Assembly (NCBI GenBank): GCA_051294905.1
Contig: CM119372.1
Location: 14,386,001-14,450,000, forward strand
Source of the DNA: Botryllus schlosseri
Taxonomy: Eukaryota
DNA length: 64,000 nucleotides
Reading direction: 5' to 3'
The notes beneath the pieces were generated by a model. It was not told the origin of the DNA and did no database searches. It saw only the letters and a list, made by a program, of their open reading frames with translations. The translations under genes and the position numbers were made by a program. Below are positions 1-64,000 of this stretch, piece after piece. How positions within the stretch are numbered: position 1 is the first letter of the stretch; each line of letters opens with the position of its first letter.

Positions 1-1585
1 AGAAAAGAGGTGTAAGGTAAGCGCTGGATATGATATCCAAACTATGCTGGATACTATATGCAGCATAGTCTGTGCTTTTCTTCACACCTCTTTTCAGCGG
101 GATCAATAAGGACTTTGGCATACCATATCCAGCATAGCCAGTGCCACCTCTTTTCTGCATTATCATTAATGACTTTAACAACGCCTACAAGTGCATTCAA
201 TTTGCTGTAAGCATCTGATAAGTGCCAAGCATAACCGGCCGATTCCGCCGATCCCTAGAGCATTCAAAACGTCACCTATATACTACAGCTTCAGCCCAAT
301 AACATCACACAAAGTATAGTGTCATTGTTAAGCATTATATATTTGTATTCACTGATGATGGATCCGTACTGAAACCTTGAATTCGCTCAACACTTGCGTA
401 AGCGCCTTTGCTTTATCTCGACGAAAACACGGCATGAAGGTTTCAGCCGTTTCCTTCACAATAAAGCAGTCATGCTGTAAAAGCTTCTGTGAAGCAGGTG
501 TTGTTTGTTCATCATGTATTTCGTAACTCAACATGTCCTGAATTAATCTTAACTCATCACCTGCCAAAATACTAACAATGCGCACTCAGAATCCCCGCCG
601 GTAGCAGACTTCTTGAACACCTAATGAGCAAGCTGCTGCTGCCGTGATCATTGGAGCATAGCCGATTAGCCAATCAAGAGCCGTGGTTATTTGATTACTA
701 GTCTTCTCGCCGTTCTATGGTCGGTGGCACGCCCATTCTTGAGAAGCTACTTTCAAACGCTTTGACCGAAATCTTAACGGCATTTCTGTAAGCTTCTTTC
801 AGGCTAATTATTGTTTTTTATCAGTAATCTATAGAATGAGACACAATCACGGAGACTTTTAAAGATTTTCCAAATTTTGGACAACCCTAGTACGCAGTTA
901 TTAATTTCAACATGAATGTATTCCAAACAAAGCAACTCGTATTATGTAAAGATCATGTGAGGTTGTGAACCACAACACTAGATAGTATCATCCTTTATGA
1001 TACGATGAAGAAATATTATGACGATTTAATTTTGTAGCTCTCGAATATAAGTATATTTAGTTATTCATTTCGTGCGCAAAGCTTCAAAACGTATTTATGT
1101 ACAAGGGGCTCTCACTCTCGAAAGTGATATACAGAGCCTTCTTCTTCGATTTCCACACGCTGTGCTCTGCGGGATATAGTACCTAGTTTGAATCATTTTG
1201 TTGTAAATGACCCTAGCAAGCGTGACTGCAGTGTTTTAACGGGAAATTGGCGATCTAAAAGCATGCGCGAATCATTTTGCATGAATTATAATAACCCACT
1301 ACATTTATGAAAACATATGTAGCAAACATAGTCGAGTGGCGCGACCAAAAACTTCGGGATTTGGCATGTTTTGTGGAATGAATACTCATTAAGGATATGT
1401 CCTACTACATCATCTACTGCGAATCCATTTTTCTTCAGCGCCCCCCTGATCCCAGCGCCCCCTGAGTGTTTCCGCCCCCTTCAAAATCGCCAGCGTCACT
1501 TGGGGGGCGCTGGAGACAAGGTTAAGAACCACTGATGTAATGGATTGGGTGATGACTGATGATGCTTGAAATAGATCCAATTTTG

Positions 1586-2422
1586 GGCAATTCTTCGTTA
1601 TTCCCCACACATCGAAAAAATGATCCCCATGACACCAATAAATGCTTCCCATGAACATTACCAGAAAAATTTATAAACGTCAAAATGAATTGTATTTTGG
1701 GTTGGGGTGGGGTAGACGGATATTAGGGATAGGATATTCGGTGGGTTAGGGTTAGGATATCCTAAGATTAGGGTTGGGGGATAGCCTATTAGGCTCGGGA
1801 GGTATCAGGGATGGGGAGTGGGAAATTAGGGTCTACCCTACAGGGTAGGTTAGGATATCCTAAGTTTAGGGTTGGGGATATTAAATATGGGGGGTTAGAG
1901 TCAAGTTTGGTATATCCTAAGATAAGTGTTGAGGATGGGGGATATTAGGGTGGGTTAGGGTCAAGGATGGGGTTAGGATATCCTAAGATTAGGGTTGGGG
2001 GTGAAGATTTCCATATTCTCAACACTAATCTCGGGATACCCTGACCCCAAATTTAACCCCAATCTTGGGATATCCTACCTTGACCCTAACCTACCCTAGC
2101 ACCCGCGTCCCGCAGCCCTAATCTTAGGATATCCTAACCCACCCTAATAACCCCTTCCCAACCCTGATCTTAGGATATACCAACCTTGACCCTAACCCAC
2201 CCTAATACCCCCTTCCCACGACCCTAATATCTCCCACCCCGACCCTAATATTCCCTTCCCCGACCCTACTATCTCCCACCTGACCCTAATATTCCCCTAC
2301 CCGTAATCCCAACGCGAAAGCAATTTATTGTGACGTTTATAAATTTTCACATGTTCATGGGAATCATTTATTGGTTTCATGGTGATCACTTCTGGATGTG
2401 TGGGGAATAACGAAGAAGTGCC
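1586..2422. mobile_element. Non-autonomous DNA transposon, Merlin-like (GG...CC ends, 8-bp TSD), with a telomere-like interior
   Basis: Imperfect TIRs of about 100 bp start GGCA(A/C)TTCTTCGTTATTCCCCACACATC. Exact TSD CAATTTTG at 1578-1585 and 2423-2430. The interior is G-rich (GGTTAGGG-like) and then C-rich (CCCTAA-like). Confidence 0.8.
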
Positions 2423-2496
2423 CAATTTTGTTCGTGTGGAAATCACATGTTTGATTCAGAGTGGTTATTTTGGGTTATCCAGGATTATATTTTCAG

Positions 2497-5400
2497 GGTG
2501 TTTCAACATGCGGACTTCCGGTTTCTCTCAAGCTGCGTGCGTGCGATAATGCGGTGCAGCTCATTAACGAACACTTACCAGAAGATATTCGAGTGCTCGG
2601 TGGGTGTTTTTTGTTGAAGGCGCTTTGCTAGGCCATGTATGACTAATACAGTTCGTCGAGCCATAAATCACTTGACCACAACATTGTTGCATGAAAAAAG
2701 ATTTATTATAAATACCTGCCTGTGATTTATTTAGAATTTGCACACGTTTGTTCATGTATGCAAAGAAATTTCTAATGCTGGTGATGGCAAAGCAAACATA
2801 TTTTTGAGCCATAAATACCTTTATTATTTAAATAGCATGATTTTCTGATCCATTCGACATGCATATACTAATGTCGTCAAAAGATATCAGTGAACCATCC
2901 AATAACAATAAGACACTGGTTATTAACGATTGCTGAATGCGTAAAGCCAAAAAGTAGGTAGGCCTACAATTTTTGGGGTGATGTCAATTGATGGATTAAA
3001 TTAAGCTGTGATTATCACAACTTCTTTTATTGAAGAGTGAATATATATTAAGAAATGAAAAGAGTAACGAAAAGTTTCCATGCCAAGAATCAAGCCGACG
3101 CACGAACCTACTCTTACACAATGCCAACGTTTGCTTTTGATAAAAATGTGGAAGATAAGGCTGCATACCGACTCGGCGAAGGTACATGAATTTTGAAGGC
3201 TTCAACTTTTGTATAACTCGTTACCAGCATGCAGTGTTGGGATGACGCGAGTCATGACTTGACTCGAGTCACCTTTTTCGTATGACTTGACTTGACTTGA
3301 CTCGAGTCACTTTGCTAAAATGACTTGACTTGACTTGGCCTATCAGAAATGTGGATTGACTCGTGACTCGGAGAAAAATTCACGAGTCAATTTCAAGTCA
3401 TCAAGTAACCGGTGTCGACAAGCTTACTTTGTCGTAAACCAGTATAGTGAAGTAATTTAATAGCAAAATGTATATTTCCCTTTTCTGTTCTTACTTTAAC
3501 CAAACCTCTTGTTTTATTGAAATTGAATTCGAATATAGTTTACATATAGTCCTTACCAATTGGCGCAAGCTCGAATTGTATCATATCAATTTTTAATGGG
3601 TAATGAATTGCATCTTATCAATTCGTTTCTCTGTTCTCTATTTTGGCTGGTAACTATAAACTGAGGCTATGCAATTACTTACGTAGTTTAGCAGTTCTAC
3701 GTAGCCTATATGTGAGCGATACAGCGCCTTCTTGTGTGTTTATCGGTTCAAAATCAATGACCACTCAACCTGTATTTCAGACAGCTAGTGAAATGCAATG
3801 ACGTAATCATGCTTCATACTTGGAAAGGCAACTTGACTTGAATTGTGACTTGACTCGTGACTTGACTTGACTCGACTTGACTCGAGTCACCTCCAAAAAT
3901 CGAGTGACTTGACTTGACTCGAGTCACTTTCGAAAATCTATTGACTTGACTTGACTCGAGTCAAAATGTGCAATGACTCGTGACTCGAAGGTAGTGACTT
4001 GATCCCAACACTGCCAGCATGTTACTCTGCCCTTACAGGGAAGCTGACTGATATCAAGAGAGTTCTGACCAAATACAAGGGAACTCATTCGTTTCACAAT
4101 TTCACTTCCGGCAAAAGGATGGGCGAATCGAGCGCGAAACGATATATCATCGACTTCTGGGCGGAAGTACCTTTTGTGCACGAATCCTTGGAGTTCATCA
4201 CGCTCAAAGTGAAGGTATTCAAAATGTTTGTGTCCGTATAGGTGTGGGCAGAATCGAGAAGCACCTGACCAATTATTATCGGTTTTCTGATAGTATCGAG
4301 TCGATGTCACACTTTTAAAGAAAGATAAGCAGGCTATCGTCCATTGGTTGTCGAAAATACCGGCAATTTTTGTGACGTCACAACACGGTTGTAGGAAGTG
4401 AGAAAACTATAATTTTCCACTGCTAGACTGGGAATAATGATTTCATTCATACAGCTTACAGATGTCCAGATGCATCTTACTAGTTTCTAGTCTATGTCAT
4501 GTCCAACCAGAGACCTGACTATAAAGATGTTCGAACAAACACTCTGACTTTTTGGAAATGCACCTTAGGCTAGATGCCATATCGTTTGAGAGTTGGCTAG
4601 ATGTAGCGGGGTTAAGCGATTTTATTCGTTTCAACTCAAATATCCCATATAGCGTAGGCTCTTTAATAGAGTATCACTCCTATTGACGTCATAACAATAT
4701 GGAGAATTTAGAAAGTTCAAATATGCAGCTTTTATATGACCACAGAAAATAATGTCCATTATACACTATGTTAGATAACTGGGTATTTTTCGACTGCATC
4801 TCTGAGACAATGCTGCGTGTTAATCACGACTTCTCAGCAATGTCCTACTAACGTGCGTAGATTTGTGCTGCGTGTTATTGACGATGCTACGCAACCGATC
4901 GAGTTTTCAAGGATTCCACGGTAGGAAGAAAGTATCGAAACTATAATTTCGGTACTCAAAAATATTGTCTCTCACTATTCGACTTGAACCATCATGATAA
5001 ATACTCGCTGGGGGAGAGGTTGCTTGGAACACCTTATCTGTCTGTGATCTTCTGGGGTTTCACTACTATGTTTACAGGGACAAAGTTTCATGATACATCA
5101 AATACGCAAAATGGTCGGTCTACTCATTGCGATGATCAGCGGAAGATCGTCGGACGACCATTTCGATCGTGCCTTCTCTCTACCGCTGGAAGATATCCCG
5201 AAAGCGCCCGGAAACGGTACCGCAATCATTTTTTTTCTCTGATAATTTTTCATGCCCGACAATCGACGTTTGTTTCGATAGGTTTAATACTCGAGCAGGT
5301 TCATTACCAGGCTTACAATAAGAAAAACGGGCACTTGCACGGGGGCGGTCTTGACTGGACGTCATGCGAAGAGAAGGCGGCGACGTTCATGAGGTCAAAG

Positions 5401-6634
5401 ATTCTTCCGATACTGTACACGTAAGGGATGAATGATTCCGTCGTCGGTGACGTCGCTACGACTTTATTCTTTGAAAAGTGAGGAAATTGAGAACGGCTGC
5501 ATGGAGAAGTGGTTGGAGGGGATGGTTAACCACGATTTTACCGGTGTGAGGCCGAAGGAACAGTGGAATGAGCAGATTCTAGAAAGACAGGTGGGGGAAG
5601 AATTTTTATAAGTTTGTTCACTGATGTATCACGGTCAGAAGTTGTCAACATAGTCAGTGTATCTACATCTACTCGAGTAGAAGTAATTTCGTAATCTTAT
5701 ACATAATTACAAGTAGAAGTTTTATCTTTAAAGCTAAATTTACTTCCAAGTAAATTAGAAAATGGTAGGTCTGAAAATTAGTTTTTAAAAAGTAGATTTG
5801 ATCTCAAGATGTCGCATACTTTTAGCAGAACGGAGGAGTTTTTGAGAACATGCATATCTACAACGATACAGTTACCTGATCGTTAAGTGATGTTAACCAA
5901 TTGAAAACCTTCTTTCTGTTTCGAAAATCTAATGTGTATATAGTGAGTAGTTTTGAGTCGAGCCTCATAAAACGGAAATAATTTTTCGGGGACATTTCGG
6001 AATGGTGCCGTCAGGCGCTGCTTATTCTCAAGTAGAAGTGCAAGTAGTCTGAAAACTCGACCACGCGGTGGAAGTAGACAAACCCTGCCAAAGTACTTTT
6101 GAAAAGTAGAAGTACTTGCCGACCGCGACTGATTACGATCTCGTTGAAAATGCGTTCTTTGTGATTGTTGATTGTATATATTCCATTCACATAATGATGT
6201 CTTAGGATGGGTGCCGGAAAAGTCGTGTTCTAAATTGAATTGAATTTTCTTTCCAATGATCAGTGGTACCAAGTTATTTTGAATTATCTTCAAATTGCTG
6301 ACGATTCCCCCGACGTCTGTCAGCCTAAAATATTCGGGTTTATTTCAATAGTTATATATTATTCAATTGTATGCTGCAGTTGTGACCTTCAAGTGTCTCT
6401 TCAAATAGTTGGACATCGAATTACAAAATGATGCAATGTTTGTTATTTTATGGAATGCCGGATGCTTTTAACAAATTATCCCAGCTATCAATCCTTCAGC
6501 AGAAAAATACTGACTCCGAAACCACGCCTGCCAACGAAGACCCTGCCAATCACCCAGCGACGGAGACAAGCCCAATTGATGATATTTCTCAGGACGAACC
6601 GGAGAGTAAAAGAATGAAAGTGGAAGAGGATTAA
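2497..6634 (+). CDS. PUS1: tRNA pseudouridine synthase 1 (TruA family), 5'-partial; 7 coding exons in the window
   Basis: GT-AG exons that splice in frame: 2497-2599, 3053-3181, 4039-4214, 5078-5216, 5282-5420, 5479-5590, 6485-6634. Motifs: GVS..PVSLK...INEHLPEDIRVL, KRVTKSFHAKNQADARTYSYTMPTFAF, YKGTHSFHNFT, KGQSFMIHQIRKMVGL, IPKAPGNGLILEQVHY. The catalytic RTD exon was not found and is probably upstream of the window. The last exon (acidic, ending PESKRMKVEED) is the least certain. Confidence 0.92.
3232..4013. mobile_element. hAT-type MITE with GACTCGAGTC/GACTT arrays (CAGTGTTGGGAT family)
   Basis: TIR CAGTGTTGGGAT...ATCCCAACACTG. Exact TSD CCAGCATG at 3224-3231 and 4014-4021. Confidence 0.88.
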
Positions 6635-9600
6635 TCAATCTCGTTTGCCCGACGACCATCGCCACTCGTCGACTTGGAGCTGATGACGGGTGACGTCCCA
6701 TCCGCGCTTTCCGAGTTCTTCGACAAAGTTGGCACGTCCGCAGTCTCGCCCGCCGGTTAGCTTCAGGACTTCTGCCTTGTGATACGCCTCGATAACGTCC
6801 TTTGGCGATGCCGTGTCTCTGAGGGCGGCATAGTATATACCTGGGCGAGGGTGCAATATGAGTGAGGTGCATTGGGAAAGGGATCTTGTTAATTCACGGG
6901 GTCTAGTGTATTTACTTATACACAACTGCATGGCCATAACCAATCACGGCTCACCATGAATATGTCAAAATTAACGGTGTTGATAATTCGTTTAGGTTTA
7001 AGGCGGGCAGCTTCCGGTCCCAGCCTGATATGGGTACTTATGAAGTACTTGGCGATCCAGTTTCCTGCATCGATACACCAATCGCGGACTTATCCACCTA
7101 TACAAGGAGTATATCGTGTTTAATTCAACTTGAAGGTTAAAGCATAGTGACCGAAAGAGTATTTATTGAATTTATTAATGTAATATACTTCAATAGTTGT
7201 TGAGTCTATGAGAAATCTGTGGTCGATCAAAATTGTTAACTGGAACGCAGGTATTTCTTTTTAACGCTTATAGTTATAACTATGTAGATCCACAAAAAAA
7301 ACTAAAGAAAATCACCTACAGGCACTATAATTCAACATAGTGAGTATTTGCGGCAGTTCGGAAATAGTCTGATCGGGCTGTACGTTACCCGCCTTTGGGT
7401 TACGGTATGCCATCAGTATTCATTACTCGCAGCTGTGCCCCAGCCCTAATGTCACGATACCCCAACCTAGCCATATCCCGTAACCCAAAAATGCCCATCA
7501 TAATTTTATGTGTTCATGGGGAATACTGGTTGGTGATGGTCATGTTGTTGTGGATTAGAAGTACAGTAGACCCAATTTACCTTGGTCGTTATAGTTCGAT
7601 ATGGCTTTGTTGTTTTCCATGGATAACTCTTGGATCAATCGTGACGAGTCGATTTTCAGATTGTCTATTCGGCAGCCCGCCTTGATCCATGTACTATCGA
7701 ACCCTTGAATAAGACAAGTGTCGAGCAGATGTTTTTTTTCTCAATAAATCCTTCCATACCTCCGTTGATTGGTTCTAGTGCATTTGCCTTTTTCGGATGC
7801 AGAATTTCTCTGCGCGGATTCGTGTAATAGTGGTCAAAAACTACTTTGAACCGCGCATAGTTGAGAGTGTCCATGACAACACACGTGACGGCTTTGTAGT
7901 TGGCGAATATGTGCAGGAATGTGAAAATGACGAAGAGGGTCCATATTAGTGGAGTGTTGCCGGTTACGGTTGTCGCGAACGTCAGATTGACAATCAGGGC
8001 GAGTAAGTTTACTAGTGTTTCCTGTAATCGGAAAGTGGATTAAATTCAAGGAATTCATCAGATTACCAACCCTTGATTTCTAAATGATAAAGGGAACAAA
8101 TATTTAAGAAGAGTCCTGAACAAGAGGTCTGACTGACTTAAACCAAGTTGGTGCGACAACTGCTATTTCTTGCATTTTATGAAAAGTTTTAATGGGTCTA
8201 CAATATCTTTCAACAGTGATTTTTCAAGTGAACGAGTCATTTTGAAACACCTGCTGTGAGTCAAAACTGCTTCAACGGAATCATTAATAACGATGAAAGG
8301 CCTAGAAAAGGGGAGGGCAAACTTTTCAGCTCGCGGACCGCACTACGATAAAATCGTATTTATAAGCCAAAAATCAAGCTTTTATTCGACTAAATAAAGC
8401 AGTGGTTCTCAAACAGTTTTGACTGCGACCCAAATCTGAGTTTTAGTGGCATCTTGCGACCCAAACCTCACACATCAAATCGCATACGTTTTAAATATAA
8501 CTATGCTACATTTTACAGCATGTGTACGATACGGAGAATGCGCAGACATCAGTCGTACACAATTAGGGCTGCATTTAAAACAAACATGTTCAAAAGAAAA
8601 TGCCCACACACACAATGCTAACATCAGCATGTAACCTTTAAAGGCGTTTCAGCAAAGGGCTTACTCTATCAAACTTGCCTATTTCACGTTCTTCTGTGGG
8701 GACGACATCAACATAATTTACTATTGTCCCAAATAATTCGATTGATTTATTTTGCACCTCATAATTTTTGATAAACTGTGCCTATAATTAGGATGTTTGG
8801 ATTTAAATGGTGACTTAAATTGCAGCAACAAATTCATTATAATAATGTCATATTATGACAAGTAATACATATTGCTTTATCATCGACGCCGGAACACAAG
8901 TAAGCCTGCCTATCAGTTGATTCTTTATTGATTGCAGCATTCATCTTCAACTTTCCGCTTTTTGTATTACTTCGGAGAACTCATTAAGTTTGAAATGATT
9001 TGCAACTAACTGCGCATATGGAGGACGAATCTACGAAAACCACGCACCAATCGGTTTATCCAAGTACAACACTGAAAGTTCCAAGCAGGGTTGTAATGAC
9101 TCGACTCGAGTCACGATTTTCTGATGACTCGACTTGACTCGAGTCATTTTTTCAAAATACGGAAATGACTCGACTCGAGTTAATCTGTGTATTGACTCGA
9201 CTTGGACTCGAGTCATTGCGCATGACTCGAACCAAGTCATTGACTTGAGACTCAGACGGCCAAGATCGACATTTCATTGTAATTCCGAAGCCAACACACT
9301 ATTGGGATTTCGTCTGTTGGTACTGGTACTTGAATATGCGACCAGAAACTGCTAATAGTGAGGAAAATTGGTATATTATAAATGCGAAACATCCGATATC
9401 ACCAAACAGAGTTATAAAAAGTGGGTTTACCAAGACTTTAACTGGAAAATGAGCAGTCTTGGACTCGGACTCGAGTCATAATTACATGACTCGGACTCGA
9501 CCCTCTGCTCGCTGACTTGGACTCAGACTTGACGGTGAATTGAAATGACTCGACTTGACTCGAGTCAAAACTATAAAAGTGAGATTGACTTGTGACTCGG

Positions 9601-12390
9601 AGCCTTGCGAATTGGCTACAACCCTGGTTCCAAGGTCATATCACAATGTGATTTTAACTCATTTCCGTTTCGATTTTCTTGGATATTTAGCAATTGAAGC
9701 GTTTCAAAATGCGTAGGCCCTGAGGTCGGGCTATTGTGCTAACAATAAAATCAGAAAATGCAATAATGTCTTACTCAATATCATAACAAAATATATTAAG
9801 AAGAAGGTTAATCAATTCGATCTAGTAATTTGATTCTTTACTGGAATTATCAATATTTGTATTGCGTTTCTCGATGCCTTCGAGGGCCGTAGTTTGCCCA
9901 TCCCTGGTCTAGAAAGATTTGAAGAATCTTCAAAAAGATTTGATGGCTACTTGCGAAATTGAAAGACGTATCTTCGCGATTGACTCATAATCACACTACA
10001 AATAGAGCCATTCTCGTAAATTATATTCAGTTTACAGTAGGCTTTTGCACACTGTTCTTATGATAATTTCACTCATAACAGTGATGCAAAACTGCTCCTG
10101 AAACTACTCTTTACTTTTCAAAGTCTAAAGTGTACAAAGTAAGTGATTTTATCCTAAGAACTGTTCAAGTAGCAGTGGGATTAGTCTAAAACAACAACTT
10201 GAGTAAGTAGTGAAGGTTTATGTACCTGAGATCCATCTTTGGCTGACACATCAGCCATATTATTTCTTTTAGCCTGATGCATCGTTAACGCAGCTCTGGT
10301 GCAACCGCCGGCAACCCCAACAAGAGCAAAAGCAACACCTGGGATAATCAAGTCATATTCTTCCACTAGAACATGTTTGCAACCCAGTTCATGTCTCACC
10401 CGCCATGCATGTAATAACAGTGAAATATTCCTTAGGGAACATCGGTGCGATAAGCGTCGTAAATATGGCACAATCGTTTAGAACATCTGCGAACAATCGC
10501 CACTTTTTAGCATCCCGATCCAAACTTGCTCTGAAAGTAGTCAGAATTTTCTCATCACAGGAATATTTGTTCATAATGACAGCCCCATACAAACATTACA
10601 ACCGGACACTTGATGCAATGGTCTTAATATGAGAAAATTAAGTAGTAATATGATACAGGACCCAGCCCCAGACATAATGTTACATCAAGTCTCGTGAGAC
10701 ATGAATAATATATTTGCTATAGTGGATTGCATTTAGTGTTGGTATATTAGGCTTCTAGTGCTTTTGGCACCACTCAGTATTATAAAAACTTTAGAGTCTG
10801 GCAACTTTCTGAAATGATAACGATCAACAAAATAATGGATTCAATTGTTTCTAATGGCTTTCAAGGTTTAACAAGGTATAAAGTGAAGCATGACATGCAA
10901 TTGTACCACTGCACCGGGAACACTAAATTTTAATCGAAAGTTAGCATAGTTACCCTTTATAGTAGGCAAACGCTATTCTTCCCACCATCCCTGTGCCATC
11001 TGAAGTAAATTTCGAAGCCTGCAGTCACATGAGAATGATTCAACACAAAGAACCCCTCACCCTTCAGCAGCCATGTAATAGTCGCACTCGCAATGTTTGC
11101 CGTTTCATCACCAACACCCGAACCTTTGAGAACAGCTTGAGTTGCAAGTGCACCAGTGATGCTACTGCAGAATGCTTGGATGGTGTCCCATACCTGAAGG
11201 ACATAAATTTGGGCCATATGCTCAGTGAGGTCACATAATTCAAGATAATCATCGGGTAATTCATACTCATGTGTCAGCATTTTTAAATACACAAGGAACA
11301 ACTACCAATCCTCAAAAATTGACCGCCATTGCTTCTCGCAATGAATCAACAAAGTGCACATATAACAAACATATGAGTCTACGCTGGATGAAGAACAGCG
11401 AATTAAAAAGATGAAAATCCTATTAAAGAAATAGAAGACTCGAAACCCCGATCTCCAACAAAATATAATGTCTGAGTTTGGAAGTTGCCACAATGTCAGT
11501 GTAGACAAACAAAATATCAAAACTTTGTCATCCACTCGTTAGTATAGTGAAAATGATTCAGTAGGCAATACCATTAGTACTACTATGTCGTGTTAAACTT
11601 GTGTTTAGCAATCAATGTAATCGTGGAGGAAAGAAGGACGAATAGGGGCACATTCAATTCTACATGTTTGAACTTGTGTGGGATTTACATTGATCCAGTT
11701 GAATATTGGAACTGAAGTTTTGCTGTTTGCGCTAATTTGTATGGAGATAATCAGTATGATGTCCTGGAAAGTCGTTATTTCAGACTGTAATCTGCATATT
11801 TGATATTTCGTTCCTTCGTAGTGTGACCAAGTTCTTCGTATTTAATCACAACATCCCACCTGTCCATGCAAATTAGACGTGATTCTGCAGATATATTTTC
11901 ATAGCTCGGATTTCGATACCTAATACGATATTGCAGTGTTGTGTCTGCCCTAGGCTATGCCAGTCATGCTTTTGTCGGTTTCTCTCAATCAAAAGTATCA
12001 TTCTATGCATATGCGCACATAACATTGGTAAAATTCGAATTGATATGTAATCAATAAATTGTACTGAGAGTATTATATATAGGCTTGTAATGCTCACTTG
12101 ATATTCGAAGTAGTCTTCACTGACACTTTCTGGGTAACCTTCGGGCAAAAATACACGCTGAAAAATAGATAAAGGACATATCGTTTGAAAAATGAACGGT
12201 ATTTACGACCGCACGATAAATCGTTTATTACCCTGATAATTTCCTTGGTCGACGACATGTCGTCCGAATTATTCAATAATCGGGCTTTTGTCGAATACGC
12301 GTCACGTACATAATGTGATGGTTTGATATCAGATCTAGACCCATACCGTTCGGTGCATAGAACTCCACCAACATCGCTCAAATCCGTCAT
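6635..12390 (-). CDS. RUSF1: RUS family member 1 (C16orf58/DUF647 homolog), 9 exons, about 410 aa
   Basis: Minus-strand exons 12390-12232, 12157-12098, 11193-11061, 10999-10954, 10530-10400, 10338-10226, 8021-7760, 7703-7581, 6840-6635 total 1233 nt in one frame. Motifs: FLPEGYPESVSEDYFEYQVWDTIQAFCSSITGALATQAVL, DGTGMVGRIAFA, LDRDAKKWRLFADVLND, NMADVSAKDGSQETLVNL, HIFANYKAV, C-terminal LGKRGW...LQVDEWR. Confidence 0.93.
8308..9906. mobile_element. hAT (Charlie-like) non-autonomous element carrying nested insertions
   Basis: Ends AAGGGGAGGGCAAACT / AGTTTGCCCATCCCTG. TSD GCCTAGAA/GTCTAGAA (7 of 8 match). Contains a second hAT left end near 8400 and the 9086-9626 MITE. Confidence 0.7.
9086..9626. 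mobile_element. hAT-type MITE (CAGGGTTGTA family, GACTCGAGTC arrays)
   Basis: TIR CAGGGTTGTA...TACAACCCTG. Exact TSD GTTCCAAG. Homologous to 21812-22369 and, in reverse, 32771-33342. Confidence 0.88.
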
Positions 12391-13596
12391 GTTTTACAGA
12401 TACTCCTTAATTCTCATTAATATTATTTATGTTTACCAGCAAACGTATTAGATCAGACGTGGGGATCTCCCCTTGCCGCCGTGACAGTTGACAAGGACAA
12501 CCACTGAGGTATATAAACAACAGAAAAGAGGATTTAAAATTTGTACATCCAAGTATATGAATAATTTCGTTGTCATGTCTAAATCCAAGTCCAAATCCGA
12601 TAATGAGTTTATGACAAAAGTCGCATGACAAATTTAATATCAGAAATTTTATATACAAGTCCGAATCCTTATCCGGTGAAAATCATCAAATCCATATTTT
12701 TGTTCAAATAATAATCCAAATCCATGCTGATCTTTTCTTGACAACATAAACGATTTGGATTTGAACAATAATAATCTCGTAACTTCCCATTTTCATGCCA
12801 TGTATTTTGATCAAATTTCAGCCATTAATAGATTTGCACTTGAATATGGACGCGATGCCAAATTAATCGGAAACTGGATTTGAATTTGGACATCTCGACA
12901 CTTGACAGCTGAGACTGTTGAAACTGCTGAAATCTAACGTAAGACAGTATTGTGCATTGAAGCGTTAAGACGGAGTAACTGAGAGATTGTCAATGAAACA
13001 GATCCATTCGATGCATCTAAGACCTCACAATCACTCATATTTGTTTTTATGAGAAGTTTCAGGCCATAATTCGACATGCCTTATTAGGAAGTTCCTATTT
13101 CACCGGAACCAGAACAAGGATATCTTTGTACACGTCATTGATCACGTGATCAGGAAAAGCCTGTATACAACATTCCATTCCATCTGTATTAATTGCAAAA
13201 TTTCACAGGATTTGCGCGGTCTTGTGTTACGTAATATTATTTTTAAGCATAATAATATGCGAAGACGGAAGCAGCCCCCGCACTACGCTGAGAGGATAGA
13301 TGTGTTTGAGTTGGTAGCCTCAGAATGTGTTAAACTTTTGGGCACACTTTCAGTCTCTGTCGCCGTTCTGAAGTATATCGCCAGCGCGAATCCAGTTCAG
13401 TTTACAAATTCCATCACACTAACCGTCATTGGATTCGACTAGCGATATATGATCTGAATTTTGATATAACATTGTTCCGTTCAAGTTATTATCACTTATA
13501 TGTGCCACAAAGTAACATGATTGTGCATTAAGATCCTAGTCTATAGCCTAGTCTTCAGTGAATTATTTGCGTGAAAACATACATGAAGACTTGAAA
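12391..13596. promoter_or_regulatory. Probable bidirectional promoter / 5' UTR region between RUSF1 and SMIM14
   Basis: Head-to-head start codons lie 1.2 kb apart, and a probable SMIM14 non-coding exon ends at about 12938. No specific core-promoter element is claimed. Confidence 0.45.
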
Positions 13597-13902
13597 ATGG
13601 GAGATTTCGATCCGTGTGAGTGTGTGTGCAGTCATCAATGGGCTATGAGACGTCTTCTATCGATTTTGAGGTCATCACAGCAATATTGTACGGACAACGA
13701 ATGCTTTGGGGAGTTACCAGATCCAAATATTACCCCTCCAAACCAGAACTGGAATACGTTCATGCTTTTCATTGGCTGGATGTTCGTAGCACTTCTGTTA
13801 TTCATGGTCAGGCCAGCAAGCTTGCGAAATCAAGGAGATCAAAAACCAAGACCTGGTCACGGCAGAGGTCCGCCTCCACCTGATGTACCACCAATTCAGT
13901 AG
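13597..13902 (+). CDS. SMIM14: Small integral membrane protein 14, 101 aa, single coding exon
   Basis: MGDFDPCECVCSHQWAMRRLLSILRSSQQYCTDNECF, one TM helix (FMLFIGWMFVALLLFMVRPASLR) and a Pro-rich tail. An acceptor at 13556-13557 and a GTAAG donor at 12939 suggest a 5' UTR intron. Confidence 0.93.
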   Translation: MGDFDPCECVCSHQWAMRRLLSILRSSQQYCTDNECFGELPDPNITPPNQNWNTFMLFIGWMFVALLLFMVRPASLRNQGDQKPRPGHGRGPPPPDVPPIQ

Positions 13903-15161
13903 AGTATCTGCGTTGCAAAGCTCGTGTTGTTGGATTTCGTTGTTGTATATATGATACTGTAATATAGTACTGCGCTCCTCCTGTATGCATGTAATATATT
14001 TCGACAGAAGTGGCATCTATTTCCTTTTCGTTTCTCGTGTCCAAGATTATATTTGTACACAAAGGAATGCTGATTTTCTGACGCTTCACCGCTGCCGACT
14101 ACAATTGCTGATTGAACTTGCTCTTTAGTAGTCATCCTTATGATACTATGTTCAAATAAAAGAATACACATTGTGTGAACTTGATTGCCTTTGTGGAAAA
14201 CAAGTGTCATGTCTTATTCACTGCACATATCGTTTTCTTTTTTTGTGATATTTGTTCGCTGCACATTGTGATCGGTAATTACAAAATTACTACGTCCCCA
14301 CCCCTCCTGAAGCTCTTCCTAATAATTTGTTTGTATTAGAACGTTATATTCTTATGTATCGCTTCTTTCGATCGATTAAAGGCTATTTAAGTGCCTACTT
14401 ACTATACCTAAGCTAGGTATAAGTAAATATAACGCCACAGAAGTATTTATATGCATTATTATTCAATGTGATGCCTAGGATTTTCTTTTAGGGCTTGTTG
14501 AATTTCCTGGATTGATGTTAAAAGACCATTGCCTGTCAATGCACCATCATTCTCTGAGGTCTTCATTTAACAACATGATATTTACACTTGCTTCGTTAGT
14601 TGTGAGCTCAAAACACTAATACTGAATTGTAAAATCATTAGTGCAATGATCATTTCTGACATCAGTATATAATATATTATTCTCAAAGTCTCGGAAACCC
14701 CACTGTTCTATTCAGCCCAATTGGTTTCCTCTTCTGATCATGGAATTATGTCGGTAGGGTAAGGTTTGAAGAGATGATATTGAACAAGTCCATGAATAGC
14801 CAGTAGAATACATTGATACCAGTGGGCCTATTTTCCATATCTTTGGTTATATGGCAGTCTGTACATTGATTTTTCTCTTGTGAGCAAGTGAACAAATTGT
14901 TGTTGAATCTGAACTTGCTTTCAAGTTTTCATTTGTAGCAACTCGCGTTGGTATGCCGGATGGCAGTACTTTCATTCTTTAGAGTTCCGGTTTTAATGCT
15001 ATTGTGCAATATCTGCTTGTATAATACGCAGCTTGTTACTTGGACATTCGTGTATGACTGGTGATAATAAACGATATAACCTATTTATATCTGCAGATGT
15101 ATTTAGTATTTGTTCACCACGCCAGGGAGTTATTGCAGATCATATAGTAGCCGACTTCGGG

Positions 15162-18100
15162 ATGTACTTCATTGAACTTTGTGAACAGATGTGGTGTTAC
15201 TTACCGCAATTTGCGGGTATCGTCTTAGTGATGTTCGCAGTTTACAAAGGCACAGTCCGACCATCGGCCAACAGTCGCCGTAAAAATATCGCTTGTGAAA
15301 GTCCAAACTGTGTTAGATGCAGCGCTTATAGAATGTGGTCAAGAGACGCGTTGATGGAGAGATGGCGGCGATATCGCGCGGATCCTAACAATGCTGCGCC
15401 CGATAAAGAGATGACGCGTTTGGTGTCAACAATACAAAATGCAGGAACTTCTTATTCATCGGATTTTCAACCGACGTTTGAGTTGGTCGATCTCGTCTCC
15501 AAACCAATTCATGACCCGTCATCGTTCGTTGGCGATGTCGAAGTGCTTGAATCGAGTTACAATGACATATTGCATGACTGCAATCATGCTCTAAGTCATT
15601 CTTCTAATTGGTTGGTGAACACTACGCCTACGGGTGAATGGCGAGCGTTTTATTTTATCAACCAAGGCCGCAGGGTAAGTAGGCTACAACTAAAATAGGC
15701 CTACGAACGACCGGTTTAACGCAATCGATTGTTCCTACAAATGAACTCAACTCTAACAGTCGTGCGGGGGATGCCTGTTGCGTCCTTGTTGTCAATGTAG
15801 GCTTAATTCGTAGGGAGAAAGGCGGATTTTGTTCGTCAAACAAATTTCAAATATGAATGGATCTCAGACATTTTGTTTGAGTTGGAACTAATGTCCGGTT
15901 TAAATTGCAATCAAGCCGACTCGTCGTCCGTCTTTTAACATTCCGCTATTAGAAAACGATGCATATTGAATATCGGGTCACTACTTTTACAGTATTTAAT
16001 GACTGGACGGTCGTCCTGTACTGTTTTAATATTCAAAACACCTGTGACACAAGTAGGCTATATCCAGTGGCCGGATTCCTCCGGTTCTATGGAACCGTCT
16101 CGCAAAATTATATGAGGATTTGTCCTCTTTTTTTACTTTTTTAAAGTGTCCTCGGAGGACGCCCAAATGTCCTCTTTTTTGAGATTTTGTCTTATTTTTT
16201 GAAATTTTTGGTTAAATATATATAGAGAGAGAGACATGATATTCTTTTTCGCCTGCACCATCGAGATGCTTTGACGATGGAGTTGCGATACGGCCCCATG
16301 GGGTCATCTAGTTTGCGCCCCCGTTTTTTCTCCTCCATTATGCTATCCGTGATTGCTGAGCGCCTAGCAGGATAGCTGCGAATACCAATTTTCGAGTCTT
16401 TGGTATGACCCGGCCGGGGATCGATCCCACGACCTACCGCTCGAGAAGGCGGACGCACAACCGCTCGACTGAGATACAGTAACGCTTACTGAAGTAACCC
16501 TCCGGCGGGTATTTCGGGAGCTGAGCCCGCAAGTCAACCGACCGGTAATGTGAAAGAAAAACTTTATTTCGGGACTGGAGATGGAAAGTTGACCTTTTAT
16601 TTTTTTATTTATTTTTTTAGTCAACCGACCACGAAGTGGGTAAAATTTACCATTTTCACATTTCCAAAATATGGTAACCCTACAGTGTCAGCCGTCACAT
16701 AAAAGATATACTTTTGTATTTTTTTCGATCATACCGATTTCATTGCACTTCTTGACAATGTTGTGAGATGATCATGACTTCGGAAATGTGTTACTTCCAG
16801 TAACGTTCGTTAGGGACCTTAGGGTTACCATACGACCTTTTTTTACTCAACCAACCACAAAGTCGGATTTTACTCCAGTATTCTAAGTTTGCAAATTTCG
16901 AAAAAGTGTCCTCCTTTCCCGATTCCAAAATATGGTAACCCTACGTTCGTAGCTTTGTACTATGTTTCGTATGCTGCGACACGGCCAATCAAGGTTTCAA
17001 GAGTTCCTCAGTGGGAAATAGTATCAAAACTATAATTCTTGTTAGTCAAATAACTCTCAGTTCCGATAGCGTATAATTTCAGTACTTGAAAAAATCGTCT
17101 TCTACTACTCGACTCAAATCATTAAAACTATTACTCCATTCAGATTCGAGCCCTAATCCTTATGATGTTGAAATAATGAGACCGCACACAGTAGGTAGAG
17201 GCTCTGAATGTAAAGCGCCGATTCGGTGTGCGCCATGGAAACGAAATGTTCTGTATGAATAAGGGATGCCGCCGATTAACTGCGAATTACGATGTTCTGT
17301 TCATCAACACCTTGGGTCGTATAATGCCATCCCTCAGGTTAGGGCTTGGCAAAATCGAGTACCTGAGTGATTCGATTCTGAATCACGTAGTACGCTTCGA
17401 GTATCACTAATTATGACGTCATAACAGAATGTACTCTGTCAAAGTTCAAATATGTACCTTTTATGCCATCACAAAGAACATAATGTGTGTTACCCATCAC
17501 ATTAAATATACTTCGGTATTTTTTCGACCATACCGATTTCATTGCACTTCAAACTTGACAATGCTGTGGGATATAATTCTCGTTGGTAAATTAAGTTTCA
17601 GTAGCGAAGAGGAGCGTATATAATTTCAGTACTCGAAAAAATCGTCTTTACTACTCGACTCGAATCATTAAAATTAATACTCGATTCAGATTCGAGTACT
17701 CGGATCATTGTGCTCAGCCCTACTTCCCTTGTAACATTTCGTGTAGTTTCAGAATTGCGCAATGGGTGCATTAATTGCAGTCATCTTTAGTCGTAGCCTT
17801 GGATGATTGCTCAGACTATGGTAGTACCAAACTGTTTAGGGATATTGATACTTGCGTTTCAATTTTAACCTTATATTTCTCTACCCCTATTGTAGGTTAG
17901 ATCAAATTTGGAAATCATTATACTTTGACTTGTATTATAGGCTATATACTTGCATAAAGTGACTAAATTGATGAACTTTCATATGGGTCAGTTACAGTCC
18001 TAGTTTTCATTTGCCATAAAAATGACGTAGCAATATTCGATTTCGGAAGAATTAAGCACGTAGGTGAAACATATTTCCTCGTGTGGGACATACCAAGCTG

Positions 18101-21100
18101 GGTGTGCTATATGTCTATCTCAGCTATCTATTGAAGTTCACTCTAGATGGTGATGAATTGATGATATTCGCAACAAACGACACTTTGAGTCAACTAGTTT
18201 AAGTCGAAAAATCGCACAACATCTAATGAAACAAAATAGTCAGATCCATCTACTTTGTGGTTTTGTGGTGCTTTGAAATAATGAAAATATCAATAAACTG
18301 ACACTGATACTGAACCATCACTTACAATAGTGAAACGTTACAGATCGAAAAGAACATGAAATTATGCCCAGCCACTACCGGGATACTGGACAGGTTACAG
18401 AATATCATGAAGGATTGCATATTCGGCAATGCTTGTTTCTCTGTTGTTAATGCAGAGACCCACATAACCGAACATTACGGACCGTGCAATATACGCGTCA
18501 GGTGTCATCTGGGTAAGGAAATATCAGTTTGCTGTTGGTATCGTGATCAGCATCACGTCTCTGAATCGGTTTATGTTGACCATTGTTCCTACTTCCTGTC
18601 GTACACAGAGATGGGTAAATAGATCGTTATGAATCGGCAACAGGCTGATGGATGGCTCTACTCTGGTACAATGTCACAATGTACAGTTGGGCCTATCCAG
18701 TATGGTAGCAGTCGACCCTATAGGCATTAATACGCCATCTCATACCCATACGGCTAGGAAAACTGTAGCGAGTGCCGTAAACTTAGGCCATCAAGTTTGG
18801 AACTGGCACTGTGCTGGGCGTGTCTGACTCCCCGTATCCGTACTTTTGGATATCCTCGAAAAGCAATGTTTAAGCCCTGGCCTGGTCATTACAACGCGCT
18901 GCTCTGTGTCACATGTCAAGTAATGGCCTGTATCACCATCACGTGAAATGACATGCTATTTCACAGAACTATCGATGTCACATAATAGGCCTACTTCATG
19001 ATATTCAAATGGTCTCCACTCTCCGTGGTCAGGCTCATAGTAGTATAGCAAATATCGCAATGGTCGAACGGAGTGCAAGACAAGCTGAGCCGGGGGTGCC
19101 AACATGCGGCATGATTTGTCAACGGAGTGCCACAATACATTTTAATTTCTTTCCAAAATCTGTCGTAAATTTATTGCTATGTTATCGCATTTAGCCTAGC
19201 TCAGGGGTTCTCAAAGGGTGGGCCACAGGAGCATTTGAGGTGGGCCATAAAGCTATTTAAAAATTTTTAGAATTAATGTAAGTTTAGTTATATTTGTTAT
19301 GTTATTCGCTAAAAATATATTCATATTAGGCTACTTAAAGCTTTTCATCCGCAGACTCTGATGACACATATAGTGGAATGTATGGAGTCAGCATGTACAT
19401 TGTACACGTTCCAAACGGCAGGGAGAAACGGTGGCTTTTTCCACTGGCTATGACAACATACGGCTAACAGCAACTAAAGTAATTTCGAGTACATAATAAG
19501 TGAAAGGTAATGCTGAAGTAACCAAGTATTCCGGCGGGGGCTGGGGCATATGTCGTATGCCGTTGAAAGGGGTGTGCAATAAACTCGGAACAAGGTGTAA
19601 TTGATGTATAGATTTACTGTAGGGAGATGTGGTACCGATGGATCAAAAATTGGAAAATGATCGCTGGCCCCAAAATGTTCAGCCGAAAACATCAGATCTT
19701 TTGCTGGCTCTGCACTTTGATACAAGCTCTACCTATCGCGCACAAATACATGAATATCCGTCTTTTCAAAAAATATTTATGGACGTTCAAAATTTGATGC
19801 TCGAACGTATCATCGGTCCCCACCCGGTGGGTCCAATGGCACACGACCCGGGGACCTATAACACATATACCCTAAAAAACTCAAACGTGACAACTTTTCT
19901 TGCTCAGTATTGTATTCTAAGCTACAGCAAGCCAAAGAAGAATGTTTGGTCGCCACCGTCAAAAAATAGAATGAATATTAAGTCAAATGTTGTCATAAAA
20001 TCACGTTTCGATTTAGGCTCGAACTTATAAATTTGAGGGTACATACATATTGCCCGAAAATCGACAGTGTGACTTCCAAATACCTGGTTACAGCGATAAA
20101 ACATCATATGCAATTATTACATAAAGATTTTCTTTACGTAGGCATGTTTCACTTGTTTCATGATTAGTATGCTTGATTATTTTGCTTGACTTGGCTTTTG
20201 TATCATCGGTCCCCACCCTACGAATTTTATACATGAATGGAAAAAATTCCACCCAAGGAAGGCACTGAAAAAAATCATAGGTGCCATTATATAGCCTGAT
20301 ACAAGCCCTACACTTCACAATAAAAATGATTGCTGGTTTGTTCGTGTTGAAGGTTACAAAGAAAAATGTATATGTCGATTTAAATTTAGTTTACACCCCC
20401 AAAAACATCTGTGAGAGACCCCATAACTCGCGCACGTCGAATTTTTTTGTATGTGAGGAAAGATTTTGCCAGCATGCAACTGTAGACAAGTTCACGGTGT
20501 GTAATCATGGAATTATCATAGAGAATTTTTAAAGTATTTTCGGTCCCAGTGATCCATCGGTACCACATCTACCTTACTTAGGGAAATCGTGTTATTGTAA
20601 GATAAAAATAGCCAGAATTGCAAATTATTAGCAACTTCTGGTGGAGGTATACTGCACCACCGCAACGAATCGTAATGGAATGAGGATTTAGCGGAGTGCA
20701 TTAAACTTTGGATTCGGTTTAAAATGTCCGCCCTGATGTCATTGTACATAATGTAAGAGTCACATGAATTGATTGTATCGTTGGATTGAATATTCTGACA
20801 TCGCAGCTTCAGTTGGTTTGGTACAAGATGTGTTGTTATGCATGCATATTATAAAAACCTTTCTCTACTTCTCCGTAGTACCCCATTCACCAATGAATTG
20901 TTTGAATCTGACCCAGAATGATTATATTATTCCTCATAATAGTGGAACTAATAAAATCCCAATCACACAGTGGATGCGTGCATTTGCTCATTGTGTTTTG
21001 CGATGCGAACGGAGCAGCGGACGATCATAATATACACCGGAGTTTCACCCCATGATCTGCCAAAGGCCGTAACTGCTGCACCCAAACCCCCCATTGCGGG

Positions 21101-22794
21101 ACCTTGAAGGGGGCCAAGATTATTTCGTCTGTCGTTTGTTGAAGGGTATTTAATTTATACGACTTGAAAATTTTCGTCGCGCTTCGCGCGGGGTCTGCAT
21201 TTAAGTTTCATCTGTAAATTAAGGGCAAAATGCGCATATTTTAGAGGAATAGGCATATCGGCACCGTCGATTACCACGCATTTAACAGGATTAAGACTCC
21301 ACGATAAGAGGTGGGCCACAATACATTTTCAAACCGGAAAATGGGCCGCAGCAAAGAAAGGGCTGAGAACCCCTGGAGCTAGTATTTTGCCTAAGCTTTC
21401 ATTGTGCTAGCCGCGTTTACCATCGCTCGGCAATTGTAGATTTCAATTACTATGACATTTAAATTGATATCTTTATACTATTGCTTGGTTTCACAAATTA
21501 TAGAACTGATCACAACTGAACAATATTGGGTCGTATGGGCCCATAAGTCGAATCTTATAAATGTGGAGTAAAACCTTTTTTCTGGTGTAAGGTCGGCTTA
21601 CTTTCATCCTTAGACTTTCACCTCGTCAAATATGACTTTCGTGTCTGGACATTGAACACGGCTAGTAGTACGGCGTGTTCCAATTTAGGAATTGGCATGC
21701 TTGGACATTTGAGTTGAAAGCCCCGTGAGACTATAAGTATAGATCTAATCCATTTCTCGAGACTTTAGATCACGAGGTACGACTGGCATTTCTATGTAAG
21801 AGTACGAAGAGCAGGGCTGTAATGACTCGAGTCATGACTCGACTCGGGTCAGACTCGAGTCACGATTTTCTGATGACTCGACTTGACTCGAGTCATTTTC
21901 TCAAAATACAGAAATGACTCGACTCTAGTCACTCTGTGTATTGACTTGACTTGCACTCAAGTAATTGTGCATGAGCATGACGCGAACCAAGTCATATGAC
22001 TCGAGGATCAGACGACAATAGACCGACATTTCATCGTAATTTCGAAGAATAGTGAAGTAACCACACTCATCGGAATTCGTCTATTGGTAGTGGAACTTGA
22101 AAAAGTCACCAGAAATTGCCAAAAGTGAAGAAAATTAGTATATTATAAATGCGAACCAATCGATATCACCCAATAGAGTTATAAAAAGGAGATTTAACAA
22201 GACTTTAACTGGAAACTGAGCAGTCAACACAATGACTTGGACTCGGACTCGACCCTCTGCTCGCTGACTTGGACTCGTACTTGACTGGGTGGTGAATTGA
22301 AAATGACTCGACTTGACTCGAGTCAAAACTATAAAAGTGAAATTGACTTGGGACTTGGTTACAGCCATGTCGAAGGGCTGCGAAACATTTATTATGTGCT
22401 AAGAAGTGTACGAGTAGGCCTATGTAGCAAATGCAGAGTTGACCCGACCTGAATGCTGATATATTGCAACCTGATTTTGAGTCCGAACAAATATTACCAA
22501 TTTTATATCTTTGTTTAGTCGAATGCAGCATTGCCTATTATTTCAATGCTTGCAGGACTTGAAATTCCAAAAGAATGCCATTTATACGTCGATGGGATCA
22601 AATGTTCATGGACACGCGGGAAGTGCACGTTATTTGACGACTCCTACTTGCATTCAGTGACACATGGAGGGTCGATGGAAAATAGTTGTCCCAGATCGAT
22701 CCTTCTAGTTGATTTTTGGAGTCCAGAAATAACAAATTTCGAAATTCCCGCTCTCAGATATTTGCTACGCAGCGATCATCCCTTGACCCATTGA
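15162..22794 (+). CDS. ASPHD2: Aspartate beta-hydroxylase domain-containing protein (ASPHD2-like), 3 exons, about 306 aa
   Basis: Exons 15162-15674, 18344-18512, 22556-22794 (921 nt, in frame). N-terminal TM, [64 protein letters not shown].P, which match the 2OG/Fe dioxygenase ASPH domain. Confidence 0.88.
16110..16682. mobile_element. TAGGGTTACCA/GAGGACA-family MITE fragment interrupted by a SINE
   Basis: Shares TGTCCTC arrays and the terminal TATGGTAACCCTA with 25478-25930 and 40121-40558. The left boundary is approximate. Confidence 0.65.
16218..16464 (-). mobile_element. tRNA-derived SINE
   Basis: On the minus strand: a partial tRNA-like head with a B-box-like GGGATCGATCCCC, a core GGTCATACCAAAGACTCGAAAATTGGTATTCGCAGCTATCCTGCTAGGCGCTCAGCA, and a (TC)n(TA)n tail. 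The MITE sequence resumes on both sides. Confidence 0.72.
17340..17723. mobile_element. MITE with CGAGTA/TACTCG arrays
   Basis: Ends TAGGGCT...AGCCCTA. Related fragments lie at about 4240-4990 and 16700-17155. Confidence 0.6.
19202..21375. mobile_element. hAT (Charlie-like) non-autonomous element in ASPHD2 intron 2
   Basis: TIR CAGGGGTTCTCA...TGAGAACCCCTG. The left ~150 bp recurs at 58112 onward. The TSD is not clean. Confidence 0.7.
19621..20574. mobile_element. Nested TIR element, superfamily not assigned
   Basis: A 25-bp inverted repeat AGG(G/T)AGATGTGGTACCGATGGATCA (24/25 match) at 19621-19645 and 20550-20574. An internal TATCATCGGTCCCCACC is repeated. Confidence 0.65.
21812..22369. mobile_element. 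hAT-type MITE (CAGGGTTGTA family), older copy
   Basis: Colinear with 9086-9626. Degenerate TSD ACGAAGAG/TCGAAGGG. Confidence 0.8.
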
Positions 22795-23370
22795 TTAATT
22801 GATGGTATTTCAATGTTTTTGGAAAAGATTGACATGGCGGATCATGATCATGAGTCATGACCATTGGTCACTAAGGCCGAATCCTTTCGCCTTTTTATTG
22901 CCGCGATTTGTCGTTATGTAGATTGGAGAGCGCAGAATTTACATGTTTTGGAAAGAATTTAGTAGTCTTGATTTATGTTCGTCACAATGTGCCTGTTTCG
23001 TTAAATCAAAATCTACTTGATTAGATAAGACTTAGTGATGAGGGTTGGTCCAAATCTCGAGTTCATGCAGAATTTGAGAAAATTTGTTGTCCTAATGTGC
23101 AATCTGAAATCGCCTGATCAATGCAGTTGGATACGAATACAGGCATAAAAGGGATTACCGCGAAGTCATGAATCCGTTGCTATTTCCTTGAAATACGACT
23201 TTTCGAGCCATTTGCTTGTAAATCGAAATTGAGCCAAAATCTCCATATATTTATTTTTCAAATACAAATCCATGCTCATTGTTCATCGTGCTCAGTGTTC
23301 ACCTCCGGAACCAGAGGATAGACGGAGAAGGATCAAACTGATCGCCTTGTAAATAGACGGTAATGTTACA

Positions 23371-23391
23371 GAGAGAGAGAGAGAGAGAGAG
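23371..23391. repeat. (GA)n microsatellite
   Basis: About 10 GA units. Confidence 0.8.
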
Positions 23392-24524
23392 TCTTCATTT
23401 TTATACAATCGCAATGCATATCAAACAGACAACATTGATAATGATAGAGAAGAAGAACGCATACACTTTACACAGTGCTTCTTTACATTTTCTGCGATCA
23501 TACCCCATTGAGCTTTCAATAAAATTTCTGGTACTACCTGCCCATTTTCAACACAATTTCTGATACGGCCAATTCAGCACTACACCCTTTACGCATATGA
23601 TAAACAATCGTCAGATACACAAGACTCAATGCGATCTCTTTATCTGGCATATACCCCGGCGTATGTACTGCCTGATGTCACATTTCACAGTCCTTTCTAT
23701 GTTGATCTTTTTTTCGGCGGTCCTTTTTAGACTCCAGCTCTTTACTTTTTATCCTTTCCGCGACTTCATTTGGTCTTTTTTCACTACGCTATCTCCCCGC
23801 AACCCACAAACCAACACACTCTTTCCTAATATTTATATTACGACACGGTATTATACAATTCACGGGATACCATTCACGGTGTTGCATTAGCACTGGAATT
23901 TCACATGTCTGCTTGTCTAGGTGTGTCCGGTGGCGGGATTTATAGCCGGTGCCGAAATAATGGTTCCTTCACCAGCAGCAGTATAACTAACGACCGCAAA
24001 AAACGAAAATCACAAATAAAACTATAATTCCTTATAATAATGCGAATCACTGAATTGCCAATGAGCTAAAGACTGTTGGAAATAAAATCGTAATTTCGGA
24101 ATTTGAAGTGGGAGGGATTCGACTTGGAAAATCCACTCCTTGGCTACGCCACTGCTGTTAGTAGTGATGACTCTGAGCTATGGCTGCACGAACATCACCC
24201 AACAGAATGCCAGTATCCTGATTCACGCCAAACGACGACACGTGCTTTCTAGGTGTTAGGTAACTAATTTTTAGATGTCCTAACAGTATTAGCGAACTAT
24301 AACTCAAAAATTTCAATTCAAAATCAATTCAATTTAATTCCAACAATTTCATCATTTCAATGCACCATAAGTCTTCGGTACAATGAAACATAGGAAGGTG
24401 TCGAAACGACTTGGAGTAGTCTTCGAAATCAGACTACCACCTGGCCTAGACGATGTAATTAATAAGGATGCATGCACACTGAATGAAAAGTAAAATAAGA
24501 TACCTAGATCGATATAGTTTGTAG

Positions 24525-24754
24525 TAGTGTTGGGATGAATCGAGTCATGACTTAACTCGAGTCACCCTTTTCGTATGACTTGACTTGACTCGATCGAGTC
24601 ACTTTGCAAAAATGACTTGACTTGACTCGACGTATCCGAAATGTGGATTGACTCATCGTGACTCGGGGCAAAATTTTCGAGTCAATATCAAGTGATCGGT
24701 GTCGAAAAAAATCAATGTTGCGCATGAGGTGGTAGGGACTTGATCCCAACACTG
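24525..24754. mobile_element. Internally deleted copy of the CAGTGTTGGGAT hAT MITE
   Basis: Same ends as 3232-4013. Exact TSD GTTTGTAG. Confidence 0.85.
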
Positions 24755-25029
24755 GTTTGTAGGCCTACAAGTCTGATCAGCTGGTCAAGAACAGGACCTG
24801 GCTGTAAAATAACAATTATTAATTTAAATAATCGAGTATCAAATGTAAAAAATCTGAAGTAATGCATGGGCTAATCAAATTTTCGTCAGATCAAAACACC
24901 GATAAGATTGCGATAAAATATGCTATTAGAAGGGGTGTCGAGTTCAAATATATTCATAGAATTCAGGGATAGCTAGAAGTTCTAGATATCCCTGATAGAA
25001 TTTCATCATTTCAAAAATCACAAGACTGC

Positions 25030-25400
25030 GATACAACGAAAGACGGGAAGGAGCCGAAACGACTTGGAGTAGTCTTAGAGATCAGACACCCACCTGGGCC
25101 TACAGGCGACGTAAAGAAGAGGCATGCACACTGAATTAAAGTAAAAGAAGATAATATATAATGATGAATCGGCAAAATCAGGTGGTATGTGACGGAAGGC
25201 GAGGTCGATATGTCACGTCGTGGTCGGTAAATTTTGAGGACTGACTAGTATTTTTCAGAAGAAATTGCTGGTATTTCGACTTGAATGTGGACATGGACAT
25301 GCTCGACCACTGTCGGATAGCCGGCGAGATACCGTTCCAAGAAATGAATGAGGCGGGTGTCGGTAGACAAGGTCGATATGTCAAATCCTCGTCCGCCGTG
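25030..25400 (-). mobile_element. 3' end fragment of a CR1-group LINE
   Basis: Reverse-complement similarity to 56680-56980. A shorter related piece lies at about 24390-24500. Boundaries are approximate. Confidence 0.6.
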
Positions 25401-25477
25401 ATCATGAAGGCTGACTAGTTGGCCTTTTCATTCAGTAGAATCTGATTCTATTTCGAATTGAATGTGAACTTGTTAGA

Positions 25478-25930
25478 TAGGCTTACCATATACGTCCTCT
25501 TTTAAGAGGATCTGTCCTTTTTTTTTGACTTTTTTGAAAGTGTCCTCGGAGGACGCCCTTTTGTCCTCTTTTTTGAGATTTTGTCCTCTTTTTTGAAAAT
25601 TTAGGTCAGATTCAGAGCAAATTGCGAGTGATATGCCGCAAATTAGCACAGAAGTGAAGCTCGATCTGGCGGGTATTTCGGAGTTAAAAACGGTGATTTT
25701 AGCTCTGAGCGAAAAGATGACCTTTTTTTTTATAGTTATAACCACCTGGCAACGTGGAGAGAAAAACGGTATTTTGAGATCTGAGCGGGAAAGATGACCG
25801 TTTTTTTTTAGTCAACCGATCACAAAGTGGGAAAAATTCACCAGTTTTTGAGAATTCTTCTCCGGTTTTGCAAGTCTGAAATTTCTGATAAAGTGTCCTC
25901 TTTTTAGATTTCCAAAATATGGTAAGCCTA
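25478..25930. mobile_element. hAT-type MITE (TAGGCTTACCA/GAGGACA family), intact
   Basis: TIR TAGGCTTACCATA...TATGGTAAGCCTA. Exact TSD TTGTTAGA. Confidence 0.88.
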
Positions 25931-27433
25931 TTGTTAGAGGACCCACGAGATGCTGTTTCGTTTGACATAACCATAATTATATATATCATTGACATAACCA
26001 ACTTGTTGGTAGATTTCTATAATACATAATAGGGGGTCGGTTTTTGACCCACAGGTGCCCTTTAGCATGTCCAAACCATAATTATTCTCAGCTCTAAAAA
26101 CTAACATGATAGACGCACACAAGGAAGCGAATGAAACGGGCCGGAAAAGCTGCAAAGAAAGAATTTACAGCCGAACAATCAAGATCAAACACTCAATGAC
26201 ATGACCTCCTATCCGTTCATTACATCGCACTGTGTCCTGTGTATTGCATTGTACATTGTGGTGTCTGGAGTAGATGTGAATATAAAAGTCTACCAATAAT
26301 ACCAGTGGGATTCAGCTCAGCGGGAACTGCAGACCCTACACAGAGGTGGTCAGTAACGAAGTAATTCTACTTTTCGGAAGTACTCAAGTAGTCTTCCTAT
26401 ACTTCTGGTACTTACTCAAGTAGATCTGATTTTCTCTACTTCTATTTCTACTTGGTAATATTTTGTGATCTACTTTCTTAATTTTTGCTATTTTCAGTTT
26501 GTCAAGTAGAAGTAGTTTAATTACATTACACCTGTTTTAGCAGATCGCCTTTGGAGCTTTATAGACAAAAGATATGAAATATATTTTCCGCTTTTTAGAA
26601 GTAGTATTTGTTTTTTACTTTCAATTCCGAGTATCATACTTTTTGTTCTAATTACTTTCAGTTCTTTTGTTTACAGAACATACACGTGGAAGCATAAAAG
26701 CAAGTATAGTAATGCCTCTATTTTCCGAAAATACAGCTACACTAAACGGCAACTTCCTCCCCTTCAATCTCAACGGCATCTTCCTGCAAACAAAATTTAG
26801 TTAAAATCTGATCGTTCACATCGAATTAATTAGCACTATTCGACTTACCTGGTTGTGAAGATCGACTACCGGTAGCGGCCCCACTTCAATCTCAACGCAT
26901 ATGTCCATGTCCATCGCATATATCAATCATTCTCTCTATCCGTCAATAGCTCAGTGGTCAATACATGTACCGAGTAGACCAACACCGACAGACGGCATTG
27001 CTGCGTCACAATACAAAGTACAAACGCCGATTTCACCAGGTGCCGAGTTAAAGGTGCCGAGTTCACCAAGTGCCGAGTTTACTGGTAACCCTTTGACCAC
27101 CTCTGAACAATCATTTTTTATGTGTTATGCGTACGCAGTACGTGTACCCTAAACTAGTAAAGGGGAGCACTGTCAATACATAGAACCATATGCACAAAAA
27201 TACAGTAAAATAACGATATAATAAAAATATTTTGATAACTACAAAAAATCATGAGAATCATCTGTCAAATTTCACTCCGGATATTGACCAATATTTGGTC
27301 GCCACCGGTAATGAGGTCAGGAGGTTACACTTCTGAAATCCCTGGAAACGAAAGTGGCTTCATAGCAACAACTTAAATCTTGCTTCGTGTGTGGAGATCC
27401 CGGGCCAACGTGGCGCAAAATTCATCTTTTGCT

Positions 27434-30400
27434 ATGGATCCGAGGGCGACGGGGGACATGGAGATAGCCTCAAAACGCGCCAATGAAAAATCTGATCTGC
27501 AAAATCTGAACCATCGGTTCGCTGCATACATCCAGGCCGTTCGGTCAGCGCACGACATCGAAGTAATTGATGATCAGTACCGTAGTATCGGCGGAACAAT
27601 CTCCTTTTGAAATTATATAACATATTTCAGGCACAGAGAAAAGTTTTGCTATCGTCCAGTGAAACCGAGGAACGGTCATTTCAGACTCTGAAATCACAGT
27701 ATGAGCAGCAGATTAGTGAACTACAAGCAAAGATAGATGATATTTCCAGAGAAAAACAAGAGCTCGAACTCAATCGAAGTGCATATGATACCACTCTTTC
27801 GGAATACGAATCTAGGTATGTGAAGATCGTGAATCAATATTGGGTGATCCAGTGTTGCTAGTGCATGAAACGATGAAAGTAGTCATTGATTAATGTTAGT
27901 GTTACAAGCTATACGGTATATAGCCTAGGTACACCTACCATAGTAATTTTACCAGTAGGCTACCAATCAAGTGCCAAGTTTGTCAACACTCCTATGTTAT
28001 GTAGTTGTTGTAGTCTTGCACTTATCCTAATTTGACTGTTAGAAATTTGTTGTTCTGCTCTCACCCTAAGTTGCTATGTCAGTTGATACGATAATATTAT
28101 ATGATTGATTGGTGAATGTGATATTTTCACTATAAATCATATTCAAAATAATTCTTATTGTATCTTATTGCTGGTTGCTAAAGTATGGGATCTGCATCAA
28201 TTTGCAATGTGAACTTGCACATGAGTTGACTCACAATGTATAGGAGATAGCTGTAACATATCTGAAACTTATCAACAATGCAATATTTGATTGATTGGTT
28301 GATTGATTTATTGATTATATCAATCTGATTATACCGAAGCATTTACTTAGCGGTATATTTATATTTCTGCAGAGTCGTGGCGTTAAATCAATGTATATTC
28401 GAGAAGCAAAACGACTTCCAGCGTCTGCACAGCGCCTTGGCAGCGAAAGATGTTGAAATTCAGGAAGCCAAATCGGATGCGATTCAACCTCGTCTCGCTC
28501 TGGACGGAGCAAGAATGGAAATTGAAGACCTTAAAAAGAGACTGCAAGAGTCTGACCGAAGGTATTAGTTTGTTGAAGTATTTTCAAACCCAATTTGCAT
28601 CTTAATGTGGTGTTCTTAGATTGCAACTTGAAATTGCATCGAAGGGAGAGTTGGAACAAATTTTATCTGATCTGCAAGGAAAAATGCAGAGAGAGATTGC
28701 TATTTACCAAGAAGTAGGTTGATTATATCATTTTATGTAATATTGTAACCTTTAATGTTTGATTTCAAACAAGTATATGGCTGTGAAGTATCATTAAAAA
28801 TGATTTGCATTCGGTATACACTTCGATGACTTCGGTTTCATTGTCTTCCTTTATGCAAGATTAGTAACATCATTTTTTAAATAAAGGAACTGACCGGGGT
28901 GCGACATAAATTGGAGAAATCCCACGAGTTGACGTTGCAGCTGGAAGAGAAAGTAAGAAATGCAAATCACAGTGATTCCAGCTTGGTAGAGTTGATGAAG
29001 AAAGTGAGAGAAGCCAGTGAAGCAGAGCTGAGACGCTTTATGGACGAAACTGAAGCGAAGTATAACTTGAATGTGAGTAATAGGTAGCCTATATGTTATA
29101 GGCTGGATAAAATATTCTATTTAGAAATTGGCTCTATTGTACAAATATATGAGAAAATTTTGGAAACTTCCTTTTTGTAATTGATTTCATTCCGTTCCAA
29201 AGTGACATTGTGACAGGATCGCTCCTGTTCGAATGCTTATTACCTTGCTTGTGGTAAAGATTGATTTCATATTTCAATGTTGCTCATTTAACTCTTAAGA
29301 ACATAGTTGAAATTAAGCATAAGTCTCTAATTGACTGGGATATTAAGTTTGCCTCTAAAAACTGCAATCTTCCATATTACTTTCCAAAATTAATTTTTTC
29401 GTGCAAATATAATGTTTGCCATGACATTTTCATTTAGTCCAGAAACTACAGAAATACTAAAGCCTGATATTTTCAATTCACACTCGATTGGTCAGTAATT
29501 TGGTTTGAGCCGCTGTAGGAGTGCCCTATTTCCTTTGGTAAATTCAGCAATCTATATATATATATATGTGAAATACAAGCATTTTTGATTAGATTCAAGA
29601 AGTCAAAATGCGTATGGATGCCGACGTCAAACATCTGACTGCCCTAGCTGAAGAGAATGCTCAACTAAAAAGTCAACTGGACGCACAATTGTCAGACATA
29701 AGATCATATGAATCCAAAGTAAGCTAAATCCTAGTAAACTGCAGAGTTGTCCGTGTCAAACCTTGCCGCGTAACAGTTGGCAATGTTGGAAGAACAAAGG
29801 CAAGCTGCTGAGAAAGCATCGGCAAGTGAAAAGACAATGTGTCAAGCCACTGTGAGGAACCTTGAAGTCAAACTCCAGGTACATGCCTTATTTATATTTT
29901 AAAATAACTTTGTAGTTTGGTAAGAACACGAAACACTTTCTAGAGGTCAAGCATATAATTTGAATGGTAGGCCTATAAATTAATTAATCATATGTTTAGG
30001 TTCCTGTATGGGCATTGAGTGATGCTGGATTTCAAATACACCGTTGGGCGCTGGTAATCCTTGATTCTGAATGAAATCTTGATTTTACTCAGCTCTCCAT
30101 TCTAACAGATGTTATAATAAATTGACATTTCATTAACAAGCCGAGAATCAAGTGGTTGTTATTGGCACTTGCAGGCCCTACTACTCAGCTACTCTGCCAG
30201 ACAACTGTCAATCGATATAAAAATTGAAGCTACCAAAAGGATAACGGGACAAAAGCTCTCTAAACCGTACTGTAGTGTCTGGAGACTATCGATGTATAAA
30301 TTGCCTTTGTCGACTTTGATTTGTTTATATTGACTTCAGGAAACGCAAGACCTACTGCTTGTAAAAATTCAAGAGCTCGGCGCCGCTCAAGAGGCTAACA

Positions 30401-33400
30401 TCCCTCTGCGTGCTGAGATAAATGCTCTGAAAGTTTTAATTGAGGAGGAAGAAAAGAGGTGGGTGCACTTCAAAGTGTTGTGCTTATTAACCCAACTACC
30501 AAAATTCCCATCCTGATTTCGTCGCCGAAAACAGCCATACCATCTATGATGCCATGCCACATGCAGTGAATTGTTTAGCTTATTACATGCATTTTTTTAC
30601 CGCATAACAAATATCCATTGAAATATCTATGTCCAAAAATAGTCAGTGCTGTTCAGTCGGGTGGCATGAAAGTACATTGAGAGATACTTTCTCTTATTTG
30701 CGTGTAAATACACAATAAGAAAATGTTAAGAGCAATAACATAAAAAAACACAGTCGTGTAGTCTTTCGCACAGGATATAGTATGATCAATGCCACCTTTA
30801 AAAGGTCAGTTTGTTTGATCACACTAGCACACATTTCAGGACACTGTATGTGTTTATGAACTGCACCATGATATCAAAGAACAATAATAAAGAAAATATA
30901 TCCATGATAAAAACTAACAAAAGCAGATGAACAGCATGTACAAAGTTACTAACAGATTTCGTAGTTGTCATGATAACAGCATCAGAGAGACAGACAGTGT
31001 ATACAATATATACAATCTTCACTGAAACAGCAACAATTAAGCTTGTGTGTAGATGTTAAAACAGCTGCCTGATTAACTGTCAAAATAACGATACACTATA
31101 AATCTTGAAAATTTTGTGATTGACCAAGATCTCTGCAGACATTGTTATTTCTGTGATCGATAAAAAATTAATAACAAGTGCATGCGTGAGCGTGAGTGTC
31201 TCTACTTAAGATCTTTTGTATTCCGCGCTCAGATTGAATCTTGAAACATTGGCGCCGGGCAGCCCATTCGCTTCCGCGATGGGAAATCGCCAACAGCTCA
31301 CGACTTCAACAGCATTTCTGGAGAGTCTCGGGCTGGACTCACGCAAGCAGGCGGAAAACGCGCGGCTCGGCTTATCGTCAAATTCCAATCAAACTAGCGG
31401 AACGGGCTATAATTACACAGGCTCTTTTCTGCAAGCCGCAGGACATCAGCAAACTCGCCCCGGCTCCGAGCCCAACAAGTCGAGCTCTTTCGACAGGCAC
31501 GGTTACTCAAAGTTCTCCGCTACCAACCTACCATCGAATTATTCAGATGCGGGTGCAGGTTACGATGACCGTAAAGTGAGTTGTATTCTGTATGATAAGT
31601 TATCTGTATTATCACTCTTTTGTTCCTATATTATATATAAGATTTTATTTCTGTTTTCATACAAAACACTCTATGACTGTATGATGTTTGAACTGAACAA
31701 CCACGTATTCTGGTTCTGGTTGAGATGAAGATCGTCATATCTACGGTACCAGTCAAGATGCATATTTGCATTGGTTGAAAACTCTAATCCTGTGCCGCTG
31801 TTTCATAACCTGCTATACTATGAGATGATTTGTTATTTATTGCAGGTGAGAACAGCAGTGCCCACGAACCGGTCCGCCTATAGTCCGAGGTACGATTTTC
31901 AAAATAACCAATCCAGCGGGGAATCGCAGTATCCTGTCGGCATCGACAATGCAGATAAACCGCAATCCGATCAGTGCGGCCCGGAGACAATACCCCGCCG
32001 TCCGCTCAGCGCTGCTAGAACGAGATTTATTCCTCCCTCAGGAAGTGAGTGCAGTTCGTTTCTTTCTTTTAAAACTGCAACGGCGTTATCAACGATTACT
32101 TCTTAAATACGCAATTACAATAACGAGTAGCACTTGGTTATGATTACACGGAAAATTAATCCGAATTACATACAATTGCAATGCTTACTTGATCTTGACC
32201 CTTGAACATATATTCGAAGACTATAATAACAATAGAGATAAGACTGTGTTATGTGGGTACAAATCTTTTGAAAAATGTGACATCATTTGCTTATTACATC
32301 ATACAGGTACAGAACTTTGAAATTGAATAATATATTCATACGGAAATAAACCAAAATATTTCCAGCTGACACTCATCAACCACTTGTCGCCTGAGCCTGA
32401 CGAGTGTCAGCCGAAAATAATCGGGTTTATCTCAATATGAATGTTTTATTCAATTGTCTACTATTCTCAATGCAGAACTTTGATGCCGACGATTTTCAGC
32501 CTCAACTCATTTTTGCTGTAGCTACAACCCATGCTAACATGATATATGCGGCTGATTGAAAGAATTTCCAAATTATGAGTAGGGAATGACGAATTAACAA
32601 TTTGTGCCCACTTCATGTAGGACAGCAGGAGAATAAGACATGAAATTTTCTTAAACAAATGTAAAACTAACAAGTTGGGTACCGTACTCCTTTTACAAAG
32701 CAATCGATTATATGCCAACTTATCGATTACGATGAAAGTGATATTGTATTCGATTATGATTACAAATCACCAGGGTTGTAACCAAGTCACAAGGCTCCGA
32801 GTCACAAGTCAATCTCACTTTTATAGTTTTGACTCGAGTCAAGTCGAGTCATTTCAATTCGCCACCGAGTCAAGTCCGAGTCCAAGTCAGCGAGCAGAGG
32901 GTTGAGTCCGAGTCATGGAATTATGACTCGAGTCCGAGTCCAAGTCATTGTGTAGACTGCTCAGTTTTCAGTTAAAGTCTTGGTAAACCCACTTTTTATA
33001 ACTCTGTTTGATGATATCGAATGTTTCGCATTTATAATGTACAAATTTTCCTCACTTTTAGCAGTTTCTGGTCGCATATTCAAGTACCAGTACCAACAGA
33101 CTAGATCCCAATAGTGTGTGGGCTTCGGAATTACAATGAAATGCCGGTCTTATGGCGGTCTGAGTCTCGAGTCAATGACTTGGTTCGAGTCATGCGCAAT
33201 GACTCGAGTCCAAGTCGAGTCAATACACAGACTGACTCGAGTCGAGTCATTTCCGTATTTTGAAAAAGTGACTCGAGTCATCACAAAATCGTGACTCGAG
33301 TCGGACTCGAGTCGAGTCATGACTCGAGTCATTACAACCCTGCAAATCACGGATTGCCCCATTTCTGTTTATGTTGCAGGTCAAGGCAAGGATTACTTTA

Positions 33401-36400
33401 ATGTGATGTTCAACGACCTGCGCAAGGATACCTTATATTCTAAAGTTACGGAAGATGGTGCCGGTCACGCGACTGCACAAGTATCGTCGTCGGTTGACCA
33501 GGATTACATCAATTCGACGTCAAGGTGAATTGCTATTTTCATGCTTTGAAACGTTTAAAAATAGTGATGCTTCGTCTCTTCATCACTGCATATCAGGATT
33601 CGATTATTTCACTGTCACTGTCATTATGATTGATTTTCGTGATGATTTCTTCATTCTGTCACAGTCAATCAATTTGAAATAGCAAAATATTCAATTTCGA
33701 TCACATCAAAAAGTAATTGGTAATATACCTAGTCCACTTACAAAGCCGAGATATAGAACAATGTTGAACTTTACCATAAATTGGTAGTACTGGAGTAATT
33801 TAATCGGTTTTTGGGCTTGGTGTAAAACGTCATGGTAACAACATCCTTCAGTAATGGTCAATAGCCACTTTGTAACCGTTGACTATTTGTACGAAGCCTT
33901 CGTAAATGGGCATTGACTTGATATGAAATGACTAGGAATCTTGCTTTTGAATGAAACTTCATTCAGTAACAGCAATTTGGAGTCACTGTAATAACATAAA
34001 TATTATAATAAACAATTATTAATACTTCAAGCGATAATCCGTGAACCCGTTGTACTAGTGTTTTCATATGTTCAAGATAAACAATGAACAATGTGATACA
34101 ATGATCAGATAGGAAGCTATCCAGATTGTTAGCCATGCCATGAAGATTATCTTCAGCGCTGTTATTTTGCAGTCTTCTCTCCAGTGCATATGTGCCGTGC
34201 CTGTCACTTTTTCCAAAGCAAGTAATAAATAGTCCCATTCCGTGTTGCAGTCAAATATGGCTATCTGTTAGTTGATATTAAGTTATCAAGTAATTTTTAA
34301 ACATGAGTGGAATTATACCTTTATAATATGATTGAAATCAGTTTTCAGTTCTGGGATCTTGATTTTTTATTCGTGGCAGCTCTGTTTCATCAGAGCTGTT
34401 GACCATGGAATCGGGTTATTGAAGTATTGACACATCCTTTTTGTACAGCAGCATGGCGAGTAAATCTGGAGATCATGTTAGAGCTTGGTATACCGGAACA
34501 TCAACCAGGTTATTTTCATGATACGGCTAAACTGGCGGTGTGTTTATGTGAAGCCCGGGAATTAAAACATTTCCATTAATTCCTTTTTTGATTCAAACTA
34601 ATTCTATCCTTTCTATGTCTTGCTTTAGGCAACTTTTTGATTTTGTCTATGATAATTTTGCCCCATCTGTTCCTTCACAGATCATTTCTCTTATATCCTT
34701 GGTTTGATTTGCATGACTTGGCTTGTTCTTAATTAAGGTAGTCTCTCCTATAATCTCCACTCTATTCTTTTGTTGATAGTAAAGTCTTTGTGTATCCAGC
34801 AACCAGAATTGGGCATCCGGCGTGATTATATTAATATTATTAAATGCATTTATTATAACGTTACAATAAATGTTTTGCGTAATCAGCATTATTTATTATG
34901 ATATTAACAGTGACTATTGCACTTGTGGTATAATCCTATAACAGCAATTAGATAGATGTTAAATCTCAGTATCTCAATTATGATTGATATTAATCGGTAC
35001 AGTGTTGCAGTTTATTGCTATATAGATATTAATTCAAATGTGTAGAGGTGCAGTGTGACCAATAGACATTCAAAGGAAAAATTATTTTTCATCCAACTGT
35101 TTTTGGAACCATTCCAGTAAGATTAATTGTATCTTTGTTATGTTAAAATTCAAGCCACTATTGTCTGGTTTTCATTGCTACGTAGGCCTATAGCCTATGC
35201 TTATGAAATAAAATAACTACATGTTCCTCAAGTACCGCAATCTTTGTGTAGTGTTGTCTCAATAGTAAGTCCTTACTAAACTTTCCAAGTACCGAAGCAA
35301 GTCAATTTTTATTAACATTTTCAATATACTCGGCGATTGGAGATGTTGATATTGTTAATGACAAGTACTGATAATGTACCAACAACGGGCCGTCTTAATT
35401 TTAGTGCTACCGGAAACTTGAAAGTTCTCCAGATAGCAGATGATGGCTCATCTGTCACCATCACCAATTCTTCATCGACCCAGGAGGAAAACCTCGGAGG
35501 CTTCATGTTGCAGCAAAACGTCGGTGGTCACGTTGTCGCTGTCTTCAGATTCCCTCCGAGAGCGTCGCTACGGGCAGCCTCGTCGACAACCGTAAGCTCG
35601 CTGTTAGCATGGGGCAAAATTTACTGCTCTTTTGTCATCCTTGATTGTTCTACAATCTGTACGGCAGTTTGGGTAGTTTTGTCCTAAACAGTTTACAAAG
35701 CAGTTATTAAGTCGAAATTTCATAGCCTTTGATACTTTCTTAATAATGAAGGGCAAATTTACTAAAAAGATAATATGTATTATTTTCAGAGGTGGTTAGT
35801 AACGAAGTGGTGCACTCAAGTAGGTTTCGAATATTTGCACTACTTACTCCAGTGGTTATGTTTTTAGACTACTTTCAATTCTAATTTAATTCGAATTACA
35901 ACCTTTTTTGGGCAAAAGTACTTACTTTTACACTTTTTATCTAGAAAAGTACAAAGTACTTCTGTTTTGAGTGTCCATCGGTTTGATGAGTGAGATTGGC
36001 TTAAGAACACCATGAAATAGCCTTTGTTATATGGTAACTGAATATATCTGTGAAGGTGGTACCTATTTATAGTATCATTGGTGATTTTTGACCAATCACG
36101 AAGATACATTTTGCAATTTTGAAAGTAGCCTCCTCCAATTAACTGCTAAAGGTATACGAACTTCGAGTATGCTTCATACATTTCATTTTCTCATTCCACT
36201 TGCAGTAGTTTTGATATGTCCTGGGAATTGCTAGTTGCATTTGTATTTGGGTAGAAATTTACGGTGACTCTTTTGCTGTAGTAGCAATGATGGCTACTGT
36301 GATAAACTCTGGTTATATTGAGTAATGCTTGAAAAATACTATGCCATAATTGTGTCCGTATCTTTTCTCTTGTACATGTTTAAGAGTTTAATTCACTAAT

Positions 36401-38234
36401 GTGTTCCTTAATTCTCTTGGATAACCTTGAAGCAGAAATGTTCATTGCAACCAAAGATTGAGCCTTCATCTCGTAGTTCAGCATCAGATTGTGTATCTAC
36501 CAGGATATTGTGCTTGTCATTCTGAGATTATTGTCAAACTATAGTGATAATGGCTCACCGACATGTTCTGCTTCTCAGTAAACAGGAACTTAATTACGAT
36601 CTCTCATCGGCAGGTGTGGAGCGCAAAAGCTGTAAATGGAGTGCACAACCCGCCTTATCATTACATATGGTCGAAATTAGATAAGTGGGGCACCGGACCA
36701 GAATGTACCACAATATTATGTCAAGCGAATGGCCAGGCGGTGGCTTGGATGACATCTGCACCGGTATGTTTTGTTTGTTACAAATTTGCCCCGAGGTTGA
36801 TCAATTTTCGTTTCAGAGGGTTGTGAAGAAATCAAAAATGAAATATGCGCCTAATGTGAAGCAACAAACCGAGGAAACCAGGAAGTTGTTGGAAGACCTT
36901 CGAGTCAAGGTATTGCACTTTGATGTGCGACTTGTGACCCTATTTATAAAAGGTCTAGTTTTATTCACAAGCGTAGAAGCCCGTTTGCCAAGTTGCTTCA
37001 TAAATGTAATTCAACTGTTGCAAAGCTTGATTTTCACCATGTTCGGTAGAATCAAATGAACGATGACGACTCTATCGTGGAAGATGACGTCTCGGAGAAT
37101 AGCTGGAAACCAGACGCTGTGGTACTTCCAGATTCGTATACTAAGAAACCAGTGCTATATTCTAACGACGGCAACAGCCCGAATACCCTGCCAAGTATTA
37201 ACAAGTGAGTGAATTACTTTTCTGGGAATCGCATTTACATATCACACAGAAACCTGAAAGTTCTTTTGAACAGCCGGTCATTCAAATGCGCTTGACACTA
37301 AGTGCAACTGTGAATATGTTGTTCAGGATTGGCATTTCAGCAAGACAACAACTATGAAATCGCATCATAACCAGAGGTGGTCAAAGTATTCATCATTGAT
37401 ACTCAAATAGAAGTAGCAGTAGAAATTTCCAATTAAGTAACAAATTAACTATTTTCTGCCTAGTTTTGTCTAAAAAACTGGAAACTGTTAAGTAGAAGTG
37501 GCAGTATTGTAAAATCATAACCACTTGAGTAAGTAGTGCAAGTAGACAAAACCTAATTGAGTAGGCCTACTCTGAAAAAGTAAAAGTATTTTGTTACAGA
37601 CCTCCTCTGAATAACCGATTTGAATTTTGCAAGCATCAAGTGTCACAAATGTCACTTATCTCTTTCACATTCTATGGCCAGCTCTGCACCATTTGTGATA
37701 ATGTCATTTTTCACCGCCTTTTCCAAGCGTTTGACAGGCTGGATTTCGTCGGATAACTGCAAATATCTGACTTCAATTCACAGGTCAAAACACATGAAGA
37801 CCTCCGTCACTTCGGGACTTCTCCCATCGCGAACGGGAGCGTCTCCTTTACACCTCCACCAATCGAGAACCACGGCCACCCATCAAGTGAGTGAAAATGG
37901 TGAAACAGAACATCCCTACTCCCCGCCATACGCCCCACAGCACGAAGACAACGGTAGAGTCGAACTGTCCGCCGATAGGCCGGTAGCTCGTGTAAATGGC
38001 CGCAGAATCGTGAAGTCAGCTCCGGAAAAATATGGAATTGACAATGAACGTAAAGTCACGCCTGGGCAGAGTGTGCGCATGCACCTTCCCGGGACCTTCT
38101 GGTCACCGGGCGAGCAGCACGCGAAGGGCATGCAGTGGATAAACGCCCAGCACAATGCCAACTTCATACCTCCCATGCCCAAAGCGTTTCCGTGTGTGAA
38201 ACCGATATATCGCAATGGCTCCCATACACGATAA
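27434..38234 (+). CDS. LMNTD1: Intermediate-filament protein with a lamin-type rod and an LMNTD1/IFLTD1-type lamin-tail domain, no CaaX; 16 exons, about 950 aa
   Basis: Exons 27434-27562, 27631-27815, 28373-28561, 28620-28713, 28887-29072, 29593-29718, 29777-29878, 30340-30458, 31233-31575, 31846-32044, 33380-33524, 35405-35591, 36614-36763, 36817-36909, 37050-37204, 37784-38234 (2853 nt, in frame). Coil 1A: EKSDLQNLNHRFAAYIQAVRS. Rod end: LRAEINALKVLIEEEEKRL. LTD: ATGNLKV...LQQNVGG...FRFPP...TTVWSA...HNPP...CTTILCQANGQAVAW, which from memory resembles vertebrate LMNTD1. The symbol rests on the LTD only. Confidence 0.82.
32771..33342. mobile_element. hAT-type MITE (CAGGGTTGTA family), opposite orientation
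   Basis: TIR CAGGGTTGTAA...TTACAACCCTG. Exact TSD CAAATCAC. Confidence 0.88.
34449..34508 (+). other. Candidate alternative 60-nt exon of the LMNTD1-like gene, containing an in-frame ATG
   Basis: tacAG|c agc ATG GCG AGT AAA ... TCA ACC AG|GTtatt encodes SMASKSGDHVRAWYTGTST. It is phase 2 at both ends, matching the phase-2 intron 33525-35404. Confidence 0.45.
37372..37609. mobile_element. MITE of the CAGAGGTGGTCA/AGTAGAAGTA family
   Basis: Ends CAGAGGTGGTC...GACCTCCTCTG. Degenerate relatives lie near 5636-6130, 26341, 35788, 41124-41386, 44790-45070, 51070-51600 and 53620-53710. Confidence 0.6.
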
Positions 38235-40120
38235 ATCACTTAGGGCCGGTTCACTCGCGTCACATCCAACGACGTAACTCTGCCTAACGTCTTATTTTAT
38301 AATTCCTTGCTTTTGCTAGCAACTGCTGAGTCAACTGTACAGTCTGAATTTTTGAGAAAGGCCGGAACGATAGCGTCGGTATGAATGCAACAAGTGCATG
38401 TTATGTTCTGCTCAAAAATTTTGCTACCCATGTTAATTTATACATTTAATTGCCGGACGATATTGTAGATCGGCATGGAATCATCTCAATCAATTTAGAT
38501 TCTTCAATGTAGATCGAAATCTGCCTGCTCTGTAATACTGATCATGAAAGTTCTACCTACTAACTGATGTTTGCTATCATTGCTGATTCCGATACAAACA
38601 TTTTCTTCTGCTCTTCTCATCTCAATCTACTTAACCGTAGTTGATAATGACATCTGTAGCGTGATATATTAATCTCCATTCAAGCTAAATTCTTCACATA
38701 TATATCTCGAATATGATCTTCATCTCTGATTTCCAGTAGCATGTGATTGACATTTAGCATTATTCATTTATGCCCATATTCCAGACTAGTGGCAGATTTA
38801 CCCATATATATATATATATATGTATATCTTGCAAATCTAATCTCTCATCAGACACAAGTGCCCAACTGCCCATAGACACAATAGCTTGAGATTGAACTGT
38901 GGAATAGTCTGATATCTGGAGACGGAATCATTTTTGAACCGACAGAGTTACCTGGAAAATTAATCCATTTTATGTTGTTCTCATTTTTCTCAATGTTGTG
39001 TCATTAAAAAATTCCTGCCACAAGATTCTGTAGATAAGCATCCAACAATTTTTGGGCAATTAGGCATTCATTTTCGGAAACTCCTGCGCATCTCTTTGAT
39101 TATTATCCCAATGCTGATATCTTCATATCATGTTAGGATTTGCGACCAATTGTGATGAGAAACAGAGACCTTGTCAAGCTCACCACACAGAAGACTGCCA
39201 GATCAAAGTACGGTTTTGACTACATGGCGTATCCTCCGAAAGTAACTAATTATGATGGCACAGTCCGATAAATTTTGGAAGGTTTCATATTATTTCAAGT
39301 ACTCGTTTGGAAGGCTTTCTCTTTAGCTTTCTCAACTGAAGCATGCAAATATTTTACTTCAATTTTAGTGACAGATTGCCTGTAATTTTTTACCATATGA
39401 AATCGAGCACTTCAGAGGTAAATTTAGTATTATCTATCACATGAAAACCTGTTTATCCTAGTTATTCACTATTTACATATACATTTCTGCTTATGTTGTG
39501 CCATGACACTGCACGTTCTAGAATTATTCTGTACTAGAAACAGTTCTTTATCATCCCGTAGAGCATAATATTTCTACTCATCAGTATTAAGGATGCTCAA
39601 ACAATGTTTGTGCTCCTCAAGTAGTTGACAATAATCTTGTAGTGGAATAACCCAATTTTGTGATTGTTCCTTCTTGTGTTTATTATGATCATGCGATATT
39701 TGAATCAATAAAGTGTGACCATATATTGAATTATGTTCCAATTGTAGCTCAATCCATTTTCGTATGTATGCTTTATGAATATTGAAGTTATTTCTGCAAC
39801 ATGAAATTACTGTGATGGCGTCGTGCACTAAATGTTTAATAAATTACTGGACCTTTTCCAGTTGCACTACTGTAGGGTATATATTTATGGTTATCACTTT
39901 GAATTGATCTTGTATATATATTTCTAATAAATGATGATGAAATTCTGTCCCTTCGAAGTCATGGACCGAGCTGAATTGTCGCAATATTTACCCAGGGACA
40001 GAAAAATACATCTATACAGCTTGTCCTAATTTAGGACCCCATATAATGGTTGGGATACTTGCCACGAGAGTACAGAGAACAGATCGTCCAATTGAGAGGA
40101 AGATGTTTAAAGCAGTAATG

Positions 40121-40558
40121 TAGGCTTACCATATTTTGGAATACTAAAAAGAGGACACTTTTTCATAAATTTCCAACTTTCAAAATCGGAGTAGAATTCT
40201 CGAAAACCGGTTAATTTTTCCCACTTTGTGACTGGTTAACTAAAAAAAAAAAAAAGGTCATCTTTTCCGCTCAGATCTCAAAATAACGTTTTTTACTCCA
40301 CATCGCCAGATGGATGACTAAAAAAAAAAAAGGTCATCTTTTCGGTCAGAGCTAAAATCACCGTTTTTCACCCGTCGGAGCTTCACGTCTGTGCTAATAT
40401 GAGGCATATCACTCGCAATTTGCTCTAAATCTGCTCTAAATCCTAAAAAAGAGGACAAAATCTCAAAAAAGAGGACAAAAGGGCGTCCTCCGAGGACACT
40501 TTCAAAAAAGTCAAAAAAGAGGACAAATCCTCTTAAAAGAGGACGTATGGTAAGCCTA
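40121..40558. mobile_element. hAT-type MITE (TAGGCTTACCA/GAGGACA family), reverse of 25478-25930
   Basis: Same TIR as 25478-25930. Flanking duplication AGTAATG (7 bp match). Confidence 0.85.
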
Positions 40559-40959
40559 AGTAATGAGATTGGCGATGTGAAAGGCTTGTTGCAGCAAGAG
40601 TTTTTCTTCAGTTTTGCAAAATCGATCCAAATGAGTAGATAGCGGGTAGGCCTATAGATTAGTTCGATTTATAGCCGAACGAAGTGACACATTCTTGGAA
40701 TGCTCTTCATCCTACTAAATATTTTAAGGTCAATGGTGTAATCGTGAAGTTTAATGTCGAGCGCTGTGAAATTGCTGCTGGTAATATGGACGTATTGAAG
40801 AGCATGGTTATTGCTGTTGCTTTTCGGAATAGGTACTTACATACCGTATTTACTCGCGAACTTTGCTTCAGGCTATTGTCACTTCTACTTTAACAGTTAT
40901 TGTTATTCCAAACTACTTTACTTTACTCCAATGATTATAATATGCCTTGACGCTCGATA

Positions 40960-41048
40960 GTGATATCATAGCAATTTACAACGTTGTAAATTGCTATGGT
41001 GATATCGTTACATTATAGAAAGTGACTAGTCACTTTCTATAGTTACAT
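40960..41048. repeat. Two adjacent perfect palindromes (32 and 28 bp), each flanked by a 7-bp direct repeat; candidate transposon excision footprints
   Basis: GTGATAT-[CATAGCAATTTACAACGTTGTAAATTGCTATG]-GTGATAT, one base C, then GTTACAT-[TATAGAAAGTGACTAGTCACTTTCTATA]-GTTACAT. Confidence 0.85.
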
Positions 41049-41830
41049 AGTCGCATATCTGTATCACAGCCTTGTCACTGCTGAATATAGGTTTTATACT
41101 GTCGGTGTCGGTCTACCTATTCGCAGAGGTGGCCAAATTAGCATCGTTGGTACTCAACTAGTTAGATATAACTAACGTGAATTTCTAATCAAGCGCAAGT
41201 GAAAATCCCGATTGCGGAGTAAGTAGAAATACGTATCCTAGGGATAGTTTTGCCTAAAAACTGTCAAGTAGAAGTAGTCTAAATCATGACGGCTTGAGTA
41301 AGTAGTGCACGCACAGGCAAAACCTAATTGGTGAAGTTCGAAAAGTGGAACTCTGTGGAGGTACTTCGTTACTGACCACTTATTCTGCATGCTTGAATCA
41401 TCATAATAGTCATTCTGCATCCATTCGACGCCGAAATGCACCTTTGCATTTTTTTAAAATCTGGTGACATAATGTCCCAACATTTCGTAGTTTTGGTTTA
41501 TCTTTCGGAAATCACTTGTACTGGTGAAAATTTTCTGCATTTTCTTCTGCAATTTTCTGTTGGGTGAATGACCCCAAAGTTTACCTCGAACCAATGATAT
41601 AATAAATAAAATCCAAAACCGGCAAATGCTGCATGATGATTGATTGTTGATGGGACTTTCCCTAAATACACACAGCTTCTGCGACATTTTCCAATTTTCA
41701 TACGGTTGCTGATCGTCCATTACGTCGTCTCTCTGGGTTTAGCACTGCGTTACTTGCTGGAAATAGAATTCTTAATTGTTACATAGCACCAGGCATTGTA
41801 TTGGGTAATACGGTCGTGTTGGATAATACA

Positions 41831-44800
41831 ATGGATGTATCGGAGGAAGCCGAGGCATACGAGTCTTCTGATGACAGCAGCAACGATGCGGAAATGGATG
41901 ATTCATCCGTGGAAATAAGCAGTCTTGAAAAAAAGGTGCCGAAGTTTGCTATCTTACCATCGACTCCTATTATATAGCTACGCTGCAGTTCATTATCTTA
42001 TTTATTCTCGTTGTTATTTTTTGTTTCCCACTTTACTATTATTTTTCGGTAATAATTACAGTTTACAGTGATTTTTTACCTAAAAACTGAAGATTTTGAC
42101 CAAAAAAAAATCAAAATTTCGACATTTTTTTACCTTAGGAAACTCAATTTTGACCAAATTTTAACCTAACATATGGAAATTAGGCTCCCACTCCCACATA
42201 ATGTTGAAATTGCACTATACTTATCTTCATTTTTGGTTGGAACTCTTAGAACTGTCTGTCCTTACGAAGTAGTTCGGCCTGTAAAAACATTTTGACTCGA
42301 AAACTGATAGATTTTTTACATGAATTGATATATTTCATGTTTTTGCTGTCATGTAATTTGTATTTGACAGTTGACAAATAATAAATTCACTCTATGAATC
42401 TTTTTATGCAATCATGATTAACTACGGTACCATTTTCTTTTGCTCAGTCTATATATATATAATTATATTTATGAACAATTTTTCACTATGCTTCACGTGG
42501 TACCATGTTGCCGTTTTTCATTTGTGTAAATTACAACTTCTAAACTACTCTTGTGGCACTGGCACTAAGACAATGTTTACTAAATCCCTCAGTCATACCT
42601 GTTAGACAAATTATTTTCCATTTTGTGTCAATTTATTATTATTTGCACCTGCATTAGAAATGACAGTTGACGAAATAAATTCTCAAAAGCATTAGTGTTA
42701 GAATTATCCAGTGAGAAGTTGGTCCCGTTTAGTGGAAAATCGTGTATTCAAAACAAATTTATTGCGGAGTACGTAACAAGATTCCAGCGTGATGCATGTT
42801 GCAACTCAAGCCAATCTGATAACTACCCTGGTGATTTAAGCATTTGCTCTTAGCCTCTTACAGCTGAATATTTGGTCTCACTTCCCGATCAGGTCAGACT
42901 AGGTAGTGGTTCTCAAACGTTTTTGACTCATCATCACATATCTTTGTCGCCCCCTAACAACTAGAGATCAATATCGTTATTCATCTACTTTTCCGTAGTG
43001 TTCAAGTATGTGGTATAGACTTACTAAAGCAGTTTTTCTTGTATACTATTTATACTTTACCACTTTTTCATCCCCATCTCTCAAAATGGGTATTGCCCAG
43101 TTTGGGTACCACTGGACTAGAGACTTTCGATTTGGTGTCTGGAAATTTCATCGTAGCATACCGTGACTGAATTGCCGATGAGGCCAGACACGTTCAGCAA
43201 GCCTTTGCCACATTTTCTCAAGACACGTGTAAAGCAAAGTCTTTTATTGACCATGTTTAATTTCCTAGTTATCTGAAAACCCCTATCACTACCAATCACA
43301 CGTCGATCTCATCGGATTATTGAGAAACGCGGGAGAGTTGAACAAGCTGCGACATGCCCGAAAGAATATGGCGAGATTATTCCCTCTTACACAGGTATAT
43401 AGCGAAATTCTACTTCGCTCAGCACCGCATTTGAGTTATTGTTTGTGTGCATATCTCAGACTCTTTGGATGGAGTGGATTGAGGATGAGAAGAAATTTGC
43501 AGAATCGGAAAAAGAACATGAGCACATCGTTGAATTATTCGAACTCGCGGTGAAAGATTACATGTGTGAGTAGCGAGCATATCGTCCAATTACATATATA
43601 ATATTTTGTTACAGTCTTTAGTATGGTATGTTGACAGTGGATTGGTGGTAACTGGTTATCCATTTACTGGCAATCACACCCTTACTGTGATGAAGTCTGT
43701 TATAGGGTGGTCTTCATTGTTGCTTCTTTATTATTTAAGGATCTGTTTTATCATACATTAATTCATACTATTTTAAAAATCGCAAGATTAGCCTGGAAAG
43801 ATATCAATCTCAATGAAAATTAGTCCTATTAGCCCCGTCGCGTCACATTATCGCAGAATTCAGCATCGTCGCCGAATGATTTTCTGGCCATTGACTTGCT
43901 TATTCTAGGTTCATGTATGAGTGTAACATTAGCCTGGTAGCTTTGCATTTTTATCTAATTCATGGTATCTGAATTAATTATGCTTATCCCAAGGGTCACC
44001 ATATTTTGTTCCAGATTCCTGATGAGTTGAATTGCTTCAATGCCAGTCACACATCTGGGAATAATTCCAAAGTCATCTTTGTTTGGGTTACATGACATCT
44101 TTCAACCGATATATTCAGTACAATATTCTCCAAATTTTCGAGTTGATAATAGGAGGACAAAGCCAGTTCAATTATATATCTGTTGCCGGTTTTATATTCC
44201 TAGAAATTTCAAAAATGAAAATTATAATACCGGCACAGATGATTTATTTCAGAATATATAGTAGGTTTCCAATAACCGACATAACCACTGACATGTCTAC
44301 TCATTTCTCTATTTCACCATAGGTCCAGAAGTGTGGCTTGAATATTCACAGTATGCCACCAGGTGGATGAATCTGCCGGACGGCCTGAAAAAGATACGCG
44401 ACGTCTTGGAACGTGCTGTGGCAGCAGTTGGCCATCATGTCACGGAAGGAGCGTGTGTTTGGGACATGTACAGAGAATTTGAAAACATAATATTTCAGAG
44501 TTTGCAGGTGAGACTAATAACACAGGTTTTAATAGTACCAGTATTGCGTCAACTTGGTTTTGTGGCAGCAATTATTTTATCGGCTGCTACAAGGAATTTA
44601 GTCAGAGATGTTGTCGTTTTTGTGTATTAGGATATTTTGATGACAATGCCATTCTCACAGCCCGCACCAGGCAGCGTGATTACTCCAGAACAGCAAGACA
44701 AATTGAAGAAGCAAAAAGAAAAAATGCTGGGGCTATTCCGAGGGCAATTGGGTGTTCCTTTGATGGGTGAGTGTAGCTATGTTTTGGAAGAGATGATCAG

Positions 44801-47800
44801 TATGATGTACTTGTACTTTTTACGAGTACTCGAGTAGATTTTGCCTAGTTTGCACTACACGGTCATGATTTTAGAGTAATTCTACTTCTACTTACCGTAA
44901 CAGTTTCAGTGTTTTGGCAAAACTAGGCGTAGAGCATTTACTTTTTACTTGCTTCGAAATGTCTACTTTCACTTGCTTTGAAATGTAGACTTTTACTTGC
45001 GTAGAAATTTGCGATGTTACTTGTACTTCAACTTGAGTACCACCAATGACTACGTTATGACAACCTCTGTGTATTGTTGGAAGGGTATCTTTGAAATCTG
45101 TCCGTAGGTGTCCGAATTTGAATTCAGTGCCTATCTCCATTTTCGATTAATTGCCCAAGGGAGCAAAATTGAAGTCTTGCAGATTATTGCTATCAGCAAC
45201 TTCATCATCAAATCCACAAATGGCCTCTTTTCGTTTATCTAAATTTTTAATTATAAGTTTGTTGACAGTATCTAAATTCTGTGCTTACAACTGCTGCATT
45301 ATTATTTTCCTGTTGAACGGCTTCTTTCAGGAATGGAGAAAACATATCAGGAATATTTGGCATGGTGCGAGGAAGATGTAGACTCGAATATCAAGCACTG
45401 CTACAAGCAAGCTTCGTCGAAATTAAAAGAGATCATGCCGCACGAAGATGCATTGGTACGTCGTCAAGCTCGTGTAGTCCCGGTTGCTTGTTATTTCTGC
45501 GAGAAATTTCGGAGGACTTTTCAATATCAGGTCCAAGTATCACGACCTTATCACAGCCTTGAAATAGAAGTTGTACACTGGGTATTCTGAAATTTTTGGT
45601 CTCTAATAGCTTGGATCTTCTTTAACACACCTTTCTACTCCCAGTTCTCGAGTGATCGCTTCAGTTGAAATGCGTGGTGTGGACCAATTTGTTCAGCCAA
45701 GCGCAGTTATTAGCTATCGTACGATCATATTGATGTTAGTGCGTGACTTATATTGCTATTCCTGTCGAATTCGCAATACACTGATGCCTATGGACTAAAA
45801 AAGTTCCTGAACTCTACTATGTTACTTACTTTTCGTTGGTTATCGCGCGAACTGCAAACCGCAAAATAGACGTTGGTCACATTTTAGACCTTCCAACAGA
45901 CGTTTTGATCACAAGTTATCCTACTGACAGCTAGCTGCCGAAACACCTCGATTACAAGAATACCTGAACTACATTGATCACCTCACCAAGTCTGGAACAT
46001 CATCACACGCCCTGCGCTGTGCGGTGTACGAACGCGCTCTGGTAGACAACTGCCTTGATTCGGCACTTTGGCAACAGTATTTGACCTACATGGTAAATGA
46101 CGTTGCGACTTTCACTCGCATGGTATCAAGACGTTTCTCATTTTTGTCAACAGAGCCAGCAATCGACTCCGATCGGGGTAATGGTCGAGATAAATTTGAG
46201 GTCTGTGAGGAATTGTCCGTGGATCGGTCAACTGTGGATCCAATACCTGGAAGCGTTGGAGAGAAGTAGCGTGCCGAAAGAAAAGGTATTTGCTCTTTGT
46301 GGCATTTAAAAATGTATTGCAACCTTACAGAGACCGTGACAATTGATGTGTTCTTGCAGCTGGACGAGGCTTTCGATGAAGCGCTGAAGGCTGGTTTCTC
46401 CACTGCTTACGAATATTCACAGCTGTGGCTGGCGAGGTGCGCGCAAATAAGAAGGCTCCTTGCGTCCGGTATGTTGTGCGTGATCGGAGGGCTGTGTTGC
46501 TTATTGAGAGTCGACTGCTTGTGGGAAGCAGAAAATGTCCTCGAGAATTAGTAAATAGTTCGAAACCGTCGAATTTTGTATCATTTTATGAGTAGACAGG
46601 AGTTGACTCAATTGCCTGTTTTGAAATAGACCTTATTATACTAGCAAATATGGATAAAATTATATTATCAAACACCTTGTAGCTAATACTGCCAAGTCAT
46701 ACTATGCTCCTAAGAGGAGGTATCACAATGTTCCTCTTGATTTTGTGTTGCGGTAAGCGTATTGTAGATGATTTCTCTGATTGAAATAGGATTTAACCAT
46801 GACGAGGTCGATTTATCAAATTATTTTGATAGCAACATGAGTTTTAGATAGTCACAGTAATTGATGAAATGGACTGACATCGCTTCGTCGATACCCGGCA
46901 TGAATTCGAATCTTTAAACATCACTGCCCATCCCGAATTATAACATCTTGCTTTCGAATATCATAATCTGATGTATCGAACAGGGGTCTACAGGAAAGAT
47001 GATTTGACGGAGTCTTTCGAAGCCGCCACAAAATGTCTTACAGAAAAAATAGTTCCGTGTAAGTGTGGCGTAGCATGTGTGGTGAGAAGTTGTTGTAACG
47101 AAATTTTGTAGCATTCAAGCAATCCGGCGACCCCGAATATTCTTTGTGGACGTTTTGGAGTCATTGCGAAGCAAGTATATCGGCCAATCTGAAACTTGCG
47201 GAAAGTATACTGAAAAATCTCACGCAGAGCAATCCCGAAGCTAGACGAAAATTGAGCGTGTGGAAAGAGTATTACGATATCATGTGGTGAGTATCATAGA
47301 ATTGCATCGTTTTAGCATTTGGAATGACATATTTTCGCAATGTCTATCACACAGACACAGTAAGCAATCAGCCGATCAAAAGCAATGCGATATTTAGCTG
47401 TGTGGCCTGTGGGGAATGCTAATATGCTAGAGAATGTTTATGACCCCTAAAATAGACGCTCTAGCAACAATATTTCTATGCTTCCTCTGTTTTAGACGTA
47501 ATCTGCCGTTAGTCCTGATAATGCCTTGTGAGGAATACAAGAGATTCAACTGTAAACCTGGACGTTGGAATTTGCTTAATCATAGTTAAATCGCTGTTCG
47601 GATTTCTGCGAGGGACCTGGGACCTTTAGAGCCAAAATGGATGTAGCAGATGTGACATCAAATATTTGAATCATAGTTTGTGACTATCTTATTCTCCATG
47701 TAACCTGCTTATAACGGTTTCGAATTGGTGTTTTCGCTTCTGTGAAAAATATCATTTTACTTTTCCATTTTATCCCCAACCTTTGACCTCAGTGTGCACA

Positions 47801-50800
47801 TTTTGCCTTTCTGGAGTTGGGTGTCAATGCCAGCGACTTGGTTCCTAATGGTGACTAGAGTGAAACCAGCATAACACCACTTTTGAGTGATTATAATGTG
47901 GCCTAGGAACATACTCGACATTTGCTGTCCTGAAGGATTAATTGATGGACGTAATTCTTACTAAAAATCTAAGCATTTGTTAGATATGTACTGGATAAGC
48001 ACAAGCATTTTGTCATTTCCTCACAATTGTTTCGCGGGCTGGATGAACTCGTCTGGCAGCCCGCGGGCCGTGTGTTTCACACCCCTGGCATACATAATAT
48101 AAGTTTTTTTCTAGCCGATATGTGACACACTTCAGAAAAATTTCGTAAAATTTGATGTATCATGACCTGGACCCATGCACACGATAAAACTGAGAAATAA
48201 AACAGTAATAATCAAGAAATGAAAATTGTCAGCCATTTTTCCACGCGTTTTCATTCGTCTTTGTATCCATACGTTTTGACGAAACCAAGGAAGTATTCCC
48301 GCTTTTTCAGGCTACATGGTGACGAAAACAAAGTTCATAAATGCAGAGGAATACTACGACAGGCTGTACAACATTGCGCAATCATGTCAGACGCAGTCCG
48401 AGGAGGTGTCGCCGACGCCGAGATTGCTTGCGAAATGCTGATGTCGTTCGAACGTCGGCACGGTACCATGATCGATATGGATGAGTCGACCAAGAAGATA
48501 AATCTCAAGTTGTCGAGGATTTCAAAACATCGCGAAAAGGTAGGAACAGGAATAAGACGTTATATATTTTTGTCCTCTATGTTATTTTCAGCATATAAAC
48601 CGAACCATGATGCATGTACACACGATCTGTGCGTATACATACCATACCAGATTCGTTATTCTCTGTGGCATCATATGGGAGTGTAGTTATCAGTGGGGCA
48701 ATTTTTTTGACATGTGAAAATAAGTCAAAATTGTAGCATTAGGTCAAAAAAATTTCAAAATTGTTTACAAAGTCTAAAAAATCTTGCAAACCTACATTTG
48801 TTTGTACCGGTATCGTAGATGTTTGCAATGTGGGTGAACTTATCATTTGACGTTTTGCAGCTTGTAGCCTACTTATTGGTCTACCGTTGTAGACGGCCCA
48901 TTGTCTGCTCATTGTGAATCATAAACGGTCAAATGAAACAAATAGGTTGACATGGTGTTATGCTTCACGTACCACGATATCCTAACAGAAGCAAGACTGT
49001 GTGGGCATTGGTTCTTGGCGTGTCGCAAGCAGTGTACGCACAATTTTAGTGTCGCCAGCCGACAAGTGCTGCTGTTGAACGTTCTTTCTCTACTTGGGTT
49101 TATTTGTTGGTTACATCATAACATGTCCAATACCCAAAGTTTTTTTCTGTTGACAATTTACACCGGTCAGCGAAAAGTAGGTGTCAACCAAATTTGTGAA
49201 CGACAGGCATGTAGTTTATTGGTTTGATCTGCTTTACACACCGGTACATTGAAAATCCGTTGTCTGATGCAAGTAGTATGCTGCCCGCTTGCGTACTCAG
49301 AAATGCAAGTACTCGGTTTCGGATTAATTCCTCATACAGGTGAAGCAAGTCTGATTACTGAATGGTTTGTTTTCAAAGGAGGCGGCCACCCACGTCGCAG
49401 ATGGAGGTCAGAAAAAGACCAAGCCGAAATCTCAGCCGAACAAAAAACAAGTGCAGAAAAAGAGAAAAGCGACCGACGACACACAGGACAAATCCTTCAC
49501 GGGTAATGCAATAATTCGAGTCGAGTAGTAAGGGACAATGTTTACGAGCACTGTAATGACACGCCCCGTTCCACTAAGAGTTGTCGCCTGTTCTTTTGTA
49601 TTCTTTACTTTTTATTTAGTATGCAAGCCTCCTTTTTTTACATCTCCTAGGCCAGGTGGGTGTCTCGTTTCGAAGACTACTCCAAGTCCTTCCGACACCT
49701 TCCATCTTTCATTGTGTCGCAGTCTTGCGGTGTATTGAAATGATGAAATTGTTAGCAATAAATTGTATTATATTATCCATAAAAATTATAGTTTTGATGC
49801 TTTTTTACCAACCCTGCAGCCGTGAAACCTTGATTGGTCATATAGCAACAATGCTACGCACTTTGTGGAAATGAGATTTCTACGAGGTTGCGATCCACCC
49901 GCAACATTGTCACAAAGTGCGATGAAATAGGTATCGTCGAAAAAATACTAGATTTTTTCCTTGAACTTTACTTGCTACCCATATTCTTATGACTCGAAGT
50001 CGAATTCCCGATCGGGAATCGAATGACTTAGTTACTCCATCTTCCCCAGACTCACGATACTTTGTAACGCACAGATCGCTCTCCGAAACGGCAAAAATTA
50101 CCCGATGTGCCAGAATCCAGCAACGATGGCTTTAAAGCTCCCGCCGGAATACCTATTCGTTACGTCCCGAAATCCGCTCGAAAATCGGCCGATGCGGGTG
50201 ACGCACCCGTTCAAACTGACGCCGGTGAGACGGTCGCAGTTTGTGTGCGGAACTGTTGTGTACTGGTTTTTGAATGGCAGGCGCTAACCCGACGCAGAGC
50301 GTTTCGAAAAGAGGCCCGCCGCCCGGATATAAACCGAAAAGTCAGACTCAGGCCGAAGATGAAAATAACAACTCTCGGCCGGATGCAGCACAGGGTACGT
50401 GACTAGAAACCAAGGCTGTGAAGTTGGCCCACTTTACCCGCTGACTCTGACATTTTCACGAATCTGACTCTGAAACTAAAAATATGGCGACTCCGACTCC
50501 TTATATTTTCTTCTCAGAGCTCTGACTCCACGATTCCTATATCTCCTTATAAGCTCAATGCATTTTTAGTTAATATTATCACCGAGGGAACCAAAGTAAC
50601 TATTTTGTTAAAAAATTGTGCTCACCAAAAGAAATTGATTGTGAAGGTCCACGTACGTTAAAAACCTGATAACTTGCGTATTTGTAGTAACATTTGAGAT
50701 CGTTTAGTTTGATTTTTTAGGTAGTTGGAGTCGAAAATTTTTAACAAACCCAGACTCCAGCTACTATGTATTTCTTCAACTCCGACTCCAAAGGGTGTAA

Positions 50801-53800
50801 CACAATTCATGTGGCTCTGCCTCCGTCACAAGAAAATTTTATGAAACTCCGACTCCACAGCCTTGCTAGTATAATTCGTGTCGAGATGGTGTTTACATCC
50901 TTTCTTTCTTCCCAGGTGAAGGAAGCGCGATGATCGAAAGATCGCAAGATGATGCCGACAGTGAAGCGGCAATTGCCGACAGGCACAGCATCTTCATCAG
51001 CAACCTCGATTACAAGTTGGATAATGTGGAGGGGAAATTGAAGGAGGTCAGTCGCAGTGATGTGTTGTGTCAGAGGTGGTTTAATGCGGTACGACTATAA
51101 TCTATGACAGCTGTCAGATACGGTCAGTACTTGAAACTTTGGGTGGTTATGATTTAGAGACTACTTCCGTTTCTACTTGAGCAGATTTTATGAGAAATCG
51201 ACTTGCTTTATGCTTTGGATTTTAAAAAGTAGAAAGTTGTTTTAGGACAGGTTTGCATCATTTTATGATCGAAATAGTTGTAATAAACCCATGAAATATC
51301 CCTGTATCACGATAAATTAATATATATGTAGTGTCTTTAGCGATTTTACCGCGAAGAAGTACCTTTTAATTGTGAAAGCGACCAACACCGTTCAACTGGC
51401 GAAAGTACGCTGCCAATTAGTGAAAGCTACTATTGAAACTTCTCACCGAAGTGCTTTTTAGGGCTTTAATTTTTTACTACCGCTGAAGTAGTTTTGAAAT
51501 ATTTTGGAAATTGCTATTTCTACTTGTAATTGAATAGAAATTTATGTTGGTTCTTCTACTTGAGTAGAAACACTGACTACTTTGACCACATTTTCCTGCA
51601 GTACGCTAGAAGTGTTGTTGATTTGCAATTGTGGCAATTGTGGCACCGTTAAACTCACCGTAAAAAATTGAATTCCATTCATAGCAAAGACTCAGTTAAG
51701 GGGTGGGCTGTAGGCTTGCTGTTCTTTGCAGGTGTTTTGTAGCTGCGGGAATATCGTGGACGTGCGACTGGTCAAAAACAACAAAGGACAATTCCGAGGC
51801 TTCTGCTACATTCAGTTCTCGGACGAAAACGCCGCCGCGAAAGCGTTGCAATTAGACCGAACGGTTGAGTCGATAGTAACCCCCTCTTAACTCGCATTTT
51901 AATGATTGTTGCGTTCTCGCAGAACCTAGATGGACGGCCCATGTTCGTGTCCCCGAATGTGGACAAAAAGAAGCAGGCAAATTTCAAGGTGTGTTTCTCT
52001 GTAGAAAACTAACCTACCTGGGTGCAAAAAGCGTGACTCTGCACGGTGAGGCAACCAGATATGACAAGCAATTTCTGGTCACTTCGTAAACAGACATGGT
52101 AATGTTGCAGCTGTCTGGCACTGATTACAAACATATTAATTATAATCTTATCAGGGCAAAGCCCACCCAGGACATTGCCCTCATAGTCATAAATCGTCAT
52201 TGATTCGGACAATCAGAGCGCCACAACGCAATGACCCAGTCAACTAGGAAGTTTCAGCCATTCCAAATTAGATTATAATTATAATTAAAATTAGAATTAC
52301 TGAATTCAATGCAGTTCAGCTGATATCAAATTAGAATTCATTATTATAAGCATGAGAAAACGGCTTTCCGACTTACGGGTAATTTTTGATAGGTTGTGGT
52401 GCCCTCATCAGATATAATTAATTTTTTTTCGGCATCAGTGCGACAGTAAGTCTTATTTAACACCAGTTTAGAGCAATTTTGCCAGCTATACAATTATTAT
52501 GTCAGGTAAAGAAACAACCAGAAATTGCTGACCGTATTCGATTACCCCTCCATGCATTCTTGTCTTTCACAACTATCCGTGGGTTAGTTATCTATAGTCC
52601 TTCACATCAAATCGGAAGTAAAAAGGTTTCTGCACGTCGCGTTGTCAGGTTTTCAAGTACGACCTGGGGCTGGAGAAGCACAAGCTCTTTGTGTCCAACC
52701 TGTCTTTCCACACAACTGAAGCCACTCTGACCAGCAGGTTTTCGCAACACGGGCCGGTCAAAGGAGTTCGTATCGTCACAAATCGAAAAGGACAATCCAA
52801 GGTGAACAGACAGCTTGCCGTGTCTATGTTGAATGGTGTTTTACCTGGTGTTTTGTCTAGGGCTTGGCTTATGTCGAGTATGAGAAGGAATCCGACGCGG
52901 CTCAAGCGGTTTTGAAAATGGACGGGTCTACAATAGACGAGTTTGCCATCAAGGTGAGTGTTTTCAAGAGTAAATCTGCATTGCTCCTCAAGTGGAAGCT
53001 CAAGTAATATTGTAAACTTTTTTCTTTCAATTACAGGTAGAAATATCTATTTTCAAGATATGCGAAGTATATGATATGAAAAGTATGTAGTTTCGCAAGG
53101 TAGATTTGGTCACTGTGTCGCATACTAACCCAAAATGGCCAATCACACTACAAGTAGGTGCATTTTTCGAAAGGATATTCAGATTAGTGCGTGCCCTCGG
53201 TTCGTCGAAAATAACGAGTTTATATAACATTTATGAAATAATTACCGATATCGATATAGAGGTAAAAAAAATCGGAAATCTTGGTGATGACAACATGATA
53301 GTATGGAGTCATAGAACTATAATCTGCGACTGTTGGTGTTGAAATATTGGTGTTCGCTTATAACTTACAGGTATTGAGATGCAGCCTTCCCTGTGTATTG
53401 TATCATTTTCATGTCCAAGCATAGCAATGACTGTAAAGCCGTTCAAATAGATGCTCTGAAGTTTTAGAAATGCGCATTGAGCTGGATCCCGTAATTTTTA
53501 AATATGGACAAAATATAGCGGTTTTATTACTATGACCTCTAACGCCTGATATTTATCGGGCTCTAATTCATGTAACGTTCAACAAAGCTTGATTTGCCAT
53601 GTGGAAATGGGAGCAGTCTGAAAACCTATCCACTTGAGTAAGTAGTGAAAATGGGAGAAGCTTAAGTGCTCCGAAATGTAGAAGTACTTCGTTACTGACC
53701 GCGTCAGGTTCATAGTAACTATTTTATTTGAGGAAACCTGATAGTGGTAATCGGTGCCAGCCTTGACAGTGGCAAGGACATATACCAGACCATGAATATG

Positions 53801-56800
53801 ATATCTAGGACTCATCAGTACTCCAATGTGTTCTGTATGTGTTCACGGTATCTTTGTGACCCCGTGTTGGTAATTTTCCATGATTTGCTGAGAGATTCGA
53901 AATTAAAGGTGGTATCTGCTCCAAGCAAGAATTGCGGTCGATGCCAAAGAGCTGAAACAGATCCAAATATCTCTCGCATCCTGAGCATTTTATAACTTCT
54001 GTGAGCAGGTGCTACAATATAACAAATTTTGGATACCGGTACTGAACTTCATGATCGCAACAAACAATAACTTGTATTGCTCAATTATTCCCCCAAAATT
54101 ATTTTGACTGAAATGTCTTCAGATGCAAACGTCGGATGACAATATATATTAAAAATATAATGGAAACAATAAATGGTGCAACACAGCACACAGTTTGTCA
54201 GTGAAACAAATTAACAGTATGACATTTTTTACCGAAATGATTTCATCTTCAAAAACTGACTTGGTGCTTTTGGATTGTTCACCAATCTGAGCTGGTTCTA
54301 TGTCACAGGTCGCCATAAGCAATCCACCCTCGAGAAAGACTGGCCAAGACAAAGCGAGAACCCATCCGGCAAGAAGCGATCAATTCAAAGGAAGGTATGT
54401 GCATTGTAAAACTCGTGTATGTAAAGCTCTTTACCATCTGCTAATGCTGCCTAGTATTCGCATGCAGTTTAGAAAATATGACGTTGTAGACTTTTGTCCT
54501 TGATGTTTATTGCGGCATACACACCGACTCATGATACAAATGCACACGATCTGTGCATGTCATATGCATACCGTGAGTCTTGCACCCACCCCTCCATGCT
54601 ATCCCGGTAATGCTGAGCGCCAAACGGGGAATCCATGGATACCAACTTTACTGATTATACACACCGACTAATGAGAGAGTCTTTATTTTCATCAAACCAA
54701 AATACATAACACACGGCAGTGGTTGTGGTACAGAATATATGCATGCACAGTATTCGGTATTAGATAGGAATGATCGATAAGACCGTGAAGGTCATCTAGT
54801 CTGATCACACCAGCATCAAACAGGTACACTTGACTCTAAACAGTCTAGCTGTAAAAAATGTTACAGTAGTTAAAAAAAATAAAATAGAAGAAAAATTAAA
54901 CGATGGTAGCAAATGATCAATGAAGCAATGTCTGGGCGAGGTAGGGCAACAGTGTTAGTGTAACGACAAGAGGTGATCAAGTAGGGCTTTTCTGAATCTA
55001 TTATAAGGCAATTCACGGATATGTGGTGGTAATGCATTCCAGATGATAGGTCCCGAGTAGTCGATGGACCTCTTAGTTAGGTTGCTATTGGGTGGGGGTA
55101 AGTAGATATTTCCTTTAGACGAGGATCTCGTGTAATGGGAGTGGACATTTTTAGCAGGCATGAAAAAGTCATCAAACACAGGAGGCAAACTATTGGAAAA
55201 GTATTTGTGAATGACTTTTGATACTTCGAAGCGATATAGGTCGTCAACTTGCAAAATTCGGTGCTTACGGTAGTAAGGCGATAGTTTGGTACGTAAAGGT
55301 ACAGATGAGATCAGCTGTATCGCACGGTTTTGCAGGGTTCGAATTCTGCACAGAAATGTCGTGCATGCACTTCCCCATACTACGATTCCATATTGCAGGT
55401 GAGAATGGAAAAGAAAGAAATATATCGTTCGTAGTATTGATCTGGAAACCAAAGATTGCAGACGGGTCATTATTCCCACACACCGAGCTAGTTTTGATAT
55501 TGTGCATTCAATATGCTGCTTCCAAGACATTTTGGCATGCATACCGTGTCATATTCATACCGTGAGTCCTGCACCTCCCCTCCATGCTATCCCAGTAATG
55601 CTGAGCGCCAAACGGGGAATCCATGGATACCAACTTTACTGATTAACCCCCGGCCTACATGCATTCATTGGTATTGTTCAACTTCATTGCCAAGTCGGCC
55701 ACATATAAATAACGTGGTGGGACCGTGAGAAAAAACATGAGTTTCCAGGTAGTTGTAAGGTAGCGTTACCGTATTTTGGAAATCTGAAAAGAGGACACTT
55801 TTTCAAAATTTTCAGACTCGCTATACCGGAGGAAAATCCTGAAAAAATGGTAAATTTTCTGCACTTCATGGTCGAATGACTAAAAAAAAGGTCAACTTAC
55901 TCGCTCAGCGTCCAAAATATAGTTTTCCTTTGTCATTATTAGTTGGTTGACTAAAAAAAAAGGTCAACTTTCCAGCTCAACTCCCGAAATAGCCGCAGGA
56001 GCGTTACTTCAGTGCTGATTTACTGTATCTCAGTCGAATTTTGCCCAGTATTTAACCAAAATTCTCAAAAAAGAGGACAAAATCTAAAAAAAAAGTACAT
56101 TTGGGCGTCCACCGAGGACACTTACAAAAATAAGGACAATTCCTCTTATCGCTGGTCAGCCTGTTTCCAACACAGAAAATGCCAAATACCCCCGGGGGTT
56201 TTACTGGACTCGGACATGTCCTGGAAGAGTTATATTCAGTCTCTAGATAATAAATTTTCACCGAAGTGCGGCCTGTTCTACGGCCTTAGCCGCTTCATGC
56301 CAGCATAGGTTCTTCTGATACTCTATAAATCCTTAATCCAATCGAAGTTACATTATGGCATCCTCTGTTGGGGGGCTTCCAGTAAAACTGCACTCGAGCC
56401 ACTGCAGAAGCTACAACATAACGTACTCCGTATCATAGCTAGGGCCCCCAAGGGGCCTGGTTGTTCATCCAACAAGTCGCTACTGAAGAGATTCGGTGTC
56501 CTAAACATAGAAGATATGCGGAAATTAGAAATCGCCAGGTTTATGTATCAGTTCCATTGCGGTCATTGCCCCGAATATTTCAATGACTTCTTTACTTTGG
56601 AATCAAAAGCGTGGGTCCACGTCATCCAAATATATGATCTACCGAAAAGATCATCGTTCTATCAAATATGCCGGACCTGACGTGTGAAAAAGTATCACCC
56701 CGGCCATCCGACAGTCGACGAGCATGTCCACATTCAAGTCGAAATGCCAGCAATTACTACTAAATAAATACTAGGCCATCCTCAAGATTACAGGACCACA

Positions 56801-57465
56801 ACCTGACCCATCGATCTCGCCTTCCATGACATGCCACCCCAATTCTGTCGCTTGCTTTTTGCAGTAATATCTTCTTTTACTTTTCATTCAGTGTGCATGC
56901 CTCCTCTTTACATCGCCTAGGCCGAGGTGGGTGTGTGATTCCATAGACCACTCCAAGTCGCTTCGACACCTTCCTATCTTTTCAGTGTATCGCATTTTTG
57001 TGCTGTATGAAACTGATAAAATTGCCAATAAACTATTGATGATGATGATGAAAAGAGGACGTATGGTAACCCTATTGTAAGGCCCATCATTCATCGAGAA
57101 ACGGTATTTCGAGTATTATTTATCAGCATACGGATACTAATGACATTTTGGATTTTTTCCTTCTCTTAGCCCACTTGAGCTTATCGCAAACGCAATAATC
57201 TAAAGTTAAATTGGAAATAAATTTGGCAGCCTGCACACCAGTCAAATTTAATTTGAGATTGTTGTTAACTAGCTATGTATCAACCGAAAACGAATATTTG
57301 TATTTCAGCCGCGGTCGAGGAAGAACACAGCTGTCAATGATGGTGCCGAGGTCAGTCAATCGTCCGGAGCAGTCTGCCAGTAGAAAAGTAGATGCTGCCA
57401 AGATACAAACACATAGCGGTGGAATGTCCAATGGAGACTTCGCCAACTTGCTGATGAAGAGATGA
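41831..57465 (+). CDS. SART3: Spliceosome-associated factor 3 (SART3/p110/Prp24 homolog), 22 exons, about 946 aa
   Basis: Exons 41831-41935, 43269-43394, 43460-43565, 44323-44507, 44661-44766, 45331-45455, 45931-46092, 46154-46285, 46360-46468, 46984-47058, 47112-47286, 48311-48539, 49379-49502, 50075-50224, 50281-50394, 50916-51046, 51732-51863, 51923-51988, 52649-52801, 52861-52953, 54309-54394, 57309-57465 (2841 nt, in frame). HAT repeats (LWMEWI, VWLEY, YERALVDNCL, RSVRNCPW), two RRMs (SIFISNL/RGFCYIQF; KLFVSNL/KGLAYVEY) and the C-terminal LSm-interaction motif MSNGDFANLLMKR. Confidence 0.95.
42904..43114. mobile_element. Short hAT (Charlie-like) MITE
   Basis: Ends TAGTGGTTCTCAAAC / GTTTGGGTACCACTG, with GACTAG on both flanks. 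Confidence 0.6.
50411..50865. mobile_element. hAT-type MITE with GACTCC arrays
   Basis: TIR CAAGGCTGTG...CACAGCCTTG. Partial TSD CTAGAAAC/CTAGTATA. Confidence 0.75.
54680..55542 (-). mobile_element. 5'-truncated CR1-group (Crack/Daphne/L2-like) LINE: ORF2 C-terminus plus 3' UTR
   Basis: ORF 54955-55542 reads SWKQHI...IYFFLFHSHLQYGIVVWGS...LQNRAI...HSHYTRS...SIDYSGPIIWNALP, typical of the region after the RT domain in this LINE group. It lies in the last SART3 intron, antisense. Confidence 0.85.
55761..57074. mobile_element. TAGGGTTACCA/GAGGACA-family MITE split by a LINE insertion
   Basis: Ends TAGCGTTACCGTA / TATGGTAACCCTA. Exact TSD TTGTAAGG at 55753-55760 and 57075-57082. Confidence 0.82.
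56150..57050 (+). mobile_element. Degenerate 5'-truncated CR1-group LINE with a (GAT)n tail
   Basis: Reads GVLLDSDMSWKSYI...*VLLILYKSLIQSKLHYGILCWGAS...LQKLQHNVLRII with stops and frameshifts. Ends AATAAACTATTGATGATGATGATG. Confidence 0.8.
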
Positions 57466-57584
57466 TCTGAAGTTGACGTGTCAATTTTCATGGTTTATTC
57501 GTTTACTAACCGGTGCGCAGTGTGCACGTAAATGAACTTTCTTCATGAAGAATGGTTGTTGATTCGTCCGTATTGTATTATAGG

Positions 57585-57768
57585 CAATGTTCCCTCTAAG
57601 CTGCGCATGCGCGCAGTGCTGACACGGTCTCTTCGCACGGAAAATCTAAATTGCGCACAAAAAATCCGAAGTCATGACTTTTTTTAGTCGTTACGCACTG
57701 TTGTCCGAGGGTCTGCGCAGTGATTTGGTGACTGTGCACTGACTCGTCAAAAATTAGAGGGAACATTG
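57585..57768. mobile_element. hAT-type MITE in the probable SART3 3' UTR
   Basis: TIR CAATGTTCCCTCTAA...TTAGAGGGAACATTG. Exact TSD ATTATAGG. AATAAA follows at 57864-57869. Confidence 0.88.
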
Positions 57769-59199
57769 ATTATAGGCTTGTGGTGCCGTCTCTCTAAGAC
57801 TAGCTAATGTGACTCTGTCAACACGACCATAGTTGTGGGTAGGAAAATGCTTTTAGGACACCAAATAAATATTTTTGACATTGCAGTAACATGATGGTGC
57901 AGTTTTAGAAATTTCGCAATGAAGTGCATTCAAGGTCAGCGATTGTGTAGCTCAGTATGTCTACTGGCACTGCTAGTCTCTTAAAACGCTACATCGCTTT
58001 TTCCATTTTAAACCCGTAAGTTTCATATTCGAAAAGTTGTTCAAGCGTTGTATTTCTCTCATTTTAAAGCTCCCGGTAGGTCCTATCAAAGTATTAAACA
58101 TTAGTCTAGCTCAGGGGTTCTCAAAGGGTGGGTCATGGCCCACTGGTGGGCCACAGACCATTTTGAGGTGGGCCACAAAGCTATTTAGAAATTTTTTTGA
58201 ATTAATGTAAGTTAAAATATATTCGTTATGTTAAACACTAGAAATATATTCATAAACTTTTCATCCGATTCTGACGAGACGTAGTGGCACGCAGCAGGGC
58301 TTTGGAGCCGGAGCCGTGCATGTTTGCCGGAGCTCTACATAAAATTCAGCCGGAGCTGGAGCCAGTTATTTGAGGGGTAGCTCGGCCCCGACGTTTTTCA
58401 TAAGATGCTATTATATATTCAACAACCATATCTGCTGATTCCACATAATTCAGCAGCAGGCCTTCGAAATTGAGAATCTTTTCCTCTTTGGCGCTTCCTT
58501 TTCCGACTAATCGCGTTCCTGGGATTTAACAGCAGAGGAGTTATATGTTCAATTTCCATACATGAGTGCCAAACCTCGCGGTATGCGAAATATGCCTGCG
58601 AATATTGTGGGTATTCGGCATACCCGCAATTTCATCATCAGCCCTACCTTATGTTGGCCAATTGTACCGGTTCGAAAATAATGATCACTATGTATTACGC
58701 GAAATGCAAGATAGGATATGCCTATAAACGTGATTTCGTTGCACATGTCGATCTGACGAGCACGACCGGAGAAATTCCATCTCATCGTTGCTATGAATCC
58801 GATGAGCAAATACTCGTTCTTTCGTGTTAGTTCTTTAATCAGGCCGCGAAGTTGGACAGTGTTATTGAGTATGCAATTATGCATTCTAATTTGAATTCAT
58901 TACTGCGCATGATCGTCATTCACTCAGAGTAAGGATTTTCGAGCGTAAATAGGGGATGGCAGAAGAGTAGCCCAAAAACGTCGTTACACTCAGCAAACAA
59001 TTGTCGCGGTTCGAGCTACTCAATGCGATGTCAGGAGTCACGAACCCATGGTATTTTATGTTGGAGACAAACTACTGATTTGATACGCCATTTCCAATCT
59101 GTAATCTGTTTCGTAAATTCATTCTTGATGTCTGCTTGATACTCTAGTATTCCCGAATTATCGCGCACTGGGCCTTGTAAATGTGCATTGTGCACTGTA

Positions 59200-59867
59200 C
59201 AGTAGGGCTCTTCAAAAATGACTATTTTTCTCAAATCGTACTGGCTACTTGATAAAATTGTTAGGTTACCTAATTTAAGCCTACACACCAAATTTGGTTC
59301 AATTCCAGCCAGTAACCGTTTTGCTACAGGAGAAGAAAGTTTCTATTTATTATATAAAAATAAATAATAAAAAATTTGAAAAATTTCTGTTCACCCCATG
59401 AAAGTGTTAGGCAGTCTATAGAAACGATGCTCACCAAATTTGGTTCAATTCCAACCAGTGGAAGCGGAGTTATTGCCGTCGAAAAATTTGGATTTGAATA
59501 AAATAGTATTTACGGTGACCGATTCTTCGTTTATTTATTATAGTTGTGCTCACCGTAAATACTATTTTATTCAAATCCAAATTTTTCTACGGCAATAACT
59601 CCACTTCCACTGGTTGGAATTGAACCAAATTTGGTGAGGATCGTTTTTATAGACAGCCTAACACTTTCATGGGATGAACAGAAAATTTTCAAATTTTTTA
59701 TTATTTATTTTTATATAATAAATAGAAACTTTCTTCTCCTGTAGCAAAGCGGTTACTGGCTGGAATTGAACCAAATTTTGTGTGTAGGCTTAAATTAGGT
59801 AACCTAACAATTTTATCAAGTAGCCAGTACGATTTGAGAAAAAAGTCATTTTTGACGAGCCCTACTG
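59200..59867. mobile_element. Foldback-like Tc1/mariner-pogo-type MITE (near-perfect 668-bp palindrome)
   Basis: TA|CAGTAGGGCTC...GAGCCCTACTG|TA. Arms 59200-59518 and 59550-59867, with a 31-bp spacer. Confidence 0.9.
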
Positions 59868-60586
59868 TACACAGCAATTCCACCGAGTAAAGTGCGTTCT
59901 AGTGCAACTATGATGTTAACGACAATTGACAAGTATTTAATATGACGTCACAAGCCGGCACGGCGGCACCAATGTCTTCGTTGCTGCATCCGATGTTACT
60001 GACGGCTGATAGACTCTAGATTACTATAGATCAGTGATTCCCAACCGCGGCCCCGAGGGCCGCATGCCGCCCCCACAAAAATATTGGCAAATCGATTTAT
60101 TATATAACATAAATTTATAATTAGAAAATACTCTTGCTGGCCTTGAAGCCTGGAGTTCTTAATTAGGATTGCAGGAAAGTTGTGAGTAGAGTGCGAACGT
60201 TACGTCACTACTGTTTCAATGCAATGTGCCCTAACTTTCGAGTTGAACGAGCGGTAGCTAGCTATAGATATAGATATTGATAACAACGCACGGCTGAACA
60301 AGCCAAGATGCGAACTGCTGGGACGGCAAAAAGCAGCATAATCGGTAGTCCTATAGCTCGCGACCCAAGCGTCAGAATAATTTGATATGTCCGGTCTTTA
60401 TCGAAAGCAAGTGTCGCTCTGATTCCGAAAATACGAATTGAAATCTGGCCATGGCAATAAAACTACTCCGAAATAGCCGCCGAAGGTCCATCGTCCTGAA
60501 CAATGGGAGCGCGGCAATACAATGATTAAACAATGGCCAATGCCGTCGAGATATTGTTCGAAACTATGCCAATTTTGATATCTTAA

Positions 60587-63118
60587 CAGTGGCGGCTCGT
60601 GACAATATCGGGTGGTGGGGCAAGGGCCGCAAGCGACTTGTTATCAATATGACGTCACAGTAGCGTTTTTCAACGTTCATGATGGCCACATCAATTTCCC
60701 GTAAACAATGATTTTTAACGTAGGTGCCGCGAGAGGTTTGCCGGTGGCGTGACTTGAAGTGCGGTAACAAATGTTTTATTCATTGTTTTTTATTCAAATG
60801 ATTATTTTACAAAATGTACGCGAACTAAGAATCGTTCCCATGCCACGAATCAATCATCAGGTTATCCTTAGTAGCATGCGTTATGATTTCGTGGTAGAGA
60901 TTACGCAAGCGCCGAGTAAGACTATACCAAAAATACACAGACCAACTACCTACAAAGAGCATTCGCATGACACCTTGTGGTGTTTTAATCGTTCCATGCT
61001 CAGCAATTCTGTAAAGTGCTGCAGCGCCTCCGACCCGATTTGTATATGGATTCTCGTCCCGAAAGCGAGTCAAATCGATTTGCCCTCGTCCGAAAGTGTT
61101 TGGTACACGATCCCGATGCGTTACGACCAGGGGATAGGCAATCAAAGCGGTGGCACCCATAAACGTAAAACATTATAAAAAGCCAGCTGTTATCCATGGA
61201 AGATTAATTACGAGTCTGCCTGCCATCATTCAAGCAGGAATCAAAGCATTGTGTTAAATTGAAATGCGAGCACATATCGCATTAAACAATTTCATGAATA
61301 AATTATTTCATCTTGATGAATTTTTCACTTTTTTTCCATAGCCATAACAAAATATATCGGTAAATTAACTGTCAGTGTGCCTTGAGTAATAAGGATGAAA
61401 ACCACTCACTTTTCCTTAGCCATAGACATGGTTGAGTTACCTGGGCTCACTTGATTGAAATTATTCGGAAAGAACATGATGTGTACAGTCGTCCGCCCAC
61501 CAGCATTAATTTATGTCTTGTATAAGTATTGTGCGCGACGTGATTTCTTATTAGCAAAATGTTCAATAACGAGTTCATGTTCGCACTTGACCTGACTACT
61601 TATCTGCAGAAATGGAAATGACTATAAATCGAGAGATTGCGTATGCCTAACTGGAAAGGTCAACGAGTTCGGACACATACGCAATTGTTATCTCATAGAT
61701 TGGACAAGGAAATGTCATATCGAATCCAAAACATCATTCTGAAGAACTACGGATAGCAGCCTCGAAAATTCGGTCCCGGTACAGCTTGGGAGATTCTGGC
61801 CTTGAGGCTGGAGACTGTCACACGACACATACGGCTTACGGTCTATAGTGTCTATATGTCTGCTGCAAAATCGCCTTCGGAAAATATATTACCGAATAAA
61901 TACGTGGATGAAAGCCGAAAACTTGGTACACTGTTACATGAAATCATCGAGAAGTATAGCCTCATGACCGTTTTCGGTATGGTACACTGTCAAAATTAAT
62001 ACGAACAGATCAACGCCGAATTTTGCGTAATATTTACTGAGGAATCGGCTGATCAAGCGATCAGCTGTTAGCCGCCATCGAAAACGAAACAGCTATCGCG
62101 CTTGACAGGGGTTGTAATTGTGAGCAAATGGCCCGAAGGCCACCATTCCACGGTGAAATTGACATTGGAGAATATAAAATAAAACTAAATATTTGAATGC
62201 AAACCGAGGATGTTAGTAAACTGTTTCATGATATCATCATCTCATCACCTATCTCAGTATGGAACACAGATACACCGGCTTTTGCGTGAAATCCGCAATG
62301 CGTTAGGTAGGCTAAGTGTCAGATCAGCGCACATCTCTACCATACTCGAACTTAATAACGAAATTGCTGCCCTAATCATTGAGTGTCAACCTTGAGACTT
62401 GGCACAGCGTTCGATACTAAAATCAAGACATACCATGTAAAAGTTCATGACGGATCTAGCTAAGGAGCATCGTTAAAATCAATGGAGACCAATACCGGCT
62501 TTGCGTGAAATATGTTTGCGATACATGACCGATCAGCACACACTCGACTTTGGAAACGGAATTACTACCCTAAACTTTGAGTAGAAACCCTGAAACTTAG
62601 GACAGTGTTAAATACCACCATCACGACATGACATACCAAGTTTCAAGAATTATCATGGTGTGAAACACCATCAAAATCGACCTGTAGCAGCAACGGTCGA
62701 CTCAACGCATATCACGGTATCCGAGTTCAGATATAGACACGATTGTTACATCACACCTTAGGGGCGAGCAAGCATATTTGCCCCGGTTGCTCGGCCATTT
62801 TACGAATAGGAGAGAGTAAAGCAACGTTTCTTAATTGTGCGCAGCTTTGAGAGAATAGATAGTGAAAGCTTGTTATGAGCGCTACCGGGGCAAGCCCCGG
62901 CTAGGCATTCACAAAGCGAAAACACAGAAGAGAATTCGATTTTCGCGGAGACTTCGCTATGTATGGGCATTTGCAAGCGAAAGCACAAGAAGAACGCGGG
63001 TTTCGCTGTGATCTCGATATATATTGAGCGCTGTGCGTCTATAAATGGTTAAATTGTTATTGAACAGAATTTTAGGTGGGGCAATGCCCCAGTTGCCCTA
63101 TAGGACGAGCCGCCACTG
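60587..63118 (+). mobile_element. Degenerate hAT element (Tip100/ZMYM1-like), possibly with transposase relics
   Basis: Perfect 14-bp TIR CAGTGGCGGCTCGT and exact TSD TATCTTAA (60579-60586, 63119-63126). Broken plus-strand peptides (TLWCF, HFSLAID, FMFALDLTTYLQK, AFASESTRR) only weakly resemble hAT transposase. Confidence 0.75.
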
Positions 63119-63525
63119 TATCTTAATGACTATTTTGGGCTCGTTTCATTGCCTCTGCCATATTTAAATTTGTATTTTCTGAATCAGTGCGACACTTGCT
63201 TTCGATTAATTAAAACCAGAGATATTAGACATATTAAATATGGACGCTCGGATCGCCAGTTATAGGTCAACCAATTATGCTGCTTTGCCCGGGCTCAGCA
63301 GTAGGCCTCTCGGCGTTTAAACCGTGTGTCATGTGCTACGCATCAATCCGTATGTTAGAAATCTAGGGTTAAGGCAAAACCCAGCAGCAGTTGTCCAGTT
63401 CTCCTCAATTTTACTCTATTTTGTGAACTTTTTATTGATCTAAAGCAGTCACAAATTCCATAAAGCTGCAATAGGTTAATCAGTCATTTGGTCAAGCTGG
63501 TACGTGCTTTGATGCTTTATACTTA

Positions 63526-63862
63526 TAGGGTTACCATATTTTGGAAATCTGAAGAGGACACTTTTTCCAAATTTTCAGACTTGAAAAACTGGTGGAAAAT
63601 CCTGAAAAAATGGTAAATTCTCCCTACTTCGTGGTCGGTTGACTTAAAAAAGGTCAACTTTCCGGCTCAGCTCCCGAAATACCCACCGGAGCGTTACTTC
63701 AGTGATGATTTACTGTATCTCAGTCGATTTTGCCCAATATTTTGGCAACAGTCTCATAAAAGGGGACAAAATCTCAAAAAAGGACATTTGGGCGCCCTCC
63801 GAGGCCATTTTGAAAAAGTCAAAAACGAGGATTATCGTCTTAAAAAAATACGTATGGTAATC
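63526..63862. mobile_element. TAGGGTTACCA/GAGGACA-family MITE
   Basis: Starts TAGGGTTACCATATTTTGGAAATC and is colinear with 55761-56150. Ends near CGTATGGTAA. Confidence 0.75.
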
Positions 63863-64000
63863 GTACTTTATAATTTTTGTTATACTTAATGAGTGTATTC
63901 GTGCGGCTCTAACCGTACTCTGAAATTCTAAATTTGGCCCTGACATCGAAGAAGGTTGGGAACCACTGTTATAGATACGGGTAAATTAGTAATCTATATA

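Follow-up and report, generated by a model that had tools for sequence, protein, structure and literature searches.

The Botryllus schlosseri gene described here (positions 27434-38234, plus strand) is an intact member of an already described family, the nematocilins (also called ‘cytovec’ or ‘Cilin’; Kollmar 2015, PMC4448529; bioRxiv 10.1101/2025.08.21.671432), and its kind is not new. It is almost certainly the single ascidian ortholog of nematocilin/cilin and of vertebrate LMNTD1: a lamin-derived IF protein with a lamin-length rod, an LTD and no CaaX, likely assembling into cytoplasmic filaments that brace cilia, ciliary bases and sperm flagella. The observations made here concern its gene structure, rod, LTD, three CaaX-less ends and orthology, together with a separate lamin. 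The discovery value is small, since the family, its ascidian members and the link to LMNTD1 have all been published; the value lies in a clean model, backed by spliced contigs, of a little-studied gene named ‘uncharacterized’ or ‘lamin-B2-like’ in databases. Ascidians offer a route to test the role of full-length cilin at cilia and the cause of rod loss in mammals.

Gene structure and splice evidence

All coordinates are positions in the window, the 64,000-nt stretch of contig CM119372.1 (14,386,001 to 14,450,000; assembly GCA_051294905.1) that was analysed. The gene comprises 16-17 exons backed by spliced contigs, in which every intron is GT-AG and the reading frame is open; the product has 950 aa without a cassette exon or 969/970 aa with it, and ends in NGSHTR. 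The exons and alternative ends are as follows.

27434..27562, plus: exon 1; start codon ATG, a short head and the beginning of coil 1A; match to positions 1-22 of Pfam Filament (E 6.9e-5); contig X2 record 7 spans 27362-27562; in-frame stop upstream
27631..27815, plus: exon 2, rod; followed by a phase-2 intron common to the animal’s own lamin; length fits contig coordinates
28373..28561, plus: exon 3, long lamin-type part of coil 1B
28620..28713, plus: exon 4, rod; length agrees with contig coordinates
28887..29072, plus: exon 5, rod
29593..29718, plus: exon 6, rod; equal in length (126 nt) to its counterpart in the own lamin; joint 29718>29777
29777..29878, plus: exon 7, rod
30340..30458, plus: exon 8, cilin-type rod end without canonical YRKLLEGEE
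31233..31575, plus: exon 9, low-complexity linker; joint 31577>31848
31846..32044, plus: exon 10, linker; joint 32044>33380 in contigs and two raw reads
33380..33524, plus: exon 11, conserved pre-LTD motif QGxDYF (in 71/103 relatives); contig joints
34449..34508, plus: exon 12, optional cassette of 57/60 nt (19 or 20 aa); a second acceptor lies at 34452; X2 and X6 each show it included and skipped
35405..35591, plus: exon 13, first half of LTD; Pfam LTD E 1.2e-5 with the exon alone; contig joints
36614..36763, plus: exon 14, second half of LTD, family motif WGTGPECTTILC
36817..36909, plus: exon 15, tail; contig joints
37050..37204, plus: exon 16, tail; contig joints
37784..38234, plus: last exon A, tail; conserved PPMP module (in 48/103 relatives), stop after NGSHTR, no CaaX; internal donor after 37886
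38320..38355 (end approximate), plus: minor end B, reached through intron 37887-38319; product of 846/866 aa without CaaX; low-depth joint 37886>38320 in X1 and X6
39137..39271, plus: exon C, an alternative last exon; product of 879/899 aa with a DYMxYPP module and without CaaX; outside the interval initially annotated

Contigs of runs X1, X2, X6 and X10, which were taken as RNA by guess (none of the listed runs is recorded as RNA), contain the joints given above for exons 6, 9 and 10, those around the cassette (33522>35403, 33522>34447/34450 and 34506>35403), and those of the 3' region (35591>36614, 36762>36816, 36907>37048 and 37204>37784). The remaining joints among exons 1-9 were deduced from the equality of contig coordinates and exon lengths (X2 record 7, X6 record 11). 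Two of the listed joints recur in a raw RNA run (X23), with two reads each and a coverage too thin for most joints. The contigs are not single molecules, and the tissue or cell type of the transcripts is not readable from the runs used. Exon C is supported by a loose X2 end at 37887 that matches it and by X1 and X6 contigs that start at 39136/39137, and is 71% identical to the end of Styela clava isoform X3 (E 1e-17). Alternative first-intron donors (27577, 27582 and 27585) and an alternative LTD acceptor (35365) were dropped in favor of contig-supported sites. The introns between the rod and LTD exons are long and bear repeats.

The initial annotation, made from the sequence alone, had proposed a spliced rod and LTD reading frame of about 950 aa ending in NGSHTR, with exon blocks of 283 (189+94), 126 and 221 (102+119) nt in the rod region, spaced by its account as in human LMNA; the contig joints and open frame bear out the former, and the blocks have the same lengths in the verified chain. 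Continuous joints lead from rod to LTD, which do not belong to separate transcripts. That exon list was incomplete, having missed both the cassette and exon C.

Domain architecture and family membership

A full IF rod is followed by an Ig-like LTD within a single protein, as established by the joints and by Pfam matches on the exons and on a 53%-identical ortholog. The rod spans 354 aa from LNxR to EExRL, versus 350 in the animal’s own lamin and 301 in one of its own cytoplasmic IFs, which upholds the long lamin-type coil 1B that had been predicted; across the 55 of 103 relatives in which it was measurable, rod length lies between 342 and 359 aa. The canonical rod end, Y[RK]xLL[ED]xEE, is missing in the B. 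schlosseri protein and in 102/103 relatives. The head (about 16 aa) has no S/T-P site, the first in the protein being at residue 387; the linker is 227/247 aa long and the tail 232 aa; and a pattern search found no basic cluster or lamin-type NLS between rod and LTD, while a weak basic patch (KKSK) lies directly after the LTD, at residue 742. These measurements agree with the earlier estimates (a head of ~15 aa without an SPTR site, an NLS-free linker and a tail of ~230 aa each, no CaaX). None of the 103 relatives ends in CaaX. The linker is divergent, with a BLAST match in 1/104 proteins. Residues 906-970 match 52 of the 104 and, by eye, also the ends of LacNem_A, StpNem and CagNem; judged from these alignments, the conserved C-terminal region of the family (Kollmar’s ‘nematocilin-tail’ domain) appears to be present.

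The closest protein is Styela clava LOC120343340 (53% over 986 columns), in which Pfam Filament (59.9 bits) and LTD (44.1 bits) both exceed the cut-off. When a Ciona protein (P0004), by eye near-identical to Kollmar’s CiNem, was compared with the B. schlosseri genome, all five matches fell inside the cilin gene, the sole genomic match. Rod identity is 39% with CiNem, 27% with the sea anemone protein, 23-24% with tunicate lamins and 18.5% with one own cytoplasmic IF. Rod and LTD occur together in 93 of the 103 relatives found, from corals to lungfish, several of which databases call ‘lamin-B2-like’. The pre-LTD, LTD and C-terminal motifs are common to the B. schlosseri protein and the family (CiNem, CisNem, S. 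clava LOC120343340), as are the rod, the Ig-like LTD, the conserved C-terminal region and the missing linker NLS and CaaX; the differences, a divergent linker and a minor third end, are at species level only.

The LTD is 50-56% identical to those of vertebrate LMNTD1-type (IFLTD1) proteins. A phmmer search with P0001, over a region that includes the pre-LTD motif, gave 138-158 bits for the LMNTD1-type proteins of turtles and lungfish versus 47-55 bits for solved lamin LTDs, scores that place the domain, as far as sequence can tell, closer to LMNTD1 than to lamin. In a rod tree of 35 rows (33 of 104 proteins picked by taxon, the B. schlosseri cilin and its own lamin; the only lamins are a pair from tunicates, and cytoplasmic IFs are absent), the cilin grouped with five ascidian-clade rows at 100/100, with the lamins apart, and a grouping of its rod with tunicate lamins was rejected (p-AU 0.0003). 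Because deep forks among cilins are unresolved in this tree, it does not reproduce the published sister relation of Ciona nematocilin and vertebrate LMNTD (Kremnyov et al. 2025, bioRxiv 10.1101/2025.08.21.671432, the preprint that named the family ‘Cilin’). On the rod tree, the duplication that separated cilin from lamin is ancient: cnidarians share it, and it did not arise within tunicates or chordates.

The initial annotation was correct in seeing here an LMNTD1 ortholog that derives from lamin, bears a rod and is not prenylated. The claim of novelty fails, because rod-bearing orthologs were already described by Kollmar, whose Dataset S1 lists CiNem (the Ciona nematocilin), CisNem and BfNem (PMC4448529), and by Kremnyov et al. 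The accompanying statement that vertebrate LMNTD1 has no full rod holds for mammals and birds, which have lost it, and not for turtles and frogs, which keep the full architecture as B. schlosseri does (bioRxiv 10.1101/2025.08.21.671432), nor for lungfish, whose LMNTD1 has a Pfam-positive full rod. The search for relatives had a lower length limit of 530 aa, which lies above rodless forms such as human LMNTD1.

Lamins and cytoplasmic IFs of the same genome

A separate CaaX lamin, whose existence had been left for checking, is present at G000:C2:18.724-18.734 Mb. The cilin shares with nuclear lamins (own lamin, P0104) the long coil 1B and, of eight rod introns, five whose alignment column and phase match those of the own lamin; one more is displaced by a single codon. 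Rod identity between the two is 23%. In the own lamin the head carries an SP site, an RRKRK NLS follows the rod and the protein ends in CSIM, but there is no LTD. The cilin has the LTD and, by pattern search, none of the other three, namely a post-rod NLS, head CDK site and C-terminal CaaX. A chordate-type cytoplasmic IF of the same genome (G000:C2:7.32 Mb) resembles the cilin in having an IF rod and no CaaX, but differs in its shorter rod, its canonical YRKLLEGEE end and the lack of 24+18=42 coil 1B residues. With coil 1B not shortened by 42 residues and an LTD present, a chordate cytoplasmic IF of types I-IV is ruled out.

A Pfam Filament search of the genome gave 23 matches in eight other places and missed the cilin gene, so that IF gene counts are lower bounds; a Pfam LTD search returned no candidates and, having likewise missed the cilin gene, is uninformative about other LTDs. 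A single protein came back from a search seeded with an exon of the own lamin.

Proposed function, alternatives and splice forms

From general IF biology, the 354-aa rod would form coiled-coil dimers that stack into filaments, the missing linker NLS and prenylation would leave the protein outside the nuclear envelope, and the LTD and conserved flanking motifs could serve as docking sites; by comparison with orthologs, it would be located at ciliary bases, rootlets and flagella. The main functional source on cilins is a preprint (bioRxiv 10.1101/2025.08.21.671432). It reports that in zebrafish cells ctenophore Cilin makes short filaments in the cytoplasm, that the ctenophore protein localises to cilia, bundles of rootlets and the flagella of spermatids, and that ciliated cells of oyster and sea urchin are enriched in their orthologs; a ciliary association is reported for Hydra, ctenophore, oyster, sea urchin and human. 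This preprint was the sole relevant item among the 20 of 66 matches listed in a gene-id literature search; the literature searched yielded no localisation, cell-type or assembly data on ascidian orthologs. A cilia-associated cytoplasmic filament role is likely on this comparative ground, and the ciliary or sperm association guessed at in the initial annotation agrees with the published ortholog data.

It is possible, though rather improbable, that the protein, a cilin by descent, has no particular tie to cilia in B. schlosseri and serves either as a cytoplasmic filament of general use or as a soluble coiled-coil scaffold. Ordinary filament assembly is not assured, given the non-canonical rod end, short head and modest Filament score of the rod; ctenophore Cilin also fills non-ciliated cells (muscle, gut and pharynx), and the main text of the preprint mentions neither in vitro assembly nor knockdown (bioRxiv 10.1101/2025.08.21.671432). 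Against this stand the ciliary association of orthologs from Hydra to human and the conserved rod length in measurable relatives.

It is very unlikely that the gene encodes a second nuclear lamin, A-type-like and without CaaX, supplying the LTD that the tunicate CaaX lamin has lost. Its lamin-length rod, lamin intron positions and LTD, the ‘lamin-B2-like’ names of several relatives and the LTD-less own lamin would suit such a protein, but both linker NLS and head SP site are missing, the p-AU test rejects a lamin grouping of the rod, and the ctenophore ortholog is reported to be exclusively cytoplasmic (bioRxiv 10.1101/2025.08.21.671432). Hardly any credence is left for an unrecognised duplicate of lamin restricted to tunicates, or for a spurious fusion of a rod gene with an LTD gene: the repeat-bearing introns between rod and LTD and the composite nature of contigs might invite it, but it is refuted by the unbroken chain of joints, the presence of both domains in single proteins from cnidarians to vertebrates, the rod tree and the p-AU test.

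For the cytoplasmic cilin favored here, the small residue that is new appears to be a set of splice variants common to several ascidian orders. Isoforms of Styela clava, Ciona and Clavelina have an optional segment matching the cassette, and both the segment and a second C-terminal end are visible in the Ciona rows of the Kollmar alignment (PMC4448529); minor end B was absent from the 19 ascidian records inspected. Ends A, B and C all lack CaaX, so that the case against the initial reading, an alternative last exon with CaaX in the only lamin, does not apply, the more so as a separate CaaX lamin exists. It is a tentative suggestion, one that may well prove wrong, that the ascidian forms (a pre-LTD cassette and two C-terminal modules that exclude each other, PPMP versus DYM/DFMxxPP) are a conserved set, kept in Styela, Ciona and Clavelina, by which the filament is directed to one partner or location or another, for example to somatic cilia or to the flagella of sperm. 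If so, the ascidian gene would be a tractable full-length model, nearest to vertebrates, for the role of rod-bearing LMNTD1. The DYM/DFMxxPP-type end resembles the amphioxus end.

Gene structure and alternative ends

The cilin gene at 27434-38234 (+) is real and intact. Its 16 constant coding exons, read from the DNA together with spliced contigs, run from the ATG at 27434 to the stop at 38234 with GT-AG introns throughout and an open frame, and encode 950 aa without, or 969/970 aa with, an optional cassette exon (exon 12), in agreement with the spliced ORF of about 950 aa proposed in the initial annotation. Ten splice joints were listed directly and the remainder deduced from contig coordinates (the runs being taken as RNA by guess, and a contig not being equivalent to a single molecule); two joints were seen in a raw RNA run (X23), with two reads each. 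The listed pieces of one contig (run X6, 1839 letters) extend from exon 3 to exon 11, and exon 11 is joined to the LTD exon in contigs from runs X2, X6 and X10. The X10 contig (1954 letters) terminates in the LTD exon, and 1674 of its letters precede exon 11, where the upstream coding sequence measures 1672; judged by the length of its 5' part, it therefore probably spans both rod and LTD.

The gene end originally placed at 38234 overlooked a further last exon, and the following variable segments were identified:

34449/34452-34508 (+), cassette exon, from spliced contigs
last exon to stop 38234 (+), end A, ending NGSHTR
donor after 37886 to 38320 (+), end B (minor), in runs X1 and X6
donor after 37886 to last exon 39137-39271 (+), end C, from contigs and a Styela clava match

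A CaaX motif, which had been reported missing and might have been supplied by an alternative last exon, is absent from all three ends. End C shares 71% identity with that of S. clava isoform X3, and equivalents occur in Ciona (isoform X3), Clavelina (isoform X5) and Phallusia; the cassette segment is optional elsewhere too, some isoforms having it and others not in S. clava, Ciona and Clavelina. The conservation of these variants across ascidian orders suggests that they are functional, and a switch in the protein's location or partner is our guess. Ascidian cilin splice variants are already present as RefSeq models; none of the papers listed by our literature search deals with them, and the main text of Kremnyov et al. 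(2025, bioRxiv 10.1101/2025.08.21.671432), in the part available, treats splicing just in general terms. The variants are what remains new about this gene.

Membership of the nematocilin/cilin family

The gene belongs to a known family and is new as a member only. It had been proposed as unrecognised, and vertebrate LMNTD1 as being without a full rod; both proposals give way to prior descriptions of rod-bearing relatives, which the initial annotation had itself said would remove the novelty. Kollmar (2015, PMC4448529) describes nematocilins as combining a rod, an IG domain and a conserved tail, as occurring across eumetazoans apart from Ecdysozoa and flatworms, and as having lost the rod in fish and mammals; the alignment includes the Ciona members CiNem and CisNem, which by eye match the Ciona nematocilin P0004, cassette segment included. 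Kremnyov et al. (2025) equate human 'nematocilin' with LMNTD1, place LMNTD proteins as sister to Ciona nematocilin (bootstrap 96), and report full IF architecture for turtle and frog LMNTD1.

With the LTD region of the S. clava protein as query, 103 relatives (530-1689 aa) were recovered among 1063 candidates, several of the vertebrate ones carrying the name LMNTD1. Filament and LTD domains occur together in 93 of the 103, a set that takes in corals, molluscs, annelids, echinoderms, hemichordates, amphioxus, ascidians, sharks and lungfish; the motifs QGxDYF (71/103), QQNVxG (99/103), GTGxEC (89/103), PPMP (48/103) and DFMxxPP (5/103) recur, CaaX is found in none and a canonical rod end in one. 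Public databases mask the family by labelling many of its members 'lamin-B2-like', 'prelamin-A/C-like' or 'centrobin'. When the 495.5 Mb genome, in which the window occupies G000:C2:14386001-14450000, was searched with P0004, all five matches fell inside the window gene. The expected Pfam domains were also recovered: exons 1-2 match Filament and exon 13 matches LTD, below cut-off as single exons, and the S. clava ortholog, the nearest of the proteins compared (53% identity over 986 columns), exceeds both cut-offs.

The rod phylogeny comprised 35 rows (33 of 104 fetched proteins picked by taxon, the window protein and the lamin of the same genome), with a thin outgroup of two lamins, both tunicate, and cytoplasmic IFs left out. 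The window protein is sister to S. clava (support 100/97), in a six-row ascidian-type clade that includes Ciona (100/100); the two lamins occupy a long branch of their own, and the deep cilin forks are open. Forcing the window rod to group with the lamins produced a tree 22.8 log units worse (p-AU 0.0003). Assignment to the nematocilin/cilin family is very probably correct.

Comparison with the lamin of the same genome

A Pfam Filament search of the genome located the separate CaaX lamin that had been anticipated, at 18.724-18.734 Mb of C2:

G000:C2:18723965-18733683, CaaX lamin (L021, L022)

Its predicted 464-aa reading, built after the tunicate lamin P0104 and with the first exon not found, has an SP site in the head and ends its rod in the canonical way; further on come an RRKRK NLS and the terminal CSIM, with no LTD between these two. 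P0104 likewise has no Pfam LTD. Both proteins agree with the initial statement that described tunicate lamins lack the LTD, and with its loss from ascidian lamins as given by Kollmar (2015), a loss to which Riemer (2000) is reportedly also relevant.

Five of eight rod introns share column and phase between the window gene and this lamin, and one lies a codon off, which backs the earlier lamin-intron argument, put there in terms of human LMNA positions. The rod (354 aa) is close in length to that of the lamin (350 aa), whereas a cytoplasmic IF of this genome has a rod of 301 aa and lacks 42 residues of coil 1B, in keeping with the long, lamin-type coil 1B originally described. The head is free of S/T-P sites and the linker of basic clusters, again as described; a single KKSK patch lies just C-terminal of the LTD.

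Possible role and genomic surroundings

By the general biology of IFs, rod dimers would stack into filaments that, without NLS and prenylation, would remain cytoplasmic; to judge from orthologs, these would stiffen the bases of cilia, rootlets and the flagella of sperm, while the LTD and the motifs on either side of it would act as docking sites. Such a ciliary filament role seems, by analogy, fairly likely, with the non-canonical rod end and short head counting against it. Kremnyov et al. (2025), who also cite a study on Hydra (Hwang 2008), localise ctenophore Cilin to cilia, to bundles of rootlets and to the flagella of spermatids, as well as to some cells that bear no cilia; their main text, in the part available, contains no assembly or knockdown data. 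None of the papers listed by our literature search is a functional study of an ascidian ortholog.

Exons at 6638-12202 (-) match Pfam UVB_sens_prot and UVB_sens_C, and are taken to be a RUS1/RUSF1-type gene; an ORF at 13552-13899 (+) matches DUF2615 (E 8e-35), presumably of SMIM14 type. Upstream of the cilin gene, two exons at 18314-22791 (+) match Asp/Asn beta-hydroxylase and likely represent an ASPHD-type gene. The HAT repeats, RRM and LSM_int_assoc at about 44292-57462 (+) form a layout that we take to be SART3/Prp24. Two dispersed repeats directly precede the cilin gene at 26600-26950 (at least 71 matches from the 40 scored of 2153 candidates, partly in tandem) and account for the high contig depth there. 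In intron 10, a high-copy repeat rich in TCGAGTC units (32770-33342), where contig depth is very high and contigs have loose ends on both borders, is possibly a MITE.
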